Shown here piece by piece: positions 1-64,000 of a stretch of DNA of 64,000 nt. A program made the position numbers and the translations under genes. Position 1 is the first letter of the stretch. The number at the start of each line of letters is the position of its first letter. The stretch lies in the NCBI GenBank assembly GCA_051155775.1, contig DAXETV010000046.1, positions 12,750 to 76,749 on the forward strand. Direction: 5' to 3'. This DNA comes from Cyclobacteriaceae bacterium (GTDB lineage: Bacteria; Bacteroidota; Bacteroidia; Cytophagales; Cyclobacteriaceae). Below the pieces are notes generated by a model that saw only the letters and a list, made by a program, of their open reading frames with translations, did not search any database and had not been told where the DNA came from.

Positions 1-1043
1 AAATAAAAGCCTTGGACAGGATGGATAAGGTGGATGATATAGTGCAGGAAAATGCCAGGGTAAATTTCAAATTCACTTTCTCCCAACAATCAGGAAGACA
101 TATATTTCAGGCATCCAAAGTATCAAAAGCATATCCTTCCTTGAAAATTTTAGAAAATACCAACATCAATATTGAAAGGGGCGACAAAATTGCGCTTGTT
201 GGTGCAAATGGTAAAGGTAAGTCTACCATACTTAGGATAATCTATGGGTCAGAACCTCACGATGGGGAGGTGAGAAATGGTTACAACGTCATCACATCAT
301 TTTATGCCCAGCACCAGTTAGAGGCTTTAAACCTGGATCATGAAATAATTGAAGAGCTCAAAATTGAAGGAACCAACAAAACAGAAAAGGAGCTAAGGTC
401 TGTGCTGGGGTGTTTTTTATTTACTGACGAGGATGTTTTCAAAAAAATCAAAGTGCTTTCGGGTGGAGAAAAATCCAGAGTGGCACTATCTAAAACATTG
501 ATTTCCGAGGCCAACTTCCTGTTGCTTGATGAGCCCACCAACCATCTTGATATCCAGTCTGCTAACATATTAATTCAGGCACTGCAGCAGTACAAGGGAT
601 CCTTTGTGGTCGTATCTCACGACCGGTATTTCATCTCACAAATCGCTAATAAAATCTGGTGGATAGAGGACAATGAACTGAAAGAATACCCCGGCACTTT
701 TGATGAATACCAATGGTGGCTATCAAAACAGCAACCAACCAATACTCAGAAAGCAGTTCAGTCTAAGGAGAAAGAGAAGCCTCCAAAACATAAACCTAAT
801 AAAGAGGCAGATAAAATACTGAAGTCCCTTCAGAAAGAGATTGAGCAATTAGAATCTGATATTATAGCGCTTGAAAGTGAAAAAGATACGATTGAGCAGG
901 ATTTATCCAATCCTGATACCTTTAATAATATTGAAAAATCAAATGAACTGCAGGAAAAGTATGCCAGCATACAAAATAAACTGAAGAAACTGAATCAGCA
1001 GTGGGAGGAAAAGGGTTTGAAGTTTGAGGATCTAAAAGATTGA
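1..1043 (+). CDS. ABC-F family ATPase, C-terminal cassette only (5' partial, continues left of window)
   Basis: Reading frame is open from nt 3 to the window edge. Walker A GANGKGKS, signature LSGGEKSR, Walker B LLLDEPTNHLD, then a Lys/Glu-rich coiled-coil tail typical of ABC-F proteins. Confidence 0.85.
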   Translation, partial: IKALDRMDKVDDIVQENARVNFKFTFSQQSGRHIFQASKVSKAYPSLKILENTNINIERGDKIALVGANGKGKSTILRIIYGSEPHDGEVRNGYNVITSFYAQHQLEALNLDHEIIEELKIEGTNKTEKELRSVLGCFLFTDEDVFKKIKVLSGGEKSRVALSKTLISEANFLLLDEPTNHLDIQSANILIQALQQYKGSFVVVSHDRYFISQIANKIWWIEDNELKEYPGTFDEYQWWLSKQQPTNTQKAVQSKEKEKPPKHKPNKEADKILKSLQKEIEQLESDIIALESEKDTIEQDLSNPDTFNNIEKSNELQEKYASIQNKLKKLNQQWEEKGLKFEDLKD

Positions 1044-1055
1044 AAGCTAAAAATT

Positions 1056-1835
1056 ATGTACTATTTAAAAACTATATCATTCCTGTTGGTTTATGGGATT
1101 GCAGGAGTTTCTATCAATAAAAACATTGATTCTGAGCAGAAGTCAAACTATTTAGAAGCATCCCGGGAGTTATTAAGAACCATCAAAGATGGAAGGGATT
1201 ATAACCAGCCACTCGAGGAAATTAAAAATTTAGATTTTTCTAAATTAAAAAAAGATCTGAAAGATGATGACTATAAAAAAGCCTTTTGGATCAATATTTA
1301 CAATGCTTACATACAAATCCTGTTAAACAAACAACCTGAATTGTATGAGGATAAGGATAGCTTTTTTAAAGATGAGCTGGTTACTATTGGAAATAAACAG
1401 CTAAGCTTCGATGATATAGAGCATGGAATAATCAGAGGTTCTCAATTTAAATATGGCCTGGGCTATATTCCCAATATTTTCGCCGGTTCATTTGAGAAGG
1501 CACACAGATTGTCAACCATTGATCCAAGGATACATTTTGGCCTGAACTGTGGCGCAAAGAGTTGCCCTCCGGTATTCATTTACAGTGGGCAACATTTTGA
1601 TGATGAGATAGATAAGATCGCTACAAAATACCTTAGTTCCGTTTCCAAGTATGATGAAGAAAGTGATGTTTTAACCACCACCCCGCTAATACAATGGTTT
1701 AGGGGGGACTTTGGATCAAAAAAAGATTTGCTAAATATGTTCTATAAATATGAAGTCATCCCGGAAGGTGCCAATCCTTCCATAAAATATGCAGATTACG
1801 ATTGGTCAATTGATTTGAATAATTTTGTCATTTAG
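1056..1835 (+). CDS. DUF547 domain protein
   Basis: FWINIYNAY and GLNCGAKSCPP motifs are characteristic of DUF547. N-terminal hydrophobic signal. Confidence 0.7.
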   Translation: MYYLKTISFLLVYGIAGVSINKNIDSEQKSNYLEASRELLRTIKDGRDYNQPLEEIKNLDFSKLKKDLKDDDYKKAFWINIYNAYIQILLNKQPELYEDKDSFFKDELVTIGNKQLSFDDIEHGIIRGSQFKYGLGYIPNIFAGSFEKAHRLSTIDPRIHFGLNCGAKSCPPVFIYSGQHFDDEIDKIATKYLSSVSKYDEESDVLTTTPLIQWFRGDFGSKKDLLNMFYKYEVIPEGANPSIKYADYDWSIDLNNFVI

Positions 1836-1854
1836 ACTAAAAAAATTGGTTGCT

Positions 1855-2481
1855 ATGAATCAAAATAAAATCTATTTCATCCTTATCACTTTGTTGATCA
1901 TATCATGCTCAACCACCGAAGAAAATACAACAGATGATGTTAATCAGTATGAGGATTTGCCGAAAGGTGTCATTGTGGAAAGCTATGATGATGGAAGTGG
2001 AATTGAGCACGCATATATCCCAAATAATGAAAGAATTGTTCTTGAAGGTGAGCTCAAAGACGGTAAGCGACATGGCACATGGACCAACTACTACGCAAAT
2101 GGAATCGTGAGGGATATTACTACTTATCAAAATGGTCTAAAAGAAGGCATCGCAATTACCATTGATGCCAGAGGCGACCTGACCTCCAAAGCATACTACC
2201 ACCAGGGTAAACTAGAAGGTGAGTTCCTGAATTATGATGGAAGGAGGATCACAGAAAAGCGGTTCTATAAAAATGACCTTTTGGAAGGTACCCTAACCAA
2301 ATATTATCGAAATGGGAAAGTAATGGAAGAAAGCCCTTACAAAAACGGGGTTAGGCATGGCCTGTCAAAATGGTATGATCAGCAAGGCAACTTAACCATC
2401 CAGTATGAATATGATAATGGTGAATTGGTTTCAGAAGAAAACCTGGCGAGTGAGGAAGGACCGGCAACGCAGGAAAAGTAG
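1855..2481 (+). CDS. MORN-variant repeat (YwqK-like) lipoprotein
   Basis: Lipoprotein-like signal (FILITLLIISCS), then repeated Y-x-NG...Y-x-xG-x-xxG units. The in-frame ATG at 1855 is preferred over the longest-ORF start at 1825, which overlaps the previous gene. Confidence 0.65.
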   Translation: MNQNKIYFILITLLIISCSTTEENTTDDVNQYEDLPKGVIVESYDDGSGIEHAYIPNNERIVLEGELKDGKRHGTWTNYYANGIVRDITTYQNGLKEGIAITIDARGDLTSKAYYHQGKLEGEFLNYDGRRITEKRFYKNDLLEGTLTKYYRNGKVMEESPYKNGVRHGLSKWYDQQGNLTIQYEYDNGELVSEENLASEEGPATQEK

Positions 2482-2559
2482 TTTTAACTAGGTCTTTCAA
2501 CTAAAAAAAAATCAGTCTTCCGGGTAAGATAAAACCCTGATTATTTAATAATAACTAAG

Positions 2560-2700
2560 AACCACACTTTCCTATGCTACATCCCACCCTCAAAGGCCAC
2601 CCGCCGGCCAAGCCTGCCACCCTGCAATCCCAATCCGGTCTTGGCCCGGCTCCCGGGGCCAGAGATACATACCATCATCCTGATCCATTCATAGTACCGA
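2560..2700. other. GC-rich structured intergenic island, candidate ncRNA of unknown class
   Basis: About 57 of 80 nt are G/C over 2581-2660 by hand count, inside a 400-nt AT-rich gap between convergent genes. Strong hairpin TGGCCCGG/CCGGGGCCA at 2642-2661. The only ORF here translates to low-complexity Pro/Gly/Ala. Confidence 0.25.
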
Positions 2701-2882
2701 ATAAACCATACAGCGAGCTTCTTATTTCTAATTTACCTGCACTTTCTGCAGATCGGATGAATCCAAAATCCTTTGAATCTTAGTATACAAATATTGTGGT
2801 AAACGTTTTTTAATGCGAGCGCTGGACCTCGATCAGTGAATTTCTCTTTAAACAAGGTAAACTTTACTGAATAGTGTAACGA

Positions 2883-3242
2883 CTAGTCATTTGCCTTTCT
2901 AAGCGCTAATTTTAACTTCTTGGGCAATCCTGCTACCACTAATTCGAAACTGTGATTGATCCAGTGGCAGATTTTAGCATCTGGAATCGATCCATCCATG
3001 GTAATTGTGTTCCAGTGCTTTTTGCTCATATGATAACCCGGCGTTACACCTACCCATTCCTCCCTCAGCTTGGTAGCAATCTCAGGATCACATTTAAGAT
3101 TGATGCTGTCAAAGCTTTTGATATCGCAAAGCGCAAACATTTTTCCCATCACTTTGAAAACCAAAACATCAGGGCCGAAAGGAGTATCCTCAGACGTTCC
3201 GGGTTTAGAAAGACAATATTCCCTGAACGCTTCAATATTCAT
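2883..3242 (-). CDS. MmcQ/YjbR family DNA-binding protein
   Basis: 119 aa. N-terminal MNIEAFREYCLSKPG...TPFGPD...FKVMGKMFA pattern of the YjbR family. Confidence 0.7.
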   Translation of the reverse strand: MNIEAFREYCLSKPGTSEDTPFGPDVLVFKVMGKMFALCDIKSFDSINLKCDPEIATKLREEWVGVTPGYHMSKKHWNTITMDGSIPDAKICHWINHSFELVVAGLPKKLKLALRKAND

Positions 3243-3244
3243 GG

Positions 3245-3448
3245 CTACAAAGCACGAATAATAAATCTGCTAATCATCACCACTAATGCAATCAAAAACA
3301 TGATAATGGATATCTTGTTGATACCGTGCATGATCTTGATGTTAGTATTTGAAGGCCTGTTTGGATCTTTTTTTCTAAAATAGTAGCTGGCTACTTCTTT
3401 CAGGTCAAAATAATATCCCGCACCTTTTTTTTCTTTTTCTTCGCTCAT
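3245..3448 (-). CDS. small membrane protein (one C-terminal TM helix)
   Basis: 67 aa with a single hydrophobic helix ISIIMFLIALVVMISRFII. Lies 2 nt upstream of yjbR-like and 5 nt downstream of ispG, so it is packed in the operon. Confidence 0.45.
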   Translation of the reverse strand: MSEEKEKKGAGYYFDLKEVASYYFRKKDPNRPSNTNIKIMHGINKISIIMFLIALVVMISRFIIRAL

Positions 3449-3453
3449 ATTTT

Positions 3454-5451
3454 TTAGTTTAAGCTGGCAGATGGTTCTGTCCAGTTGCCATCTTCTTTTA
3501 TCAATTCAATTAATTCGTCCAGTGCTTTTTCAGAGGGGACGCCTCTTTTCATTACTTCTTTACCCTTATAAAGGGTTATCTTCCCCTTTCCTGAACCAAC
3601 ATACCCATAATCAGCATCAGCCATTTCCCCGGGCCCGTTAACAATACAACCCATAATGCCAATTTTGATTCCTTTTAGGTGATCTGTACGCTTTCTGATC
3701 ATAGCTGTCGTTTCCTGTAAATCAAACAGCGTTCGGCCACAAGAGGGACATGATATATATTCAGTTTTGGTTATTCTTGTTCTGGCAGCTTGCAAGATTC
3801 CAAAAGCAGTGGAATTATATTGTTTAAGCTGTCTTATCTGCACTTGTTGTTTATCATAGGTGTTTTTTTCAAAACCCATCATCACACCATCACCCATACC
3901 ATCTATTAATAATCCTCCCAGATCTGTTGAGGCGTAGATCATTAATGGATCTTCTTCCAGATAAGGATAGTCTCTTTTTATGATCACAGGCGTAGATAAA
4001 TTATTTTCTATTAACCAAAAGAAAAACCTTCTCAGGGCCGCCATTGCATGACTTTTGACTGTTTGAAGAACCAGAACTATATCATTTCTACTTTCTAAGA
4101 AGATTTTTAATGACTCCTCAGCGTCAATATCATTAACCTTTAGAAAATTAAGTTTGGAATGAAAATGTTTTACACTCTCTAATTCTTGTCTTTCGATAAG
4201 GGGATACTTGTTTGCCTGGTCATCTAATGTTTGCCAGATAGTGTAATCAAGCACTTCTTTTAATCCATTAGGCAACATGAAAGCAATCGGATTTTTTCCC
4301 GTGTAGATGTAATCACATCCAACGTCATTCATAGTCCATTTATCCAGCTCAGGAAGGTAAAAATGTCCAATAGATTTTAAGTCAGGTACTTCAACTTTTT
4401 TCACCCTGCTGAAGTCTGCCATTACCCTGGGGACATTGCTATCTCCGAAGTTGAGCACTTCCTGTGTTGCCCTTTTTTCATATTCAAATGGGTTGATGGG
4501 TGAGCTGTCAACAGGTTTAATAACTTCATGACCTGCTCTATGAATGTACCGGTCAACCATAATTTTTGCAACAGGGCCTTCAACTTCGGGCTCTTCCGTA
4601 AGAGAAACCCTCACCGTATCACCCAGTCCATCCTCTAATAATGTACCAATACCCACTGCGGATTTAATCCTTCCATCCTCAGCTTCACCAGCCTCCGTCA
4701 CCCCGAGATGAAGGGGATATGGTTGTAGTTTTTCAGACTCAAGCTTGTTAACCAACAATCTATAAGCCTGTACCATAACCTGTGGGTTACTTGCCTTCAT
4801 TGACACTACGATATCGTAGTATCCCAGATCTTCACATATACGAATAAATTCAAGCGCTGACTCGACCATCCCTAAAGGCGTATCTCCATACCGGCTCATA
4901 ATCCGGTCGGATAAAGAGCCATGATTGGTTCCAATGCGCATCGCGGTACCGTATTCTTTGCAGATTTTTACTAATGGTGTGAATCGCTTCCTTATCCTCT
5001 CCAATTCAGCAAAGTAGCTCTCATCGGTATACTCGATTTCCTCAAATTTCTTTTTATCGGCATAGTTACCAGGATTTACCCTTACTTTTTCAACTAACCG
5101 CGCAGCTATCTCAGCGGCATTGGGCGTAAAATGTATATCTGCGACCAGGGGTGTTTGGTAACCGTTTTTTCTAAGCTCATCCTTGATGTTTTTAAGGTTT
5201 TCAGCTTCTTTCACACTTGGTGCTGTTATCCTCACATATTCACAACCAGACTCTATCATTCTGATTGACTGCTTCACCGAGCCAAGGGTATCCATGGTGT
5301 CTACGGTTGTCATGGACTGTACCCGGATTGGATTATTACCACCGAGCGGTACACCACCGATATTTACAACCCGCGTTTTTCGTCTCGAGTAGGAAGTTAA
5401 ACTGTTACAATATTTTATTTTGTTAATAAGGTCTATATCTGCTATGCTCAT
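3454..5451 (-). CDS. ispG: 4-hydroxy-3-methylbut-2-enyl diphosphate synthase, long (insert-domain) form
   Basis: N-terminal TIM-barrel part (VQSMT, RITAP), C-terminal 4Fe-4S part with CPSCGRT and GCIVNGPGE. A large internal insertion gives 665 aa. Confidence 0.9.
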   Translation of the reverse strand: MSIADIDLINKIKYCNSLTSYSRRKTRVVNIGGVPLGGNNPIRVQSMTTVDTMDTLGSVKQSIRMIESGCEYVRITAPSVKEAENLKNIKDELRKNGYQTPLVADIHFTPNAAEIAARLVEKVRVNPGNYADKKKFEEIEYTDESYFAELERIRKRFTPLVKICKEYGTAMRIGTNHGSLSDRIMSRYGDTPLGMVESALEFIRICEDLGYYDIVVSMKASNPQVMVQAYRLLVNKLESEKLQPYPLHLGVTEAGEAEDGRIKSAVGIGTLLEDGLGDTVRVSLTEEPEVEGPVAKIMVDRYIHRAGHEVIKPVDSSPINPFEYEKRATQEVLNFGDSNVPRVMADFSRVKKVEVPDLKSIGHFYLPELDKWTMNDVGCDYIYTGKNPIAFMLPNGLKEVLDYTIWQTLDDQANKYPLIERQELESVKHFHSKLNFLKVNDIDAEESLKIFLESRNDIVLVLQTVKSHAMAALRRFFFWLIENNLSTPVIIKRDYPYLEEDPLMIYASTDLGGLLIDGMGDGVMMGFEKNTYDKQQVQIRQLKQYNSTAFGILQAARTRITKTEYISCPSCGRTLFDLQETTAMIRKRTDHLKGIKIGIMGCIVNGPGEMADADYGYVGSGKGKITLYKGKEVMKRGVPSEKALDELIELIKEDGNWTEPSASLN

Positions 5452-5513
5452 AATATATTAGGCTTACAAACACAAATTTAACCGATAAAGCTTTAGAATG
5501 GTTGCCATATATT

Positions 5514-6218
5514 TCACAAATCTCCTAATTGAGGCCTCAGTATAATATCCTCAACCACTGTAGATTTGGAAAGGTGATAGGTTGAATAAACAATCTCAGC
5601 AACATCTTCCGCTTTCATGAATCTTTCCCTGGGTATATCAACACCTTCCCAGCTGCTGGTAAAGGTAGCACCAGGCATAACCGCCGTTACTTTAATATTT
5701 TTATCCTTAAGTTCTTCCCTAAGGTTTTGCGATAAGCCGTACATCGCAAATTTTGATATGCTGTAAGACCCACCATTAGGATATCCTTTAAGGCTTGCTA
5801 CTGAGGCAATATTGAATATATGTCCACCTTGGTTTTGAATCATATTTTTAATTAATCCTCTCGTGAGGTAATATGCACTGTATAGGTTTGTTTCTATCAT
5901 TTTTTCCATATTTCCTTCTTCCTCCGAGTGAATTTCACCGGGGATAAAAATCCCTGAGTTATTAATAAGCATTTCTATCGGTTGATTGAAAGATAAAACG
6001 TAATCAGCAAAGGCTTTCACCTCTTTTTTTTCAGAAAGGTCTGCCTGGAAAGTTTCAATTTTATTTTGGCCGTTTACAGCCTTCTTTAGTGCTTCCAGGT
6101 CAGAAGCACTTCTGCTGCAGGTAATGATCTTTAATTTATCCTTAGAAAATTTTTCAATGATGGCGCGTCCTATACCTTTCGTGCCTCCAGAAATTACAAG
6201 TAACTTTGATTCAGACAT
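5514..6218 (-). CDS. SDR family oxidoreductase
   Basis: Rossmann motif SGGTKGIGRAI and catalytic YSISK (YxxxK). Confidence 0.85.
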   Translation of the reverse strand: MSESKLLVISGGTKGIGRAIIEKFSKDKLKIITCSRSASDLEALKKAVNGQNKIETFQADLSEKKEVKAFADYVLSFNQPIEMLINNSGIFIPGEIHSEEEGNMEKMIETNLYSAYYLTRGLIKNMIQNQGGHIFNIASVASLKGYPNGGSYSISKFAMYGLSQNLREELKDKNIKVTAVMPGATFTSSWEGVDIPRERFMKAEDVAEIVYSTYHLSKSTVVEDIILRPQLGDL

Positions 6219-6264
6219 TTTTTGTATTTATTTCGTTTTCACTTAAACAAGTTGCAATTCGATT

Positions 6265-7014
6265 GTGACCAAAAAACTCTTTATGAAGAGCATTGGCAAA
6301 TATTTAATATTTCTTGGGGAATTATTCGTTAGAAGGGAAAGTTTTAAGGTTTATGTGGAGTTAATCCTGGATGAATGTATAAAAGTTGGCTATAATTCAG
6401 TTTTTATAGTTGCCATAGTATCCACTTTTATGGGTGCAGTTACCACCATTCAAACAGCATACAATTTAATTGCGCCTTATATTCCGGATTATGTTATTTC
6501 GCTGGTAGTCAGGGATATGACTGTACTTGAATTGGCACCTACTGTTATTGCTATTGTCTATGCAGGTAAGGTAGGGTCTAATATTGCCAGTGAACTTGGC
6601 ACGATGAGAATATCAGAGCAGATTGATGCTTTAGAGGTGATGGGAATTAATGCAACCTCCTATCTGGTTTTGCCCAAAATAATTGCATCGGTTCTTATGT
6701 ACCCCATACTTGTGATTATTGCGGGATTTTTATCAATCTATGGGGGCTATCTTACAGGGATTTTAACAGGGGTAATCACAGGAACGGACTACATCTATGG
6801 AATCAGGGCGGAGTATAATGAATTCAATATTTTCTTCGCATTGATAAAAGCAGTGGTTTTTGGTTTTTTGGTGGCATCCATTGCGTCATTTAAAGGTTTT
6901 TTCACCAGTGGCGGTTCGCTGGAAGTAGGCAAGTCAAGCACATCGGCTGTTACCAATAGTTGCATTGCCGTCCTGGTAGCGGATTATATCCTGGCCCAAA
7001 TATTTTTAGGATGA
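6265..7014 (+). CDS. mlaE: MlaE-family ABC transporter permease
   Basis: Polytopic membrane protein with the conserved ELGTMRISEQIDALEVMGIN segment. Non-ATG start at 6265; the ATG at 6283 is an alternative. Confidence 0.8.
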   Translation: MTKKLFMKSIGKYLIFLGELFVRRESFKVYVELILDECIKVGYNSVFIVAIVSTFMGAVTTIQTAYNLIAPYIPDYVISLVVRDMTVLELAPTVIAIVYAGKVGSNIASELGTMRISEQIDALEVMGINATSYLVLPKIIASVLMYPILVIIAGFLSIYGGYLTGILTGVITGTDYIYGIRAEYNEFNIFFALIKAVVFGFLVASIASFKGFFTSGGSLEVGKSSTSAVTNSCIAVLVADYILAQIFLG

Positions 7015-7754
7015 TAGAAGTCAATAACATTAACAAGTCATTTAATGGTAAAGAAGTCCTGTATGATATCAATTGCAGGTTAGAAAAAGGACAGACAAAC
7101 CTCATTATAGGAGCCAGTGGTACAGGAAAGAGCGTGCTTCTTAAATGTATTGTAGGGTTAATGCAACCCGATACGGGTCATGTACTTTATGATGGCCGTG
7201 ACTTTACTTCCCAGGATAATGAGGTAAAAACGGAAATAAGAAGGGAAATTGGTATGCTGTTTCAGGGCGGTGCATTGTTTGATTCTAAGACTGTGGAGCA
7301 AAACGTTATGTTTCCTTTGGATATCCTCACGAAGATGCCATTAGAGGAGAAGCTGGAGCGCGTTAATTTTTGCCTGGATCGCGTAAATTTACAAAATGTA
7401 AACAACAGGATGCCATCGGAAATTAGTGGTGGAATGAAAAAAAGGGTTGGGATAGCCAGGGCTATTGTAAACAAACCGAATTATTTATTCTGTGATGAGC
7501 CAAACTCTGGGTTGGACCCCCAAACGTCTATTAGAATTGATAATTTGATTAAAGACATTACCGACGAACTTGACATAACGACAGTGGTGGTTACACACGA
7601 TATGAATTCAGTAATAGGTATCGGGGACTGGGTGATGTTTATTTATAACGGAAAAAAACTTTGGGAAGGAAACAGTAAGGACATTACAGACTCGAAGGTG
7701 AATGAATTAAATGATTTCGTTTTTGCAAATAAATTAATGAAGCAATGGAAATAA
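7011..7754 (+). CDS. mlaF: MlaF-like ABC transporter ATP-binding protein
   Basis: GASGTGKS, ISGGMKKRVGIARA, LFCDEPNSGLDP. ATG at 7011 forms an ATGA overlap with the mlaE stop, so the 6960 start of the longest ORF is rejected. Confidence 0.85.
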   Translation: MIEVNNINKSFNGKEVLYDINCRLEKGQTNLIIGASGTGKSVLLKCIVGLMQPDTGHVLYDGRDFTSQDNEVKTEIRREIGMLFQGGALFDSKTVEQNVMFPLDILTKMPLEEKLERVNFCLDRVNLQNVNNRMPSEISGGMKKRVGIARAIVNKPNYLFCDEPNSGLDPQTSIRIDNLIKDITDELDITTVVVTHDMNSVIGIGDWVMFIYNGKKLWEGNSKDITDSKVNELNDFVFANKLMKQWK

Positions 7755-7836
7755 GTTCCTCAATTAATTTACCCTGGTAGATAACATTTATCGCTCCATT
7801 TGCTTAAGTTATTGATGGTTTTTTAACAAATGTATT

Positions 7837-8466
7837 ATGTTGTTGGATGTACATCTAAATCTATTTGAATCCAGGTTTGAACCTCAGCTTAGAAAGGAAG
7901 TATTGCTAAACGGTCGGTTAAAAAAAGTAAATGCCGGTGATGTTCTGATTTCTACTAATGCCACGGTTAAAGAAGTTCCCATACTTATTTCAGGTGTCCT
8001 AAAGGTGCTCAGGCAGGATGACAAAGGCCATGAGGTGTTATTATACTATCTGGAGTCCGGGGATGCATGTGCTATGTCAATGAATTGCTGCATTAGTGGT
8101 CAGGAGAGTGGCTTTAAAGTATTGGCCGAGGAGGATTCGGAAATGATCATGATTCCATTATTAATCATGGATGACTGGTTAAAAAAATTCTCATCCTGGC
8201 GAAAATTTGTATTCCAATCCTACAATGATCGCTTTCTGGAATTGATGCACTCCATTGATAGCATGGCCTTCATGAAAATGGATGAACGTTTACTTAATTA
8301 TCTATTGGATAAGAAACAATCTTCAGGATCTTACATTATCACCAAAACCCACCAGGAGATAGCCGAAGAGTTAAACACCAGCAGGGTTGTCGTATCTAGA
8401 TTACTAAAACAACTTGAGCAAAAAGGTCTTGTCGAATTGTATAGACAGCGAATAGAGGTCTTATAA
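7837..8466 (+). CDS. Crp/Fnr family transcriptional regulator
   Basis: N-terminal cNMP-binding-like beta-barrel and C-terminal HTH THQEIAEELNTSRVVVSRLLKQLEQKGLV. Confidence 0.8.
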   Translation: MLLDVHLNLFESRFEPQLRKEVLLNGRLKKVNAGDVLISTNATVKEVPILISGVLKVLRQDDKGHEVLLYYLESGDACAMSMNCCISGQESGFKVLAEEDSEMIMIPLLIMDDWLKKFSSWRKFVFQSYNDRFLELMHSIDSMAFMKMDERLLNYLLDKKQSSGSYIITKTHQEIAEELNTSRVVVSRLLKQLEQKGLVELYRQRIEVL

Positions 8467-8470
8467 GCTA

Positions 8471-9121
8471 ATGATCAACAAGGTATCCTATTCCCACCAG
8501 GCCAGTTATTCAACCTTGAATAATATTTCATCCAAAACGAAGTATATATGGTTTGTCTGTCACGGGTATGGACAGCTATCCAGGTATTTCATTAAAAAAT
8601 TTGAGGGGTTAAATCCTGACGAAAATTACGTTATTGCTCCACAGGGATTATCAAAATTTTACCTGGATGGGAACTATGGACGGGTAGGTGCTTCCTGGCT
8701 CACAAAAGAGGAACGCACCCTGGATCTTGAAAATCAGATGAAGTATCTGAAAGCGGTATATGATCAGGGCTTAAAGAAACTAGATATGAGTAAGTTTCAA
8801 CTAATATTATTGGGCTTCTCGCAAGGTGCAGCAACTATTTCAAGATTTACTGCACGTTATAAAGTATTATTTAAAAAGTTAGTCCTTATTGCCGGCGGCT
8901 TCCCTCATGAGTTGACGGATGAGGATTTTGAATATTTAGGTAACTCAGGAGAGGTATTGACACTTGTTGGTGATCAGGACCAGTATTACAACCAGGCAGT
9001 TTACCAGCAGGAAATATCCAGTATGAAAAGTGTTTTCCACGGGAAATTAATCCATCATGTTTTTGGCGGTAAGCATGAATTAACAGCAGAAATAATTAAA
9101 GGCGTTCTTCAGAACGATTGA
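8471..9121 (+). CDS. alpha/beta hydrolase (phospholipase/carboxylesterase-type esterase)
   Basis: Nucleophile elbow GFSQGA. Size and layout match small serine esterases. Confidence 0.65.
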   Translation: MINKVSYSHQASYSTLNNISSKTKYIWFVCHGYGQLSRYFIKKFEGLNPDENYVIAPQGLSKFYLDGNYGRVGASWLTKEERTLDLENQMKYLKAVYDQGLKKLDMSKFQLILLGFSQGAATISRFTARYKVLFKKLVLIAGGFPHELTDEDFEYLGNSGEVLTLVGDQDQYYNQAVYQQEISSMKSVFHGKLIHHVFGGKHELTAEIIKGVLQND

Positions 9122-9827
9122 AAGCCCAATATTTTTTGGCATATCCTGATACATCCATTCCAAGAATAAATTGGATCCAGATGGTAAAGTCTTTGAAGAA
9201 TGTTTTCATCACACCATTTTTTGTAAACCTTCTCGAGGATGTAATTACTGGTGATTTTATCAGTTTTAGTTTACCTGTTTTAATAAGTTCTGCGCACAAA
9301 TAGGCACTCTCCATTAGTTGTTTTTCAGGAAAACCTCCAATTTGTTCTAAAACAACTTTTCTACAAAAAATAGCCTGGTCGCTGTAATACCTTTTCCTGA
9401 TTCTGTAACGGGCCCTGTTTACCAGTTGCACGAAAAGTAACGAAAGGTTTTTTTTATCAAAAGCAAACTCGAAAGCTCCTCCTACCACCTCCTGTTTTTG
9501 CATTAAATCTAAAATCAGCTGATCGTATCTTTTTGGCAGAATAGTATCAGCATCCAGAAATAGTAAGATATCCCCGTTAGCTCTATGAAACCCGAAGTTC
9601 AAGGCCTGGTATTTATAACCTGAGAATTCCGGTTTTTCGAAAACTTTTAGTTTCAGTTCTTTGGCAATTTCTAACGTTTTGTCTTCGCTTCCGGTGTCGA
9701 TCACGATTATTTCAATTGACCCGTTATTTTGCGCTCGATCAAATACAGCATTAACCGTCTGCCTCAAATATTTCTCCTCATTTAATACGGGAATTACTAT
9801 CGATATAAGAATATTCCTTTTTTTCAA
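9096..9827 (-). CDS. glycosyltransferase family 2
   Basis: ISIVIPVLNEE N-terminus and DxD-type FLDADTILP motif. Confidence 0.75.
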   Translation of the reverse strand: MKKRNILISIVIPVLNEEKYLRQTVNAVFDRAQNNGSIEIIVIDTGSEDKTLEIAKELKLKVFEKPEFSGYKYQALNFGFHRANGDILLFLDADTILPKRYDQLILDLMQKQEVVGGAFEFAFDKKNLSLLFVQLVNRARYRIRKRYYSDQAIFCRKVVLEQIGGFPEKQLMESAYLCAELIKTGKLKLIKSPVITSSRRFTKNGVMKTFFKDFTIWIQFILGMDVSGYAKKYWAFNRSEERL

Positions 9828-9868
9828 GATATTATCGTACTATAAATCAACCCTATATATTTGTCACC

Positions 9869-10558
9869 ATGGGATTGATCACTTTTAAAAACATAGATAA
9901 ATTCATTGATTCCAAATATCAAAGAATTTTTATTCTTAAAGACCTCAACTTTGCGGTTAGTGATGGTGAATTTTTAAGCATCATGGGGCCAAGCGGCTCC
10001 GGAAAGTCAACCATTCTTAATTTGATTGGGATGTTGGATAAACCGTCAGCCGGTCAGTATTTTTTTATGGACGAGCCGGTCCATAAATTTAATGAACGTA
10101 AAACATCCAAAATTCATAAAGAGCATATTGGTTTTGTCTTTCAGGCTTACCATCTCATTGATGAGCTTACGGTTTATGAAAACATTGAGACTCCATTGAT
10201 ATATCGAGGAGTTAAGGGCAAAGAAAGGAAAAGTATGGTCGCTGACATGCTGGATAGGTTTAATATTGTTGCCAAAAAGGATCTCTTTCCCGAGCAATTA
10301 TCCGGTGGTCAGCAGCAATTGGTTGGGATAGCAAGGGCTATTGTTGGTTCACCCAGGCTTTTACTTGCAGATGAGCCCACCGGAAACCTCCACTCTGAGC
10401 AAGGCGCCCACATTATGGATCTATTTACCAGGTTAAACAATGATGGCATGACCATAATTCAGGTAACACATTCTGAAAAGAATGCAGCATATGGGTCACG
10501 CATCATACGACTGGAAGATGGCATGATAAAAAGTGATAAAAATGAAAAGGTGACCTAA
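9869..10558 (+). CDS. ABC transporter ATP-binding protein (LolD/MacB-type)
   Basis: GPSGSGKST, LSGGQQQLVGIARA, LLADEPTGNLH. Confidence 0.85.
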   Translation: MGLITFKNIDKFIDSKYQRIFILKDLNFAVSDGEFLSIMGPSGSGKSTILNLIGMLDKPSAGQYFFMDEPVHKFNERKTSKIHKEHIGFVFQAYHLIDELTVYENIETPLIYRGVKGKERKSMVADMLDRFNIVAKKDLFPEQLSGGQQQLVGIARAIVGSPRLLLADEPTGNLHSEQGAHIMDLFTRLNNDGMTIIQVTHSEKNAAYGSRIIRLEDGMIKSDKNEKVT

Positions 10559-11340
10559 ATTTCTTTAAAAGACGCCAATATACCTTTTATCAGGGCGGAG
10601 CTGAACCCGCTATGTTCCATTTCATTTAGCCCTGCAATGGTACAACCCTTTGGTGTTGTTACCTTGTCGATCTCACGCTCCGGATGGTAGTTATGTTCTA
10701 AAATAAGTGAGGCAGCGCCTTTTGCAGTTTGAGCTGCAATTTTTTGAGCAGTTTCTGAATCAAATCCAATTTCAATGCCCCCCTGGGAGGCTGCCCTTAT
10801 AAATCTCAGGGCGAAGGCAATGCCGCAAGCAGCCAGTGCTGTAGAGGCATTTATTAAGTTTTCTTCCAAAAATATGACCTCTCCTGCAGGCTTGAAAATA
10901 TCCTCAACAAGTTTTTGAGCTGCTTCGTCAGCTCCGTCGGAAGCTATACAGGTCATGGATTGCCTTATCGCAATGGCAGTATTTGGCATAGCCCTAAATA
11001 AAACGCTGCTGTTGGGGATGATCGCTCGCATCTCCTTCAGTGAAATGCCTGTGACTGTAGAGACAATAATTTTATTGTCTCGGATATTATGCTTTATTTC
11101 CCTAAGTATTTCCAGGATTTGATAAGGTTTGATCGCCAGTATGATTATATCGGCATTTTCTGTGGCCAGTAGATTATCAGATGTGATCTGTGCCCCTTTA
11201 TCAGCCAGGTATTGGATTTTATCCAATTTCCTCCTGGTAATGAACAATTGATTTGCCGGTATTAACTTACTGTCTAATATTCCTTCAGCTATAGAGGACC
11301 CTAAATTTCCTCCACCAACTATTGAGATTGATTTATTCAT
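10555..11340 (-). CDS. proC: pyrroline-5-carboxylate reductase
   Basis: ISIVGGGNLGSSIAEG dinucleotide fold and C-terminal VTTPKGCTIAGL motif. ATG at 11340 (MNKSIS) is preferred over the TTG at 11367. Confidence 0.85.
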   Translation of the reverse strand: MNKSISIVGGGNLGSSIAEGILDSKLIPANQLFITRRKLDKIQYLADKGAQITSDNLLATENADIIILAIKPYQILEILREIKHNIRDNKIIVSTVTGISLKEMRAIIPNSSVLFRAMPNTAIAIRQSMTCIASDGADEAAQKLVEDIFKPAGEVIFLEENLINASTALAACGIAFALRFIRAASQGGIEIGFDSETAQKIAAQTAKGAASLILEHNYHPEREIDKVTTPKGCTIAGLNEMEHSGFSSALIKGILASFKEI

Positions 11341-11638
11341 GCTATGAAATTTTCGTATAAGCTTCAAAAGTAGGTATTTGTAATAATCTTGGTTGTGATT
11401 TTGTTACCTTATCATTATTCCCTAATAAAATAATATTGCTCCAATATTGGTTTTAAAAGTATTTATTCAATTTATCACCTACTAAAATTACTGGATTGTT
11501 ATCCATCAGAATGATCTGATTTTTATGGAAGTTTATGTTTGATTAAGTTCACCGATTAAACCAATTTATTGTGATTTGAAAAGTTCATCTATAACTTTCA
11601 ATTTCAATACCCGTTAACCAATTTTAATATTGCTCATC

Positions 11639-14155
11639 ATGTTTAAAATGATCATTTATTTTATAGTATTTACTTTTTACCTTTCTTTTTTTGGGAATAT
11701 TTCAAAAGCCCAAAAGCCTTATGAATATCATACAGGTGATATCATTCAAATGCTTCGAAAGTTAAATGTATTAGGGTCGGTCTTATATGTGGCAGCCCAT
11801 CCCGATGATGAAAACACAAGACTGATTGCTTATATGGCCAACGGCGCAATGCTTAACACCGCTTATTTATCTGCAACCCGTGGTGATGGTGGTCAAAATC
11901 TGATTGGTCCTGAGATTCGTGAGCAATTGGGTATTATCAGGACGCAGGAACTATTAGCGGCACGCAGGGTAGATGGAGGTAGCCAATTTTTCAGCAGGGC
12001 TAATGATTTTGGTTATTCTAAAACACCGGATGAAACCTTTAATATATGGGACAAAGAAAAAGTGTTGGCAGACTTTGTTTGGGCAATACGCAATTTCAGG
12101 CCGGATATTATCATTACCAGATTTAATCTGGAACCAGGTTATACCCACGGACATCATACAGCATCAGCTATATTGGCTAAAGAAGCATTTGAGCTGGCCG
12201 GCGATCCTTCCTATCGACCTAATCAATTGAAACATGTTGAACCATGGAATCCGAAGAAAATATTCTGGAATACAAGTCATTGGTTCTATCGTCGCAGGGA
12301 CATTGAATTTGACACAACAGGTCTCAACAGGTTAAATGTTGGTTCTTTTAATCATTATCTTGGTAAGTCCTACACTGAAATAGCCGCTGAAAGCAGAAGC
12401 ATGCACAAAAGCCAGGGGTTTGGTGCAACCGGTAGCCGGGGTGACGAGGTTGAGTATTTTGTTCAATGGGAAGGAAAAGATACCCGGGATGTGATAGGAG
12501 GAATTGATTTTACCTGGGGTCGCATTGATGGTGGTGATAAAGTTGGATTCCACATTGATAATGCCATCATGAATTTTGATCCTGATAGACCTTATGTTAT
12601 TGTTGCTGATTTGATCAAGGCCAGAAAAGAATTACTGAAATTAAAGGATCAATACTGGAAAGATATCAAACTGAGTGAGATCAATAAATTAATAGCAGCG
12701 GTTACGGGTCTTTACCTCGAAGTAAAATCAGATGACTATACCTATACTGCCGGGGATTCCCTAAAAATAAGCATTGAAGCCATCAACAGATCACCTATTG
12801 ATATTGGGTTAGAGACGTTTACTGTAGATCAGCTTTATGAACGGGAAGAGCTAAACCAATCCCTTGAGAATAACACCGCTTTTAATTCGGATAAGGCTTA
12901 TGTACTGCCGGGGGATATCGATATATCCCAACCTTACTGGTTGAATGAGCAGGCAACATTGGGAATGTATTATGTGGATGACTTACTGCAAATAGGTAAA
13001 CCTGAGAATGCCCCCCCCCTTTCGGTGACTTTCACCATTTCCGTTGATGGAGAATTAATTGATTACACTAAACCGATAATTTTCAAACGAAATGATCCGG
13101 TGAAAGGGGAGGTATATCGGCCTCTCGCAATTACTCCGCCAGTAATGGTTGATATAATGGAAGATGTAGTCGTATTTGATGGGAAATCGGAAAAGACTAT
13201 AAATGTGCGGGTGGTGGCAGGAAAAGATAATGTAAATGGAAGTGTATTTTTGGAATTACCCGGTGGATGGCAATCTGAGCCCGCTAGTTTTGATTATTCC
13301 ATCGACTCCAAAGGAGCTGAACAGCGGTTTAAATTTGATCTAATAGCACCCAAGTCTCAGCAAGTGGGTGAAATTAAAGCAAAAATCAGGTTCCAGGGCA
13401 ATGCAAATGATCAAGGATTGGTAAATATCGAATATGATCATATACAGGATCAGGCACTCTTTCCGGAGGCCATTGCTAAGGTTGTAAAAATAGATTTGGA
13501 GAAAAGAGGCGAACATATAGGGTATATCATGGGTGCCGGCGATAAAATACCTGAAAGTTTGCGTCAAATAGGTTATGAAGTTGATTTGCTTACAGAAGTA
13601 TCAATAAACGGAAAGGCTTTAAATAATTATGATGCCATCATTTTGGGGATCAGGGCTTTAAATACTGAAGGTTGGCTGGAATTTAAGAAGGAGCAATTAA
13701 TGGATTATGTTGAACAAGGAGGAAATCTTATTGTACAATACAGTACAAGCTATCGGTTAAAGGTTGAGAATTTCAGTCCATATGAATTTAAAATATCCAG
13801 GGATCGTGTCACAGTAGAGGAAGCTGAGGTGAGGTTCCTGGCACCTGACCATCACGTTTTAAATACACCAAATAAGATTACTGATAAAGATTTTGAGGGA
13901 TGGGTCCAGGAACGCGGGCTTTACTTTTCTGATGAGTGGTCAGAAGCGTTTAAGCCGGTTTTATCCAGTAATGACCCCGGGGAAGATCCTAAGAATGGCG
14001 GATTGTTGGTTGCCAAACACGGAGCAGGATATTTCATTTATACGGGATATTCCTGGTTTCGACAACTTCCTGCAGGAGTGCCCGGCGCATATAGAATTTT
14101 TACAAATCTCATCTCAGTTGGCATGGATGAAGAAACAACTTCAAAATCACAATAA
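11639..14155 (+). CDS. large PIG-L/LmbE-family deacetylase with extended C-terminal domains
   Basis: AAHPDDEN and HGHHTAS metal-site motifs at the N-terminus, preceded by a signal sequence. About 600 further residues end in an amidotransferase-like alpha/beta module (YDAIILGIRAL...GGNLIVQY). ATG at 11639 is preferred to the TTG at 11630. Confidence 0.75.
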   Translation: MFKMIIYFIVFTFYLSFFGNISKAQKPYEYHTGDIIQMLRKLNVLGSVLYVAAHPDDENTRLIAYMANGAMLNTAYLSATRGDGGQNLIGPEIREQLGIIRTQELLAARRVDGGSQFFSRANDFGYSKTPDETFNIWDKEKVLADFVWAIRNFRPDIIITRFNLEPGYTHGHHTASAILAKEAFELAGDPSYRPNQLKHVEPWNPKKIFWNTSHWFYRRRDIEFDTTGLNRLNVGSFNHYLGKSYTEIAAESRSMHKSQGFGATGSRGDEVEYFVQWEGKDTRDVIGGIDFTWGRIDGGDKVGFHIDNAIMNFDPDRPYVIVADLIKARKELLKLKDQYWKDIKLSEINKLIAAVTGLYLEVKSDDYTYTAGDSLKISIEAINRSPIDIGLETFTVDQLYEREELNQSLENNTAFNSDKAYVLPGDIDISQPYWLNEQATLGMYYVDDLLQIGKPENAPPLSVTFTISVDGELIDYTKPIIFKRNDPVKGEVYRPLAITPPVMVDIMEDVVVFDGKSEKTINVRVVAGKDNVNGSVFLELPGGWQSEPASFDYSIDSKGAEQRFKFDLIAPKSQQVGEIKAKIRFQGNANDQGLVNIEYDHIQDQALFPEAIAKVVKIDLEKRGEHIGYIMGAGDKIPESLRQIGYEVDLLTEVSINGKALNNYDAIILGIRALNTEGWLEFKKEQLMDYVEQGGNLIVQYSTSYRLKVENFSPYEFKISRDRVTVEEAEVRFLAPDHHVLNTPNKITDKDFEGWVQERGLYFSDEWSEAFKPVLSSNDPGEDPKNGGLLVAKHGAGYFIYTGYSWFRQLPAGVPGAYRIFTNLISVGMDEETTSKSQ

Positions 14156-14284
14156 ATGACTTCAGAACCAGACGACCAGAAACCACCACATTTTAAGTCC
14201 TGGAAGCAGGTTTACATTTATGTTTTAATTAGTCTTGGGGTTGTTGTTTTTCTTCTTTATTTATTTAGCATTTCTTTTACATGA
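14156..14284 (+). CDS. 42-aa single-TM protein translationally coupled to the symporter (not in ORF track)
   Basis: Hand translation: MTSEPDDQKPPHFKSWKQVYIYVLISLGVVVFLLYLFSISFT. It starts 1 nt after the PIG-L stop, and its TGA overlaps the symporter ATG (ATGA). Confidence 0.4.
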   Translation: MTSEPDDQKPPHFKSWKQVYIYVLISLGVVVFLLYLFSISFT

Positions 14285-15984
14285 GCACAATTGATCTAAT
14301 CATCCTCTTCGGTACATTAGCTTTTATTGTATCTTACGGGGTATGGAAGACGCGGGGTAGTCAGAATATTCAGGGTTATTTTTTAGCCAATAAAAGTATG
14401 GGATGGGGCACCATCGGATTGTCTGTTATGGCTACCCAGGCCAGCGCGATTACTTTTATTTCCACACCCGGCCAGGCTTATGAAAGCGGAATGTCTTTTA
14501 TACAAAACTACCTGGGCATGCCTATTGCCCTGATCATAGTATCTGCTTTTTTTATTCCCATTTATTACAGGCTGAATGTTTATACTGCCTATGAATTTCT
14601 GGAATCCAGGTTTGATATAAAGACCAGGTTTTTAGGCGCATTTTTATTTCTTGTTCAGCGAGGGCTGGCAGCCGGTATTACCATATATGCCCCGGCCATT
14701 ATTGTGTCAACCATTCTTGGATGGAACCTTACATTGACCATCTTATTAGTAGGGGTTCTGGTGATAATCTACACAGTTTCCGGTGGAACAAAGGCAGTAA
14801 GTATCACTCAGAAGCAGCAAATGATGGTGATCATGGGTGGTATGGTAGTGGCGTTTATTATAGTTGTAAATTATATTTCAGAATATGCGTCATTTACTGA
14901 GTCTTTAAGCATTGCCGGACATTTAGGGAAGTTGAATACAGTAGACTTTGATTTTAGTTTTGAAAAGCGTTATACCATCTGGTCTGGAATTGCAGGAGGT
15001 CTGATTTTACAACTGTCGTACTTTGGTACTGATCAATCACAAGTACAGCGATATATCGGAGGTAAAAATACTATCCAAAGTAAGATGGGCATGATGTTCA
15101 ATGCTATGCTAAAGATCCCCATGCAATTTTTTATATTGCTTGTCGGAGTATTCGTCTACATATTCTATATTTTTTATCAACCCCCTGTCCATTTTAAAGA
15201 AAAATCATTGGAAATAGTGGCTTCATCGGATCAATCCACAAAGCTTAAAGACTATAGGGATGAGTACACTAACCTGACGCAACAACGCAAAGAAATTGCG
15301 CAATCATTTGTTTCATCTATCAGAAAAAAAGATGCTCAGGGCATAGAAAGTTATTCAAAAGCACTAAATGAAGTGGATCAGAAAGGCATCAAGACCAGGG
15401 CTAAGGTTAAAGATTTAATTACCGATGTTGACCCGACTATTGAAACTAAAGATGCAGATTTTGTTTTTCTAACGTTCATCCTTGACTATTTACCTGTAGG
15501 ATTGATAGGATTACTTATAGCCGTGATATTTTCGGCAGCAATGTCTTCCATTTCCTCTGAAGTAAATGCGCTTGCCTCCACTACTGTTGTGGATTTTTAT
15601 CAACGCTTCTTTAATAATCATGCATCCGATCAACATTATGTAACCATTTCACGAGTTCTTACTGGTCTGTGGGGGGTGGTAGCCATATCATTTGCTTTAT
15701 TAGCCAAGAATTCAGAGAATCTTATTGAAGCTGTAAATATTATTGGCTCGCTGTTTTACGGTACCATACTGGGTATTTTTTTAACAGCTTTTTTCTTTAA
15801 ATCCATTAAAGGTAATGCCGTATTTTGGGGTGCATTGATCGCTGAGTTAGTGGTAATTATTTGTCACTTCTTAACGACGATAGGAGTGATAGAATTGGGA
15901 TACTTATGGTACAATGCCATTGGATGTTTTTTGACGATTCTACTAGGGGGGATATTTCAGGGTATTATAAAAATAAAGAGCTAA
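14281..15984 (+). CDS. sodium:solute symporter (SSS) family transporter
   Basis: 567 aa and polytopic. SGGTKAVSITQ-type conserved segment and a central hydrophilic insertion. Confidence 0.85.
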   Translation: MSTIDLIILFGTLAFIVSYGVWKTRGSQNIQGYFLANKSMGWGTIGLSVMATQASAITFISTPGQAYESGMSFIQNYLGMPIALIIVSAFFIPIYYRLNVYTAYEFLESRFDIKTRFLGAFLFLVQRGLAAGITIYAPAIIVSTILGWNLTLTILLVGVLVIIYTVSGGTKAVSITQKQQMMVIMGGMVVAFIIVVNYISEYASFTESLSIAGHLGKLNTVDFDFSFEKRYTIWSGIAGGLILQLSYFGTDQSQVQRYIGGKNTIQSKMGMMFNAMLKIPMQFFILLVGVFVYIFYIFYQPPVHFKEKSLEIVASSDQSTKLKDYRDEYTNLTQQRKEIAQSFVSSIRKKDAQGIESYSKALNEVDQKGIKTRAKVKDLITDVDPTIETKDADFVFLTFILDYLPVGLIGLLIAVIFSAAMSSISSEVNALASTTVVDFYQRFFNNHASDQHYVTISRVLTGLWGVVAISFALLAKNSENLIEAVNIIGSLFYGTILGIFLTAFFFKSIKGNAVFWGALIAELVVIICHFLTTIGVIELGYLWYNAIGCFLTILLGGIFQGIIKIKS

Positions 15985-16002
15985 CCGGATAGGATAGCTC
16001 TT
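15976..16002. terminator. hairpin between convergent genes (possible bidirectional terminator)
   Basis: AAGAGCTA / TAGCTCTT 8-bp stem with an 11-nt loop, overlapping the symporter stop codon. No clean T-run. Confidence 0.3.
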
Positions 16003-16025
16003 CAATTCTTAAAAAGAACTTCGAC

Positions 16026-16874
16026 TTATTTTGATTTCCACTCAGCTATTGAAGCTTCATTTAGTCTGATGTAATCATCATTATTGGCTTCCTTGGCTTT
16101 TTTCATACTCTGTTCAGCAGCAGCAATGGCCTTTTTGTAATCCTTTTTCTCGGCCAGTATGAGTGCCTGGGTTCTGATCATCCAGAACGCATTAGGGTTG
16201 ATCTTAATAGCTTTGCTCACCCAGTCAAGTGCCTGGTCCAGGTCTTTGTCCTCATTGAAGTAATATGACCCTGCCTGATAATAAGTGTTAGCAAGGCTCA
16301 TCTCGGGGTTTTCTTTAAACCTGTTAATGCTTGCCATAACCGTTTCATCAGTATAAACTTCCAGGGGAAGGCTCAACATGGTGTTTGCCCATTTTATGTC
16401 GATGGTAGCTGAGCTATTTCTCAGGTTGTTTACGTCTATGGTAAAAGATTCAACCATGTCGTTTAGCGACTCTGAAGATACTGTCATCTGGGCTACAGGG
16501 TCTTTTTCTAAATAACTTGGCCAGCTTCCACTTTCATAATTGAATAGCATCACTTCCCATTCATTTTTACCGGGCTTGGTAAGCAGGGCATATGATCCTG
16601 CAGGAAGCTCTTTACCTCCCAGTTTTACTTTATCGCTAAAAGATAATTTTGTGGCAGCGTTTGCACCTGTTCGCCATACCTGGTCATAAGGTAGCAACCC
16701 GCCAAAGATTTCACGGCCTTTCACTCCGGGCCTTGAATATTCCACTTCAACTTGTGTCAAACCAACCGTCTGGGTTAGTTTTGATGCCGGACTAGGTGCA
16801 GGGGTTTGAATTTGTGCCTGAACCGTCACGCATACTAGTGCGATTAATGTTGTTAATATTATGGTTTTGCGCAT
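16026..16874 (-). CDS. DUF2911 domain protein with C-terminal TPR-like region
   Basis: Signal peptide, then YSRPGVKGREIFGGLLPYDQVWRTGAN (DUF2911 signature). C-terminal helical repeats. Confidence 0.65.
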   Translation of the reverse strand: MRKTIILTTLIALVCVTVQAQIQTPAPSPASKLTQTVGLTQVEVEYSRPGVKGREIFGGLLPYDQVWRTGANAATKLSFSDKVKLGGKELPAGSYALLTKPGKNEWEVMLFNYESGSWPSYLEKDPVAQMTVSSESLNDMVESFTIDVNNLRNSSATIDIKWANTMLSLPLEVYTDETVMASINRFKENPEMSLANTYYQAGSYYFNEDKDLDQALDWVSKAIKINPNAFWMIRTQALILAEKKDYKKAIAAAEQSMKKAKEANNDDYIRLNEASIAEWKSK

Positions 16875-16919
16875 GATAATAGGGTTTTTGTTTCTGCAAA
16901 ATTGCTCAAATTAAATTAA

Positions 16920-17537
16920 ATGAACCACTTCAATATATTAGATAAGTCATTTTACTTACGTCAGGATTGCGTGGCCGTGGCCAGAGCACTCATTGGGAAA
17001 AATCTGTTTTCAAATATTGAGGGGGTATTGACAGCGGGGAAAATTGTAGAAACAGAAGCTTATTGCGGGGAAAATGATAAAGCCTCTCATGCTTACGGTG
17101 GTAGAAGGACAACAAGGACAGAGATTATGTACCAGGAGGGTGGTGTTGCTTATGTCTATTTGATCTATGGAATATACCACCTTTTTAATGTTGTCACCAA
17201 TGCTCAAGATACGCCGCATGCAGTTTTGGTTAGAGCATTAGAACCTAATACAGGGATAGAAACCATGATGCGGCGACGCCGATTGAACGAAATTAAGAAA
17301 AATTTAACCGGTGGACCAGGATTGTTAACCCAGGCACTAGGTATTAAAAGATCCCATTCTGGAACTTCTTTATTAGGTGACCAATTGTGGATAGAAGACG
17401 TAGATGAAGTTGTAACTGATGACCAGATAGAATCAGACAGACGAGTGGGTGTGGATTATGCTGAGGAATATTCCGCTTATCCATGGCGTTTTTTTCTTAA
17501 AGCAAACAAATGGGTGAGTAAAAAGAAGTTGCCTTAG
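16920..17537 (+). CDS. DNA-3-methyladenine glycosylase (Mpg/AAG family)
   Basis: VETEAYCGENDKASHAY and IYGIYHLFNVV motifs. Confidence 0.85.
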   Translation: MNHFNILDKSFYLRQDCVAVARALIGKNLFSNIEGVLTAGKIVETEAYCGENDKASHAYGGRRTTRTEIMYQEGGVAYVYLIYGIYHLFNVVTNAQDTPHAVLVRALEPNTGIETMMRRRRLNEIKKNLTGGPGLLTQALGIKRSHSGTSLLGDQLWIEDVDEVVTDDQIESDRRVGVDYAEEYSAYPWRFFLKANKWVSKKKLP

Positions 17538-18115
17538 ATGATCAATAAAAATAGATAAACCAGACAGGCCGCACTAAATCCGATTAAGGTTCCGACTAAA
17601 ATATCCCTCAGAAAATGTTGACATAAATAAATTCTTGATATCCCTATCATTAGCGCCAAGAAGAAAGATATTAGAGAAACCCAGGTATCATCTAATTGTA
17701 AGGAAAGAAAAGTAGCGTTGGAAAATGCTGTAGCGGAATGCCCGGAAGGAAAGCTTTTAAGTCCATGAGTACGGACACCTTCTACCAAATCTAAAGGGAT
17801 CATCCCCCTTAAATATGTTTTTGGCCTTAACATTCTGCTGGTAAAAATCCGTTTGATTGACACAACAATGCTGATCTCTATAAATAAAATAATAAATATA
17901 GACCATAGAGGAAATAACCTGGTCTCCCACCACGTGAGCAACAAAACCAGATAAAGATAGTTTTCCCCGAGGTTGGTATATACTTTGAAAAAAGCATCAA
18001 GAAACTTATTCCTTTGTTTGTTGAGCCATATCACAAATATTCCTTTCCTATGTTTTATTAGGAAAAGACCGGTAATTACTACAAAAATTGAATATAACGA
18101 TAAAAAATACTCCAT
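17534..18115 (-). CDS. PAP2 family phosphatase (membrane)
   Basis: Acid-phosphatase motifs KSFPSGHS and SRIYLCQHFLRD. Its start abuts the stop of the upstream ABC exporter. Confidence 0.75.
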   Translation of the reverse strand: MEYFLSLYSIFVVITGLFLIKHRKGIFVIWLNKQRNKFLDAFFKVYTNLGENYLYLVLLLTWWETRLFPLWSIFIILFIEISIVVSIKRIFTSRMLRPKTYLRGMIPLDLVEGVRTHGLKSFPSGHSATAFSNATFLSLQLDDTWVSLISFFLALMIGISRIYLCQHFLRDILVGTLIGFSAACLVYLFLLII

Positions 18116-19936
18116 TTAGGCAAGTTGTGAGGCATGAAGCTTTTTATAAATGCCATCCTTATCCAGTAAATCCTGATGATTGCCCAGTTCTTTCAAAACA
18201 CCATCTTCCAGCACACATATGTTATCCGCATGACGTACGGTAGAAAGCCTGTGGGCGATAATGATCGAAGTTCTGTTTTGCATCAGATTAATTAATGCCT
18301 CTTGTACCAACCTTTCTGATTCAGTATCCAGTGCTGAGGTAGCTTCATCCAGGATTAATATTGGCGGATTGGCCAGCACTGCCCTTGCGATGCTTAGTCT
18401 CTGCCTTTGTCCTCCCGAAAGCTTGCCTCCTCTGTCCCCAATAACTGTGTCATAGCCTTGATCTGCCCTTTCGATAAACTCATGAGCGTTTGCAACTTTT
18501 GCTGCTTCTACCACATCATTTTCACTGGTTTTCTCAAGGCCCAGTGAGATGTTGTTGTAAATGGTATCGTTGAATAATATTGGTTCCTGGCTAACATATC
18601 CGATTAGTTTTCGTAAATCGGAAACTTTATAATCTCTTATATCCTTACCATCTACTTTTATAGAACCAGAACTGACATCATAGTACCGCAACAAAAGATC
18701 TACCAGCGTTGACTTCCCTGATCCGGACTTGCCTACCAGTGCAAGTGACTGGCCCTTATAAATGCTTAATGAAATATTTTTGAGAACGTTTTCCCTGGTA
18801 TATCTAAAAGAAACATTGTCGTATTCAATGGCATGTTCAAAGTTTTTTATAGCAGCAGCATTTGGTTTTTCTTCTATTTTTATATCAGCCGTGATCACAC
18901 TGTTCACCCTGTCAAATGATGCCAAACCTTTTTGTATACCATAAAACCCATTAGATACCTGCTTAGCAGGTTCTATTAGTTGTGAAAATATAGCTAAATA
19001 GGCGATGAAAGCCTCAGGTGGGAGGTCTCCCTGTTGTGTCAAAACCAGATTTCCTCCATAATACATGATTATTACAATCACCATGGCACCAAGAAATTCA
19101 CTAAGCGGCGAAGCCAGGTCTTTTCTTTTTTCCACCCTACCTTTTCTGATGGTAAACTCTTGATTATAAACACCAAAACGGTTGATGATTTTGTCTTCTG
19201 CAGTAAATGCTTTGATTATTTTTAGTCCGGAGATGGTCTCCTCCAGGTGGCTGATTACTTCACCTAACATTGACTGGGCAAGTGTTGACCGTCTTCTCAG
19301 GGATTTGCCCACCCGAGAGATAATAAATCCACTAATGGGCAATAATATGAAAACGAATGCTGTCAGCGTAGGGCTCATAATGATCAATGCGACCAAAAAA
19401 ACAATAATATTGGCCATGTCCCGGAATAGCATATTTATAAATCCGATAACGCCCCCTTCAATCTCATCCATGTCTTTAGTAAACCTTACCATTAGATCAC
19501 CTTTCCTTGCATTCGAAAAGTAACTCATCGGCAAGTTGACAATCTTCTGGAAAATTACATTCCGTATGTCCCTGATGATCTTTATACGGAAAATTACCAT
19601 GTAAAACCTTGCCAGGTAAATGAATAAATTCTTAAATAAAAATGAGATTATCAGCCAGATGCTTAGGTATACAAGTGCCTGAAAATCACCTTTTTCGGTG
19701 ATGATCTCACTTAACAGATAATAAAAATTATGCTGAAGGGAATCAATGGAGAATGTGATCGGTACCGGTTCATGTATTAATTCTTTTGTCCCAAATAATA
19801 CACTTAAAAACGGTATGATCAGCGTTAGTGAGAATAACGAGAATAATACCCCTAATCCATTGAAGATAAAATTTAGCAGTGCATAAGGTAAATAAGGCTT
19901 GGTGTGTGGGAATAAGACCTTAACGAATTCTTTCAT
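18116..19936 (-). CDS. ABC transporter permease/ATPase fusion (MsbA-like exporter)
   Basis: Six-TM N-terminal domain, then GKSGSGKST, LSGGQRQRLSIARA, LILDEATSALD. ATG at 19936 (MKEFVKV) is preferred to the longest-ORF start. Confidence 0.85.
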   Translation of the reverse strand: MKEFVKVLFPHTKPYLPYALLNFIFNGLGVLFSLFSLTLIIPFLSVLFGTKELIHEPVPITFSIDSLQHNFYYLLSEIITEKGDFQALVYLSIWLIISFLFKNLFIYLARFYMVIFRIKIIRDIRNVIFQKIVNLPMSYFSNARKGDLMVRFTKDMDEIEGGVIGFINMLFRDMANIIVFLVALIIMSPTLTAFVFILLPISGFIISRVGKSLRRRSTLAQSMLGEVISHLEETISGLKIIKAFTAEDKIINRFGVYNQEFTIRKGRVEKRKDLASPLSEFLGAMVIVIIMYYGGNLVLTQQGDLPPEAFIAYLAIFSQLIEPAKQVSNGFYGIQKGLASFDRVNSVITADIKIEEKPNAAAIKNFEHAIEYDNVSFRYTRENVLKNISLSIYKGQSLALVGKSGSGKSTLVDLLLRYYDVSSGSIKVDGKDIRDYKVSDLRKLIGYVSQEPILFNDTIYNNISLGLEKTSENDVVEAAKVANAHEFIERADQGYDTVIGDRGGKLSGGQRQRLSIARAVLANPPILILDEATSALDTESERLVQEALINLMQNRTSIIIAHRLSTVRHADNICVLEDGVLKELGNHQDLLDKDGIYKKLHASQLA

Positions 19937-20139
19937 TACTGCAAGATTAACAAAATACATGTGATAAAATAAAAAGGTCGGAACCACCGACCCATTTATT
20001 ATAATACAGTATGAAGAAGTTAGTATTAATTACGTGGACTCATTGAAAAAGTTAAAAAATTATTTGAATTATCATATTTATAAACTAATTTAATAATCTG
20101 ATTAATTCTTAGTAAGTAAAAAAGGATTGAGTGTATCCT

Positions 20140-22569
20140 TTAGAAAGAATACCGCAGAGAAAGTATAAAATTACGACCAGGGGCACTTATGCCTGATGAA
20201 TACGGCCTGTAATGTTTGTCTAAGATATTTTCTATACCCCCATTGATGATCCAGCCATTAAAGGTGTATTGTGCTTTAAAATTTAAAGTATACCAGGCGA
20301 GGCTTCCATCCGCAGTGTATAGGTGTGGTTTGGATAATTCTGATGGTGGAAAATTTTCTGCCCTTCTTTTGCCATTGTAAGAAATGTAGAATTCAGATCT
20401 GAAGTTCAGATCCTCATAAGTAAATGATGACCTCCCAAAAGGAGGCGCTGTATGTCTCAGGGGGATATTGCTACCAAGTACAATCTCCCTGCCATTGAAA
20501 TCATAAATAGTATTATCTTCCTGATCTGTGACTTTACCATCAGTGAAAGTGAAAGTATGGGTCATCCTGAGTTTTTCATTAAACCGATATTTAAATTTTG
20601 TGCTCGCACCATAGATTTTTGCTCTTCCAAAATTTCGTAAAGCCTGAACGCGGCTAAGCTCACCATCAAAAAAAATAGAGTCCTGACCATTAAATGTGAA
20701 GTTACTGCGAAGCATGGCATCTTTAAGGATTGAATAAAAACCAACGATTTCAAAATCAATCTTTTCACCGCTCTTATTCAAATTTACTTCCCAGTTAAAT
20801 GTATGCTCAGGCTTAAGATTTTCATTAGGCACTTGCACAAATCCATCAGAGCCATCAAAAATTTTTCCTACGTCATCTATGTTTGGAGAACGAAATCCGG
20901 TTGAAAAAAGACCACTGAGCTGCCAGTTTTCATTTGTTTTGTATATTAAACCCAGGTTACCGGACAGGGAGCCATTGCTTAAATCAAGTTTATCAAAAGG
21001 GAAGTCGATTATGCTGTCATCTTCCAGGCTGGCATTAATTAAAATATGGTTGTATCTGATGCCGGAGTTTAGGGTGATGGACTTCGATAAATTTCTTAAA
21101 TAACTTCCATAAATAGCAGCAGATGTGTAGTTTGATCCGCCATCAGGATAACGCGGGGTAGTTGGTTCTGTAGTTCCATTTTCGATATTTGTTTTTATAC
21201 CTTCTGAATTAACAGCATTGTAGACGAATTCACTACCATAGAAAAACTTATTTTCTGATTTGAATATTTTCTCAAAATCAAGGTTCAGGCTGGCCGCATT
21301 CACCTTTTCAGTTCTTTCCCTCAGTCCATTGTCATTAAATTTCCTGTCGTTCCTGCTTTCTTTAAAGAATTGATGGGCTACGGTGATTCCAGCCTCATCA
21401 TAGAACTTATTTTTATTAAAGAAAGAGGACCTGATTGCGTTTACAACCCACACTTGAGGGCCGTAGAACCATTCTGCCGAAACCGGATCACCATCGTCGT
21501 CAGTTTCGATAAGCCGGTCATAACGCGGTACATCAGAGGTACGGCTGTAGTTTAGGGTATAAGTAACATCCATGGACGAATTTGCCCGCCATTTCAATTT
21601 TTGCAATACATTTAACTGATTATAACCACTGGGGATTTGGAGATTTGGTTCATCGTTTACTTTGATTACATCTTCCCCGTTTTGTCGGTCTGTGATAAAC
21701 AGGCGTTTTCCAAAATCCGGGAATTCATCTGTTCTATTGCTCCCTGTTTTTAGGTCTTCAAATTCACTAAAGGTAAAACTGGTAAGAGCGCTGAACTTTC
21801 TATTTTTGATATTGAAATCAAAATGTCCGGTTTTTTCATTATTTGCGGAAGCATATCTGCTCATGGCATTGCCACTTATTTCATAATCTTTTGAGACAGA
21901 AAATTTCGGGGTTTTGGTTTTAAAATGCATCACCCCTCCGAGCGCATCGCTTCCGTAGATAACAGATCCAGGGCCATAAACTACTTCCGTGTTTTCAATA
22001 ATTAAAGGATCGATACTTATAACATTTTGCAGGTTACCACCACGGAATATGGCGTTGTTCATACGAATATTATCCATAACTATAAGCACAGAATTTGCAG
22101 CAAATCCTCTGATCATGGGGCTGCCGCCACCCAACTGACTTTTTTGTATAAATACCTGGCCACTGCTTTCCAGCAAATCTGCCGAGGTTTGAGGATTATG
22201 AAATTTTATGGATGCGGGATTTACCGAAGTGATTTTATTGGCGATTTCATCCTTATTTTGTCTCCACCGGCTGGCAGATACCACCACTTCATCAATTTGG
22301 ATAATGGTTGGTTCAAGGGATATTGAAAATCCGTTTTTCTTTAAAGTTTTATAAGCAAGGGTTACCCTCTTAAATGAAGGATGCTGAAAACTTAGTATAT
22401 CATCACTTTTAAATTCATGCAAATGAGCGATTCCCTGATCATTGGTTTGCGCTGAAATTTTATCTTGAGAGTAGATAAGCACATTTTCAACGGGCTTTTT
22501 ATTGTCCTTATTTCTAACGATTATCTGTTGCGATGTCGCTTTAAAAGCTAAAAATGAACATCCTGCCAA
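20140..22569 (-). CDS. TonB-dependent receptor
   Basis: N-terminal carboxypeptidase-regulatory-like segment, plug motif GGGSPMIRGF, long beta-barrel, C-terminal ...LRYSF. The ORF as given begins at a TTG; see the finding on the T10 tract at the start. Confidence 0.85.
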   Translation of the reverse strand: MAGCSFLAFKATSQQIIVRNKDNKKPVENVLIYSQDKISAQTNDQGIAHLHEFKSDDILSFQHPSFKRVTLAYKTLKKNGFSISLEPTIIQIDEVVVSASRWRQNKDEIANKITSVNPASIKFHNPQTSADLLESSGQVFIQKSQLGGGSPMIRGFAANSVLIVMDNIRMNNAIFRGGNLQNVISIDPLIIENTEVVYGPGSVIYGSDALGGVMHFKTKTPKFSVSKDYEISGNAMSRYASANNEKTGHFDFNIKNRKFSALTSFTFSEFEDLKTGSNRTDEFPDFGKRLFITDRQNGEDVIKVNDEPNLQIPSGYNQLNVLQKLKWRANSSMDVTYTLNYSRTSDVPRYDRLIETDDDGDPVSAEWFYGPQVWVVNAIRSSFFNKNKFYDEAGITVAHQFFKESRNDRKFNDNGLRERTEKVNAASLNLDFEKIFKSENKFFYGSEFVYNAVNSEGIKTNIENGTTEPTTPRYPDGGSNYTSAAIYGSYLRNLSKSITLNSGIRYNHILINASLEDDSIIDFPFDKLDLSNGSLSGNLGLIYKTNENWQLSGLFSTGFRSPNIDDVGKIFDGSDGFVQVPNENLKPEHTFNWEVNLNKSGEKIDFEIVGFYSILKDAMLRSNFTFNGQDSIFFDGELSRVQALRNFGRAKIYGASTKFKYRFNEKLRMTHTFTFTDGKVTDQEDNTIYDFNGREIVLGSNIPLRHTAPPFGRSSFTYEDLNFRSEFYISYNGKRRAENFPPSELSKPHLYTADGSLAWYTLNFKAQYTFNGWIINGGIENILDKHYRPYSSGISAPGRNFILSLRYSF

Positions 22570-22677
22570 AAAAAAAACAAAAAATATCTCATCACTTCTT
22601 ACCAGGTTTATCTTAAAGCAAAATCAGTTAACCACAAAAACTTTGCCCTAATCCACTAACAATAAAATAAATATTTA

Positions 22678-23637
22678 CTAATGATATTCTGACCAGATAA
22701 GGGCAGCTGCTCCAAGGATGGCTGCATTTTTTTCCTCCATTCCAGAGGGTAATACTTTTACCTTCCCTTTATAAACCTCCATCAGGTTTTCATCCATATA
22801 TTTTTGAGCAGGTTCGAATATCCACTTACCTGAATTAGCCAGTCCACCAAGTAAAAAGAAAGCTTCCGGTTGTGAGAAGGTCATGAAGTTAGCCAGGGCC
22901 CTTCCAAGTATCTCCCCGGTATATGCATAGGCTTTAACTGCTATGAAATCGCCATTTTCAGCAGCTTCAGTGATTTCTTCTCCATGAAGGTCATTGTAGG
23001 CTACATTCCGGAATCTGCTATCTTCCATATAGTATGACAACAAGTACATGATGGTCCTTTTAAGTCCTGTTGCAGAAACATACGCCTCCAAACCACCATG
23101 TATGCCATTGCCATCCAACCGGCCGTTCTCATTAAAAGAAATGTGACCAAGTTCACCTGCAAATCCATCGAAGCCATACACCAGCTCACCGTTACATATA
23201 ATTCCCGTACCTAAGCCAGTACCTAAAGTGATTACAATAAAATCCTCCATGTTTTGGGCATTTCCGTAGAGTCTTTCACCCATTGCTGCGGCATTGGCAT
23301 CGTTAGTCATTTTAATTGGAATATCATCGTAGTATTTTCTCAGTTCTGTAACTAACGGTGTAATGCCTTTCCATATTAGATTGGGGGGGTGTTCTATAGT
23401 GCCTCGCTTGTGGCTGGCGTTGGGCGCACCTATACCTAAGCCAACTACATTTAATGGTTCTTCAGCCTCTTGGACGAGGTCATCTATGCATTTGTTTAAA
23501 TTCTTAAGATAGTCTTGGAAATCGGGAAAATGTTTTGTTCTGAAATCATCCTGAATCATGCATGAACCTTCTTTACTCACTAAACCAACTTTTGTTTTAG
23601 TTCCTCCGATATCGATACCAACAACTATGTCTTTCAT
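22678..23637 (-). CDS. ROK family sugar kinase (glucokinase-like)
   Basis: GIDIGGTKTKVGLV ATP-binding N-terminus and GELGHISF ROK motif. Confidence 0.85.
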   Translation of the reverse strand: MKDIVVGIDIGGTKTKVGLVSKEGSCMIQDDFRTKHFPDFQDYLKNLNKCIDDLVQEAEEPLNVVGLGIGAPNASHKRGTIEHPPNLIWKGITPLVTELRKYYDDIPIKMTNDANAAAMGERLYGNAQNMEDFIVITLGTGLGTGIICNGELVYGFDGFAGELGHISFNENGRLDGNGIHGGLEAYVSATGLKRTIMYLLSYYMEDSRFRNVAYNDLHGEEITEAAENGDFIAVKAYAYTGEILGRALANFMTFSQPEAFFLLGGLANSGKWIFEPAQKYMDENLMEVYKGKVKVLPSGMEEKNAAILGAAALIWSEYH

Positions 23638-23702
23638 TATCTTTAATTTTCTAATTCAATAATAATCAATTATCCAAACTTAAAAATTTTCATCATTAAG
23701 AT

Positions 23703-24671
23703 ATGCCAATTATCAAGAATTCGTCATATAAATGCCCTCCTTTTTATTACTTTAATGAACATATGGAAACGATTATTCCTTCCATGATCCGAAAAGTAAA
23801 AGGATTAAAATACGATAGGGAAAGAATTGAACTTGCTGATGGTGATTTTCTTGACCTTGACTGGCTCAAGAATGGAACCAATAAGTGTGTGTTAATTTCT
23901 CATGGGTTAGAGGGTAACTCGACCAGGCACTATGTGATGGGCACGGCAAAATACTTCTATCAGAAAAACTGGGACGTTTGTGCCTGGAACTATCGCAGCT
24001 GTAGTGATGAGATGAATAGGAAATTGAGGCTTTATCATCATGGTGTTACTGATGATTTCCAAGAAGTATTGGCCCATATTTTTAGCCAGGGATATGATCA
24101 GGTGGGTCTTGTCGGTTATTCAATGGGAGGAAGCACCAGCCTTAAATACCTTGGAGAGCAAGGTGAAAATGTAGATAAAAGAGTAATTGCTTCGGCTGTC
24201 TTTTCTGTGCCGTGTAACTTATGGAACAGCGCCGAACAGTTAAGAAAGAAAGGTAATCAGTTTTATCATAAAAGGTTTTTGAGAAAATTGAAAAAGAAGG
24301 TTCAACAAAAAGCCCTTCAATTTCCCAAAGATGTAGACATTACCAACTTGGATCAGGTAAATGATTTTGAGGTTTTTGATGAACGCTACACCGCACCGCT
24401 TCATGGATTTAAAAATGCGAAAGATTTCTATGTTACCTCCACATCAGATCAGTTTTATGGAAATATTTGTGTGCCATCATTGCTTGTGAATGCTGAAAAT
24501 GATCCGTTATTAGGTGATAAGTGTTATCCATATGATATAGCTAAAGATCATAATTTTCTTTATTTAGAAGTTCCTAAAAAAGGTGGTCATGTAGGATTTT
24601 CAATCCATGGTGATGAATATACCTGGGCTGAAAGAAAAGCTTATGCGTTTATTAATATCTACTCACGGTAG
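23703..24671 (+). CDS. alpha/beta hydrolase (YheT-like)
   Basis: GYSMGGS nucleophile elbow. 322 aa with the layout of the YheT/ABHD1-3 group. Confidence 0.75.
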   Translation: MPIIKNSSYKCPPFYYFNEHMETIIPSMIRKVKGLKYDRERIELADGDFLDLDWLKNGTNKCVLISHGLEGNSTRHYVMGTAKYFYQKNWDVCAWNYRSCSDEMNRKLRLYHHGVTDDFQEVLAHIFSQGYDQVGLVGYSMGGSTSLKYLGEQGENVDKRVIASAVFSVPCNLWNSAEQLRKKGNQFYHKRFLRKLKKKVQQKALQFPKDVDITNLDQVNDFEVFDERYTAPLHGFKNAKDFYVTSTSDQFYGNICVPSLLVNAENDPLLGDKCYPYDIAKDHNFLYLEVPKKGGHVGFSIHGDEYTWAERKAYAFINIYSR

Positions 24672-24672
24672 A

Positions 24673-25209
24673 TCAGTGCTTACCGGTAGGATAGGAGTGG
24701 GTTATTCTTTCAGTATATGCTAAGAGCAATGCAGAAAAAATAAATACCATGTGTATAATAATTTCAATTACTACGCCTTCTACACTTGATTTGATTACAG
24801 CCTCCCTAAAATCCAGAAAGGTTTTTAATAAATGAACGCCTGAAACAGAAGCCAGTGATGATGCCAGTTTTATTTTTAACTGCCCGGCATCAATATCTGC
24901 TAACCATAATGGCTTATCTTCATGATCATTAAAATAAATTTTACTGGTAAAGATTGTATAGCCACCAATAGCTGTAATTATGACTAAGTTCATCACCATG
25001 GACATATCCACCAGGGTAAGCACGGCTAGCATCATCTTTTCTTCGGTCATATGATAAGTTTCCAAAGCGATGTATAGCAACTCTTCCAGAAACTTATACA
25101 AATACATAATGGCACCGAATATCAGACCCACATACATGGGTGACTGCACCCACCGGCTCCAAAAGGTAAATTGCTCAAAACCTTTTTCAAAACGTTTTAT
25201 ACCGCTCAC
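24673..25209 (-). CDS. YqhA/UPF0114 family membrane protein
   Basis: 178 aa with 3-4 TM helices. N-terminal FE..FE...W.SRW..P pattern. Confidence 0.65.
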   Translation of the reverse strand: MSGIKRFEKGFEQFTFWSRWVQSPMYVGLIFGAIMYLYKFLEELLYIALETYHMTEEKMMLAVLTLVDMSMVMNLVIITAIGGYTIFTSKIYFNDHEDKPLWLADIDAGQLKIKLASSLASVSGVHLLKTFLDFREAVIKSSVEGVVIEIIIHMVFIFSALLLAYTERITHSYPTGKH

Positions 25210-25433
25210 AGGCTAAAGTTGGTGTTATATAATAGGTTTAAACTTTTAAAGTAAATTAATATAATGAGATGCTTATCGAATCGAAAGTTATGAATAAGTA
25301 AACAAATCATAACAATTTACAGGTATTAATTATAAAAATCCCAAGGAGCAATTGGTTTGGTAAATGATAACCTATTACATTTAATTCGTTCTATCATCAT
25401 ATTTTAATGGATTGAGATTATTTTTATAAACTA

Positions 25434-26342
25434 ATGGATATGATAAAAAAACAGATCACAATATTTGATAGAAATATTGGATGGAAAATTTTGTTTTTTT
25501 TCTCCCTAATTGGCTGCGGGGAAATGATTGATAAAGGCGTATTTATTATCAACTCAAGTGATCAACTGGTAGAAGTTAGTTTGGTTGGCAGCTGGATGGA
25601 TATCAATTCAAATTTTGGAGTGTCATTCACTGAAGAAGGAGTGATTTCTTATTTAGGTATAAACAATCAAACCGGGATGGTAGTGCCTTTACAATTCAGT
25701 AGAATGGATTCCATTAATGCTTCGGGCGGGAATTTTTTTATTAATCTGGATTCTGCTTGCTGCAAATGTAATTTCGGGTTAAGAGGGAATTATTCACTCT
25801 TAAATGATCAGGTAATAGCGGAAAATTTCTTAATCAAGGATAATCAGGTTACTATGGAGCGTGTTGAAGTTGGCGTAACTTCCAGACCAAATGATAATTC
25901 TTCGTTTAATGCCTCCCTTTTAATTGATGGCGATACATCCAGCTTTGAAAGTGATGCAGTTAGCTCTTTTACCCCTGTAGAATGGTCATTAACGGATAAT
26001 GGCATGACCCAAACCCTGGAAATCCGTCTCCGGGATGCTAATGACTGCATTTATATGCGCCCTCTTGAGATTACTTTTATAATAAATAACTTTTCAGGGG
26101 ATAAATCTTATGAACTGAAAAGCCCAAGGGGAGATAATTCCTATGCAGTAATAAACTGGGTAGATGGATCATCCATAGAACCTTATATCACCACAGGAGC
26201 TGTGGACGGAGACGAAATAGAGATATCCGATTTTGATGGTAGCACCTTTACAGGAGATTTTAAGATTACAGCTAAGTCTGATAATAGATTTTTAGCCTTT
26301 CAGCAAATTGAAGTTTTTGATGGTGCCTTTCAGATTAACTAA
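25434..26342 (+). CDS. hypothetical lipoprotein
   Basis: Signal with lipobox-like FFFSLIGCG. No family recognised. Confidence 0.4.
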   Translation: MDMIKKQITIFDRNIGWKILFFFSLIGCGEMIDKGVFIINSSDQLVEVSLVGSWMDINSNFGVSFTEEGVISYLGINNQTGMVVPLQFSRMDSINASGGNFFINLDSACCKCNFGLRGNYSLLNDQVIAENFLIKDNQVTMERVEVGVTSRPNDNSSFNASLLIDGDTSSFESDAVSSFTPVEWSLTDNGMTQTLEIRLRDANDCIYMRPLEITFIINNFSGDKSYELKSPRGDNSYAVINWVDGSSIEPYITTGAVDGDEIEISDFDGSTFTGDFKITAKSDNRFLAFQQIEVFDGAFQIN

Positions 26343-26419
26343 CCATTAAATGACCTGTAATTATTTTATAATGTCTTAAACAACATACTTGCTTACAAGC
26401 TTTTTAAAAGAATTAATTT

Positions 26420-27802
26420 ATGGTCATGGAAACGGTTGTTATAGCAGGTGCTACTGGATTTATTGGTAGATGGTTTATTGAAAAATATCGTCGGAAATAT
26501 AAAATTATCGCATTAACGCGTAGAAAAATTGAACGTGATGAGGATCCTTCGGTTGAATGGCGGCAGGTAGATCTTTATTCATTGTCAAGTACTACCAATG
26601 CTCTGGAAGGTGCGGACTATGCGTTGTATTTAGTCCACTCAATGAAGCCTTCAGCAAGACTCAATCAGGGGACCTTTGATGATACAGATTTATTATTAGC
26701 GGACAATTTCGCCAGGGCGGCGGAGGCTAATAGATTAAAACATATCGTTTTTATCGGTGGAATATTACCAACCGATACTAATAAACTATCAAGACATTTA
26801 AGAAGCAGGTACGAGGTCGAGCAAACACTGGCAACAAGAAAAACACCACTAACAAGTCTACGGGCGGGCATCATTGTAGGACCGGGCGGTTCATCTTTTA
26901 CCATAATCGAAAAGCTGGTAAAAAGATTACCGGTGATGTTTTGCCCCAAATGGACACAATCTCAATCCCAACCCATTTCACTTGATGACACCTTAACAAT
27001 AATTGATAAGTCTTTTGGTAATGAAGCCTTCTTCAATCAATCCGTCGATATCGGAAGCCCAGAGGTTATGACCTATGTAGACATGCTGAAAACAACCGCA
27101 AGAATTTTAAAAAAGAAACGGTATATCTTTACCATTCCATTCTTTTCCCTGGGCATGTCAAAACTATGGGTAGGGGTGTTCTCAGATTCCCATCCCACTT
27201 TTGTTTCCCCACTTGTGGAAAGCTTGCGTCATAACATCACGATTAATCGTGACCAAAAAATACTTAACGGGCTTAATATCAGGTACCAGTCTTTTGAGTC
27301 AGCCGTATTAAAATCGGTAAAGTCAAACAAACTACCGAAGATTCCCGCAGGCCAAAGTGTACAACCTGAAAAAAATACCGTTAGAAGTTTTCAGCGTCTT
27401 CACAACCCAAAAGGTAAAGATGCCATATGGGTGGCCAATAGTTATCAACTATGGTTGCCTAAATTTTTTAAATACCTTGTGAGGGTAAAAACAGAAGGTG
27501 ATCTCAGTCAATTCCACTTGCTCTGGATGAAACAGCCCCTACTTAAAATGAAATACATACCGGACAGGAGTGATAATCAACGACAGTTATTTTTTATTGT
27601 AGGCGGATTACTCGTAAAGCGCAGTGACTACGGTTGGTTGGAGTTTAGGCAAATCCTTAAGGGCGAATCAGTGATAGCTGCTATTCATGAATTTGTTCCT
27701 ACGCTCCCCTGGTTTATTTATGTAAACACCCAGGCTATAGCTCATCTTTGGGTTATGAAAAACTTTGGCAAGTACCTCAAAAAGTTGAATTTATCACAAT
27801 AG
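26420..27802 (+). CDS. NAD(P)-binding (NmrA/SDR-like) protein with C-terminal DUF2867-like extension
   Basis: VIAGATGFIGRW Rossmann motif. About 200 extra C-terminal residues. Confidence 0.6.
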   Translation: MVMETVVIAGATGFIGRWFIEKYRRKYKIIALTRRKIERDEDPSVEWRQVDLYSLSSTTNALEGADYALYLVHSMKPSARLNQGTFDDTDLLLADNFARAAEANRLKHIVFIGGILPTDTNKLSRHLRSRYEVEQTLATRKTPLTSLRAGIIVGPGGSSFTIIEKLVKRLPVMFCPKWTQSQSQPISLDDTLTIIDKSFGNEAFFNQSVDIGSPEVMTYVDMLKTTARILKKKRYIFTIPFFSLGMSKLWVGVFSDSHPTFVSPLVESLRHNITINRDQKILNGLNIRYQSFESAVLKSVKSNKLPKIPAGQSVQPEKNTVRSFQRLHNPKGKDAIWVANSYQLWLPKFFKYLVRVKTEGDLSQFHLLWMKQPLLKMKYIPDRSDNQRQLFFIVGGLLVKRSDYGWLEFRQILKGESVIAAIHEFVPTLPWFIYVNTQAIAHLWVMKNFGKYLKKLNLSQ

Positions 27803-28315
27803 CCTGCTTTCAATATCTGACCAGTTATCTACTCTTTCAAACGCATTAAGGTTTACATTGTGAAACGCAGTGAATAATAATTTTCGGTTTGGGAAGTTTC
27901 TTAAATGCTTGGGATTATCATCAATTAACAGGTCCCCGTTGATTATATGTTTGTGGTTACTGATGACCAACCGGTGATTATCAATGAAAGGAAAATTCTT
28001 CTTTAGCCATACATTTTTATCAAAAGCGGCATATGGAAATTCAATGGCTGAGGTAACTATATAAACTTCGTATTTTTGGTATAATTTTTCCATTACCTCA
28101 CAACTTCCTTCCATGGCTTCAAGATCAGCAAACCATCCCTGACGGTATGGATAAGATGTCACGATCTCTAAAAATTCCTCAGGAAGCCATTTACTTAGAA
28201 ACTTTCCCTTAATAGATTCAAATTTGAGATCATAACCGGTCTCTTTTTTAAGAACCCGCAGTACTTTCAAGGTGTAATTAGCCAACACCTCATCCATGTC
28301 TATTAAAAGTCTCAA
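27794..28315 (-). CDS. 5'(3')-deoxyribonucleotidase (HAD superfamily, NT5C-like)
   Basis: HAD motif I LIDMDEVLANY at the N-terminus, which requires the TTG start at 28315. 173 aa. Confidence 0.6.
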   Translation of the reverse strand: MRLLIDMDEVLANYTLKVLRVLKKETGYDLKFESIKGKFLSKWLPEEFLEIVTSYPYRQGWFADLEAMEGSCEVMEKLYQKYEVYIVTSAIEFPYAAFDKNVWLKKNFPFIDNHRLVISNHKHIINGDLLIDDNPKHLRNFPNRKLLFTAFHNVNLNAFERVDNWSDIESRLL

Positions 28316-28706
28316 AGTTTAAGTTTTTAGTAATAATATGAGGAATACAGATGTTAGCAAAGAAAATTAATTGTCCATAAAAAAGGTATAAATTTTCACT
28401 TCTTTCTTCCAATCTGTAGGTTGCTTTGCATCACGGGCTATGGATTGTTTTATGCAAACTACCCCTAGCAAAACACCCAAAAGAATGATTAAAAATCGAA
28501 ATCGCTTCATAACCATTTGATTAAACTCATAGAAATAAGTTTAATGGCATTTAAAAAATAATTGCTTATGCAAACCTGCAGCTTACAACTTTAATACCTG
28601 ATAAAATTTTCACTTTGTATAAGGTAATTTTGCATGTTCAAAATTATTTTTTCGTCTTTCCAACGATTTGCAGCAATTACGTTTCTTATAGTAAAGAACT
28701 TATAAA

Positions 28707-29492
28707 GTGAAATATATCTTCTCAATATTGATTTTTAGTCTTTTGGCCTGCTGTTCTGACGACATCATAGTATTAAATGCAGAGCAGCAACTGGATGCAT
28801 TGACTTCAGACTCTGTGCCGACAGATAAAGTAGCGTATCACTTTGGTGAACTGCCCGACAATAATGCGATAAATGATTATTTCGATATAATTTCAATTAT
28901 CAAAAAGAGTGGTGAGCTGCATGTAACGGTAGATTATTCCGGTGGATGCAAAGAACATAATTTTAATGTTTGGTGGAATGGCACATTTCTTGAATCAGAT
29001 CCAATGCAGTTAAGATTGGGCATTACACACAATGCCAATGATGATCTATGCGAGGCATTGGTAAGAGAAACAATAATTATTGATTTGACTGAGGCTTTTG
29101 CTGGTAATCCTCCACAATCCCCAACACATATGGATATAACAAATCTTAGTAAAGATCAGACCATTAGAATAGATGCTTTGCTGGATGAGATTGAACAAGG
29201 TGCTACGTGTGACCTTAATGTAACCTTTGACCAGGTGATATGCGGTGATGGGCTTTTTGGAGCCAATTGGTTTAAGCTAGATGGTTTTGATTATTATGAT
29301 GAAGGAAATCTATTACTTCAACCGGTCGCTGCATCAGAAGGTGTTGATATACCATCAGATTTATCTTTGGGAGATTACAAAATTGGTATCGAGATAATGC
29401 ACGGTTTTGTGTTTAATTCAGGTAAGGCCATTTGTATGGCTTATCCCGGGCCATCTGTTCCCATTAAAATCACTTGTATCGAGGCACGATAA
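28707..29492 (+). CDS. hypothetical lipoprotein
   Basis: GTG start and signal with lipobox FSLLACCS. Cys-rich; no family recognised. Confidence 0.4.
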   Translation: MKYIFSILIFSLLACCSDDIIVLNAEQQLDALTSDSVPTDKVAYHFGELPDNNAINDYFDIISIIKKSGELHVTVDYSGGCKEHNFNVWWNGTFLESDPMQLRLGITHNANDDLCEALVRETIIIDLTEAFAGNPPQSPTHMDITNLSKDQTIRIDALLDEIEQGATCDLNVTFDQVICGDGLFGANWFKLDGFDYYDEGNLLLQPVAASEGVDIPSDLSLGDYKIGIEIMHGFVFNSGKAICMAYPGPSVPIKITCIEAR

Positions 29493-29714
29493 TTAATTTG
29501 ATCTGAGTGAGCTTATATCTTCTGAGCGTTTTACTTACTCTGAAGAATCAATCAACCAAAATCAACTATTTTTATATCGGGGTACATTAAATGGAGGTTT
29601 TGTGTTGCTGATAAAAATATAACCAAAACACTTATTACTGACGGTTATTGTTTTCATTCTTTACAAATACCTAACTATTATTCCGCTTAGCTGAGCATTG
29701 AAAAGGCTTTATAA

Positions 29715-30809
29715 CTATTCAATACCCGTAAATAAACGGCTCCATCTAACCCGTGTGAAGAACTTGTATAGTGGGCCATTTTCAAGGGAAAACCAGATAA
29801 ACAATGCCTTGCCCACCACATGATCCTGAGGTACGAAGCCCCAATACCTTGAATCCAGGGAATTGTGTCTGTTATCTCCCATCATAAAATAGTAGTCCTG
29901 TTTGAAGGTATATTCATCTATTTCCTCGCCATTAATGAATAATTTATTGTCCCTTATTTCAGGATTTTCGTTACCATCAAATGTTATGATCACGTTTTTG
30001 TAGATGGCCAGGGTTGAATCATTTATATCTATTGTTTCACCCTCAGCAGGGATATGGAGTGGTCCAAAATTATCCACCGTCCATCCGAAATCTTTTTCAT
30101 CAGGGAAGATATCCTGGGTGAATGTGCCTTTTTCAAATATCCGTTCCTCCACATTGCTTATGAAATCATAGCTCTGCAGGATCTCCGCATTTTTTTTAGT
30201 GGTATGCACGATGTAACCCCCGGGGGCCTTTGTTACATCCGTAATGTCTAGTTTTTTAAATACCCGGTTTCGAATATCAGTGTTGGTGTACACTGAAAAT
30301 GCAGTTTGTTTGATTCCTGGACTCTGGATTGGATTCCCATCAATGTGTACTTTTTTATTAATGATTTCAATATTATCACCGGGCAGACCTATACATCTTT
30401 TTATATAATAGGTCTTCATGTCCACCGGATAATGAAATTCCATAGGATAATTAAAGACCACCGGATCATTCCGTTTGATCTCTGAAAACCCGGGTAATCG
30501 ATAAAAGGGTAACTGAATCCAGTCTAAATAAGATCTGACATTTAATACTGGAACTTTTTGATGCGTAAGGGGTACCTGAAGTGGTGTTTTGAATGTTCGT
30601 GAACCATAATGGAACTTACTAACAAAGAGATAATCACCAACTAACAGCGATTTTTCCATGGAGGGTGTTGGTATAGTAAATGCTTCCATCACCAGCCACC
30701 TGATCAGTGATGCTGCGATTACAGCAAACACAATTGCATCAACCCATTCCCTTACTAAACCTTTCTTCTTTCTTTCTTTTTTCTTTTTTTTAAAGGACAA
30801 TACGTTCAT
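29715..30809 (-). CDS. lepB: signal peptidase I
   Basis: Catalytic Ser box PTPSMEKSL, Lys box YIKRCIGLPGD, and GDNRHNSLDSRYWGFVP. Confidence 0.85.
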   Translation of the reverse strand: MNVLSFKKKKKERKKKGLVREWVDAIVFAVIAASLIRWLVMEAFTIPTPSMEKSLLVGDYLFVSKFHYGSRTFKTPLQVPLTHQKVPVLNVRSYLDWIQLPFYRLPGFSEIKRNDPVVFNYPMEFHYPVDMKTYYIKRCIGLPGDNIEIINKKVHIDGNPIQSPGIKQTAFSVYTNTDIRNRVFKKLDITDVTKAPGGYIVHTTKKNAEILQSYDFISNVEERIFEKGTFTQDIFPDEKDFGWTVDNFGPLHIPAEGETIDINDSTLAIYKNVIITFDGNENPEIRDNKLFINGEEIDEYTFKQDYYFMMGDNRHNSLDSRYWGFVPQDHVVGKALFIWFSLENGPLYKFFTRVRWSRLFTGIE

Positions 30810-30812
30810 AAG

Positions 30813-31505
30813 TTAATCTTCACTTAGGTATGATTCAGGGTCAACACACTCATTGTTTCTAAATATTTCATAATGAAGATGCGCTTTTGATGACCCAATT
30901 TTTCCTGAAAGCGCAATATTATCGCCTTTTTTCACAAAAGCCCCCTCCTCAACTTTTATTTCTGATAAGCTGGCATATAATGTTGAAAATTCATTGTTAT
31001 GTTTAACTATAATATAATTTCCATAGTCTTTTGATGCGTCAACAATGACCACCTCACCGCGTGCTGCTGAGAGAACCTTGGTTCCAAACGGAGCTATTAT
31101 ATCAATTCCATTCTGTTTCTTAATTGCTCCATTGATGGTATGATCACCAAAGGTTAATGCTGTTTTGTAGCCATTTCCAAGAGGATGAATATCAGGTTTT
31201 TCCTGTGCATCCACACCAATGACCATGGTAAATAATAACACCACAATAGCCAGGCTAACGTTTTTTGTTCTTGACAAAATCTTTCTTTGAAGGAGTTTTT
31301 GTCTATTTTTTTCTATTGCCTGGAGGTCAAATTCTTCCAGGACAGTATTAACGGCATCGTGAAAATTACTTCCTTCTACTAAGAGATCTTCAACCTTGCA
31401 AATGACATGGTCCATTACTTCATTTCTAAGTGATTCATTGGACAATCTATTTGCTTTCAGTCGATCATTAATGTAATTTATTTGAATAGAATCAGCAATA
31501 TTCAT
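30813..31505 (-). CDS. membrane-anchored M23 family metallopeptidase
   Basis: N-terminal cytoplasmic helical part, one TM (VSLAIVVLLFTMVIGV), C-terminal LytM domain with GIDIIAPFGTKV and HLHYEI. Confidence 0.75.
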   Translation of the reverse strand: MNIADSIQINYINDRLKANRLSNESLRNEVMDHVICKVEDLLVEGSNFHDAVNTVLEEFDLQAIEKNRQKLLQRKILSRTKNVSLAIVVLLFTMVIGVDAQEKPDIHPLGNGYKTALTFGDHTINGAIKKQNGIDIIAPFGTKVLSAARGEVVIVDASKDYGNYIIVKHNNEFSTLYASLSEIKVEEGAFVKKGDNIALSGKIGSSKAHLHYEIFRNNECVDPESYLSED

Positions 31506-31506
31506 T

Positions 31507-31833
31507 TTATTGGGGTTTTAATAGAAGATTGATGGTGTTAATGAAATCATAGAACTCATTTACCAGTTGACCCGATGTAGCACCGCCTTTTGAGGTCAGA
31601 TAGTAATATTTCCTTATTCTTTTTCCAATTTTCTGTGTTTCTGTCTTTAAATAGCCATCAGCTTCTAACCGATGTAATGTGGGGTAAAGTGCGCCTTCAG
31701 TTAACTGAATTTTTCCATCGGTCATTTTCTTAACTTCCTGGGTAATTTCATAGCCATACATCCTTTCATTTTCTTTTAATAATTTCAGGATTATAGTTTT
31801 TAATGTTCCTTTTAATAATTCTTTTGAATGCAT
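31507..31833 (-). CDS. PadR family transcriptional regulator
   Basis: MYGYEITQEV...GALYPTLHRLEADGYL winged-helix signature. Confidence 0.85.
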   Translation of the reverse strand: MHSKELLKGTLKTIILKLLKENERMYGYEITQEVKKMTDGKIQLTEGALYPTLHRLEADGYLKTETQKIGKRIRKYYYLTSKGGATSGQLVNEFYDFINTINLLLKPQ

Positions 31834-31965
31834 TGGACAAAGATATATAAGAAATTAATACATAGATTTATTATGTATATAAATTATTTATAAGTTAATT
31901 TTATAGAAATATTTAAGTCATAACATTTATATTAATTGATTATTAATACATAAAAGCAATTTCAC

Positions 31966-32373
31966 ATGGAGATATCCGTAGAACGATTAAATAGTTTAAG
32001 TGCTCAGATAATAGAATACTTTAATGTTTCAGAGGATGAAGTAAATCCAAGATTACATCCTAATAAAGTGTCATTCATCAAGCGTATAGCAAAGCATTGG
32101 ACATCCGAGGGTATAATGGTTACTGAGGAGATAATGGGTGACCTTGAATTTATTTTACAGTATTTTGACAAAGGTCAGTCAATACCGGAAGATGATGCAA
32201 GAAATATACTGGTTGAACTAAGAAGGGCACATAGTATTGTGATCAAATATCAAAACATCATGAAACATTTTAACGTTGATGACTTTCTTGTCAGAAAATT
32301 TGTAAATAACGTTAACACCATAGAAAACGATCTTGATGAAGTCAATAGCAGGCTATCTAAGATTAGGGATTAA
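31966..32373 (+). CDS. hypothetical protein
   Basis: 135-aa ORF in an otherwise empty gap. No recognisable motif. Confidence 0.35.
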   Translation: MEISVERLNSLSAQIIEYFNVSEDEVNPRLHPNKVSFIKRIAKHWTSEGIMVTEEIMGDLEFILQYFDKGQSIPEDDARNILVELRRAHSIVIKYQNIMKHFNVDDFLVRKFVNNVNTIENDLDEVNSRLSKIRD

Positions 32374-32401
32374 AATTCCATTACAAAGATAATTTTTTAT
32401 C

Positions 32402-32409
32402 TAACTTTG
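32402..32409 (+). promoter_or_regulatory. Bacteroidota sigma-A -7 box (TAACTTTG) upstream of tRNA-Met
   Basis: Exact match to TAnnTTTG, 13 nt before the mature tRNA 5' end. Confidence 0.45.
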
Positions 32410-32422
32410 CAATCCAAATTTT

Positions 32423-32496
32423 GGCGAGGTAGCTCAGCTGGTTAGAGCGCAGGATTCATAACCCTGAGGTCGGGGGTTCAAGTCCCCCCTTCGCTA
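32423..32496 (+). tRNA. tRNA with CAT anticodon (elongator Met, or Ile2 if lysidinylated)
   Basis: Hand-folded cloverleaf. Acceptor GGCGAGG/CTTCGCT (two G-U pairs), D arm GCTC-AGCTGGTTA-GAGC, anticodon loop TTCATAA, T arm GGGGG-TTCAAGT-CCCCC, discriminator A. No encoded CCA. Not initiator-like. Confidence 0.85.
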
Positions 32497-32601
32497 CTCA
32501 TTTAGTCCTACACCTATCAATTCCTTTATTTATTCACAATAATCATAACATCCCCGCCGGGACATAAGTATAAATCATAGTACCTACATATAATCAAATA
32601 C

Positions 32602-33930
32602 ATGACAGATCACCAGATTAAAATTCCAGAAACTGAAAAAAAGCGAGTAATAATTGTTGGAGGTGGTTTTGGGGGTATCAAACTAGCCAAAAAATTGAGA
32701 AGTAAGGATTTTCAAGTGGTTATGTTTGATCGTCATAATTACCATACGTTCCAGCCTTTGCTTTACCAGGTGGCCACGGCTGCACTGGAGCCTGACTCAA
32801 TTGCCGGGCCTCTCAGGAAAATGTTGGAAAATAATAAGGATTTTTATTTTCGTATGGCTGAAGTTACTGGTTTGGATCCCAACCAACAGGAGGTGATAAC
32901 AGTCATTGGAAGATTGAAATATGATTACCTGGTGCTCGCATATGGCACTGTGACCAACTACTTCGGAAATCAGGATTTTGAACAAAAATCCTTTCCTTTG
33001 AAACAAGTTCCCCATGCGCTTAACCTAAGAAGTTATATTCTTCAGAATTTTGAAAATGCTGTACTTAAAAATGACGATAAAGAGATCCAGCAGCTTATGA
33101 ATTTTGTCATCGTTGGGGGAGGTCCTACAGGTGTGGAGGTTGCCGGCGCATTAGGTGAGCTAAAACTGCATGTGCTTCCCAGGGATTATCCCGACTTAAA
33201 CTTTAAGCGTATGGAAATCTTTCTTATTGAGGGCCAATCAAGGTTGTTGCCAGCAATGTCGAAGTCGTCCAGCGAAAGAGCGTATAAGTACTTGAAAAAG
33301 TTTGACGTTAACGTACAGATAGAAAAATTTGTCCAGGATTATGACGGTGAAAAAGTAACACTGAGCGACGGACTAACTATACCTACCAAAACACTGGTTT
33401 GGGCAGCAGGGGTAACCGGAAGCAAGATAGAAGGGATACCAGAGGAGGTTTCGCAAAGAGGTAGGATTTTAGTAAATGAATACAATCAGGTGAAGGGATT
33501 TGATAATATTTTTGCCATCGGTGACATTGCTATGATGAAGACTGACCTTTTAACCGATGGCCATCCGCAGTTAGCCCCTGTGGCCATGCAGCAGGGACAA
33601 TTATTAGGTAAAAACCTTATAAAGATTAATAACGGGAAGAAACCAGAGAAATTCAAATATCATCATAAAGGATCCATGGCCACTATTGGCAGAAACAGGG
33701 CAGTGGTTGACTTACCTGGAAAGGTTCATTTTGGAGGTCTTCTGGCCTGGATTACCTGGATGTTTGTCCATTTACTTCAGTTGATAGGCTTTAGAAATAA
33801 ACTGGTGGTCTTTAGCAACTGGGCATGGAATTATTTTACTTATGATAGAGGAACAAGATTGATTATACGCCCTTTTCATCGAAAAGAAGCGCCTAAGGAG
33901 GTCAAAAAAACCGGATCTGTTGCATTATGA
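32602..33930 (+). CDS. ndh: type II NADH:quinone oxidoreductase (NDH-2)
   Basis: Two dinucleotide folds, IIVGGGFGGIKLA and VIVGGGPTGVEVAGAL, plus a C-terminal membrane-association helix. Confidence 0.85.
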   Translation: MTDHQIKIPETEKKRVIIVGGGFGGIKLAKKLRSKDFQVVMFDRHNYHTFQPLLYQVATAALEPDSIAGPLRKMLENNKDFYFRMAEVTGLDPNQQEVITVIGRLKYDYLVLAYGTVTNYFGNQDFEQKSFPLKQVPHALNLRSYILQNFENAVLKNDDKEIQQLMNFVIVGGGPTGVEVAGALGELKLHVLPRDYPDLNFKRMEIFLIEGQSRLLPAMSKSSSERAYKYLKKFDVNVQIEKFVQDYDGEKVTLSDGLTIPTKTLVWAAGVTGSKIEGIPEEVSQRGRILVNEYNQVKGFDNIFAIGDIAMMKTDLLTDGHPQLAPVAMQQGQLLGKNLIKINNGKKPEKFKYHHKGSMATIGRNRAVVDLPGKVHFGGLLAWITWMFVHLLQLIGFRNKLVVFSNWAWNYFTYDRGTRLIIRPFHRKEAPKEVKKTGSVAL

Positions 33931-34037
33931 AGGTAAATAAACTTATTGTTCATAATAATTGATTATACAATTTATAGGTATGATTGACATTTCCATTTTT
34001 TTTCTTACCTTAAGACGTGTATTAATAAAGTAGAGAT

Positions 34038-34430
34038 ATGGAAAAGATAGAATATGAGGGCGAATATGAAATCAACGCTTCCAAGAAGATGTTGTTCCCT
34101 TATTTAAGCACAGCAAGTGGGCTTTCTCAATGGTTTGCAGATGATGTAAATATTAATGAGGATAAAGTATTTGTTTTCGTATGGGATGGAGAAGAAACCA
34201 AGGCCAAATTAGTATCACAGCGGTCTAACAGTCATGTGAAATTTGAATTCTTTTCTAAAGAAAACAATGAGGAACCCAATACACTGGAATTGCGTCTGGA
34301 ACAAAACGAAATAACTCAATCTGTCTTTATTCATGTAAAAGATTACTCAGACATGGTGGAAGATGAAGATGAAGCACGTGAACTTTGGGATAATCTTATC
34401 CATGATTTAAAAGAAATAATTGGCGGGTAA
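34038..34430 (+). CDS. START-like/SRPBCC fold protein
   Basis: 130 aa with the beta-rich pattern and LSQWFADDV segment seen in Bacteroidota START-like proteins. Assignment is by pattern only. Confidence 0.45.
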   Translation: MEKIEYEGEYEINASKKMLFPYLSTASGLSQWFADDVNINEDKVFVFVWDGEETKAKLVSQRSNSHVKFEFFSKENNEEPNTLELRLEQNEITQSVFIHVKDYSDMVEDEDEARELWDNLIHDLKEIIGG

Positions 34431-34457
34431 CTAAACATCTGTTCCTTTGCGATATAT

Positions 34458-36062
34458 ATGAAAAAAGTTGATAAACTAATTTTATCCACTTTTATATGGC
34501 CATTTTTACTGACTACTATCCTGGCCATATTTATTCTGTTGATACAATTTATGCTGAAGTACTTTGACGACTTTGTCGGTAAAGGCCTGGGATTTGTAGT
34601 ATTTGTAAAGCTCATAATATTTTTTAGTATGAATGTTGCCAGGGATGCCCTGCCGCTTGGTGTATTGGTCTCCTCTTTGATGACCTATGGTAATCTTGGG
34701 CAACACTTTGAACTGACCGCTATAAAAGGCGCTGGTATCTCCTTAGTCAGAACACTTAGACCTATATTTTTCTTCGTGGTTGTGTTGTCCCTCATTGCAT
34801 TTTATTTTAATGATCGCATCGTGCCTGTCACAAATTTAAAAGCTTACAGTTTGCTTTATGATATTAAAAAGAAAAAACCGTCATTCGATTTGAATGAAGG
34901 GCAGTTCTACAATGGAATACCAGGTTATAGCATCAAGGTCAATAAAAAATTTCCCAATGGGTTTTCATTAAAAGACGTGATTATTTATGATCATTCTAAT
35001 CCTAAGTCTAAAGGCAATAGCACCGTGATCTTAGCTGACTCTGCAAAAATGTACTCGATATTGAATGATACGTATTTGAAACTGGAGCTTTTTGATGGCA
35101 ATACTTATGCAGAATTTCCTCCAAAAGAACGAAGGGAAAAAATAAAACAGCTTGAACGACGAGCATTTGAGAAGATGGATATTGTGATGGATATGTCTTC
35201 CTTCAATATGGTGAGAACGGATGAAAAGCTCTTTGCCGGTAGCCGATTAATGAAGAATATTAAGCAGCTCACAGAAGATATTGACTCACTAAATAAGACC
35301 GTACTAATCAATAAACAAAAGCTATACTACCGGGCTAATAATTTCTACGTGCATCACCTGGATAATCGTATCGATCCAATTATCCCGGTAGGTCAATTGA
35401 CAGACTCTGCCTCCGATAAATCTAACACCAAAAAGCAAAAAAATACTAAAGCAGTAAAGGAAAAAGCGTCTTTTTTCCCTTTTGACCTTTCTCAAGACCC
35501 CAATCAGAAGATTAAAAAATCAAGAATAAGAAATATCGATAAGAAAGATACCGCTGAGTACTTATTTGAAATTGATACATTGTTTAAAGCTGAATATAAA
35601 CGGAAAAATATTATTAACAATGCTTTAAATAAAGCAAGGTCGTCCAATGTTATTTTACAAAGTAGCTACAGGAATGTAAAGCGGGTAACTGAAGAAATGT
35701 ACAGGCATATTATTGAAAAAAATAAAAAGTATGCCCAATCATTTGCCTGCCTGGTAATGTTTTTGATAGGTGCTCCCTTGGGTGCTATAATAAAAAAAGG
35801 AGGATTAGGTTTTCCGGTCATCATTTCGGTGGTATTCTACATAATATATTATGTTATAAATATTTTAAGTGAAAAATGGGCAAGAGAAGGTTTTATTGAT
35901 GGCCAGGTAAGTGTGTGGATGGCAGATGTCCTTTTATTGCCCATAGGTTTGTTTTTTCTGCGTCAGGCCAGAATTGATGCCCGATTATTTGATAGTGATT
36001 TCTATAATGTGATGATAGATAAGATTAAACAGTTTTTAAAGGTTAATAATCAAAGAAAATGA
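34458..36062 (+). CDS. LptF/LptG family permease (with enlarged periplasmic insert)
   Basis: N-terminal three TMs, large hydrophilic domain, C-terminal three TMs. YjgP/YjgQ-like N-terminus LILSTFIWPFLLT. Confidence 0.7.
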   Translation: MKKVDKLILSTFIWPFLLTTILAIFILLIQFMLKYFDDFVGKGLGFVVFVKLIIFFSMNVARDALPLGVLVSSLMTYGNLGQHFELTAIKGAGISLVRTLRPIFFFVVVLSLIAFYFNDRIVPVTNLKAYSLLYDIKKKKPSFDLNEGQFYNGIPGYSIKVNKKFPNGFSLKDVIIYDHSNPKSKGNSTVILADSAKMYSILNDTYLKLELFDGNTYAEFPPKERREKIKQLERRAFEKMDIVMDMSSFNMVRTDEKLFAGSRLMKNIKQLTEDIDSLNKTVLINKQKLYYRANNFYVHHLDNRIDPIIPVGQLTDSASDKSNTKKQKNTKAVKEKASFFPFDLSQDPNQKIKKSRIRNIDKKDTAEYLFEIDTLFKAEYKRKNIINNALNKARSSNVILQSSYRNVKRVTEEMYRHIIEKNKKYAQSFACLVMFLIGAPLGAIIKKGGLGFPVIISVVFYIIYYVINILSEKWAREGFIDGQVSVWMADVLLLPIGLFFLRQARIDARLFDSDFYNVMIDKIKQFLKVNNQRK

Positions 36063-36084
36063 TATTGGATTATTTAAAATAATT

Positions 36085-36092
36085 TAACTTTG
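36085..36092 (+). promoter_or_regulatory. -7 box TAACTTTG upstream of rpsO
   Basis: Exact TAnnTTTG, 32 nt upstream of the rpsO ATG. Confidence 0.45.
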
Positions 36093-36124
36093 CAGGCTAA
36101 ATAAAAAAAAGTATAGTTTATAAT

Positions 36125-36400
36125 ATGTATCTAGACACTGAAAAGAAGCAGGATTTATTTGAAACACATGGGATTCTGAAAACAAAAAAGGATACCGGTT
36201 CACCTGAATCGCAAATTGCGCTGTTTTCTTACAGAATAAATCATCTTACTGACCACTTAAAGAAAAATAAGAAGGATCATTCTTCAAGACTGGGACTATT
36301 GAAATTAGTTGGTAAGAGAAGAAAGTTGTTAAACTATCTCTACAAGAATGATATTGAGCGTTACAGAGCTATTATTGCTGATTTAAAACTTAGAAAATAA
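36125..36400 (+). CDS. rpsO: 30S ribosomal protein S15
   Basis: 91 aa with [29 protein letters not shown]. Confidence 0.95.
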
Positions 36401-36409
36401 TTCGGTTAA

Positions 36410-36436
36410 GGGAACCATACTTTGGTTCCTTTTTTA
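36410..36436 (+). terminator. Rho-independent terminator after rpsO
   Basis: GGAACCA / TGGTTCC 7-bp stem, 5-nt loop, then T6. Confidence 0.6.
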
Positions 36437-36514
36437 TTCCATCCTTCCAGTAAAACCACCTTATTAATTAATTAATTTCTATAACAATTAAATTTCACAC
36501 CTTATCTTAAATAA

Positions 36515-38656
36515 ATGAAACCAGAGGGAATAACTAAATCGATCCAACTCAAAGACGGAAGAGAGATATCCATAGAAACAGGCAGGCTGGCTAAGCAGGC
36601 CGATGGTGCAGTTGTAGTGAAAATGGGCAAAACGATGATTTTAGCTACTGCAGTATCCAAAACTGATCCTCTAGAAGGTGCAGATTTTATGCCCCTATCG
36701 GTAGACTACCAGGAGAAATTCGCTGCAGCTGGAAAAATACCCGGGGGATTTTTAAAACGGGAAGGCAGACTTTCAGACTATGAGGTTCTGGTATCGAGAT
36801 TAGTCGACAGAATTTTAAGGCCTATGTTTCCTGATGATTACCATGCGGATACTCAGATAAACCTTTCATTAATTTCCGCAGATGAGGAAGTATTTCCTGA
36901 TGCTCTGGCGGCTTTAGCCGCCTCAGCAGCGCTGTCTATTTCAGATATACCGTTCAACGGGCCGATTTCTGAGGTTCGGGTGATCAAACTTGGAGATGAA
37001 TACCACATAAACCCTTCGCCAAAGCAAATTACAGAGGCTTCTTTAGACTTGATGGTGGGTGCCTCCTATGACAATATAGCAATGGTTGAAGGTGAGTCGA
37101 ATGAAGTTTCTGAAGGTGAAATGTTGGAGGCTTTGAAAGTGGCACATGAAGCCATCAAAGAACAATGCATATTACAAAAAGATCTGATAGAAGCTATTGG
37201 GGGCGTTGAAAAAAGGGAATATGATCATGAGGTTCATGATGAAGAGCTTAAAGAAAAAATTTATAAAGACTATTTTGATAAGGTATACGATATTGCATCA
37301 AAAGGAATAGCAAATAAATCTGAAAGAAAAAGCCAGTTTGATGCCATAAAAGAAGCTTTTGTAGAATCCCTTCCGGAAGATGATGAAACTGATGAGGATC
37401 TGATAAATAAATATTTCCATAATCTTGAAAAAGACGCTATTAGAAAATATGTGTTAGATACACATAAACGTATCGACAATCGTGATCTTGATGAAATTCG
37501 ACCCATATGGTCGGAAGTCGACTACCTGCCTTCCGCTCACGGCTCTGCAATATTTACAAGGGGTGAGACACAATCTTTAACAACAGTAACTGTTGGTACC
37601 AAGCTGGACGAGCAAATGATCGATGGGGCTATGATCTCAGGTTATAATAAATTCATATTACATTATAATTTCCCTGGTTTTTCAACAGGAGAAGTTAAGC
37701 CAAATAGAGGGCCGGGCAGAAGAGAAGTGGGGCACGGTAACCTGGCATTGAGGGCCTTAAAGGCAGTAGTTCCTCCTGACCACGAGAACCCTTACACCGT
37801 TCGGGTTGTTTCGGATATTCTTGAATCAAATGGTTCGTCATCTATGGCGACTGTTTGCGCAGGGACACTATCCCTTATGGATGCCGGCATTAAAATAAAA
37901 GCGCCTGTCTCCGGAATTGCTATGGGAATGATTTCTGACAGCGAAACTGGAAAATACGCCATACTCTCAGATATACTTGGAGATGAAGATCATCTGGGAG
38001 ACATGGATTTTAAGGTAGCAGGTACGGAAGAAGGTATAACAGCCTGTCAGATGGATATAAAGATCGATGGATTGTCATATGATTTACTTGCTGAGGCACT
38101 TGAACAGGCCAAAACGGGAAGATTGGAGATATTGAATAAAATGAAAGAAAGCATTTCCGAGCCAAGGACAGATTTGAAACCGACGGCTCCAAGAATCTAT
38201 CAAATGAGGGTTGATAAAGACTTTATTGGTGCTATAATTGGGCCTGGTGGTAAAGTGATACAAGAGCTTCAGAAAGAAACAGGGGCTACAATTGTGATTG
38301 AAGAAAAAGATGAATTCGGGGAAGTGAACATTTTTTCTAATGATAAGGATTCTTTGGAAGGAGCTGTAAACAAAATAAAACAAATCGTTGCTGTCCCCGA
38401 AGTAGGTGCTGTATACGACGGGGTAGTAAAATCAATTATGCCATTTGGCGCCTTTATAGAATTTCTCCCTGGTAAGGATGGATTGTTACACATCTCTGAG
38501 ATCAAGTGGGAAAGATTAGAAAGTATGGATGGCGTTTTGGAGGTTGGAGAAGAAGTGAAGGTTAAGTTGATAGAGGTAGATAAGAAAACAGGAAAATTTA
38601 GATTATCAAGAAAAGCATTACTCCCTAAACCTCCAAAAAAACAAAAAGCTGTCTAA
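36515..38656 (+). CDS. pnp: polyribonucleotide nucleotidyltransferase (PNPase)
   Basis: Two RNase PH domains ([23 protein letters not shown]), then KH and S1 domains. Classic rpsO-pnp synteny. Confidence 0.95.
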
Positions 38657-38730
38657 AGTTAGGTTGGTTAGTAATTATTATTTAATTTTTGCTTAAATAA
38701 TAATATAATATTCTATTAACCTTAATCTAA

Positions 38731-39597
38731 ATGAGACAGCTAAGGATTAGTAAACAAATAACTAATCGTGAAAGTCAATCACTGGATAAGTACTTACAGG
38801 AAATTGGAAAAGTAGAATTGCTAACAGCAGATGAAGAAGTCGTGCTTGCTACCAAAATCCGGAAAGGTGATCCTATTGCACTTGAAAAATTAACAAAAGC
38901 TAATCTTAGATTCGTGGTTTCAGTTGCCAAACAATATCAAAATCAGGGGTTACCATTGGGCGATCTTATTAACGAAGGGAATCTCGGATTGATAAAAGCT
39001 GCTCAACGATTTGATGAGACAAGAGGATTTAAATTCATTTCCTACGCTGTATGGTGGATACGTCAATCGATATTGCAGGCATTAGCTGAACAGTCAAGAA
39101 TTGTTAGACTTCCATTGAACAGGGTTGGCTCATTAAATAAAATATCAAAAACGTTTTCTGAGCTAGAACAAAAATATGAAAGGGAACCATCTCCTGATGA
39201 AATATCTGATGTTCTGAAATTAACATCTACCGAAATTGTAGATACTATGAAAGTTTCTGGTAGGCATATTTCTGTAGATGCACCATTTTCTAAAGAAGAA
39301 GATAATAGCCTATTGGATGTATTAGAAAATGGGAGCGAAGACAAGCCAGACACTCGTTTAATATCAGATTCGCTTAAAAGGGAGATTAAAAGAGCGTTAT
39401 CCACCTTAACCACAAGAGAAACAGATGTTATACTTATGTATTTTGGGTTGAATACCCAACATCCACTCACATTAGAAGAAATAGGAGAAAAGTTTGACCT
39501 AACCCGGGAAAGGGTGAGGCAAATAAAAGAAAAGGCAATTAGGCGGCTAAGGCATACATCACGTAGTAAAGCTTTAAAAACTTACCTGGGTAATTAA
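38731..39597 (+). CDS. rpoD: RNA polymerase primary sigma factor (Bacteroidota short SigA/RpoD)
   Basis: Region 2 [10 protein letters not shown] and region 4.2 [28 protein letters not shown]. 288 aa. Confidence 0.9.
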
Positions 39598-39687
39598 ACG
39601 AGTATTAAACATGACAAATTTGTCTTTTATAAAATCGTAAGGTATTACAATCCCGTTACTTGATTAGATTAACTGAAAACAACATAT

Positions 39688-40641
39688 ATGAATTCTGAAA
39701 AAATAAAAGTCTTAATCATTGGAGCCGGTCCTGCAGGTTATACCGCTGCAATCTATGCAGCCCGTGCAGGTTTGAAACCGGTATTGTATCAGGGCGCTCA
39801 ACCCGGAGGCCAATTAACAATAACTACTGATGTGGAAAATTACCCGGGTTATCCCGATGGTGTTCAGGGACCAGAGATGATGATGGAATTCAAAAAGCAA
39901 GCAGAGAGGTTTGGTACCGATACAAGATATGGCGTGGTGACATCAGTTGATTTTTCATCTTACCCCCACAAAGTAATAGTTGATGAAAAGCATGAGATCA
40001 TTGCTGAGTCAGTTATAATTGCCACGGGAGCATCAGCTAAATGGTTAGGATTGCCCGGGGAAGAAAAATATAATGGGAAAGGAGTTTCAGCATGTGCGGT
40101 CTGTGATGGTTTCTTTTATAGAGGCCTCGAAGTGGCTGTAGTTGGTGGTGGCGACACTGCCGCTGAGGAGGCTACTTACCTTGCTAATCTTTGTAAGAAG
40201 GTTTACTTGATCGTGCGTAGGGATGAAATGAGAGCATCTAAGATTATGCAAAAAAGAGTGTTTAATGCATCTAATATTGAAGTTATCTGGGATTCAGTAA
40301 CAGAAGAGATCTATGGTAAAGATGAAGTTGAAGGAATCATAATTAAGAACAGGAAGACAGGAGAAATTAAAGACTTATCTATAAAAGGATTTTTTGTGGC
40401 TATTGGCCATAAACCAAACACAGATATATTTAAAGAATATTTAGAAATGGACAAAAGCGGATATATAAAAACGATTCCAGGAACCTCCAAAACAAATATT
40501 GAAGGTGTGTTTGCAACAGGAGATGCCCAGGATAATATTTACAGACAAGCGGTAACAGCCGCAGGAACAGGCTGTATGGGAGCACTGGATACCGAACGAT
40601 TTCTTGCCGCAAAAGAAGTTGAACTGGAAGAAGCAGTTTAA
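39688..40641 (+). CDS. trxB: thioredoxin-disulfide reductase
   Basis: IIGAGPAGYTAAIYAAR, redox-active CAVCDG, NADPH fold VVGGGDTAAEEA. Confidence 0.9.
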   Translation: MNSEKIKVLIIGAGPAGYTAAIYAARAGLKPVLYQGAQPGGQLTITTDVENYPGYPDGVQGPEMMMEFKKQAERFGTDTRYGVVTSVDFSSYPHKVIVDEKHEIIAESVIIATGASAKWLGLPGEEKYNGKGVSACAVCDGFFYRGLEVAVVGGGDTAAEEATYLANLCKKVYLIVRRDEMRASKIMQKRVFNASNIEVIWDSVTEEIYGKDEVEGIIIKNRKTGEIKDLSIKGFFVAIGHKPNTDIFKEYLEMDKSGYIKTIPGTSKTNIEGVFATGDAQDNIYRQAVTAAGTGCMGALDTERFLAAKEVELEEAV

Positions 40642-40654
40642 GCAGTTGATATAT

Positions 40655-40688
40655 GGATTTTGGAGAATAATTCCAAAATCCTTTTTTT
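40655..40688 (+). terminator. Rho-independent terminator after trxB
   Basis: GGATTTTGGA / TCCAAAATCC 10-bp perfect stem, 7-nt loop, T7 tail. Confidence 0.7.
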
Positions 40689-40706
40689 ATCTTCATTAAT
40701 CAACCA

Positions 40707-41423
40707 ATGAATATTGATATACTGGTAATTGCAGCACACCCGGATGATGCTGAATTATCTTGCGGGGGAACCATCTTATCCCACATAAATCAAGGCAAAC
40801 AAGTTGGCATCATAGATCTTACCAAAGGTGAGATGGGCACCAGAGGCACACCACAGATAAGAGCTAAAGAGGCTGAAAAAGCCTCAAGAATATTACAAGT
40901 CCGCTTTAGGGATAATCTATCAATGAAAGATGCCTTTTTTGAAAATGATAAGGATAACCAGATTAAGATAGCTAAAGAAATAAGAAAATACCGACCGGAA
41001 ATAATCATTACAAATGCAACATCCGACAGACATCCGGATCATCCCAGAGCTTCTGAGTTAGTCGAGCGAGCAGCTTTTGTGTCAGGATTGAGACAGGTAT
41101 TGACATCAAGTGAAGGAGATGAGCAGGAGGCCTGGAGACCTAAAACAATATATCATTTTATACAAAGTGAATACATTGAACCTGATGTGGTTGTTGATAT
41201 TTCCCCTTATTGGGAAAAGAAAATGGCGGCCATAAGAGCGTATAAATCACAGTTCCATGACCCGGAAAGCGATGAACCTGAAACCTTTATATCCAGCCCG
41301 GAATTTTTAAAATTATTAGAATCCAGGGCTGTTGAATTTGGAAAATCAGTAGGGGTGAAATATGCAGAAGGATTTACTGTGAATAAAAGAGTAGGGGTAA
41401 CAAGCTTATTTCATTTGATATAA
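40707..41423 (+). CDS. bshB1: PIG-L family deacetylase, bacillithiol-type (BshB1-like)
   Basis: VIAAHPDDAELSCGGT, HPDH, 238 aa. Overall pattern matches BshB1. Confidence 0.7.
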   Translation: MNIDILVIAAHPDDAELSCGGTILSHINQGKQVGIIDLTKGEMGTRGTPQIRAKEAEKASRILQVRFRDNLSMKDAFFENDKDNQIKIAKEIRKYRPEIIITNATSDRHPDHPRASELVERAAFVSGLRQVLTSSEGDEQEAWRPKTIYHFIQSEYIEPDVVVDISPYWEKKMAAIRAYKSQFHDPESDEPETFISSPEFLKLLESRAVEFGKSVGVKYAEGFTVNKRVGVTSLFHLI

Positions 41424-42661
41424 TAGCTATTCTTAAAGTCATAGTTCCTCAACTTCAACAAAAGCTGGTATTTATTTTTAGATTTTTCTGTTATTTGAAG
41501 ATTTTTAAATAGCCATCGAACAGCCTCAGTGTAATCAGTATTCCGAAAATACCTGTCACGTGAATAGTGAACGAATTTTAAAATTCGAAAAGCATCAAAC
41601 CAATCAAAGAATTTCTTTTTAAAAGAATCAAAACTTGCGCTATTTTTGATAAACTTTTCCATGGTATCAGTAAAGTGCTGTTCGGCCAAAAAATCATTAA
41701 CTCTATTATTTTCTTTAAGAGGTAAAAAATGCCCGCTGTAAAACCCTTCAATGTTAGATATAATCTCAGCGATATCCAGGAAGACATTTGGGTGATAAAA
41801 TTTCATCTTATTTCTTTCATGTAAAAAATCAATGACGGATTTACCCGTCCCAAATGGCACACGATCAGATGGCCGGGGTGATGGCAATACCCTGGTTGTA
41901 TTTATTTCATAAAAGTTGCCTAACCGGATAATTTTGTTTAGAAAATAAAAATCTTCTCCGGCTTTTCTTTTATTCATACCTCCTTCCTTTTCATAAGCTG
42001 AACGTTTTACAACCATGCATGACCCTAACGTTTGGAATGCATAAGGAAAGCCACTAAATCTTAACGCATTGATGTAATACCTTAGAAAGAGTTCATAATC
42101 AATTATCGCATCATAAACGACTTGGTCATATTTATCACCATTTATTGGATGTTCAAACTGAACAACAGCTCCCACACAGTTTTTAAACTGATTAAAATGA
42201 TCCCATATTGCTGACAAATAATTTTCCTGACAGATACAGTCTGCATCTAAGTTAACGATGACCCCATCTTTATTTAATTGTTCAAACCACCAACAGGCCT
42301 GATCCATCCCTATTTTTCTAGCAAGTCCAACGCCTGCATTTTTATTGGGTAGTCTTTGGAAGGTAATTTCAAGTTTTAATCTGTGGTTAGAATTTTCCTG
42401 AGATAAGTGTTTTAGTACATCCTTCGAATTGTGGTTACGGTCTTTAATTTGTTGATTGCAATCCTCAGGCTCATTTATAACCACTAAAACGATAATTGAA
42501 ATATCATCCGGTATCTTGCATCTAAATAATGCATCAATGGTATCGATTATTTTAGGCTCGTTATGACATGGGACAACGATTACAAGTTCAAGATCTCCGG
42601 GTAATTTCTTGCTTTCCAGTACCGGTTTATGGGCATATCTTTTTAGATAAATTCTTGACAC
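41411..42661 (-). CDS. glycosyltransferase family 2-like protein
   Basis: LVIVVPCHNEP and NLDADC (DxD) motifs. GTG start. Its 3' end overlaps bshB1 by 13 nt (convergent). Confidence 0.6.
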   Translation of the reverse strand: MSRIYLKRYAHKPVLESKKLPGDLELVIVVPCHNEPKIIDTIDALFRCKIPDDISIIVLVVINEPEDCNQQIKDRNHNSKDVLKHLSQENSNHRLKLEITFQRLPNKNAGVGLARKIGMDQACWWFEQLNKDGVIVNLDADCICQENYLSAIWDHFNQFKNCVGAVVQFEHPINGDKYDQVVYDAIIDYELFLRYYINALRFSGFPYAFQTLGSCMVVKRSAYEKEGGMNKRKAGEDFYFLNKIIRLGNFYEINTTRVLPSPRPSDRVPFGTGKSVIDFLHERNKMKFYHPNVFLDIAEIISNIEGFYSGHFLPLKENNRVNDFLAEQHFTDTMEKFIKNSASFDSFKKKFFDWFDAFRILKFVHYSRDRYFRNTDYTEAVRWLFKNLQITEKSKNKYQLLLKLRNYDFKNSYYIK

Positions 42662-42797
42662 TTCAGGGCATTTCTTTTAGTGATTCCATTTTCATAGGAA
42701 CAAATAAGCTGAAATTTACAATGTAAATGGATCTCGACGTTTTTTAAACTTTATAAATAGATACTAAATTAACTAAGTGAAATAAAGACTAAAAAAG

Positions 42798-43382
42798 ATG
42801 AAACTGAGAATAGAATTACAGGTGCAGAGTAAAAAAGCCTGGTTAGATGCTGTTATGAATGACTTCAGCAGCTTTCTACAAGACCATGCTGATTGTGAAC
42901 GAAAGGCTTCTGCTATGGCTATGAGCCTGGTAGCAAAATATCCCAACAGGGTGGAGATATTGCCAGAATTAATTAACACAGCGGTTGAAGAACTTGAGCA
43001 TTTTAAAGATGTATATCGTATTATGGAGCAACGCGGAATTATGTTAGCCCACGAGATCAGGCAGGATATATATGTAAAACGTTTAGTTGATTTCTGCCGG
43101 ACTAGTATTGAAGAGCGATTTCTGGATCGCTTGCTTTTAGCTTCACTTCTTGAAACCAGAGGTGCTGAGCGGTTTAAAATGATATATGAAGCATTGGAAG
43201 AACCTGAACTAAAAAAGTTCTATCATATGTTATGGGCATCAGAAGCCAGGCACGGCGAGATATTTGTCAAAATGGCCCTCAACTATTTTGATGAGAATAA
43301 CGTCTATGATAGATTGCAACAAATGAGTGATTTTGAAGCTAATACAATTGAGAATATTGAAGTGAAACCAGCTTTACATTAA
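42798..43382 (+). CDS. miaE: tRNA-(ms2io6A37)-hydroxylase MiaE (ferritin-like di-iron)
   Basis: Paired ExxH motifs EELEHF and SEARHGE in a 194-aa four-helix-bundle-sized protein. Confidence 0.7.
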   Translation: MKLRIELQVQSKKAWLDAVMNDFSSFLQDHADCERKASAMAMSLVAKYPNRVEILPELINTAVEELEHFKDVYRIMEQRGIMLAHEIRQDIYVKRLVDFCRTSIEERFLDRLLLASLLETRGAERFKMIYEALEEPELKKFYHMLWASEARHGEIFVKMALNYFDENNVYDRLQQMSDFEANTIENIEVKPALH

Positions 43383-43960
43383 TGGATTTTTTTAGCACAA
43401 AAACCAATAATGAACCACAGAAAGGTGACTTACTAATATCTGAGCCCTTCCTCCCGGACCCGAATTTTGAGCGGACAGTTTTATTAATATGTGAACACAA
43501 TGAAGAGGGGACAATTGGCTTTGTTATCAATAAAAAATCAAATGTATCATTCGACGATGTGGTCGATGAAGTGGAAGGGTTCAAAGAAAAACTTTATATC
43601 GGAGGGCCGGTACAGCAAAACAGTTTACATTTCATCCATAGAACATCGAAGATTCTCAACAACAGCATTAAATTGTTAGATGATGTGTATTGGGGCAATG
43701 ATTTTGACAAACTATTATCAATGATTAACACAAGGGCATTAGCTTCTTCAGACTTAAAATTTTTTTTAGGGTATTCAGGATGGTCACCAAACCAACTAAA
43801 AGAAGAAATTAAACAAAATTCATGGATTATTTATAGAAATCCCTCATCAACCCAAATATTCGACTATAATTCTATGGATCATTGGAAGAAAATATTAAAT
43901 GACATGGGAGGTAGATATCGAATGATGTCTAACTATCCTATAGATCCAAGGCTTAATTAG
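43382..43960 (+). CDS. YqgE/AlgH family protein (UPF0301)
   Basis: LLISEPFLPDPNFERTVLLICEHNEEGTIGFVINK signature. The start overlaps the miaE stop. Confidence 0.8.
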   Translation: MDFFSTKTNNEPQKGDLLISEPFLPDPNFERTVLLICEHNEEGTIGFVINKKSNVSFDDVVDEVEGFKEKLYIGGPVQQNSLHFIHRTSKILNNSIKLLDDVYWGNDFDKLLSMINTRALASSDLKFFLGYSGWSPNQLKEEIKQNSWIIYRNPSSTQIFDYNSMDHWKKILNDMGGRYRMMSNYPIDPRLN

Positions 43961-43999
43961 TCCATTTTATTACTTTTGTAAGATATAAAGTTAAGGATA

Positions 44000-46207
44000 A
44001 TGAATAATGAGCGAGAGTTGCGCGAGGACTTGGAAAATTCATTGAGTTCAGTGGTCAACGAAAAAGACCATGAGAATAATGATGATAATCCAGGAATACA
44101 AGAAGCAAAACAAAAATCAGTAGAAGCGTTTGAAGCACAAGAACAAAAAAAGGATAATCCTGAGAATGAAAATTCTGAAGATGTAGAAAATATCAATGTT
44201 CACCAGAATCAGGATACTAGCTCAAACTACGATGAAGAAGTGGTTGCAGGTCAGGCTGTAGAAAAAGAAACCTCAGATCCGAATGAAGGCGAGGATACCA
44301 CAGATCATGACGAGACATCAGATCAGCATGCAGGCGAGGATACCTCAGCTCATGACGAGACCTCAGATTCGAATGAAGGAGAGGATACCTCAGCTCATGA
44401 CGAGACATCAGATTCGAATGAAGCAGAGGATACCTCAGATCATGACGATGGGGATAATACAAGCCAATCCTCCGATGAAAGCAATAACAGCCCGGTGGAC
44501 TACTCAGAAATGGGTAAAGAAGAGCTGCTGGAGGAATTGAAGCAATTTTTAAAGATCGAAGACTATCGAGGAGTAAACCATAAGCTTAAACAAATAAAAG
44601 ATGCATTTGACCGCTTAGCTGACACGGAAAAGGCAGATGCATATAATAAATATATTAAAGATGGTGGTGAAAAAGATGGATTTGAATATAAAGAAGATTC
44701 AATAAATGCTGAATTTAATTCCAGGTATAATATTGTAAAGGATAACATCACACAATTCTTTGATAAGCAGGAAAAGCAAAAAGAAGATAATCTTTCTAAA
44801 AAGAATGATATCCTTGAAAGGTTAAGAGCGATTGTTGATGGAGAAGAGTCGAACGCCAGTATAAATGCTTTAAAGGAGCTACAGGCTGAATGGAGAAGTA
44901 TAGGGCCGGTTCCCAGGCAATTTAATAAAGGTCTTTGGGCCAGCTATAATGCACTGATCGATCGGTTCTATGATAGAAGAAGTATTTATTTCGAATTAAA
45001 GGAGTTAGATAGAAAAAAGAATCTCAAGTCCAAGATCGACTTGTGTGAAAAAGCAGAAGAACTTGGAAAGATTGAAAATTTACAAGATGCTATAAAGCAG
45101 CTAAACGAGCTTCATGAAGAATTCAAGCATATTGGGCCAGTTCCAAAAGATGATCAGGAAGACGTTTGGAAAAGATTCAAAGCAGCCTCAGATAACGTTT
45201 ATGCCAGAAGGAAGGCTTTCGTAGAGAACCTGAAGAATGAGCTTCACCAGAATATGGAAAAGAAACTCAATATTACTGAGCATGTACAGGAATTTTTAGC
45301 ATTTGATTCAGAGCGGATTAATGATTGGAACCAGAAAACCAAAGAAATCCTGAATATACAAAAAGAGTGGGAAGCAATAGGTGGTTTACCAAGAGATAAA
45401 GCAAAAGAGATCAATCGTAAGTTTTGGACTGCTTTCAAAGGTTTCTTTCATAACAAATCGAAATTTTTTAAGAAACTAGAGAAGTTCAGGGAAGAAAATC
45501 TTCTTAAAAAACAGGAGCTGATACAAAAAGCAGAGGAAGTAAAAGATAGTGAAGATTGGAATAATACAGCCGACTATTTAAAAAGCTTACAGGCTAATTG
45601 GAAAGCAATTGGACCGGTCCCTGAAAAACAACGGGATGAGATTTACAAACAATTTAAAGCTGCCTGCGATCACTTTTTTGAAAAAAAGCGCATGCAAAAC
45701 AAAGAAGCTGAGAGAGAGTTTGAAGATAACCTAAAGCAAAAAGAGCAGATTTGTGAACAGATTGATAACATTACCCAGTCAGATGATCCTGTTGACCTGG
45801 ATATCCTTTACGGATTGATCGATAAATTCAGTGAAATTGGTTTTGTGCCTAGAAGATCCATAAAAGATATACAAAAGAAGTTTAACAATGCGCTTGGCAA
45901 TCTGATTGACAATTGCACATCCTTATCTGAGGAAAAGAAAGAGGAGCTACAAATAAACATTGAAGTAAACAAAATAAAAGGTAGCCCACATGGTAATAAG
46001 AAGCTCGAGAGAAAAGAAAACAGCATTAGGAAGAAAATTTCTACCCTTGAGAATGATATTTCTACCTGGAAGAATAATCTGGAGTTTTTTGCTAATAGCA
46101 CTAAGGCAGATGAATTGAAAAGAGAATTCAAGGAAAAAATTGAGCAGGCCCAATCAGACCTTCACAATCTTCGCAAGCAGTTAAAAGCACTTAATAGTAC
46201 ATATTAA
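44000..46207 (+). CDS. DUF349 repeat protein with acidic repetitive N-terminus
   Basis: Five W/F-x-x-IG-x-VP-containing about 75-aa helical repeats (EWRSIGPVP, EFKHIGPVP, EWEAIGGLP, NWKAIGPVP, FSEIGFVP). Confidence 0.75.
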   Translation: MNNERELREDLENSLSSVVNEKDHENNDDNPGIQEAKQKSVEAFEAQEQKKDNPENENSEDVENINVHQNQDTSSNYDEEVVAGQAVEKETSDPNEGEDTTDHDETSDQHAGEDTSAHDETSDSNEGEDTSAHDETSDSNEAEDTSDHDDGDNTSQSSDESNNSPVDYSEMGKEELLEELKQFLKIEDYRGVNHKLKQIKDAFDRLADTEKADAYNKYIKDGGEKDGFEYKEDSINAEFNSRYNIVKDNITQFFDKQEKQKEDNLSKKNDILERLRAIVDGEESNASINALKELQAEWRSIGPVPRQFNKGLWASYNALIDRFYDRRSIYFELKELDRKKNLKSKIDLCEKAEELGKIENLQDAIKQLNELHEEFKHIGPVPKDDQEDVWKRFKAASDNVYARRKAFVENLKNELHQNMEKKLNITEHVQEFLAFDSERINDWNQKTKEILNIQKEWEAIGGLPRDKAKEINRKFWTAFKGFFHNKSKFFKKLEKFREENLLKKQELIQKAEEVKDSEDWNNTADYLKSLQANWKAIGPVPEKQRDEIYKQFKAACDHFFEKKRMQNKEAEREFEDNLKQKEQICEQIDNITQSDDPVDLDILYGLIDKFSEIGFVPRRSIKDIQKKFNNALGNLIDNCTSLSEEKKEELQINIEVNKIKGSPHGNKKLERKENSIRKKISTLENDISTWKNNLEFFANSTKADELKREFKEKIEQAQSDLHNLRKQLKALNSTY
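44285..44449 (+). repeat. 45-nt in-frame tandem repeat, about 3.7 copies
   Basis: Units start at 44285, 44330, 44375 and 44420 (the last is partial). They encode EGEDT(T/S)(D/A)HDETSD(Q/S)(H/N), with only a few substitutions between units. Confidence 0.85.
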
Positions 46208-46230
46208 TTTGTAAATAAAGGAGTTTGTTA

Positions 46231-46238
46231 TACTTTTG
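46231..46238 (+). promoter_or_regulatory. -7 box TACTTTTG upstream of tRNA-Thr
   Basis: Matches TAnnTTTG, 16 nt before the tRNA 5' end. Confidence 0.4.
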
Positions 46239-46254
46239 CCCTCCTAAAAAAAAT

Positions 46255-46328
46255 GCCTCCTTAGCTCAGCTGGCCAGAGCAACTGACTTGTAATCAGTAG
46301 GTCGTTGGTTCGAATCCGACAGGGGGCT
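46255..46328 (+). tRNA. tRNA-Thr (anticodon TGT)
   Basis: Acceptor GCCTCCT/AGGGGGC, D arm GCTC-AGCTGGCCA-GAGC, anticodon stem ACTGA/TCAGT with loop CTTGTAA, T arm GTTGG-TTCGAAT-CCGAC, discriminator T. No encoded CCA. Confidence 0.9.
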
Positions 46329-46373
46329 CTTGATAATCAAGCAGTTACAAAATGTATCTGCTTTTTTTATGCC
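46321..46373 (+). repeat. copy A of imperfect direct repeat (tRNA-Thr 3' end plus terminator-like flank)
   Basis: AGGGGGCTCTTGATAATCAAGCAGTTACAAAATGTATCTGCTTTTTTTATGCC; compare copy B. Confidence 0.5.
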
Positions 46374-46619
46374 CGCTTGCCAGCTTTTTTGATTCTACCT
46401 CCCATCAGCCTGGGATAGTAAGCGCATTCGCCCTTTTCTGAAAACAACAAATCATAAAAGAGTATAGCTGTTGCATTCTAAATGTACTATCTTCGGCACA
46501 GGGCTATATAATATATCAGTTTCGGTGCATTAAAAAAGTGTTAACGTTCTGGAATTCTATTAATAAAAAAACTAAAGCTGCTATTTTTCCGGCAAACCGC
46601 ATTGCCTTGCTCAACCATT

Positions 46620-46680
46620 AGAGGGATCATTGATAATTAAGTACTTACAAAATATTTCACATAAGTGCTTTTTTTGTGTC
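46620..46680 (+). repeat. copy B of imperfect direct repeat
   Basis: AGAGGGATCATTGATAATTAAGTACTTACAAAATATTTCACATAAGTGCTTTTTTTGTGTC. Shares TTGATAAT-AAG-A-TTACAAAAT and GCTTTTTTT blocks with copy A. Confidence 0.5.
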
Positions 46681-46761
46681 ATCTAATAAAAGCAACCTGG
46701 TTACATCTTTAAATAATTACGATATTTTTACAGATTGTATTTAGTGAAATCGAGTATTCCC

Positions 46762-49458
46762 ATGAAAGCTATAATAGTCCTGTTCGTTTTCTTTCTGATG
46801 GTGTTAAATATTCAAGCACAGCAATGGACCCCTGAGGATATTATTAACACCGAATATGTTTCCAATCCCATATTTTCCCCAACAGGCGATATGGTGATCT
46901 GGAGTAAAAGGACAGGCCTTAAAAAAGAAGACAAGTTTGTAAATAAACTATTCTTAACCCGACTGAATATTCTGGAGAAAGGTAAGCCACTGACTATTCA
47001 GCTTACCAGGGGAGAAAGCTCAGAAAGCAATCCGGTCTTTAGTAAAGATGGAAAAGATATTTACTTCTTGTCATCAAAAGATGAAGGTAAAAAGTTATGG
47101 AAATTAAGTGTGTATGGAGGAGAGGCTCAGGAAGTCCATGAATTTGAGCATGGAATTTCAAATATTAAGTGGCTGAATGAAGAAAAAATAGCATTTGTGA
47201 GTAATGATGGTAAGAGTTTGTATCAACAGAAATATGAGGAAAAAAAGGACAATACAAAGGTTATTGAAGATTCACTACACTGGCCGTCTAAAAGACTTTA
47301 TGCTTTCGACCTGGGAAAAAAAATCATTAACCGATTAACTGAAAATTCACATCAAATAACTTCATATGATGTTTCTGAAGATGGAAGATATGCAGTCATT
47401 AAGCAAAATATGAGCCCTCACTATCCCACGGATGGTCAACCCAAGCCTCAGGTTATACTTTATGATTTTGAGGGAAATAATTCAACGTTAATCCTCAAGG
47501 ATTTTAAGGAGCCTGGAAATTTTAAATTTATAAAAGATGGTGAGGGATTTTATTTTTTTGCGCTTACCACCTCAGACCCAAAGTGGAATATTGCGGGGAA
47601 AAACGAGCTCTATTTTTATGATATAGAGGAATCCCAATACTCAAAAGTTCCGCTGGATTGGGATAATGGCGCAGGATATTCATTCTACGCTGAAAATGAT
47701 TGGTTGATACTACCCCTTGCTAATGGACCCCTAAGAAAGGTTGGGCTTTACAAGGAAGATGAGGATGATTGGAGGTCCTTAAACATTGATTTTGAAGAAA
47801 TGCAGGAGCATGTCTCGATTCTGGCAATGTCAGCAGACAATAAAATTATTTTCGAATATTCTACGGCCTCCAAATTACCGCAATATTTTGTTGGCCGACT
47901 AGCGATCAAAAATAACAAGGCAAGATTATCTGAGGCAGTCGAGTTTATATCATTGAACAATAATATTAAAAAGAAACCAACAGCCAATTCTGAAGTGATC
48001 TATTGGCAGGGTGCAAATGGTGATGAGGTAAATGGCATTTTATATTATCCTAAGCACTACGAAAAAGGTAAAAAATACCCTTTAATACTATCGATACATG
48101 GTGGGCCAACCGGAGTTGATCAGGATATATGGCGTGAACGTTGGTCAACTTATCCGCAGATTTATACTGATAAAGGAGCTTTTGTTTTAAAACCAAATTA
48201 TCATGGCTCTGGTCTGCATGGACAGGAATTTGCCGAGAGCATCAAAAAGGGTAAGTATTATGAATTAGATCAAATTGACATATTTAACGGAATACAGCAT
48301 TTAAACAAATTAGGCCTCATCGATATGGACCGGTTGGGAACGATGGGATGGTCAAATGGCGCCATTCTTACTACATGGTTGACACTAAAATACCCGGATA
48401 TGTTTAGAGTAGCTGCACCCGGGGCTGGAGATATCAATTGGACGTCTGATTATGGTACCTGCCGCTTTGGGGTAACATTTGATCAATATTACTTTGGAGG
48501 AGCCCCCTGGGATGATACCAATGGAAAACATTTTAATGAATGGTATATTAATAATTCACCCTTATTTGATATAGAAAAGATAAAAACACCAACCATTATA
48601 TTTCATGGGAGCAAGGATCGTGCTGTACCCCGAGATCAGGGTTGGGAATATTATCGTGGATTACAACAGGTTGGTAAAGCCCCTGTGAAATTTTTTTGGT
48701 TCCCGGACCAGCCGCATGGGCTAAGGAAAATAACCCACCAGTTGAGAAAAATGAAAGAAGAAATAAAGTGGATTGATAAGTACCTGTTTGGTAAGGATGA
48801 CTCTGAGAACGAAGCCCTTAAGGATGATAGCCCGATAGCATACGCTATCCAAAAAACAAGCATGAAAAAAGAAGGAAATTTTTATGGGGTATTGGTTAAC
48901 AATCAGCTTATTCCCGAAACTCATCGGATTAAAAAGGATTCTATTGCTATATCCTGTTTTGAGCTAACTAATGTTCAGTATGCGTCATATCATTCAGATC
49001 ATAAATATCCTGATGGGAAAGATAACTTTCCTGTTACGGGCTTAGCAAAATCTGATATTGAAGGGTATTTGGGATGGATCAATAAGCTAACAGGTGAAAA
49101 ATATAGATTACCAAACCAAAAAGAAGCGCAGGAATTTCATAAAAAAGCTAAAGATTGGCATAAGGAAGAAAACACATTAAATCATTGGGCTGGTTATACA
49201 TTAACACCCAAGGATGCGAATGCTCTGTTAAGTAAAATCGAAGATCAAGACTTGGATTTATTAAAGGAAGTCGGCAGCCATAAACCTCAAAAAGTGGGAG
49301 AAGCTTTTGTTTATGATCTTGTTGGAAATGTAGCAGAATATGCGGTTACTGAAAATGATTTAGTTAAATATGGGTTCGATGCACATACTTTTGTAGATAC
49401 ATTTAATATGGATGACAATAATTCCAAATTAATTGGTGTGCGTTTAATCAGACAATAA
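46762..49458 (+). CDS. S9 family serine peptidase (beta-propeller + alpha/beta domain) fused to a C-terminal FGE/SUMF1-like domain
   Basis: Signal peptide. Catalytic triad context GWSNGA, FHGSKDRAVP, DQPHG. The C-terminal 190 aa carry ELTNVQY, PVTG, YLGWINKLTGEKYRLPNQKEA and YDLVGNVAEY (FGE-sulfatase-like motifs). ATG at 46762 is preferred to the TTG at 46735. Confidence 0.75.
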   Translation: MKAIIVLFVFFLMVLNIQAQQWTPEDIINTEYVSNPIFSPTGDMVIWSKRTGLKKEDKFVNKLFLTRLNILEKGKPLTIQLTRGESSESNPVFSKDGKDIYFLSSKDEGKKLWKLSVYGGEAQEVHEFEHGISNIKWLNEEKIAFVSNDGKSLYQQKYEEKKDNTKVIEDSLHWPSKRLYAFDLGKKIINRLTENSHQITSYDVSEDGRYAVIKQNMSPHYPTDGQPKPQVILYDFEGNNSTLILKDFKEPGNFKFIKDGEGFYFFALTTSDPKWNIAGKNELYFYDIEESQYSKVPLDWDNGAGYSFYAENDWLILPLANGPLRKVGLYKEDEDDWRSLNIDFEEMQEHVSILAMSADNKIIFEYSTASKLPQYFVGRLAIKNNKARLSEAVEFISLNNNIKKKPTANSEVIYWQGANGDEVNGILYYPKHYEKGKKYPLILSIHGGPTGVDQDIWRERWSTYPQIYTDKGAFVLKPNYHGSGLHGQEFAESIKKGKYYELDQIDIFNGIQHLNKLGLIDMDRLGTMGWSNGAILTTWLTLKYPDMFRVAAPGAGDINWTSDYGTCRFGVTFDQYYFGGAPWDDTNGKHFNEWYINNSPLFDIEKIKTPTIIFHGSKDRAVPRDQGWEYYRGLQQVGKAPVKFFWFPDQPHGLRKITHQLRKMKEEIKWIDKYLFGKDDSENEALKDDSPIAYAIQKTSMKKEGNFYGVLVNNQLIPETHRIKKDSIAISCFELTNVQYASYHSDHKYPDGKDNFPVTGLAKSDIEGYLGWINKLTGEKYRLPNQKEAQEFHKKAKDWHKEENTLNHWAGYTLTPKDANALLSKIEDQDLDLLKEVGSHKPQKVGEAFVYDLVGNVAEYAVTENDLVKYGFDAHTFVDTFNMDDNNSKLIGVRLIRQ

Positions 49459-49628
49459 AAGTGCTTTAAAGACCTTAAAAAATTGCATTGATAATCACAA
49501 GTTAGTCTTATGGGTGCCCTTAAACGACCCGTTTAATCGATGATTATTAAAATAATAATTTATAAAATAAGTTCAGTTCATAAATAGTTCTATATTAGAG
49601 ATTTTAAATAAGGTGTTTACACTTTAAT

Positions 49629-50429
49629 ATGTTCTTAAGCAGGTGTGTTTATGTGTTTCTTATTTGCCTGATCCTGTTGTCTTGCAAAGATAAAGTTATC
49701 TGTCCTGCATTTCAGAGTACCTATATCCTTGATGATAGCATCAGGGAAGCTTATTTTTCATACTTCAGAGAGGATTCACTTCCAAAAGAGACGCCATGGG
49801 TAAGAAAAAATAAGTATGGCATTATGAAAAGGGATCCGTATTGGGTGAAAAATTATAAACTGAAAACCGCTCCTATGGAAAATGTTTTGAGGCCTGATCC
49901 TGAAGAAGTAGCAGACGAAGGAGAGTTTTATGAGGAAGATTTTATTGCTGATTCTCTTGATTTAGAAAGTGAATTTGCTGAAGAACCGGATATTCAAAGC
50001 GAAGAGCCTACCGATCTGATTGCATCATCTGATACAGTACCGGCTCCAGTTATCCCTGATACATCCACATATAAAGAAGCCAGGTTTTTATATGGCTATA
50101 AATTAGATGATAATTTTAATTACGATCAGGTTTACTACAATAAATATTTCGGCAAATTCCTGGTTGATACCGTTGAGATTGGTCCTGATCCGGCTTTAAT
50201 GGACTCTTTAGCGAAAGCCGCAGGTGATACCACATCAATGCTTGATTCGGGTAACGTTGGTTTTTTTCAAAGTATCCTGAATTTTTTTGAGGGAATCTTT
50301 GCTAAGAAAGAAAAAGGTAATGACGGCCAGGAAGATGTTGAAGAGGAAGAGGCACTTGAGGAACTTTTGGATGCTGAAGAAGAACCACTACCTGACTTTG
50401 AGGAGGAAGGTGATGGGAATGATAATTAA
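49629..50429 (+). CDS. hypothetical lipoprotein with highly acidic C-terminus
   Basis: Signal with LILLSCK lipobox-like Cys. C-terminal Glu/Asp-rich tail. Confidence 0.4.
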   Translation: MFLSRCVYVFLICLILLSCKDKVICPAFQSTYILDDSIREAYFSYFREDSLPKETPWVRKNKYGIMKRDPYWVKNYKLKTAPMENVLRPDPEEVADEGEFYEEDFIADSLDLESEFAEEPDIQSEEPTDLIASSDTVPAPVIPDTSTYKEARFLYGYKLDDNFNYDQVYYNKYFGKFLVDTVEIGPDPALMDSLAKAAGDTTSMLDSGNVGFFQSILNFFEGIFAKKEKGNDGQEDVEEEEALEELLDAEEEPLPDFEEEGDGNDN

Positions 50430-50438
50430 CAAACTAAT

Positions 50439-53204
50439 CTAAACGACCACGTTTACTATCTTTTTCGGAACAACGATTACTTTTTTAGGATTTTTACCGG
50501 CTAACCATTTTTGAATAACCTCGGAAGCTAAAACCTGTTTTTCAATTGCTTCTTTAGGCATATCTAAGGGGAAAGTCATTTTAGCCCGCATCTTTCCATT
50601 TACAGAAACAGGGTACTCATGCGATTCTTCAATTAGGTATTTGGAGTCATATTGAGGAAATTCAGCATCATTGATGGTAGTGTTGTGGCCCATTCTATGC
50701 CATAGCTCTTCTGTAATGTGTGGCGCAAAGGGGGATAAAATGATGGTAAGCGGCTCTAATATTTTTCGCTTTTTACATTTCAGTGAAGTAAGTTCATTAA
50801 CTGCAATCATAAATTGACTGACTGAAGTATTGAGTGAAAGGTTTTCAATGTCTTCTCCAACTTTCCTGATGGCTTGATGCAGAACTTTAAGCTCCCTGGA
50901 TGTCGGCTCTTCGTCTGAAATTGAAAAAATTTCACCGGAAAAGAACAAGTTCCAGTACCTCTTTAAAAATTTATAGACACCGTCAATACCATTGGTGTTC
51001 CACGGTTTGAATTGCTCAATGGGACCCAGGAACATTTCGTATAACCTAAGGGTATCAGCACCATACTTAGCTATGATGTCATCAGGATTGACCACATTGA
51101 ATTTGGATTTTGACATTTTCTCAACCTCTGCCCCACAGATATATTTTCCCCCCTCTAAAATAAATTCAGCATTTATAGCCTCTGGCTTGAATTTTTTAAA
51201 AGCTTCAATATCCAATTCATCATTTTCCACGAGGTTAACATCTACATGAATGGCGGTAGTTTGATATTGTTTTCTTAATCCATAGGATACATATTTGTTT
51301 TCGCCTGTTAGCCGGTAGACAAAGTTTGAGCGTCCCTGAATCATGCCCTGATTGATTAGTTTTTTGGCATATTCATCAACACTAACATAACCAAGGTCGA
51401 AAAGTATTTTAGTCCAAAAGCGGGAATAAAGAAGATGTCCCGTGGCATGTTCTGACCCTCCAAGATACAGATCCACCGCTTGCCAGTATTCCTGAGCTTC
51501 TTTGCTTACAAATGCTTCATTATTATCCGGATCCATGTAGCGGAAGAAATACCAACTAGAACCTGCCCAGCCTGGCATGGTGGTTAGTTCAAATGGGTAT
51601 TCTCCTTTATATTTCCAGCCTTTGGCCCGGCCAAGTGGAGGCTCACCTTCTTCAGTAGGAAGAAAAGCATCTACATTGGGTAATTTAAGGGGAAGTTCTT
51701 CATCAGGGACTAAATGGGGTACACCATCTTTGTAATAAACAGGAAAGGGCTCTCCCCAATACCGTTGCCTGCCAAAGATGGCATCACGCATTTTATAATT
51801 GACTTTAGCTTTTCCAATATTGTTTTCCTCCACATATTGGATGGCTTTTTCTATGGCATCTTTAACTTCCAGGCCATCCAGTAAGCCTGAATTGATCATC
51901 TTGCCCGTCTTGGCATCATTTGCTCCCTGCTCCAGGTCAGTCCCTTCAATCACGGGAATGATGGGAAGATCAAAATGTTTTGCGAACCGAAAATCTCTAT
52001 CATCAGAAGCAGGTACCGCCATCACTGACCCTGTGCCATAACCGGACAGCACATAGTCAGCAACCCAGATCGGTATCTTTTCCTGGTTGAAAGGATTAAC
52101 AGCATAAGAACCCGTGAATACCCCTGAGATGGATTTAACATCACTCATACGATCCCTCTCCGAGCGATTGATGGCCATCTCAATATATTTTTTCACTTCT
52201 TCATGCTGCTTATCGGTGACCAACTGGTTGATCAGTTCACTTTCAGGAGCCAGGGTCAGGAATGTGACCCCGTAAATTGTGTCTATACGTGTGGTGAAGA
52301 CCCTGATTTTTAGATCCTGATCAACCACCTGAAAGTCCACTTCAGCACCTATGGATTTGCCAATCCAGTTGCGCTGCATTTCTTTGATGGGTTCCGGCCA
52401 GTCTATTCTTTCCAACCCTTCAAGCAAGCGCTCTGCATAGGCTGTGGTCCGCATGTTCCACTGGGGCATTTTTTTCTTCACTACCGGATGGCCGCCACGC
52501 TCAGAGAAGCCGTCCTTCACCTCATCATTGGAAAGTACGGTTCCCAGTTCCGGGCACCAGTTGACCGTAGTATCTGCAAGGTAAGTGAGGCGGTATTTCA
52601 GAAGTATCTTCTGTTTTTCTTTTTCACTGAAGGCCTGCCACTCATATGCTTTAAAGGACGGCGTATCCTCGCTGCAGTGGGCTTCTATACTTTCATTGCC
52701 TGATTCCTCGAGTGCTCTGATCAGGGTATCGATTGGTTCGGCTTTATCAGCTTTTAGATTATACCAACTGTTATAAATGACTTTAAATAACCATTGGGTC
52801 CATTTGTAGTAAGAGGGATCGCTGGTACGGACTTCCCTGTCCCAATCGTATGAGAAGCCCATAGACCGGAGCTGCTCTTTGTACCTTTTAATGTTATTGT
52901 CTGTGGTAATGGCCGGATGTTGACCAGTCTGTATGGCATACTGCTCTGCAGGCAACCCAAAAGCGTCAAATCCCATGGGATGGAGTACATTAAAACCTTT
53001 AAGCCTTTTATAGCGGGCCACGATATCTGAGGCTATATAACCCAGTGGATGGCCCACATGCAACCCTGCCCCTGAAGGGTAGGGGAACATGTCCAGAATA
53101 TAAAATTTGGGTTTGTTATTGTTTAGATGGGTTTTGTAGGTATTGTTTTTAATCCAGTAGGACTGCCATTTTATATATAAACGATCAAAACTTGTGTCTG
53201 ACAT
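50439..53204 (-). CDS. leuS: leucine--tRNA ligase
   Basis: HVGHPLGY (HIGH) and KMSKSK motifs. 921 aa with a CP1 editing domain. Confidence 0.95.
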
Positions 53205-53240
53205 GTAAAGATACAGACTGACTTATTTGTGAAAAGTGAA

Positions 53241-53402
53241 TTAACTATAATATTGACCTGTGGTGAAGCTTACATAGGTAGGTTCAAAACCATTTCCGCC
53301 CTTAGGAAGCGATTCAGTCATAGAAGCATCCATCGGTTGAATCTCAGGAGTATTCCAGACTTTTTTATATGATTTAATAGTGTCTAATCTTTTCATCATC
53401 AT
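53241..53402 (-). CDS. candidate lasso-peptide precursor (A), 53 codons, not in ORF track
   Basis: Hand translation of the minus strand: MMMKRLDTIKSYKKVWNTPEIQPMDASMTESLPKGGNGFEPTYVSFTTGQYYS. It starts in a +1 frame inside the last 29 nt of the cyclase gene. Aromatic-xxPx(I/L) leader motif (WNTPEI), Thr-Glu-Ser junction, single acidic residue in the putative core, C-terminal Ser. Confidence 0.6.
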   Translation of the reverse strand: MMMKRLDTIKSYKKVWNTPEIQPMDASMTESLPKGGNGFEPTYVSFTTGQYYS

Positions 53403-55203
53403 ATTTTTTACAAAAAAAGTACATTAAATATTGTTTCGCAAGTTTTCCTGGTTCAATATTATCAAAATTATTATAATATTTGATTATTCTATTGTGATCT
53501 ACTATTTTATTTAGATTATTATTAACAGATATGATTTTATGATTTTCAAATATTTGTTCTTTTTCCCTTTTATGAACCATATGGAGTTCTGGTGTATTAA
53601 AACCTGTTTTTTGATTTCTATTTATTATATAAGTGGGTAATAAATCTTTAAATATTTTCTTAAATATATCCCTTTGACTATAAAAAATTGTATAAAGTAA
53701 AGAAGTTTGTGAAAGAACAGCACGAATTAACTTACGGTCAAACATTGGGTACCGGTATTCTATCCCAAAATAATCTGATGTGTTAGCGTTATTGGTAAAA
53801 AAATTATTGTGGATATAAACTTCAAGCGTGCCAATCATTCGATTTATATCAGTATTTGATTTATGTCTTTTCAACATAACCCTGGTTATTTTTTTACGAA
53901 CTATCTTTTTATATCTTTTTTTTAAAGGTATTAGTTTATCATAATTTATATTAAAGTGGAATAAGGTGTTGTAATATATCCTCATAACCAATTTTATAAT
54001 TGGAATCGGTAACCACTTAGTCTTCGATTTATGGTTCATTTTATACCTTTTTGTAACGCATTGATCACCACCCATTCCTGATATAAGAGCAGACACACCC
54101 TTTTTATTAGCTTTTTCAAATAAGACCTGTGAAATAACGGCACTTTTGCTGTTAGGGACACCGGCGTTCAATTCCAGTGATCTTTGTATTTCAATCCAAT
54201 AGTTTATATGATGGTCTTCATGAATATATTCATGTTCAAATTTATTTGGGTAGAATTTTAAAAAAGCGTTAACATAATCGAATACATCATCAGTATCTTT
54301 ATTCAGGATAGCATCTTTGGTATTATGGGAAAAAGTAAAAATTTTTTCTTGATCGCTGAGCGGAAGTTTTTTTAAAATAGCGCAAATACTCGATGAATCT
54401 AACCCACCACTTAGTTCCGCACCAACAGCTCCCCATGATCTGGCTCTTTTTTTTACAGCTTCCTCAAACAAATAATTAATCTCATCCATGTATTCAGGCA
54501 CATTGCTGGATCTTTGATTAACTTCATTTTCTAATGACCAATAAATTGATTTATAAATCTGAGTATTTGACGGTAGAGTCAACCATTCGGCGGGTAGAAT
54601 AGGAAAGATTTCTTTAAAGTAGGTTTTATCAAATGGAATAATTTTTGGGGCAATATGTTCTAAAATAGCATCATAATTAACCGTCTTTTTAACAAATGGC
54701 AGGTTAATAATACACTTTACTGAAGAAGCAAAAATGAAATATCCTTTATCTTCATAATAAAATAACGGTTTAATACCCATATGGTCCCGGACGCAAAACA
54801 GCTCTTTTTTACTGTTATCCCATATAGCAAAAGCAAAATCACCTTCCAGGTATTTTGGACTCTCCTTACCCCATTTTTCATAAGCTTTTAAGATGAAATG
54901 TGCGTCTGCCATTTTATTGGCGGTTGATACTTCAATATTTAATTTTGATATAAGCTCTTCCCGGTTATCTATCCTGCAATCTGCTACAATGATATTTCCA
55001 GATGATTTATCGATGTTGGGGAGACTAATGAACTTTGATTCGGGTGTATTATATCGATGTCTCTGTCCAAGAACAATATTGGAATTTTCCAGGATATTTT
55101 CTTCGTGATGGAACCTCGTAGTCGAATTTTCCAACATGGTTTTAACATCCCTGGTATTAACTTGAGTTTTATTCTTATATAATATTCCACATATAGTACT
55201 CAT
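53374..55203 (-). CDS. asparagine-synthetase-like lasso peptide cyclase (C)
   Basis: AsnB fold with PP-loop ELSGGLDSSSICA. The N-terminus is MSTICGI, so the Cys is not residue 2 and there is probably no Ntn glutaminase activity. Sits next to the B2 and B1 genes. Confidence 0.8.
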   Translation of the reverse strand: MSTICGILYKNKTQVNTRDVKTMLENSTTRFHHEENILENSNIVLGQRHRYNTPESKFISLPNIDKSSGNIIVADCRIDNREELISKLNIEVSTANKMADAHFILKAYEKWGKESPKYLEGDFAFAIWDNSKKELFCVRDHMGIKPLFYYEDKGYFIFASSVKCIINLPFVKKTVNYDAILEHIAPKIIPFDKTYFKEIFPILPAEWLTLPSNTQIYKSIYWSLENEVNQRSSNVPEYMDEINYLFEEAVKKRARSWGAVGAELSGGLDSSSICAILKKLPLSDQEKIFTFSHNTKDAILNKDTDDVFDYVNAFLKFYPNKFEHEYIHEDHHINYWIEIQRSLELNAGVPNSKSAVISQVLFEKANKKGVSALISGMGGDQCVTKRYKMNHKSKTKWLPIPIIKLVMRIYYNTLFHFNINYDKLIPLKKRYKKIVRKKITRVMLKRHKSNTDINRMIGTLEVYIHNNFFTNNANTSDYFGIEYRYPMFDRKLIRAVLSQTSLLYTIFYSQRDIFKKIFKDLLPTYIINRNQKTGFNTPELHMVHKREKEQIFENHKIISVNNNLNKIVDHNRIIKYYNNFDNIEPGKLAKQYLMYFFCKKYDDEKIRHY

Positions 55204-55268
55204 ATCAGTTTATTTGATTTAAGGTAAAGGGAATTGTAAAGCGTGATAGGAGTCAATAGTTCATTCAG

Positions 55269-55712
55269 TCAGGAAAATTTTACCAGCAAATTAAAACCGT
55301 TTCCATTTCCGCCAGTAACGTGTATTTTTCCACTCCTTAGCCAGGCATGTGCATCTATAATTTTGATTTTAGAATTAGTAACGCCAAAATAAACGGTTCC
55401 TGGCAAACCCCTTAACCTAAGCATTAATTTACCTGCAATTGCTTGTGCAAGACATTTGCTATTCCACGGTAAGTTTTTACTTCCTATTTTAATGAACTTT
55501 GAAAGGAGATAAGACATTTTTTCTCTTTGAAAATCAAGCATGGATGGACTATCAACATTTTTCTCGCCAAGAATTTTAACGATTAGCCTAAAAGGAAAAA
55601 AAAATATTATTAACTCAGATAAAATCAAAAAAAATACAACCTCAGCTAATAATAGCTTATCCCTTAAGCCCAGTTGTAAAAATTTGATCACTATCCTAAC
55701 CAACCTAACCAT
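55269..55712 (-). CDS. lasso peptide leader peptidase B2 (transglutaminase-like Cys protease)
   Basis: 147 aa with NSKCLAQAIA (catalytic Cys) and IIDAHAWL (His), typical of McjB C-terminal-domain homologues. Confidence 0.8.
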   Translation of the reverse strand: MVRLVRIVIKFLQLGLRDKLLLAEVVFFLILSELIIFFFPFRLIVKILGEKNVDSPSMLDFQREKMSYLLSKFIKIGSKNLPWNSKCLAQAIAGKLMLRLRGLPGTVYFGVTNSKIKIIDAHAWLRSGKIHVTGGNGNGFNLLVKFS

Positions 55713-55722
55713 ATTAATATTT

Positions 55723-56595
55723 TCAAACTTTTTCTAATGGTATATGCTCGTTAATTTTCAAGTATTCAAGTTTTTCCATTACATGGCCGTGGTTTTTGGT
55801 TAGTTCATTTATTTGGTCTTTATTTAAATAGTCATTGAAAGTGCCAACTTTTCCATTTCTAAAAAAAGTCTTACAATATATCATTTTTTCACCAAATCCT
55901 TTTTCTTGTTCCTGTTTCTGAAGGGTGTCAATATTACTATTTTCAATGGCTTTGATGATTGACTTTTCATCATAATCTAGTTCTGCAAAGGCCACTGCTT
56001 CTGAGAAAGTCTTAAGCGGGTGATTTACCATGTCTTCATACTTTATTATTTTAACTGGGAATTCTTCGTGACAAGTCCAACTTAGATAATGACCACTCCA
56101 TGTTAAGAGTATTTGTCTTAATTGATTGGTCTGTCTTTTGCCTTCTCCACAAAACGAAAATTTGGGATTATTTAAAATTTTCAATGTGTTTTTAAAATTA
56201 TCATGACCCGAATGATGTGCAAAGGATATACATATATCCAGGGGATTTCTTACAAAATATAAGGCCTTTTTTGTAGCTTCTTTAGGGATTAGAGGTTTGC
56301 CATTTGGTAAATAAGTATAGGCATCATGTATTTTACAAAACCTTTTTTCCTTCAAAGATTTACTGAAATGAATATAAGCTTCTGGTCTTAATAAATCACA
56401 TTCGTCAGGAGATAAATCTCCACTATCATATCCCAGGGGTTCATCTAATAAATGACGTGCACTGGCAATTGGTCCTCCAATTAAATTATTAATATCAACC
56501 GGATTGTTGGATTTCTTCAGCAGGTTGGTTAAAAAAACCCGGAACCAGGTATTACCGGATTTAGGATAAGAAGCCAACCAGATAATATTACCCAT
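55723..56595 (-). CDS. PAPS-dependent sulfotransferase
   Basis: 5'-PSB loop SYPKSGNTWFR and 3'-PB motif FVRNPLD. Confidence 0.8.
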   Translation of the reverse strand: MGNIIWLASYPKSGNTWFRVFLTNLLKKSNNPVDINNLIGGPIASARHLLDEPLGYDSGDLSPDECDLLRPEAYIHFSKSLKEKRFCKIHDAYTYLPNGKPLIPKEATKKALYFVRNPLDICISFAHHSGHDNFKNTLKILNNPKFSFCGEGKRQTNQLRQILLTWSGHYLSWTCHEEFPVKIIKYEDMVNHPLKTFSEAVAFAELDYDEKSIIKAIENSNIDTLQKQEQEKGFGEKMIYCKTFFRNGKVGTFNDYLNKDQINELTKNHGHVMEKLEYLKINEHIPLEKV

Positions 56596-57508
56596 CGATT
56601 AATTCAATATTTAGGTGATTCAATAATTCACCAATCATTTTCGGTAAAAAGGAAATTTCATTTCCTGGTTTTAAAATCCTGTACATTGGTACAACACTTG
56701 CCAATTTCATACTCAGTTCGAAATGAGGTTTTATAATGTCCAGCCCTTTTAAGAATTGAAATCTAAACGTGTGGTTTTTTAATGCTTGAAATTTTGCAGG
56801 TCCAGTAATGTCATTAATAGATATTTCAGGTTTATTGTGGTTGTTTAAAATAAAAATCCGATCAATAAGCGATTCATTTTTTGAATAAAAATCTTCAGGA
56901 TTTATTTTTATACATCGTTTTTCTAATGCCTCACGAATTTTTTCGAAATCATTTGGCTCCATTTCAAGAGCTTTTAGTGAATCGATCCACAATTTCATTT
57001 GAGGATATCCGGAAATAACCCGTGGAACACCCTGTTGATCAAAGCTTATTAATGAAATATCATCATTAATTACTTTAAAACCTTTATTTCTAAAAGCAGC
57101 GGCAGTAGTAGATTTACCTGCACCAGATTTACCAGCAAACAGAACAGCTTTCTCATCAATTAGTACAGAGCTTGCATGAAGGACTAATTGCTTTCTTTGT
57201 AGCAACAAAGCTCCAAAAGCAGAACCCAAAAGAAATAATCGTATATCTTTATCGTCACCACCCAAAGGTTCTATTGTAATTCTGTTTCCGTTTTCAACAA
57301 AATATTTGGCGATATTATCTACTTTCAGTAAGAGTTGATTAGGCGAAGCCCAGTATCTTATTCCCTTTGATCTGGCATTTTTTAACAGTTCAGGTACGCT
57401 TCCAAAGGAGATTGTTATGTCTTCGTTTGTAAGATTTGCTTGAATGAATTCTGGAATAAATAATTCAGATAAAATATTAAGACCAAAAGCATGATATTTA
57501 TAAGACAT
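56588..57508 (-). CDS. HPr-kinase-related (HprK C-terminal-like) peptide kinase
   Basis: P-loop FAGKSGAGKSTTAAAF in about 300 aa. This gene type accompanies phosphorylated lasso peptides (paeninodin-type clusters). Confidence 0.7.
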   Translation of the reverse strand: MSYKYHAFGLNILSELFIPEFIQANLTNEDITISFGSVPELLKNARSKGIRYWASPNQLLLKVDNIAKYFVENGNRITIEPLGGDDKDIRLFLLGSAFGALLLQRKQLVLHASSVLIDEKAVLFAGKSGAGKSTTAAAFRNKGFKVINDDISLISFDQQGVPRVISGYPQMKLWIDSLKALEMEPNDFEKIREALEKRCIKINPEDFYSKNESLIDRIFILNNHNKPEISINDITGPAKFQALKNHTFRFQFLKGLDIIKPHFELSMKLASVVPMYRILKPGNEISFLPKMIGELLNHLNIELIDG

Positions 57509-57510
57509 AA

Positions 57511-57792
57511 TTATTGAGATACTGAGATTAAATTTTTTTCATTAAGATGATTAAGAAATTCAAATACTTCTTTTGTGCATTTTTCTTTACTTACATCATA
57601 TTCTTGCAAGAGTGTATTTATAATATCAGAAATTTTTTTAGGATTTGATATCATTTCCCATATATCAGTTGCAATTGGATTCATCTTATAATATTCACCA
57701 TTATCGATGCTCATTAGCACGGCTTCATTGTCTAATTTACTTGAAATTTGATCCTCAGCCTGACGAACAATCATTTCTTCGGTTAAACTCAT
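57511..57792 (-). CDS. PqqD-family RiPP recognition element (lasso B1)
   Basis: 93 aa. ...EAVLMSIDNGEYYKMNPIATDIWEMI...EVFEFLNHLNEKNLI pattern of PqqD/RRE proteins. Confidence 0.8.
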   Translation of the reverse strand: MSLTEEMIVRQAEDQISSKLDNEAVLMSIDNGEYYKMNPIATDIWEMISNPKKISDIINTLLQEYDVSKEKCTKEVFEFLNHLNEKNLISVSQ

Positions 57793-57812
57793 TTATTCAA
57801 GATTATTATATG

Positions 57813-57820
57813 CAAATATA
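57813..57820 (-). promoter_or_regulatory. -7 box TATATTTG (minus strand) upstream of the lasso operon
   Basis: Exact TAnnTTTG, 20 nt upstream of the B1 ATG, in the 102-nt divergent intergenic region. Confidence 0.4.
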
Positions 57821-57894
57821 TTTAGGCTATCCATTTATCATAATGAATTTTGTCTTAGGTATTAATCTTTACAGACATGATAGATATTAAATAA

Positions 57895-59079
57895 ATGCAA
57901 AAAGATATAAATATAATTAATTTTCCCATTGAAACTCAAATATTGATAGAGCTCCTCAAGGATTTGCTTCAAGATCATTGTGCTAATAAATCTTTTTTCA
58001 AATTTCAGGATACAAAACACCCTTTAAAATTATTGCAACGACATAGGTTGAGCAGCTATTTTCACAAGATCCAGTCCAGGCACGAAATGGACCAAACACT
58101 CAGAGATCAATTAAAGATTAACTATTTAAAAAATATAAAATTTCAATTAGCCTTAGTAAAAGAGTTTCTCGAGATAAAAAAGTTGTTGGATGTTAATGAA
58201 GTTAAATTTTTAACCCTTAAAGGGCCAGTGTTATCTCACATCCTGTATGAGGATCCGTACACAAGAAATTTTAAGGATATTGATGTGTTGATATCACAGG
58301 AAGACATTGAAAAAACTGAAGGTATTCTGATTAATGCAGGTTTTGAGGTTCTAGATGATATTGTATTCAAAGGTCTTGATAAGAATAAAAGAGATTATTT
58401 ATTAAAATCCCGGACGCATATGGTTTATAGAAAAACCAGTAGTCAAGGGAAACCACTCATTTTAGAATTGCATTGGTCCTTAGTGAGTCCGTTTTCCTTA
58501 TTTCCCTTTTCTTTTCAGTATTTATGGGAAAATTCAATGGATGTGACCATTCATAATGTCCAAATAAAAACCATCAATCACGAATTAAACTTTGCATATC
58601 TTCTTATTCATGGATCTATACATCAGTGGGTGAGGCTGCAATGGCTTGTTGATATAATAAATTATGAGAAAAAAGAAAGCTTAATCGATGAATTTGAACT
58701 AAAGAAAATAATTAAAGAAGGCCAACTTGAAATATCTGTAGCGCAGGCACATAATTTATATCAATTACTCTTTGGGATAGAAAGTAGGTTTTCACAATTA
58801 CATCATAAAAATTGGAACAGTAGGATAATAACAAATTTTGCTCTTAGTGAAATCTCGAGAGTAAATCAATATGATAGTTCTGAATACAATAACTTAAATA
58901 GCTTTATTAACTTGATTCTGCTTAAAAATGATCTGAAACACTACATAGAGGTGATGAAGAACTTTATTATTTCATTGCAGGATTGGAAGTTAGTTCAATT
59001 ACCATCTTTTATGTTTCCATTATATGCAATTGGCCGACCGATATTTTATTTAATGAGAAAGTTTAAGGTTAAAAGGTAA
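57895..59079 (+). CDS. nucleotidyltransferase-family protein (NTP_transf_5-like)
   Basis: LTLKGPVLSHILYEDPYTRNFKDIDVLI core, with the G-x-x-x...D-x-D arrangement of uncharacterised nucleotidyltransferases commonly found beside lasso kinases. Confidence 0.65.
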   Translation: MQKDINIINFPIETQILIELLKDLLQDHCANKSFFKFQDTKHPLKLLQRHRLSSYFHKIQSRHEMDQTLRDQLKINYLKNIKFQLALVKEFLEIKKLLDVNEVKFLTLKGPVLSHILYEDPYTRNFKDIDVLISQEDIEKTEGILINAGFEVLDDIVFKGLDKNKRDYLLKSRTHMVYRKTSSQGKPLILELHWSLVSPFSLFPFSFQYLWENSMDVTIHNVQIKTINHELNFAYLLIHGSIHQWVRLQWLVDIINYEKKESLIDEFELKKIIKEGQLEISVAQAHNLYQLLFGIESRFSQLHHKNWNSRIITNFALSEISRVNQYDSSEYNNLNSFINLILLKNDLKHYIEVMKNFIISLQDWKLVQLPSFMFPLYAIGRPIFYLMRKFKVKR

Positions 59080-60221
59080 TCCACTATCTTATCCAATAAA
59101 TAAAGGTATAATGCCAGAAAGAAGACGTTGATATGAATGCCAAACCAAAAGAAAGTAATGGTTGATAGGGTACACAACAGTATTAGGTAGCTCATTAAGC
59201 CTATGAGCTGTTTCAGAAATGGATATCTATGCAGGTATTGGCTTATAATTTTTTCAATAACATCTTGAGGATAGAAAACAATCCAGGATAAAAAGAAATA
59301 GCCAATGAAAAGATAGCCCCAAAAAAGAATATCAACATATACATGCTGATTCTGAAGGTTTACTAGAGCGTTAATTAAAATGACGGGCCCACTGGTAATT
59401 TCGAATATTGTTTCATGCATATCCCGGTCAAAGAAATCACCTACCACTACAATTTTATTATTGACAAATTCAACGACATCCTCTTCAGGCAAATAGAGCA
59501 GTTCTCCAAGATTGATTGGATTAAACCCCTTTTCCTGATTCGATATATCTTTTTGAAGGATATTGAACTCCAGAATGAAATGATTTAAAGTGGTCCATTT
59601 GTCGAATCTGACGAATGGGCCTGCTTTGCCTGCTTTATCATTACATATATTTTCGTGGACGATCAGCGGTGTTAGCTTTAAGGAGTCATAATATAACTGA
59701 TATTTGTAAACCCCATCAAAAATACTTCCGGTCAAATAATCGGACAGTCCGGTTTGTACATTAGTGAAAATGATTTCTTGAGGCGTGTTATCTTCATTAA
59801 GATGTGAGGAAAGAATAATATCGTTACGCTTTGATAGTTGCTGTCCCAACAAGCTATCAAATGATGTTTTACCTAAAAAATTTATATCACAGATGATAAA
59901 CCTGGTCTCTACATCATTTCGATTTAAAATCTCAAAAAATCTTGCCAGCTTCTCTCTGTCGGTAATGGTCTGGTTGCCAATAGGAAAGCCATAGCTATCC
60001 ACCTTATCTATCAGGGCCAGGTCATTAGAGACATTGATTAATGCGAAATTTTTAGATGGAGGAATTTCTCTGAAGGGTAACTTCAACCAGGAAGTAATCC
60101 ATATCATCATTTTTTCATCCCCGGCCAACCAGGGTAAACTCATCAACCAGAAGGTAAGCAGAAAAAGTACACCAGTGTTTACAAGGGAACCTACCCAGAT
60201 AAAAAGTTTACTTCTTTTCAT
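59046..60221 (-). CDS. CHASE2-like membrane sensor protein without output domain
   Basis: N-terminal TM. Extracytoplasmic domain with FALINVSNDLALID...YGFPIGNQTITDREKLARFFEIL...FIICDINF (CHASE2-like D-x-D and WPxxR-equivalent pattern). Three to four C-terminal TM helices, then the protein ends. Confidence 0.5.
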   Translation of the reverse strand: MKRSKLFIWVGSLVNTGVLFLLTFWLMSLPWLAGDEKMMIWITSWLKLPFREIPPSKNFALINVSNDLALIDKVDSYGFPIGNQTITDREKLARFFEILNRNDVETRFIICDINFLGKTSFDSLLGQQLSKRNDIILSSHLNEDNTPQEIIFTNVQTGLSDYLTGSIFDGVYKYQLYYDSLKLTPLIVHENICNDKAGKAGPFVRFDKWTTLNHFILEFNILQKDISNQEKGFNPINLGELLYLPEEDVVEFVNNKIVVVGDFFDRDMHETIFEITSGPVILINALVNLQNQHVYVDILFWGYLFIGYFFLSWIVFYPQDVIEKIISQYLHRYPFLKQLIGLMSYLILLCTLSTITFFWFGIHINVFFLALYLYLLDKIVDYLLTLNFLIK

Positions 60222-61002
60222 TGGATAATTGAGCTAGTGCCAACTCTATACCCATCAACTGACAGCGATCATACAATTCATCCAAGAACATATAAATATC
60301 TTCTGCTTTATTGGTTTTTGTGATGGAAACAATTTCTTTTAAAAAATTGAGTTCTATGTATTTAAAATTTATTGGGCATAAAAAAGTAGATTTTTGATCG
60401 AGCGAATTGTAATAAAAAAGGCGGTATTCCTCAGGTGTTTGAGGGTTAATGGGTAGGCCATCAATAGATAATAATTCATTTTTTATTATTATAAGTGTGT
60501 CTTTATTGTAAGAAAGCTTTTTATTAACCAACTCATCCATATAACGATATTGGATATAAAAGAAATTTTTTTCATTCATTGGATAAGCGGCGCTTGACAC
60601 ATTAATTGTAAGCCTATCACCGACAAAGGCAAATTCATTCCCGAAAAATTTTTTAAAGTCCAGGTCATTATTGATTCCTCCGGAACGGGTACTCATCCTT
60701 CCACGCATAGGCTTTATTATTGATTTTAATGCATATTCAAGGTCGTTTGAGTTGCTATTTTCTTGCTCAGGTTTTAATATAAATCTTCCTTTATCAGGAT
60801 CTAAAACTGCAGCTATTGATTTTGGGTCTCCAAATTTCAGTATTTCATCTGATGATATTTTTTGGCCTCTGGTTAAGGTTTTGTTATTCGAAGCCAGCTT
60901 GACAATTCCCTTTACATGGATGACAACATATTCCTGGGCTGATATTTGACTGGAGAATAATAAGGCCTGAAATAATAAGAGACATTTTAACGGTATTTTC
61001 AT
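60208..61002 (-). CDS. secreted hypothetical protein (weak FecR-like N-terminal beta segment)
   Basis: Signal peptide LLLFQALLFSSQISAQ. VVIHVKGIVKL...LTRGQKISSDEILKFGDPKSIAAVL resembles FecR-domain starts. Overlaps the downstream CHASE2-like gene by 14 nt. Confidence 0.4.
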   Translation of the reverse strand: MKIPLKCLLLFQALLFSSQISAQEYVVIHVKGIVKLASNNKTLTRGQKISSDEILKFGDPKSIAAVLDPDKGRFILKPEQENSNSNDLEYALKSIIKPMRGRMSTRSGGINNDLDFKKFFGNEFAFVGDRLTINVSSAAYPMNEKNFFYIQYRYMDELVNKKLSYNKDTLIIIKNELLSIDGLPINPQTPEEYRLFYYNSLDQKSTFLCPINFKYIELNFLKEIVSITKTNKAEDIYMFLDELYDRCQLMGIELALAQLSNEKK

Positions 61003-61004
61003 GA

Positions 61005-64000
61005 TTAATAGATTGTAAAATCCCTTTTTAAGTTTTCTTCCCTTGAGGTGGGTACTTGCTTGCCATCTGATAATCTTACTACCTGTTCTGTGACATATTG
61101 TTGAATCTCTGTGATGGAGTATTTTCTATCCCGGTTAAGGTCCGCTCTACGGGTCTCTATCCCCTGTAAAATGCATGAAGTAAACAATCCATTAGAGGAA
61201 TTGACACCTTCAAGTGCGAATTCAGTTGCACCGGCAGCAGAGATAACTGTAGCACCGGTTCCTTTTTTTAAATCACCAAATAATGTTTTTGATAGCTCGA
61301 GCGTGTTTTCTAATCCAAAACTGTTTTCTTTCATTTTCACCAGCTTACCGGTAGATCTGAAAGCCACAGCTCCGGTTTGCTGAACTTCGTTATTAGCATC
61401 TTCTATCTCGTCCTCATCTAATTCACCGGAATGGCAGGTATCCATAAAGAGTGCCTTATTTCGACTTTTTATTCCATCAAGAATCTCTTGTAAATCCTCA
61501 TAAGGGAGTCCTCTGCCTGCCGGATTAGAAAAATCCATTTCATGGGTCGCAAAGTAATAATTGTATTCATCATCTAACACACCATGACCAGCAATGAATA
61601 TCAAAACAACATCATCGATATTCGCTTCTGATAAGAACTTTTTAAGGTCTAATATATTTGCTTTGGTCGCTTTATCATTTATGAGTGCTTTATGGTATAC
61701 ATTTTCGAATGAGGACGAGTTTTTTAATGTATTGATCAGATCACTGGCGTCCTTTGAAGCGAATGTTAGATTATAATTGCTTTGTTTGTAATCGGAAACG
61801 CCGATTGTTACCAGGTATAAACATGGTTTGTAATATGCCCCCACATATTTTATCTCAAAGCTTTCGGGGATAGATTCGAGACCACTTTTGTTGATTGCTG
61901 AGATTTTAATTTCATTTATACCGGAAGACAACTGTAAATCGATGGTTTCGCTCCATGATTGTAACGATTCACTACCTATATCCATTCCTTTTGAGCCAAA
62001 TACCGGTACATCATTTACGTAAACATGTATTTTTTTTAGTTCCTGATGGTTTCCGTCAGCAGCTATTGGTAATCTAAAATTTTGAGATTTGGTTACATAA
62101 GGAATTTTTTCATAATTAATTTTTACAGTAGGTAAATTGTAAGAACCTTCCAAATTATCTTCTGTAAATCCTAATCGTTTGAGCCTCTTCTTGTAAGCAG
62201 ACCTGTAAGAAGAAACCAGTTTGTCAGAAGCATAGCCCAGCCTTTCTGCCACAATATCCGGTCGGTTAAATTTTAATTCAACTTGTTGAAGGGGCAGTAT
62301 ATTACCATCATCTTTAAAAGCAATAGCCATGCTGGCATTTTTCGAAGAGGTGTAATAATAATCTGGCGTATAGGTGATGTAGTCCGAATTATTGATTAAA
62401 CACATACTTGCAACTTTCTTCTTTTGAGTGATATCATATAGGGTTATCTCACCTTGCCTATTGGTTGTGATCAGGTATTTCCCATCTTTACTGAAACATG
62501 CATCAGTTATTAAACCTATCTGATTGTCTTTTATGACCGCTCTATCTCCTTTGATTAATCTTAAAGAATATCCATCCCATGATACATGATAATCTTTATA
62601 ATCATACTTATCTTCTAAAGACACTTTAGTTTCTCCTTTTACCTTTTTTGATTTACCTGTTTTTCTATCATATAGCCTTACATCATCGTCACTTTTCAGC
62701 ATAGACATGCCTATTCCAGCATCGTCAGTGGATTTATATTTAGCGTAGATTTCGTTGGGGTTGCCAGAAAATTTCACCCAGGTAAATTCCTTATTCTTCT
62801 CTAGTATTGATTTTAGTAATCTGCCGTTTTTGAAATTCCATACTTTAAAAAAGCTGGTGCCGGGAGATGTTGTTGCTATATACTTCCCATTGTTGCTTAT
62901 GTCAATCTGATTTATATTTGGTGATCTGTCAAATTCCCTAACCAGTCTACCTGTAGTAATATCCCACATGGTCATGTTTTTTCTTTCAGAACCCACAAGA
63001 ATATGTTTTCCATCGGGCATGGCATCTACAGACAGCGCGGGCCTTACAAATCCCTCGAGTTTCCTGAATATTCTACCAGTCTCCATGTCCCAAAGCTTAA
63101 TTGAATGTTGGTCATCAGATGAGGCAGCAGTCTTATAATCCGGTGACATAGCTATTGAGTTTAGCCAGGCAACGCTTCCACCTTTGAATTCTTTAACCAA
63201 TGGTGGTTCATAGCCCTGGACCTCTTTCAACTTGCCATCAGGGAATTCAGCTTTTTCCATATCATATACATTGATGGAGTATTTTTTATTAAGTATGATT
63301 TTGGTTTGATCATCATTAAATACTGCCCGCGCATTAGAATAAGCGATCATCCATCTTTTTGGCTTTTTAGGATTTACAAACTTTTTGCCATCCGGGGAGA
63401 TGTCGACTAAGGAGACTGTTGAGTTGCCTGTTTCTTCTTCTTTGTCCTTGGCTGCAGCCATAGGCATGTACATATTTTGGGAGATTAAGACGGTTTTTCC
63501 ATCTTTCATAAACGCTATGTTACTGTAGTCAATGATGAAGAAATCAAGCATGTCCTTTCCGATGTTACCTTTTGCAATATTTGTAGCGATGGAAAAGCCA
63601 CTAAGCACACCATAAATGTAAGCCTTGGTCAGGCCTGAATTTTTATAATAGTTTAAAATATCATCAGTTTTTTTTCCATTTTCCAGATCCACGATAATCA
63701 ATTCAACATCATTTGTTTTTTGTCCTCCTACCACTGCTGTTTGTTGATTGGGATGAATGCTTATGGCTCTGATTTCTGAAGTAGCTGCTTCAATAGATTT
63801 TTCGGGTTTACCGGTGTTTATGTCCCATTTTTTTATTATTTTATCTTTGCCTCCTGATAGAAAAAAGAGATTGTTTTCATAAACTTCAATTGTATTAACT
63901 GCGCCTTCGTGGCCTTCGATGAAGTGAATGGGCTCATCTTTATTGTTCACATCCCAAACTATGATTTTTCCATCGGCATCCCCTGTAATAATTTTATTGC
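61005..64000 (-). CDS. WD40-repeat protein with C-terminal caspase (peptidase C14) domain (5' partial, continues right of window)
   Basis: Frame is open through 63951-64000 (...NKIITGDADGKIIVWDV...). Several GH...WD-type repeats (GHEGAVNTI...KKWD, SIKLWD, MTMWD, FKVWN). C-terminal caspase fold with His in FIAGHG (codon 61584-61586) and Cys in DTCHSG (codon 61434-61436). Confidence 0.8.
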   Translation of the reverse strand, partial: NKIITGDADGKIIVWDVNNKDEPIHFIEGHEGAVNTIEVYENNLFFLSGGKDKIIKKWDINTGKPEKSIEAATSEIRAISIHPNQQTAVVGGQKTNDVELIIVDLENGKKTDDILNYYKNSGLTKAYIYGVLSGFSIATNIAKGNIGKDMLDFFIIDYSNIAFMKDGKTVLISQNMYMPMAAAKDKEEETGNSTVSLVDISPDGKKFVNPKKPKRWMIAYSNARAVFNDDQTKIILNKKYSINVYDMEKAEFPDGKLKEVQGYEPPLVKEFKGGSVAWLNSIAMSPDYKTAASSDDQHSIKLWDMETGRIFRKLEGFVRPALSVDAMPDGKHILVGSERKNMTMWDITTGRLVREFDRSPNINQIDISNNGKYIATTSPGTSFFKVWNFKNGRLLKSILEKNKEFTWVKFSGNPNEIYAKYKSTDDAGIGMSMLKSDDDVRLYDRKTGKSKKVKGETKVSLEDKYDYKDYHVSWDGYSLRLIKGDRAVIKDNQIGLITDACFSKDGKYLITTNRQGEITLYDITQKKKVASMCLINNSDYITYTPDYYYTSSKNASMAIAFKDDGNILPLQQVELKFNRPDIVAERLGYASDKLVSSYRSAYKKRLKRLGFTEDNLEGSYNLPTVKINYEKIPYVTKSQNFRLPIAADGNHQELKKIHVYVNDVPVFGSKGMDIGSESLQSWSETIDLQLSSGINEIKISAINKSGLESIPESFEIKYVGAYYKPCLYLVTIGVSDYKQSNYNLTFASKDASDLINTLKNSSSFENVYHKALINDKATKANILDLKKFLSEANIDDVVLIFIAGHGVLDDEYNYYFATHEMDFSNPAGRGLPYEDLQEILDGIKSRNKALFMDTCHSGELDEDEIEDANNEVQQTGAVAFRSTGKLVKMKENSFGLENTLELSKTLFGDLKKGTGATVISAAGATEFALEGVNSSNGLFTSCILQGIETRRADLNRDRKYSITEIQQYVTEQVVRLSDGKQVPTSREENLKRDFTIY

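Follow-up and report, generated by a model that had tools for sequence, protein, structure and literature searches.

Seven open reading frames occupy positions 53241–59079 of the 64,000-nucleotide stretch of DNA analyzed here (hereafter the window), which belongs to a marine-type Bacteroidota genome of the Cyclobacteriaceae/Roseivirgaceae type. Six of them run head to tail on the minus strand and encode, in the direction of transcription, a PqqD-type RiPP recognition element (B1, 57511–57792, 93 aa), a putative HprK-like precursor kinase (K, 56588–57508, 306 aa), a PAPS-type sulfotransferase (ST, 55723–56595, 290 aa), a transglutaminase-like Cys protease assigned as leader peptidase (B2, 55269–55712, 147 aa), an asparagine synthetase homolog assigned as the lasso macrolactam cyclase (C, 53374–55203, 609 aa) and the precursor peptide (A, 53241–53402, 53 aa from the first ATG, or 51 aa from the third Met at 53396, where PGAP places the start); the seventh, a PsmN-like PF14907 nucleotidyltransferase (N, 57895–59079, plus strand, 394 aa), is transcribed divergently. 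All coordinates and strands, together with the junctions (a 2-nt gap from B1 to K, an 8-nt overlap of K and ST, gaps of 10 nt from ST to B2 and 65 nt from B2 to C, a 29-nt overlap of A with the end of C, and a 102-nt divergent spacer), agree to the base with those of the initial annotation. The cluster is flanked by leuS and has a GC content of 29–34%, against ~38% across the window. Within the spacer, which forms the control region between B1 and N (57793–57894), sigma-70-type promoter scans gave matches at chance level, and no significant promoter or terminator signals were detected at the cluster; a weak match to the Bacteroidota-type −7 motif, TATATTTG (TAnnTTTG), at 57820–57813 on the minus strand, ~21 nt upstream of the B1 ATG, is a tentative candidate for a B1 promoter element.

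Searches with HMMs upheld the initial domain assignments (PqqD, a weak Hpr_kinase_C, Sulfotransfer_1, Transglut_core3, Asn_synthase with GATase, and NTP_transf_5). B1 matches PqqD at 72 bits and passes the curated lasso model NF033536 (95.4 bits against a cut-off of 80). Its best PDB match is 9x90_B (E = 1.4e-14), PbaB1 of a paeninodin-like pathway, whose crystal structure was solved bound to the WxxPxL leader of PbaA; mapping the alignment onto the published contacts, we find that 10 of the 12 leader-contacting residues of PbaB1 are identical or conservatively replaced in B1. B2 carries Transglut_core3 (PF13471) and passes its curated lasso model (NF033537, 72.7 bits, cut-off 33). The initial annotation had counted the lack of a Cys-His-Asp triad in B2 among the results that would refute the lasso reading, and only part of the triad is recognizable: Cys87 (SKC) and His122 (AHAW) do fall in two conserved columns of an alignment of 24 B2 homologs, but no Asp or Glu follows His122 (Asn stands at His+14 and +16). 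Since this acidic column is likewise not conserved among the 24 related proteins, the missing residue does not refute the lasso assignment.

The best NCBIfam family for C is the lasso cyclase NF033535 (347 bits, under the cut-off of 525), and its named homologs are lasso cyclases, with only ~31% identity to anything outside its own genus and at most ~33%, over the best segment, to the cyclase of the comparison locus L002, a cluster of canonical gene order. As first described, C keeps its PP-loop (SGGLDS, residues 265–270) and lacks the N-terminal Cys; its sequence begins MSTICG, and with Cys absent from position 2 it has no N-terminal nucleophile. This start, and a score of 211.6 bits against the AsnB model TIGR01536 (cut-off 267.1), led us to reject an assignment of C as asparagine synthetase B.

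The precursor peptide divides into the leader MMMKRLDTIKSYKKVWNTPEIQPMDASMTE and the core SLPKGGNGFEPTYVSFTTGQYYS, or, if the leader is cleaved one residue further on, a core that begins LPKG. Its leader motif W16-N-T-P19-E-I21 (WxxPxI), unchanged in all four alleles from related genomes, conforms to the [Y/W]xxPx[L/V/I] pattern required of lasso precursors and opens with the Trp (WNTP) that characterizes the paeninodin-like subfamily, among whose precursors this residue is almost invariant. The leader spacing is that of the paeninodin-like PbaA (W−15, P−12 and a hydrophobic residue at −10, Leu in PbaA and Ile here), and the W, P, I and T spacing also equals that of the L002 and L005 precursors. 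Against NF033524 (paeninodin family lasso peptide) the precursor scores 14.3 bits (E = 0.025), below the cut-off of 27, and the L001 allele gives no match to this model. Across the four alleles the leader is near-invariant and the core hypervariable, its invariant residues being P3, K4, E10, Q20, Y21 and S23. Indeed, the cores of two otherwise identical strains are only 65% identical in DNA, and between L001 and L009 the DNA hypervariability begins exactly at the codon following M-T-E. The core holds a single acidic residue (Glu40 in precursor numbering), 11 residues past the conserved Thr; it is perfectly conserved in the four alleles, always equally far from the leader. Each of these alleles, like nearly all related precursors, ends in Ser, matching the published specificity of lasso kinases for a C-terminal Ser. 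Three of these features, namely the unusual position of the acceptor, the terminal Ser and core hypervariability, went unmentioned in the initial annotation.

The kinase matches PF07475 (Hpr_kinase_C, 24 bits) and TIGR04352 (38 bits) weakly, both under their cut-offs, but it carries a Walker A motif (GKSGAGKS, residues 126–133), scores 173 bits against the kinase of L002 (gene order A-C-K-B1-B2-N-D) and has homologs in 27 of the 93 lasso-cyclase loci; an HprK-like kinase paired with a C-terminal Ser on the core is what the paeninodin-like subfamily calls for. The nucleotidyltransferase (NTP_transf_5, PF14907, 153 bits, cut-off 31) has homologs in 14 of these loci and contains the motifs KGP (109–111) and DID (128–130), the latter corresponding to the metal site D134/D136 of PsmN, which needs both residues and attaches hexose to phosphate. 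The sulfotransferase (Sulfotransfer_1, PF00685, 73 bits; motifs PKSGNTW at 11–17, RNPLD at 116–120 and RNGKVGTF at 246–253) has as its nearest solved structures the glycopeptide-antibiotic sulfotransferases Teg14, Teg12 and StaL. In four other lasso loci, too, a sulfotransferase gene adjoins that of the kinase, and an APS kinase is encoded in one related cluster; the L012 precursor is devoid of Tyr although a sulfotransferase is encoded in the L012 cluster, which means that sulfation of Tyr is not general.

That the cluster has no ABC exporter, as originally observed, holds well beyond its borders: none lies within 33 kb of it or between 20030 and 64000, the nearest ABC_membrane plus ABC_tran gene being at 18119–20029. 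The dedicated exporter (D) of the paeninodin-like subfamily is thus missing here, whereas the related clusters L002, L010 and L011 carry one. Among the 60 best PDB matches listed for the S9 peptidase at 46717–49455, none is a lasso-isopeptidase structure. Counting against the lasso reading as a whole are the sub-threshold scores of C and the precursor, an acceptor at position 10 when Thr is placed at −2, a third catalytic residue that is not identifiable in B2, and the lack of an exporter.

Comparison with related genomes places the cluster, whole and in the same order beside leuS, in two further assemblies (L001 and L097) and partly in L009, with all seven reading frames intact in three independent assemblies. 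All cluster genes are under purifying selection: dN/dS is 0.10–0.22 for each enzyme gene (0.22 for C; 0.12 for leuS). The dS of the cluster resembles that of the flanking leuS, which indicates vertical inheritance and retention, and the recurrence beside leuS in relatives together with low dN/dS argues that the arrangement did not arise by chance. Three other genera have the conserved CHASE2 operon but no such cluster beside it.

We consider it probable that the locus functions as a lasso cluster of the paeninodin-like type (WxxP leader, split B) in a Cyclobacteriaceae/Roseivirgaceae-type genome; the split-B lasso RiPP assignment proposed at the outset is borne out by curated HMMs, the leader motif, the PbaB1 crystal-structure homolog and comparative genomics. 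We infer the chemical steps, their order and the cleavage site as follows. The B1 recognition element would bind the 51–53-aa precursor through W16-x-x-P19-x-I21, and the HprK-like kinase would phosphorylate the still linear peptide on the hydroxyl group of its invariant C-terminal Ser. B1 and B2 would then remove the leader beside the conserved M-T-E motif, and the AsnB-like cyclase would adenylate Glu40 and link it to the new N-terminus, a ring closure that would trap the aromatic-rich tail (Y/F/Y/Y). The PF14907 enzyme would probably place one or more hexoses on the phosphate in the manner of PsmN. The sulfotransferase would add sulfate, our best guess for its site being the conserved Tyr of the C-terminal Q-Y-x-S; this is the least certain step.

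The size of the ring depends on where the leader is cut. Lasso precursors are required to have Thr at −2 and Asp or Glu at core position 7–9, and the precursor departs from this rule: with Thr at −2 its sole acidic core residue falls at 10, so that either the ring has 10 residues or the cut lies one residue later. We slightly favor the latter (L/F1 to E9, a 9-residue ring with Thr at −3) over S/N1 to E10. A 23-residue core running from S/N1 to S23, with Thr at −2, Trp at −15 and residue 1 joined to Glu10, is nonetheless a tenable, if tentative, alternative, and would make this the first lasso macrolactam of 10 residues known from nature. It preserves exactly the leader register of the PbaB1–PbaA crystal and of the L002 and L005 precursors, Thr is at −2 in eight of the eight unambiguous WxxP precursors collected, and the onset of hypervariability right after M-T-E coincides with the cut it supposes. 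Moreover, Gly is common at core position 2 of WxxP precursors, such that the S-G of relatives is no argument against Ser1; in two other lineages Glu also lies 11 residues past Thr (L013b, GGPKGMTFPE; L011, QGGTYPGYGE); C is strongly divergent; and an engineered fusilassin with a 10-residue ring proves the chemistry feasible. However, characterized natural rings all have 7–9 residues and a natural 10-residue ring is without precedent. The longer ring also needs Asn1 in L009 and Gln1 in L011, which are, to our knowledge, unusual first core residues. In L011, the Trp register points to Gly1/Glu9 and hence Thr at −3, a placement that seems possible in this clade, and a cut one residue later yields canonical G/A/L/F starts and 8–9-residue rings in every member.

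Readings in which no lasso peptide is made fare worse. A silent or decaying relic, in the form of an accessory island that has no exporter and makes no product, is improbable: the missing exporter, the low GC content, the absence beside the CHASE2 operon in other genera and the want of significant promoter or terminator signals would suit such a remnant, but the reading frames are intact in independent assemblies, dN/dS is comparable to that of leuS with dS equal to the flanks, and the core alleles, though heavily diverged, retain both the C-terminal Ser and the acceptor Glu. Still less probable, and indeed very unlikely, is a linear phosphorylated or glycosylated peptide of the LPP type, with the cyclase inactive or irrelevant. 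A discrete recognition element, an HprK-like kinase and an NTP transferase do form the conserved LPP core, often beside lasso genes, and C scores under its curated cut-off; yet a SipW-like signal peptidase and a YxxP leader are the defining features of LPP clusters, which also have an MsbA-like transporter and lack both cyclase and B2, and the locus differs in every one of these respects, the only peptidase among its reading frames being B2. The selection on C, its retained PP-loop and the one invariant Glu at constant distance from the leader also weigh against a linear product. That C is instead a true asparagine synthetase, or an amidotransferase of another kind, in a neighborhood unrelated to RiPPs is hardly credible, since the generic Asn_synthase and GATase domains that are all Pfam returns for it, and its PGAP name (asparagine synthase-related protein), are outweighed by a far better score against the lasso than the AsnB model, by the missing N-terminal nucleophile and by an operon-like array in which B1 and B2 pass lasso models and a lasso-type precursor follows.

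The initial annotation regarded a Bacteroidota product with this tailoring set as chemically new, which overstates the case. Solved lasso structures do come from only three phyla according to the literature, but predicted lasso peptides have already been mined from Bacteroidota genomes, the PGAP annotation of the source MAG itself labels B1 and B2 as lasso proteins, and all three tailoring enzymes are published for paeninodin-like clusters of Bacillota (the HprK-like kinase and PF14907 nucleotidyltransferase as typical accessory enzymes, the sulfotransferase as an associated gene); only sulfation remains uncharacterized. With paeninodin of Paenibacillus dendritiformis and its Bacillota relatives, including pba of P. 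alginolyticus, the locus further shares the split B1/B2, the AsnB-like cyclase, the WxxPx[L/I] leader spacing and the C-terminal Ser. The cluster type is therefore known from Bacillota, and it is the Bacteroidota host and the misfit with the ring-size rule that set this locus apart. Its gene order (B1-K-ST-B2-C-A with divergent N, against A-C-K-B1-B2-N-D), with A placed after C, is unusual, as are the lack of an exporter, the divergent cyclase, the precursor below the NF033524 cut-off, an acceptor Glu one residue farther from the conserved Thr than in characterized members, and cores that differ between two otherwise identical strains. Pseudomycoidin (psm, Bacillus pseudomycoides) offers a second parallel in its kinase and PsmN-type nucleotidyltransferase acting on the C-terminal Ser, as by analogy they may here; unlike this locus, psm includes an exporter, and its paper makes no mention of a sulfotransferase.

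Closer to hand are uncharacterized Bacteroidota lasso clusters, namely L012/L013 (JGI 3300049783/3300060869), L010 (a Flammeovirgaceae MAG), L011, L003 (Cytophagales), L004 (Saprospiraceae) and L005, which share WxxP leaders, a C-terminal Ser or Thr, the kinase and often a sulfotransferase right after it. Their cyclases are only 25–36% identical to C, several of the clusters (L010, L011) bear exporters, and in most the acidic residue lies nearer to Thr by one position. In L012, as here, the cyclase gene is preceded by those for B1, B2, K and ST, and L013b has the core pattern xxPKG....E in common with the precursor of this locus.

The initial annotation's reading of this locus as a split-B lasso peptide cluster proved correct, as the curated B1 and B2 models, the leader, the structural homologue of B1 and comparative genomics bear out, and an ORF listing of 50000-64000 reproduced every one of its gene coordinates. 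The minus strand encodes the precursor A (53241-53402, 53 aa), the AsnB-like cyclase C (53374-55203, 609 aa), the leader peptidase B2 (55269-55712, 147 aa), the sulfotransferase ST (55723-56595, 290 aa), the HprK-like kinase K (56588-57508, 306 aa) and the PqqD-type recognition element B1 (57511-57792, 93 aa), and the plus strand the nucleotidyltransferase N (57895-59079, 394 aa). These coordinates agree with the junctions as described (a 2-nt gap between B1 and K, an 8-nt overlap between K and ST, gaps of 10 nt between ST and B2 and 65 nt between B2 and C, a 29-nt overlap between C and A, and a 102-nt divergent spacer between B1 and N). The leuS gene starts 36 nt past the precursor stop codon on the same strand, and G+C is 0.29-0.34 over the cluster (53-59 kb) versus approximately 0.38 for the window and 0.42-0.47 for the adjacent leuS. 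In the public annotation of the source MAG (HHP7242915-20), B2 and B1 are already named as lasso proteins, and the kinase and precursor are recorded as "hypothetical".

Both halves of the split B protein pass curated profiles: B1 scores 95.4 bits on NF033536 (lasso peptide biosynthesis PqqD family chaperone; cut-off 80) and B2, in which a third catalytic residue is not obvious, 72.7 bits on NF033537 (lasso peptide biosynthesis B2 protein; cut-off 33). The top model for C is NF033535 (lasso peptide isopeptide bond-forming cyclase) at 347 bits, under its strict cut-off of 525; the score of C on the genuine AsnB model, 212 bits, is likewise under the cut-off and well below 347. The PP-loop is retained in C as first described (SGGLDS, 265-270) and, since the protein starts with MSTICG, it lacks the N-terminal nucleophile Cys. 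Matches of K to HPr-kinase families (Pfam, NCBIfam) are weak; residues 126-133 form a Walker A motif (GKSGAGKS), and comparison of K with the kinase of related locus L002, whose cluster has the canonical order A-C-K-B1-B2-N-D (D, ABC exporter), gives 173 bits. ST carries the PAPS-binding motifs PKSGNTW and RNGKVGTF, and its nearest solved structures are Teg14, Teg12 and StaL, enzymes of glycopeptide antibiotic sulfation. N matches PF14907 at 153 bits, with a KGP...DID motif that aligns with the D134/D136 pair needed in the pseudomycoidin nucleotidyltransferase PsmN. Sequence searches of the PDB returned no solved structure matching B2 or N and marginal matches only for K (E≥0.02); the best match of B1 was PbaB1 (9x90_B, E=1.4e-14), from the paeninodin-like pba cluster of P. 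alginolyticus. When the leader contacts of PbaB1 are mapped onto B1 by alignment, 10 of the 12 are identical or conservative (Y35, M37, I40, I44, L61, Y65, V67, F79, L83 and L88), and the only two that differ (E75→K71 and Q79→E75) are positions described as poorly conserved in the PbaB1 study itself.

The precursor ORF consists of MMMKRLDTIKSYKKVWNTPEIQPMDASMTE followed by the core SLPKGGNGFEPTYVSFTTGQYYS, and its W16-x-x-P19-x-I21 motif and T29 have spacing identical to that of paeninodin-like leaders, in which the PbaB1-PbaA crystal structure places leader contacts at W-15, P-12 and L-10. It shows a weak, sub-threshold match to NF033524 (paeninodin family lasso peptide). The WxxP leader is the hallmark of the paeninodin-like subfamily, and HprK-like kinases and NTP transferases are described as typical secondary-modification enzymes of its clusters; the cluster belongs with this subfamily on account of its leader type, the structure class of its B1 and its accessory genes. 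It differs from paeninodin-like clusters in phylum, gene order, the absence of an exporter, a highly divergent cyclase, a B2 in which no third catalytic residue is obvious and an acceptor spacing at odds with either the Thr -2 or the ring-size rule. Solved lasso structures are limited to Pseudomonadota, Actinomycetota and Bacillota, in keeping with what the initial annotation had stated about phyla, so the product would be the first structurally characterised Bacteroidota lasso peptide. Bacteroidota are present among predicted lasso sequences, and a putative lasso cluster was pointed out years ago in the Bacteroidota symbiont Amoebophilus.

The cluster was found in only four assemblies: the window, a Roseivirgaceae MAG (L001), JGI 3300022725 (L097) and a 6-kb contig (L009). 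L001 and L097 hold the cluster in the same order as the window, flanked by leuS and a CHASE2 gene, and the L009 contig contains B2-C-A-leuS only. A precursor search over 5.8 billion protein clusters yielded only three close relatives, with the fourth allele obtained via cluster membership. Scanning metagenomes with a profile of the cyclase gave 80 loci, all with ≤36% identity to C, and the clade is therefore rare.

The four cores (SLPKGGNGFEPTYVSFTTGQYYS, SLPKGGPAAEPTYVTFSTGQYFS, SLPKGGPNPEPTYVTFTTGQYFS and NFPKSNPTPEASVPASIVSQYVS) follow a nearly invariant leader in 4/4 precursors and share a fixed length of 23 aa together with P3, K4, E10, Q20, Y21 and S23. In each, the sole acidic residue lies 11 residues past the conserved Thr. 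If the leader is cut canonically (Thr at -2, Trp at -15, counting back from the cleavage site), the acceptor is Glu10; a cut one residue later puts Thr at -3 and Trp at -16, makes Leu or Phe the first residue and gives a nine-residue ring. Characterised natural lasso rings all comprise 7-9 residues, a 10-mer having been reported solely as an engineered fusilassin variant, and the literature searched contained no natural 10-residue lasso ring, an absence that is not proof.

To weigh Thr -2 against Thr -3, WxxP precursors of related loci were collected. Eight of them (from L002, L003, L004, L035 and L068, and three in L005) fit Thr -2 with G, A, C or L as the first residue and a ring of 8-9 residues. 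A second group, within which the closest cyclase relatives fall, has T-x-[S/G/Q] and then G or A (two precursors in L010, and those of L012, L086, L013b and L011), and its rings would comprise 9-10 residues if Thr is at -2 and 8-9 if it is at -3. For L011, the position of the Trp by itself favours Gly1/Glu9 and Thr at -3, and the xxPKG....E pattern is common to the window core and L013b (TE/GGPKGMTFPE). L013b is a second lasso-type precursor in L013 (ending in WKKPTVKSLSGEETEGGPKGMTFPESTTAAYSLS; L013:4329-4466), encoded downstream of a DDE transposase and ~2.3 kb away from the cyclase gene; the L012 precursor, which sits beside a cyclase gene identical to that of L013, has its Glu one residue closer than in L013b. 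We consider a nine-residue ring slightly more likely than a ten-residue ring, and leave a small share of probability to neither. The computed masses for the window allele are 2394.117 Da in the nine-residue reading versus 2481.149 Da in the ten-residue reading. Such an acceptor spacing violates one of two rules that are built into genome-mining tools, Thr at -2 or a ring of 7-9 residues; whichever rule fails would give insight into the way B2 and C gauge their substrate, and scoring limited to 7-9-residue rings would mis-score clades such as this one.

The final residue of the precursor is Ser, the phosphorylation site of lasso HprK-like kinases on the linear precursor, and PsmN is known to add one or two hexoses onto phosphoserine. 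A sulfotransferase gene has previously been seen in Firmicutes lasso clusters, where the enzyme is uncharacterised. Over 93 cyclase-bearing loci, a kinase homologue occurs in 27, a nucleotidyltransferase in 14 and a sulfotransferase in seven; at least five independent loci, from different lineages, have the sulfotransferase gene immediately after the kinase gene or overlapping it (L012:3451-5231, L035:3352-5207, L037:3867-5837, L068:2107-4178 and window 55723-57508, each a kinase and Sulfotransfer_1 pair). The L011 cluster also has an APS kinase gene (13294-14190), which would serve as a source of PAPS, and together with the recurrent pair this suggests a functional coupling between phosphorylation and sulfation. 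Tyr is not the universal sulfation site, because the L012 precursor has none. The literature searched yielded no sulfated lasso peptide, which is not proof of absence. The cluster opens a way to study the sulfotransferase, the sole recurrent paeninodin-like accessory enzyme that lacks characterisation.

Between the window and L001, dN/dS is 0.11 for B1, 0.11 for K, 0.14 for ST, 0.14 for B2, 0.22 for C and 0.15 for N, compared with 0.12 for leuS, and dS is similar across the cluster genes and leuS. The low dN/dS and flank-like dS indicate that the cluster is old in the lineage and kept by selection; despite the low G+C, dS is the same for the cluster as for its surroundings, which places any acquisition before these lineages split. 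Between L001 and L009, identity is 99.9% for C and 100% for both leuS and the leader, yet their core DNA (L001:9892-9963 and L009:2294-2365, equivalent to 53241-53312 in the window) is identical at only 47/72 nt (65%), with 25/72 differing. This divergence begins at the first codon past M-T-E and stops ahead of the final Ser codon, and, judged from these alleles, looks like cassette-like replacement rather than point mutation. Sample names suggest that both assemblies derive from one shared study (SRP141376 / SRR7048221). Near-identical strains with very different cores would represent a natural core swap behind a fixed leader, useful for RiPP diversification and engineering.

The full combination, in which cleavage at Thr -2/Trp -15 is followed by an S/N1-E10 macrolactam made by the divergent cyclase, a C-terminal phospho(glyco)serine and a sulfate ester on a cassette-swapped core, is one that we put forward tentatively and regard as rather unlikely to hold in every part. 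If true, the ring would be the first natural lasso ring above nine residues, and the sulfate ester the first seen on any lasso peptide.

The CHASE2 protein (391 aa, 59046-60221) was considered as a missing exporter or immunity gene and ruled out, its operon being conserved elsewhere without lasso genes. It is encoded by the last gene of an operon (59046-63950, minus strand) that also encodes a 981-aa WD40-repeat protein ending in a caspase domain (Peptidase_C14) and a 264-aa secreted protein without family, with junctions of a 14-nt overlap or a 2-nt gap. The trio is conserved, with no lasso genes alongside, at ~50% identity in Reichenbachiella, Ekhidna and others, and is also present in Cyclobacteriaceae genomes; it resembles a signalling or caspase-type system, and the CHASE2 gene is not part of the lasso cluster. 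An S9 peptidase (46717-49455) was likewise rejected as the lasso isopeptidase, since no lasso-isopeptidase structure is among the 60 best PDB matches listed, the top ones being generic S9 enzymes, acyl-peptide hydrolases and DPP4. This plus-strand gene encodes a 913-aa fusion in which an S9 prolyl-oligopeptidase family part, with PD40 repeats, is joined to an FGE-sulfatase-like domain at the C-terminus, and is conserved in L001 and L097. The remark that an ABC exporter is missing stands for the 33 kb around the cluster. At that distance lies the window's only exporter-like gene of MsbA type, a 637-aa ABC_membrane+ABC_tran half-transporter (18119-20029, minus strand).

A search for island scars around the cluster found no integrase, transposase or notable flanking direct or inverted repeats; the sole tRNA in 40-64 kb, tRNA-Thr (TGT; 46255-46329, plus strand), is 7 kb away. 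Scans of the cluster for sigma-70 promoters and intrinsic terminators gave chance-level results, and a hairpin at 53312-53296 was disregarded as a terminator, being inside the precursor ORF. Two Bacteroidota-type -7 motifs (TAnnTTTG) occur on the minus strand, TATATTTG at 57813-57820, ~21 nt upstream of the B1 ATG, and TAATTTTG at 53463-53470, 61 nt upstream of the precursor ATG and within the 3' part of the cyclase gene; the background is ~0.5 sites per kb per strand, and both sites are hence weak. The latter might be an internal promoter raising transcription of the precursor.

Follow-up and report, generated by a model that had tools for sequence, protein, structure and literature searches.

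A predicted complete lasso peptide gene cluster with three extra decorating enzymes was identified in a Cytophagales bacterium, and two of these enzymes, an HprK/PEPCK-like kinase (K) and a PAPS-type sulfotransferase (ST), form what gene order and sequence across genomes indicate is a widespread coupled module. The third is a PsmN-like nucleotidyltransferase-fold enzyme (N). The sulfotransferase very probably tailors the precursor peptide because it sits between K and the leader peptidase gene B2 within the operon, is linked to K across phyla and occurs as natural fusions to K or to PqqD. The window analysed here is a contiguous stretch of 64,000 nt from a Cyclobacteriaceae assembly (GCA_051155775.1, contig DAXETV010000046.1).

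Organization of the lasso peptide locus

The minus strand from 53241 to 57792 is occupied by a single tightly packed operon in the order B1-K-ST-B2-C-A and N is transcribed divergently from it. The three tailoring genes were located where a preliminary description of the window had placed them.

53241-53402, minus strand: A, precursor peptide, 53 aa (ORF and DNA reading)
53374-55203, minus strand: C, predicted lasso cyclase (asparagine-synthetase-like macrolactam synthetase), 609 aa (Pfam Asn_synthase and GATase_7)
55269-55712, minus strand: B2, predicted leader peptidase (transglutaminase-like Cys protease), 147 aa (lasso_biosyn_B2, Transglut_core3)
55723-56595, minus strand: ST, predicted PAPS-type sulfotransferase, 290 aa (Pfam Sulfotransfer_1)
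56588-57508, minus strand: K, HprK/PEPCK-like P-loop kinase, 306 aa (weak HprK matches and fold match)
57511-57792, minus strand: B1, PqqD-type RiPP recognition element (RRE), 93 aa (Pfam PqqD, lasso_PqqD_Bac)
57793-57894, no strand: intergenic region from which the B1-K-ST-B2-C-A operon and N diverge (sequence reading)
57895-59079, plus strand: N, PsmN-like nucleotidyltransferase-fold enzyme, 394 aa (Pfam NTP_transf_5)

By ORF coordinates B1 and K are separated by 2 nt and ST and B2 by 10 nt. An 8-nt overlap puts the start codon of ST within the end of the K gene, and A shares 29 nt with the 3' end of C, read in a different frame. The core set of paeninodin-like clusters is present, comprising the lasso cyclase C and the split B1 (PqqD RRE) and B2 (Cys protease) genes. 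B1 matched Pfam PqqD with 72 bits and NCBIfam lasso_PqqD_Bac with 95.4 bits (cutoff 80), and B2 matched NCBIfam lasso_biosyn_B2 with 72.7 bits (cutoff 33) in addition to Pfam Transglut_core3, with C87 and H122 (AHAW) invariant in 48 family members. The top NCBIfam match of C was NF033535, the lasso peptide isopeptide bond-forming cyclase, with 347 bits, below the 525-bit cutoff. All ORFs of the cluster were intact with complete catalytic motifs, and the cluster including the precursor is kept in a relative (locus L002) whose ST is 93% identical.

The Bacteroidetes -7 promoter has the consensus TAnnTTTG, which is fitted by TATATTTG at 57813-57820 on the minus strand, 21 nt upstream of the B1 start codon. 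The pattern shows no enrichment, with 61 occurrences in the window where 83 were expected, and is only compatible with a promoter. Scans for sigma-70 promoters and terminators gave counts at or below chance. A Peptidase_S9 gene at 46735-49458 was considered as a lasso isopeptidase and set aside, as leuS intervenes, the gene lies on the opposite strand and it carries an unrelated FGE-sulfatase-like domain.

The precursor comprises a leader of 30 aa (MMMKRLDTIKSYKKVWNTPEIQPMDASMTE) and a core (SLPKGGNGFEPTYVSFTTGQYYS) with three Tyr, three Ser and three Thr, and reading of the ORF agreed with the preliminary description that it ends in QYYS. The leader contains the motif WNTPEI (WxxPxI) with Trp at -15 and has Thr at -2. 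Paeninodin-like precursors are defined by [W/Y]xxPx[LVIFA] in the leader, Thr at -2 and a C-terminal Ser, all of which were found in the window precursor, and paeninodin itself likewise has the leader motif at -15, Thr at -2 and a terminal Ser (PMC13381572). The WxxP leader and terminal Ser are also shared with pseudomycoidin-type precursors. If the leader is cleaved at the canonical site, acidic residues of the core start at Glu10, or at Glu9 only if cleavage moves by one residue; in paeninodin the first acidic residue is at position 9. As characterised lasso rings have 7-9 residues (PMC12214591), a first acidic residue at position 10 points to an atypical ring or an atypical cleavage site. 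This spacing is identical in L002, where a precursor also follows C and the terminus is QYFS, the penultimate Tyr being replaced by Phe.

Sequence features of the three tailoring enzymes

The family thresholds for a genuine HPr kinase/phosphorylase (HprK/P) were missed by K, which scored 24 bits against Pfam Hpr_kinase_C (cutoff 33.3), 38 bits against NCBIfam HprK_rel_A (cutoff 200) and 21 bits against TIGR00679 (cutoff 240), and K was assigned as HprK-related with no status as an HprK/P orthologue. Its core signature consists of H111 (LHASS in the window), GKSGAGKST at 126-134 and D149-D150, and within this signature H111, G131-K132-S133 and D149-D150 were invariant in the K family. An HprK-related kinase with a P-loop and a metal-binding DD is what characterizes the paeninodin-like clusters, and K has these features. 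The AlphaFold model of K (pLDDT 96) gave PEP carboxykinases, the fold class of HprK, as top Foldseek matches, and relatives of K carry the precomputed Pfam label ScmC (PF27840). Over its full length K shares 32% identity (E 5e-52) with the kinase from a pseudomycoidin-type Bacillaceae cluster whose genes run C-A-K-B1-B2-N-D. In the paeninodin system the HprK-like kinase acts on the linear precursor and phosphorylates its C-terminal Ser (PMC8498205), so that the literature bears out what had been said of HprK homologues acting on precursors of this type. A neighbour-joining tree of 96 cluster kinases gave no evidence that ST-adjacent kinases form their own subfamily, as they made up no separate clade and both kinds intermix on long branches.

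Pfam Sulfotransfer_1 matched ST with 73 bits (cutoff 22). The PSB loop PKSGNTW (11-17) and the 3'-PB motif RNPLD (116-120), both already described as intact, were invariant together with H90 and S124 in a 23-sequence family alignment, and a C-terminal FFRNGKVG corresponds to the RKGxxG motif, which, with H90 as the predicted catalytic His, completes the set of PAPS-sulfotransferase motifs. R47, R70 and K88-x-H90-D91 in the central region were family-specific in the same alignment. In a sequence-profile search of the PDB the closest solved structures were Teg12, Teg14 and StaL followed by the cytosolic SULTs. The substrates of Teg12, Teg14 and StaL are the phenols of non-ribosomal glycopeptide aglycones. 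Like ST, these are PAPS-dependent Sulfotransfer_1 enzymes, acting on a peptide natural product, and they matched with profile E-values of 1e-22 to 1e-14 over only about half of the profile; in contrast to ST, which is coupled to K, they have no coupling to a kinase or RRE. The ST family comprises 1,969 clusters at 50% identity (E<=1e-30), with relatives in at least 561 GTDB species genomes, and no biochemical data for any of its members were found in the literature.

The match of N to Pfam NTP_transf_5 (PF14907) reached 153 bits (cutoff 31), and K109-G110 and D128-x-D130 were invariant in 33 of 33 homologues. In its catalytic core N is 31% identical (E 1e-18) to the nucleotidyltransferase located between B2 and D in a pseudomycoidin-type Bacillaceae cluster. 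Thus N has both hallmarks of the PsmN type, a PF14907 match and the catalytic Asp-x-Asp pair; a D134A/D136A mutant of PsmN was inactive (PMC6993621). The preliminary description had stated that such an enzyme modifies the phosphoserine of pseudomycoidin, and hexose addition is indeed attributed to PsmN (PMC6993621). N diverges fast, as a word-based search gave only three homologues, and its AlphaFold model (pLDDT 47, from a 4-sequence alignment) was too poor for fold comparison.

Pairing of kinase and sulfotransferase across genomes and the proposed pathway

Eighty-two independent genome loci from more than 10 phyla were surveyed for the surroundings of ST. In 75 of the 82 loci K directly preceded ST in the same orientation, mostly overlapping or abutting it, and in 70 of these 75 the K stop codon was at most 61 nt before the PSB motif of ST. 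The recurrence of this order places the association of K and ST far beyond chance. Lasso genes were found near ST in most loci (B1 in 64, C in 60 and B2 in 48 of 82), and in locus L009 the pair was intact though detached from the lasso core genes. Natural fusion proteins of the types K-ST, ST-K and ST-PqqD occur. Since ST almost always follows K and some ST proteins are fused to K or to a leader-binding domain, sulfation is predicted to take place on the leader-bearing precursor and to be kinase-dependent. N was present in 33 of the 82 loci, adjoining C in several Bacteroidales loci, and was missing within 10 kb in the other 49. N and ST are therefore not obligatorily linked, and a sugar added by N was rejected as the general acceptor of ST.

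The region is probably a paeninodin/pseudomycoidin-type lasso cluster with tailoring as set out here, a pathway that builds on the observed gene content, motifs and synteny and takes its enzymatic steps from homology. The leader motif WNTPEI in the 30-aa leader would be bound by B1, the C-terminal Ser would be phosphorylated by K, and ST would transfer sulfate from PAPS onto the leader-bearing peptide as a functional unit with K, the preferred acceptor being a hydroxyl in the tail (Tyr21, Tyr22 or a Ser/Thr) and the second choice the phosphate of the phosphoserine. The PsmN-like N may then put a further group on the phosphate, which in pseudomycoidin is a hexose. The leader would be cut off by B2 after Thr-Glu and the cyclase would form the isopeptide ring from Ser1 to Glu10. 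The expected product would be a lasso peptide with a phosphate, a sulfate and probably a phosphate-linked sugar. The multiply decorated lasso peptide predicted in the preliminary description is partly supported; sulfation at Tyr does not hold across the family.

It is possible, though we regard it as doubtful, that ST O-sulfates one or more of Tyr13, Tyr21 and Tyr22 independently of K. The structurally solved enzymes closest to ST (Teg12, Teg14, StaL and the aryl SULTs) sulfate phenols, a YY pair adjoins the terminal Ser in the window core, and Tyr is frequent 2-6 residues from the C-terminus of ST-linked precursors. However, 25 of 66 ST-linked precursors (38%), and 18 of 51 loci, had no Tyr at all, so that ST cannot in general be a tyrosine-sulfating enzyme and the tyrosines named earlier as candidate sites follow no family rule. 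The penultimate Tyr is moreover the residue replaced by Phe in the 93% relative, and aromatic residues in lasso tails double as steric plugs. The paeninodin tail has a Tyr, yet its cluster is without ST. An ST acting independently of K would also leave the near-obligate adjacency and the fusions unexplained.

The sole positionally conserved feature among ST-linked precursors was the C-terminal Ser, found in 56 of 66 and absent from about 15%, while their leaders share the form [K/R]xWxxPx-hydrophobic. This conservation, along with the rarity of ST without K directly upstream and the K-fused forms, would be accommodated if ST sulfated the phosphate or polyphosphate installed by K on the C-terminal Ser to give a phosphosulfate anhydride, which we consider unlikely. 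We know of no such modification in peptides and, to our knowledge, no Sulfotransfer_1 enzyme uses a phosphate acceptor; the anhydride would be labile and N would here compete for the same phosphate. The phosphate of pseudomycoidin does already serve as a handle for a second enzyme (PMC6993621), but a shared complex bound to the leader and B1 explains adjacency and fusion equally well. Equally improbable is a reading in which K and ST, a module present in hundreds of bacterial species, make up one two-step machine and the peptide may here also carry a 10-residue macrolactam ring, above any characterised lasso ring.

A role of ST, N or both outside the peptide, as unrelated neighbours or in immunity or donor making, or a silent or decayed cluster, is very unlikely. 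It would fit the inactivity of LppN in heterologous expression (PMC13381572), the lack of an adjoining exporter and the atypical position of the ring acceptor; against it, ST lies inside the operon between K and B2, its synteny is kept across more than 10 phyla, an ST-PqqD fusion is known, the ORFs are intact with invariant catalytic residues, and the full cluster with its precursor is kept in the relative with the 93% identical ST.

Relation to characterised systems

The window resembles the paeninodin cluster (padeCAKB1B2D) of Paenibacillus dendritiformis C454 in its split B1/B2, asparagine-synthetase-like cyclase and HprK-like kinase. It differs in that the paeninodin cluster is from Bacillota and the window from Bacteroidota with the order B1-K-ST-B2-C-A, that paeninodin has an ABC exporter whereas no transporter or exporter gene was found adjacent to the window cluster, and that the paeninodin cluster is without the sulfotransferase and nucleotidyltransferase (PMC6993621) that the window has. 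The pseudomycoidin cluster (psmCAKB1B2ND) of Bacillus pseudomycoides and the equivalent Robertmurraya beringensis locus L088 share with the window the kinase and the PF14907 nucleotidyltransferase with the DxD kept. The pseudomycoidin cluster has no sulfotransferase, unlike the window, and its N is flanked by B2 and the exporter, with no change of strand; in the window N is divergently transcribed.

Linear polyphosphorylated peptide (LPP) clusters of Bacillota, often found beside paeninodin-like lasso clusters, likewise have an HprK-like kinase, a discrete RRE and an NTP transferase (PMC13381572). Their leader peptidase is signal-peptidase-like, and they are without the cyclase and B2 that the window has. 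YxxP is their leader motif and phosphorylation falls on a Ser close to the N-terminus of the core, in contrast to WxxP and the terminal Ser of the window, and no sulfotransferase has been described for them, whereas the window has ST.

Lasso peptides are prized as very stable scaffolds, and their known decorations are few, namely phosphate, hexose, methyl, acetyl, citrulline, hydroxyl and D-amino acids. Full-text literature searches found no characterised sulfated lasso peptide, in line with the preliminary description, which was aware of none. RaxX is a linear peptide that is tyrosine-sulfated by a tyrosylprotein-sulfotransferase-like enzyme, and its system has no lasso fold, kinase or RRE, unlike the window cluster. 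RaxX/RaxST of Xanthomonas is the known example of sulfation on a ribosomal peptide from bacteria (cited in PMC13381572). Lasso structures have been solved only for peptides from Pseudomonadota, Actinomycetota and Bacillota (PMC12214591).

The gene combination itself is neither new nor peculiar to the window. A 2014 report described lasso clusters with both an HPr kinase and a sulfotransferase (PMC4289311), and sulfotransferase together with nucleotidyltransferase was reported by Zhu et al. in 2016, according to the summary in PMC8498205. The most useful lead is the comparative result on K and ST, as its prediction applies to hundreds of clusters. If kinase-dependent sulfation is confirmed, it would offer a charged, enzyme-installable handle for lasso peptide engineering.

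Organisation of the lasso peptide cluster

The preliminary description had placed an HprK-like kinase, a sulfotransferase and a nucleotidyltransferase at 55723-59079. All three tailoring genes were found to be present and intact within a full set of lasso peptide genes. Four genes are located inside this interval, and the cluster is completed by its flanks.

Genes of the lasso peptide cluster and of the operon adjoining it
57895-59079, plus, divergent: N, PF14907 nucleotidyltransferase
57511-57792, minus: B1, PqqD-type recognition element
56588-57508, minus: K, HprK-related kinase
55723-56595, minus: ST, Sulfotransfer_1 enzyme
55269-55712, minus: B2, leader protease
53374-55203, minus: C, Asn-synthetase-like cyclase
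53241-53402, minus: precursor, 53-aa ORF
Operon 59046-63950, minus: 981-aa WD40-repeat and caspase (Peptidase_C14) protein
Operon 59046-63950, minus: 264-aa protein without a family match
Operon 59046-63950, minus: 391-aa multi-pass membrane protein

The minus-strand genes run in the order B1, K, ST, B2, C and 53-aa ORF, and their spacings (a 2-nt gap for B1/K, an 8-nt overlap for K/ST, gaps of 10 nt for ST/B2 and 65 nt for B2/C, and a 29-nt overlap for C/ORF) indicate a single operon. N is divergently transcribed across a 102-bp intergenic region from B1, and leuS is the next gene after the 53-aa ORF. The GC content of the cluster is 0.31-0.33 (54-60 kb) against 0.36-0.40 in the neighbouring chromosome, a difference compatible with horizontal acquisition. 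The closest genome locus was found in a Roseivirgaceae metagenome-assembled genome (L002) with the same synteny and an ST that is 93% identical. K has a 100% identical counterpart in a Cyclobacteriaceae metagenome-assembled genome, which places the source in the Cytophagales (phylum Bacteroidota).

The 53-aa ORF divides into the leader MMMKRLDTIKSYKKVWNTPEIQPMDASMTE and the core SLPKGGNGFEPTYVSFTTGQYYS. The leader carries the [W/Y]xxPx[L/V/I/F/A] motif, which is recognised by lasso RREs, together with Thr at -2 and with Trp at -15, the position that this residue also occupies in a crystallised paeninodin-like leader (PMC13381572). The same ORF follows the cyclase gene in L002 (13185-13346) with a nearly identical leader and a core ending in QYFS, and the precursor is downstream of the cyclase gene in many related loci too. 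Under canonical cleavage (Trp -15, Thr -2) the first acidic core residue is Glu10, with the same spacing in L002 and the same pattern in about 10 of 66 family precursors aligned by the Trp -15 rule. The predicted macrolactam ring would therefore have 10 residues, or 9 with cleavage moved by one; characterised lasso peptides have rings of 7-9 residues. The sequence TAATTTTG at 53463-53470 (minus) agrees with the Bacteroidetes -7 consensus TAnnTTTG, which shows no enrichment across the window. It is located in the cyclase gene, at its 3' end, and 61 nt ahead of the start codon of the precursor gene, where it could serve as an internal promoter raising precursor transcription.

Two neighbouring regions are also kept in the Roseivirgaceae relative. 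The 907-aa product of a gene at 46735-49458 (plus) begins with a signal-peptide-like segment and contains a PD40 beta-propeller, a Peptidase_S9 domain and an FGE-sulfatase-like domain. The S9 family includes lasso isopeptidases, and a link of this gene to the cluster is doubtful because leuS and a 266-aa ORF intervene. On the other side, the three-gene operon at 59046-63950 (minus) adjoins N, with the membrane protein gene and N overlapping at their 3' ends by 34 nt, and probably has no connection with lasso peptide synthesis.

The putative tailoring enzymes and their characterised relatives

ST contains the PSB loop PKSGNTW (residues 11-17), the 3'-PB motif RNPLD (116-120) with S124, the C-terminal FFRxGxxG motif and H90, which is the likely catalytic residue. 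These residues were invariant or nearly so in a 23-sequence alignment covering several phyla, with the FFRxGxxG Arg in at least 90% of sequences. The scores of K fell short of the cut-offs that Pfam and NCBIfam set for a true HPr kinase, while H111, G131-K132-S133 and D149-D150 were invariant across 31 homologues, and its AlphaFold model (pLDDT 96) was matched along the whole length by PEP carboxykinases, the fold class that includes HprK. K is HprK-related and not an HprK/P orthologue. N scored 153 bits against NTP_transf_5, and its K109-G110 and D128-x-D130 residues were invariant in 33 homologues; the residues equivalent to the latter in PsmN, D134/D136, are essential (PMC6993621).

The published pseudomycoidin architecture, C-A-K-B1-B2-N-D, where A is the precursor and D an exporter, is also the gene order of a locus in Robertmurraya beringensis (Bacillaceae). 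Full-length identity between the kinase of that locus and K is 32% (E 5e-52), and the catalytic cores of the two N proteins are 31% identical (E 1e-18). The precursor of that locus shares Trp -15, Thr -2 and the terminal Ser. No sulfotransferase is encoded there. In agreement with the preliminary description, kinases of the paeninodin/pseudomycoidin type phosphorylate the C-terminal Ser of the linear precursor, with polyphosphorylation possible, and PsmN further modifies the phosphoserine, being needed for the addition of one or two hexoses to its phosphate (PMC8498205, PMC9266682, PMC6993621).

The gene combination was previously known and is not new. HPr kinase and sulfotransferase genes were noted in lasso clusters of anaerobes in 2014 (PMC4289311), and paeninodin-like clusters of Firmicutes were noted in 2016 to contain sulfotransferase and nucleotidyltransferase genes, going by the summary in PMC8498205. 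A 2023 genome comparison described the same gene set in Pontixanthobacter, and a 2026 paper referred to HprK kinases and NTP transferases as "typical secondary modification enzymes" of paeninodin-like pathways. Solved lasso structures are limited to three phyla, Bacteroidota not among them. A characterised sulfated lasso peptide was not found in a full-text search of literature that included only a minority of subscription journals.

Kinase-sulfotransferase gene coupling across phyla

More than 7,700 ST relatives, with a typical identity of 50% and a typical length of 287 aa, were matched by word search, and an exhaustive search with a cut-off of E<=1e-30 gave 1,969 clusters at 50% identity; relatives occur in at least 561 GTDB species genomes. 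A sample of 82 non-redundant ST loci spanned Bacteroidota, several proteobacterial classes, Chloroflexota, Acidobacteriota, Cyanobacteria, Verrucomicrobiota, Gemmatimonadota, Negativicutes and others. In 75 of the 82, the gene immediately preceding ST in the same orientation encodes an HprK-like kinase. The stop codon of this kinase gene was no more than 61 nt ahead of the PSB motif in 70 of these 75; as the motif begins some 30 nt downstream of the ST start, the kinase and ST genes are overlapping or abutting. Among the seven loci without K directly upstream, two are truncated where the contig ends and two have ST ahead of K. Of the other cluster genes, B1 was present in 64 loci, C was present in 60, B2 in 48 and N in 33, with B1 immediately downstream of ST in 36 of the 82.

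The 150 best family representatives included three K-ST fusions (597, 651 and 656 aa), one ST-K fusion (607 aa) and one ST-PqqD fusion (405 aa). These metagenome proteins (P0283, P0271, P0327, P0247, P0249) were confirmed at the protein level by Pfam and BLASTP. Enzymes that act together typically show such near-obligate adjacency and fusion in either order, and fusion to a leader-binding domain indicates that the putative substrate of ST is the leader-bearing precursor.

In a kinase tree the ST-adjacent kinases did not form a clade of their own. Many ST loci encode a second kinase paralogue (L028, L063, L066, L070, L072, L054, L044) and often several precursors, with as many as five in L061 and four in L050, which suggests that the kinases divide the work between them. 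A Bacteroidetes metagenome-assembled genome (L009, 9076-10828) has a K-ST pair alone, without lasso core genes within 10 kb, with succinate dehydrogenase genes to one side and a LiaF/histidine-kinase/LytTR set to the other.

Candidate sulfation sites

From 51 of the 82 loci, 66 precursors were curated by means of the leader motif together with the Trp -15 rule. Tyr, named in the preliminary description among the possible O-sulfation sites, is frequent 2-6 residues from the C-terminus in this set; bulky residues are expected in lasso tails anyway, where they serve as plugs. The nearest solved relatives of ST are the phenol-sulfating enzymes Teg12, Teg14, StaL and aryl SULTs, and Tyr O-sulfation may hold for the window peptide itself. 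It cannot be the conserved role of the ST family as judged from these precursors, since many lack Tyr (25 of 66, with 18 of the 51 loci having no Tyr in any precursor). Ser was C-terminal in 56 of 66, with "PS" the commonest ending, and is the sole conserved handle across the curated set as well as the predicted target of the kinase. The acceptor of ST could be a tail hydroxyl presented in a shared leader/B1/K complex, or the phosphoserine itself.

The prediction of a multiply decorated peptide was supported in part. By its gene content the locus is a paeninodin-like cluster with a widespread, kinase-coupled putative sulfotransferase, and is one among many such clusters. The coupling of kinase and sulfotransferase provides a sharp, testable hypothesis on an as yet uncharacterised modification of lasso peptides.

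What the first reader, a model, noticed from the sequence alone, without database searches (positions are those of the whole stretch)
59046..64000. Three-gene operon: WD40-caspase, secreted protein, output-less CHASE2 sensor
All three genes are on the minus strand and essentially fused. The WD40-caspase stop (61005) is 2 nt from the next start (61002). The secreted protein overlaps the CHASE2-like gene by 14 nt. The module therefore combines a protease of the caspase/orthocaspase fold with an intact His/Cys dyad, a large beta-propeller scaffold, a signal-peptide protein with a weak FecR-like beginning, and an extracytoplasmic sensor domain. Caspase/CHAT, FecR and CHASE2 domains are known to co-occur in bacterial signalling or conflict-type neighbourhoods. 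A defined function for such a stand-alone triad has not been established. It could be an envelope-signal-triggered proteolytic switch (programmed cell death, defence or developmental processing). It sits directly beside the RiPP cluster in what looks like an accessory region.
Basis: partly seen in the sequence, partly recalled or inferred. Interest (0 to 1): 0.7.

Follow-up and report, generated by a model that had tools for sequence, protein, structure and literature searches.

The report
Exported caspase operon with CHASE2 anchor
This is a real gene cluster, conserved across marine Cytophagales bacteria, that places a caspase-type protease, two propeller proteins, an unannotated secreted protein and a sensor-like membrane protein with no output domain all outside the cytoplasm; its function is untested, but it looks like an envelope protease machine rather than a cell-suicide switch.

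Summary
The three minus-strand genes, their junctions (2-nt gap, 14-nt overlap) and the caspase His/Cys dyad (Cys codon 61434-61436) are all as described.

Four points change the picture:
- **Operon size.** It has four genes. The caspase gene is cut by the window end (about 87 residues missing), and relatives carry an exported BamB/PQQ-like propeller gene just upstream. All four genes lie in order in 38 of 41 species-level genomes.
- **Location.** Every soluble component has a signal peptide with Gln at +1 (the Bacteroidetes Q-rule). The caspase therefore acts in the envelope, beside the CHASE2 domain, not in the cytoplasm.
- **The 264-aa protein.** It shows no FecR likeness. It belongs to a large family with no Pfam annotation (1066 clusters) that also occurs away from caspases.
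- **The 391-aa protein.** It is a divergent CHASE2 by homologue transitivity and topology, with no output domain.

The module has window-typical GC and shares flanking genes within Reichenbachiella, so it is not an accessory island. The neighbouring lasso-peptide cluster is incidental.

Secreted WD40-metacaspases next to a CHASE2 protein were noted in Psychroflexus torquis in 2014, without a function.

Best reading, which is inferred: a CHASE2-anchored or CHASE2-gated periplasmic Arg/Lys-specific protease complex. Interest is moderate.

The parts
61005..64000 (-). Gene for the exported WD40 - Ig-like - caspase (Peptidase C14) protein. Its 5' end is cut by the window edge: 997 codons are in the window, and the full length is 1084 aa in the relative that is 97% identical over this protein.
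   Evidence: The frame stays open to 63998. Pfam WD40 and Peptidase_C14 hits. It is 97% identical to residues 88-1084 of the L002 protein, whose N-terminus MKPLQAPLIGLIIFFNIYVHG|QHKD is a signal peptide.
62394..63998 (-). WD40 beta-propeller region of the caspase protein (approximate limits).
   Evidence: Pfam WD40-type hits fall between residues 6 and 518 of the 981-aa ORF.
61017..61808 (-). Caspase (Peptidase_C14) domain. Catalytic His codon at 61584-61586 (AGHG) and Cys codon at 61434-61436 (DTCHSG).
   Evidence: Pfam residues 715-978 of the 981-aa ORF, E=6.9e-16. Codons were located and the dyad is invariant in 40 of 40 orthologues.
60208..61002 (-). Gene for an exported 264-aa two-domain protein ('p2') of a large family with no Pfam annotation. 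It starts 2 nt after the caspase stop.
   Evidence: ORF. Junction. No Pfam, NCBIfam or PADLOC hit. AF2 model with pLDDT 86. Family of 1066 clusters.
60937..61002 (-). Signal peptide of p2 (residues 1-22). The mature N-terminus is the invariant Gln23.
   Evidence: Alignment of 30 orthologues with Q23 invariant. Helix 5-16 in the model. Q-rule (PMC5837995).
60667..60711 (-). Most conserved linear motif of p2, P98-x-R-G-x-x-S-T-R106-x-G-x-I-N-N112. It sits at the end of a low-confidence linker between the two beta domains.
   Evidence: Invariant columns. pLDDT is below 50 for residues 81-101. R106 is invariant even in family members outside the module.
59046..60221 (-). Gene for a 391-aa divergent CHASE2 membrane protein with no output domain. 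It overlaps the p2 gene by 14 nt.
   Evidence: ORF. Overlap. 18 of 38 homologues hit PF05226, best E=1.5e-11. P0038 passes the gathering cutoff. AF2 pTM 0.85.
60150..60206 (-). N-terminal transmembrane helix of the CHASE2 protein (residues 6-24).
   Evidence: Hydropathy. Helix 2-28 in the model.
59331..60149 (-). Extracytoplasmic CHASE2 domain (residues 25-297).
   Evidence: Position between the TM helices. The Pfam CHASE2 match in the 49%-identical P0038 covers residues 47-309.
59082..59330 (-). Three C-terminal transmembrane helices (residues 298-380). Only 11 residues follow, so there is no cytoplasmic output domain.
   Evidence: Hydropathy. Helices 298-316, 334-360 and 366-387.

Best explanation
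The locus is the distal three-quarters of a conserved four-gene operon. The gene order is an exported BamB/PQQ-like propeller (outside the window), then an exported WD40-Ig-caspase, then the exported protein p2, then an inner-membrane CHASE2 protein. Together these build a protease assembly that lies wholly outside the cytoplasm.

Shown here:
- All three soluble proteins are Sec/SPI substrates.
- The CHASE2 domain faces the same compartment, and the CHASE2 protein has no cytoplasmic domain.
- The caspase keeps its His/Cys dyad.
- The genes are translationally coupled and co-inherited.

Inferred:
- The CHASE2 protein acts as a membrane anchor and receptor. Its 'output' is not a kinase or cyclase but the partner caspase.
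- p2, always encoded immediately upstream of the CHASE2 gene, is its periplasmic co-receptor or adaptor.
- The propellers recruit the protein or envelope-derived ligand or substrate.
- On binding, the metacaspase-like enzyme, predicted to be Arg/Lys-specific, cleaves periplasmic or envelope proteins.

Whether the cleavage remodels the envelope, matures a surface protein or releases a signal is unknown.
For: Operon structure:
- 2-nt gap and 14-nt overlap at the junctions.
- No internal terminator-like site on the coding (minus) strand; the only one found in the region is on the plus strand.

Conservation:
- p2 is adjacent to CHASE2 in 44 of 46 loci, the caspase is adjacent in 41 of 44, and all four genes are in order in 38 of 41.
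- The caspase-p2-CHASE2 triad persists at 28-38% identity for p2 and CHASE2 in L053 and L054.
- The flanks differ between genera.

Export:
- Signal peptides followed by Gln at +1 occur in 36 of 36 BamB-like and 40 of 40 caspase orthologues, and Q23 is invariant in p2 (Q-rule PMC5837995).

CHASE2 protein:
- Topology and absence of an output domain.
- CHASE2 homology.

Caspase:
- Dyad invariant.
- The Asp two residues before the Cys (DTCHSG) is the metacaspase S1-pocket position. This rests on established knowledge of metacaspases and was not tested here.

Precedents:
- Caspase and CHASE2 are fused in single proteins elsewhere (PMC3501461; PMC8195603).
- An exported accessory gene sits directly upstream of CHASE2 kinases (PMC5192318).
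- The one CHASE2 signal cited in the papers read here is a protein (PMC13001267).
- In both AF2 models, invariant residues lie in low-confidence loops, which is consistent with partner-binding surfaces.
Against: - No physical interaction, activity, substrate or phenotype is known for any member.
- Co-localisation and synteny do not show that CHASE2 regulates the protease. It could be only an anchor, or even a substrate.
- The p2 family also occurs without caspase or CHASE2 (L052, L055, L058), and one genome has p2-CHASE2 without an adjacent caspase (L022).
- The conserved Arg motif of p2 is family-wide, not module-specific, so it gives no specific support for p2 being the caspase's substrate.
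- No solved structure exists to validate the CHASE2 model.
- Signal peptides were judged by sequence rules, not by a trained predictor.
Confidence: 0.45

Rival explanations
1. A constitutive envelope maturation or quality-control machine. The exported caspase, held by propeller scaffolds and a membrane anchor, processes or attaches cell-surface or periplasmic proteins all the time. It would work rather like the clan-CD peptidase PorU with the propeller protein PorZ in the Bacteroidota type IX secretion attachment complex. The CHASE2 protein would be a passive anchor.
For: - Single conserved locus across a family-level clade, with vertical inheritance in Reichenbachiella and genome-typical GC.
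- All parts are exported.
- The CHASE2 protein has no output domain.
- The PorU/PorZ analogy comes from general knowledge. PMC11285876 (listed) names both as T9SS proteins.
Against: - The proteins carry no visible T9SS C-terminal domain, since the caspase domain ends the protein.
- C14 is a different family from the C25-like PorU.
- The canonical CHASE2 motifs and many invariant acidic and His residues in the extracytoplasmic domain are preserved, which is more than a passive anchor would need.
Confidence: 0.25
2. An outward-directed weapon or feeding device. The exported caspase and propellers bind and cut proteins of other organisms (algae, prey, competitors) or dissolved protein, as was speculated for the Psychroflexus torquis metacaspase island.
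For: - Marine surface-associated or algae-associated hosts (record titles).
- The P. torquis cluster of secreted WD40-metacaspases with a CHASE2 protein was discussed in this light (PMC3914696).
- L054 encodes lipoprotein-type versions.
Against: - No secretion signal beyond Sec was detected, so passage across the outer membrane is unexplained.
- Tight coupling to an inner-membrane protein argues for action in the periplasm.
- Single-copy, vertically inherited genes are unlike typical variable weapon loci.
Confidence: 0.13
3. One reading: an envelope-signal-triggered programmed-cell-death or anti-phage switch in which the caspase kills or arrests the cell from within.
For: - Caspase-like proteases act in bacterial conflict systems.
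- The PADLOC generic caspase model hits the domain (E=9e-14).
- The best NCBIfam match is the EACC1-associated caspase.
- Caspase-CHASE2 fusions occur in conflict-type systems (PMC8195603).
Against: - The caspase is exported in all 40 orthologues.
- The CHASE2 protein cannot signal inward on its own.
- The EACC1 model score of 81.8 is below its cutoff of 140.
- No other defence-system model hits.
- No NTPase, effector-associated domain or toxin lies in the conserved unit.
- The locus is vertically inherited with typical GC, not a defence island.
Confidence: 0.07
4. Neighbouring but functionally unrelated genes.
For: - p2 relatives occur in other contexts.
- One genome has the caspase on the other strand, 3 kb away (L041).
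Against: - The order is conserved in 38 of 41 genomes while the flanks change.
- Start and stop codons overlap or abut.
- The triad is retained at about 30% identity.
Confidence: 0.03

Closest known systems
Psychroflexus torquis ATCC 700755 genomic island 15: cluster of WD40-repeat metacaspases with a CHASE2 family protein (PMC3914696)
   Same: - Bacteroidota host.
- Large WD40-metacaspase proteins flagged as carrying signal peptides.
- A CHASE2 family protein encoded among them.
- Function unknown.
   Different: - It is a 35-kb island with four metacaspases and a LytTR regulator, flanked by transposases and tRNA genes. Here there is a compact four-gene operon, vertically inherited within a genus and of typical GC.
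- I could not check whether the island holds p2 or BamB-like homologues.
Caspase-CHASE2 fusion proteins: the Trichodesmium erythraeum metacaspase-CHASE2 protein (PMC3501461) and EACC2-caspase-CHASE2 proteins (PMC8195603)
   Same: [quoted passage not shown]
   Different: - In the fusions the two domains are one polypeptide, with the caspase predicted in the cytoplasm and CHASE2 outside.
- Here they are separate proteins, and both lie outside the cytoplasm.
LysM-FecR protein + CHASE2 histidine kinase operons of Burkholderiales ('BiofilmReg', PMC5192318)
   Same: A signal-peptide accessory protein is encoded immediately upstream of, and coupled to, a CHASE2 membrane protein.
   Different: - There the CHASE2 protein carries PAS-HisKA-HATPase output and pairs with a response regulator.
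- Their accessory protein has LysM and FecR domains, whereas p2 has neither.
- No protease is present.
Orthocaspases and metacaspases (Peptidase C14B), e.g. MaOC1 of Microcystis (PMC7935541; PMC6426788)
   Same: - p20-type fold with the His/Cys dyad.
- A DxCHSG motif implying cleavage after basic residues.
   Different: - This protein has a signal peptide, N-terminal WD40 propellers and an Ig-like spacer.
- It has operon partners, and no toxin-antitoxin link.
- Its activity is untested.
Sinorhizobium meliloti CHASE2 adenylate cyclases CyaD1/CyaD2/CyaK with outer-membrane NsrA (PMC13001267)
   Same: A CHASE2 receptor works together with other envelope proteins and responds to a signal of protein nature.
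   Different: - Those receptors have a cytoplasmic cyclase output and a known downstream regulator (Clr).
- No protease is involved.

Membership tests
Peptidase C14 (caspase / metacaspase / orthocaspase) | Profile match to the caspase p20/p10 domain above the curated threshold | tested here: met
   PF00656 E=6.9e-16, 59.1 bits against a cutoff of 21.4, covering profile positions 6-232 of 233.
Peptidase C14 (caspase / metacaspase / orthocaspase) | Catalytic His and Cys dyad | tested here: met
   His in AGHG and Cys in DTCHSG, invariant in 40 of 40 orthologues.
Peptidase C14 (caspase / metacaspase / orthocaspase) | Proteolytic activity with P1 Arg/Lys preference (metacaspase/orthocaspase branch) | not testable with these tools
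   Only the Asp at position -2 from the Cys (DTCHSG), invariant in orthologues, points to a basic P1 preference. That link rests on general knowledge of metacaspase S1 pockets.
NCBIfam NF047832, caspase of the EACC1-associated type (conflict systems) | Score above the curated cutoff | tested here: not met
   81.8 bits against a cutoff of 140. The match is partial, covering profile positions 4-161 of 211.
CHASE2 (PF05226) | Profile match of the window protein itself | tested here: not met
   No CHASE2 hit even at E<=10.
CHASE2 (PF05226) | Profile match through close homologues (transitive homology) | tested here: met
   - 18 of 38 full-length homologues (43-54% identical) hit PF05226, best E=1.5e-11.
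- P0038 scores 30.5 bits against a cutoff of 26.3, covering profile positions 31-253 of 257.
- Many homologues are named CHASE2 by their source databases.
CHASE2 (PF05226) | Topology: one TM helix, an extracytoplasmic domain, then three TM helices | tested here: met
   TM helix at 6-24, a loop of about 270 residues, then three helices at 298-387. This matches the arrangement described in PMC3501461 and PMC5192318.
CHASE2 (PF05226) | Fold agreement with a solved CHASE2 structure | not testable with these tools
   Nothing comparable in the PDB: Foldseek best E=0.64 and hmmsearch found nothing meaningful.
CHASE2 signal transducers (kinase, cyclase, GGDEF outputs) | Cytoplasmic output domain after the last TM helix | tested here: not met
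   The protein ends 11 residues after the last helix, and all roughly 120 homologues are 330-410 aa long.
FecR (PF04773), tested for the 264-aa protein | Sequence-profile or fold similarity to the FecR domain | tested here: not met
   - No hit for the window protein at E<=10.
- 0 of 72 diverse family members hit FecR at E<=1.
- hhalign of the family profile against E. coli FecR gave probability 1.3%.
- Foldseek against the PDB returned only generic Ig-like matches, with TM-score below 0.47.
WD40 beta-propeller | Repeat profile matches | tested here: met
   PF00400 E=4.1e-22, plus many WD40 propeller families.
Known anti-phage defence systems (PADLOC-DB 2.0) | Matches of the components to models of a defined system | tested here: not met
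   Only a generic caspase model matched (E=9e-14, first 130 of 453 positions), plus a weak HEAT-ARM hit. Nothing matched p2 or the CHASE2 protein.
Sec/SPI-exported Bacteroidota proteins (Q-rule) | N-terminal basic and hydrophobic leader followed by Gln at +1 | tested here: met
   Seen in 36 of 36 BamB-like and 40 of 40 caspase orthologues, and Q23 is invariant in p2. The rule is from PMC5837995. A rule-based reading was used, not a trained predictor.

The most novel reading that the evidence does not exclude
CHASE2 here would be a receptor whose output is a separate, exported caspase. That would make this a proteolytic signalling or remodelling pathway that senses and acts entirely outside the cytoplasm. 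The unannotated p2 family would then be a general periplasmic co-sensor that Bacteroidota pair with different membrane receptors (CHASE2 here, a Y_Y_Y propeller sensor in L055).
Probability: 0.25. Interest if true: 0.7.

Novelty: new variant of a known kind. Interest (0 to 1): 0.45.

Why it matters
Bacterial caspase homologues are usually discussed as cytoplasmic death or defence proteases, and CHASE2 is a widespread sensor domain for which the papers read here report no small-molecule ligand and the PDB copy searched holds no comparable structure. This locus offers a compact, genetically simple case. It has four genes, single-copy as far as seen, and is present in cultivable Reichenbachiella and Ekhidna strains. 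An intact caspase sits in the same extracytoplasmic compartment as a CHASE2 domain that has no other output.

If the two work together, three things would follow:
- CHASE2 would gain a testable partner and read-out.
- A caspase-type protease would be shown acting in the bacterial envelope.
- A first functional handle would exist for a family of more than 1000 protein clusters with no annotation.

If they do not work together, the locus is simply another uncharacterised conserved operon.

Tried and rejected
- **FecR likeness of p2.** Rejected after three negative tests.
- **Direct family assignment of p2 and the CHASE2 protein.** Pfam, NCBIfam and PADLOC gave nothing for the window sequences.
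- **PDB sequence and fold searches.** No sequence match for the caspase domain. Nothing meaningful for the CHASE2 profile or model.
- **An apparent p2-CHASE2 fusion in L006 (650 aa).** This was an artefact of my ORF-extension script; there is a stop at codon 257.
- **The invariant Arg motif of p2 as the caspase cleavage site.** Downgraded. R106 is invariant also in family members outside the module, and the R/K at position 100 is not kept in the distant module members L053 and L054.
- **Wider neighbourhood statistics for the p2 family from metagenome contigs.** Both alignments were too diverse for the tool. Single look-ups mostly returned contigs too short to judge.
- **A link between the module and the lasso-peptide cluster.** Rejected, because the adjacency is seen only in the window and its closest relative.
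- **Sigma-70 promoter scan.** No more matches than chance, and not suited to Bacteroidota.

Full report
**Observation**

The third frame stays open to the last full codon of the window, so the gene is cut at its 5' end.

Reading the junctions directly gives:
- TAA, then 2 nt, then ATG between the caspase gene and the 264-aa gene.
- A 14-nt overlap between the 264-aa and 391-aa genes.

No terminator-like site lies on the coding (minus) strand; the single one found in the scanned region is on the plus strand. Sigma-70-like promoter matches are no commoner than in shuffled sequence, though that scan does not cover Bacteroidota promoters.

**The protease**

- Pfam finds Peptidase_C14 at the C-terminus (E=6.9e-16, above the curated cutoff), preceded by many WD40-type hits.
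- The catalytic His sits in AGHG (61584-61586).
- Both residues, and the Asp two positions before the Cys, are invariant in 40 orthologues.
- The best NCBIfam model is the EACC1-associated caspase, but its score is well below the cutoff.
- PADLOC gives only a generic caspase match.
- No PDB sequence is detectably related.

**What lies beyond the window**

An exact-match look-up and homologue look-ups gave contigs from a relative whose three proteins are 93-97% identical to the window's (an uncultured Roseivirgaceae MAG) and from Reichenbachiella carrageenanivorans.
- The caspase protein there is 1084 or 1066 aa long. The window copy aligns to residues 88-1084 at 97% identity.
- About 60-140 nt upstream on the same strand lies a 635-aa gene with a PQQ_2/BamB-type propeller.

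The operon therefore has four genes, and the first lies outside the window.

**Everything soluble is exported**

- The full-length caspase protein begins with a basic then hydrophobic leader that ends just before a Gln (MKPLQAPLIGLIIFFNIYVHG|QHKD).
- All 40 caspase orthologues and all 36 BamB-like orthologues show the same pattern.
- In the 264-aa protein, Gln23 directly after the leader is invariant.
- A Gln at +1 is the published hallmark of signal-peptidase-I substrates in Bacteroidetes (PMC5837995).
- In a distant relative (L054) the caspase and an extra WD40 protein carry lipoprotein-type leaders instead.

**The membrane protein**

The window protein gives no CHASE2 hit of its own, even at E<=10. 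Three lines of evidence still support the assignment:
- Its full-length homologues (43-54% identical; Reichenbachiella, Ekhidna, Cyclobacteriaceae, Roseivirgaceae) are often labelled CHASE2.
- 18 of 38 homologues hit PF05226, best E=1.5e-11.
- One 49%-identical homologue passes the gathering score across almost the whole profile.

Hydropathy and the AF2 model (pLDDT 85.8, pTM 0.85) give one N-terminal helix, an alpha/beta domain of about 270 residues, three C-terminal helices and only 11 further residues. So 'output-less CHASE2' stands. No solved structure resembles the model, so the fold could not be checked independently.

**The 264-aa protein (p2)**

- None of its homologues carries a Pfam domain.
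- A profile search of 1.84 billion representatives finds 1066 clusters (E<=1e-3), nearly all 250-290 aa long.
- The AF2 model (pLDDT 86) shows a small N-terminal beta domain and a low-confidence linker that ends in the family's most conserved motif (P98..R106..N112). A beta-sandwich with three helices follows.
- FecR likeness failed three tests: 0 of 72 members hit the FecR model, hhalign against E. coli FecR gave probability 1.3%, and Foldseek returned only generic Ig-like matches.

A scan of one genome per GTDB species returned 47 loci. Counts by tblastn:

| Arrangement | Loci |
|---|---|
| p2 directly upstream of the CHASE2 gene | 44 of 46 |
| Caspase directly upstream of p2 | 41 of 44 |
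| All four genes in order | 38 of 41 |

The exceptions are informative:
- L022 has only p2-CHASE2.
- L041 has p2-CHASE2 after polA, with the WD40-caspase 3 kb away on the other strand.
- L051 lacks the BamB-like gene.

At deeper divergence (28-38% identity for p2 and CHASE2) the caspase-p2-CHASE2 triad recurs in L053 and L054. Other p2 relatives, however, stand alone (L052), lie between a TPR-SpoIIE protein and a Y_Y_Y propeller sensor (L055), or occur as tandem paralogues (L058). In the sampled clade, p2 plus CHASE2 is the constant core and the caspase is its near-constant partner. The p2 family as a whole is broader than the module.

**Genomic setting**

- The seven Reichenbachiella loci share flanks (FtsK-LolA-TANGO2 on one side, S41 peptidase and GDH on the other). 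Other genera have different flanks.
- The module's GC (36%) matches the window average, whereas the adjacent lasso-peptide-type cluster is at 31-33%.
- That lasso cluster adjoins the module only in the window and its closest relative.

The module is therefore a vertically inherited functional unit, not part of an accessory island, and the RiPP neighbour is incidental.

**Mechanism**

Shown:
- A translationally coupled, co-inherited gene set.
- Three exported products, plus a membrane protein whose only sizeable domain faces the same compartment.
- An intact caspase dyad.

Inferred:
- The CHASE2 protein anchors and possibly gates the protease.
- p2 is its co-receptor or adaptor.
- The propellers recruit ligand or substrate.
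- Cleavage after Arg/Lys occurs in the periplasm.

Supporting precedents:
- Caspase-CHASE2 fusions (PMC3501461, PMC8195603).
- Exported accessory genes upstream of CHASE2 kinases (PMC5192318).
- A protein signal for the S. meliloti CHASE2 cyclases (PMC13001267).

I considered p2 as the caspase's substrate because of its invariant Arg in a flexible linker. That Arg is conserved in family members that have no caspase nearby, so the idea has no specific support.

Rival explanations:
- A constitutive envelope maturation machine.
- An outward-directed protease.
- Mere adjacency, disfavoured by the synteny.

**Comparison with what is known, and novelty**

No paper in the searchable library combines CHASE2 with CHAT or with FecR plus CHAT. 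A 2014 genome paper on Psychroflexus torquis did describe an island with secreted WD40-metacaspases and a CHASE2 family protein, and left the function open (PMC3914696). The association is therefore not new in kind.

New here:
- The compact four-gene core.
- Its strict conservation across a family-level clade.
- The all-extracytoplasmic topology.
- The recognition of p2 as a large unannotated family.

I rate this a new variant of a known, uncharacterised kind, of moderate interest (0.45).

Noticed in passing
window 53241-59079: A lasso-peptide-type cluster with these genes: Asn-synthase-like cyclase, Transglut_core3 protease, sulfotransferase, ScmC/HPr-kinase-like protein, PqqD, and a convergent NTP_transf_5 gene. 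Its GC is 31-33%, against 36-40% elsewhere in the window. A 53-aa ORF at 53241-53402 (minus strand) overlaps the cyclase start and could be the precursor.
   Followed up: partly
window 59046-59079: The 3' ends of the CHASE2 gene (minus strand) and the NTP_transf_5 gene (plus strand) overlap convergently by 34 nt, which leaves no room for a terminator between them.
   Followed up: no
L055:318-6228; L058:545-1816; L052:8001-8849: Members of the p2 family occur away from caspase and CHASE2 genes. One lies between a TPR-SpoIIE protein and a Y_Y_Y propeller sensor, others are tandem paralogues, and one stands alone. This hints that the family is a general periplasmic partner of different membrane receptors.
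   Followed up: partly
L041:1615-17299: In this MAG a TPR-CHAT protein and a histidine kinase lie 3-8 kb upstream of p2-CHASE2. The WD40-caspase heads an opposite-strand operon with three proteins that have no family hit (253, 495 and 319 aa).
   Followed up: no
window 59964-60023 (CHASE2 residues 67-86) and 60700-60762 (p2 residues 81-101): In the CHASE2 model, invariant residues sit inside the one long low-confidence loop (D67, L70, I71, D75, F79, G82). In p2, the low-confidence linker (residues 81-101) ends at the start of the conserved P98..R106..N112 motif. These could be binding surfaces that order only in a complex.
   Followed up: no
L054:2108-10439: A distant version of the module has lipoprotein-type leaders on the WD40-caspase (1322 aa) and on an extra 548-aa WD40 protein. 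Its p2 homologue carries a repetitive, charged N-terminal extension of about 120 residues rich in E, K, R and A.
   Followed up: partly
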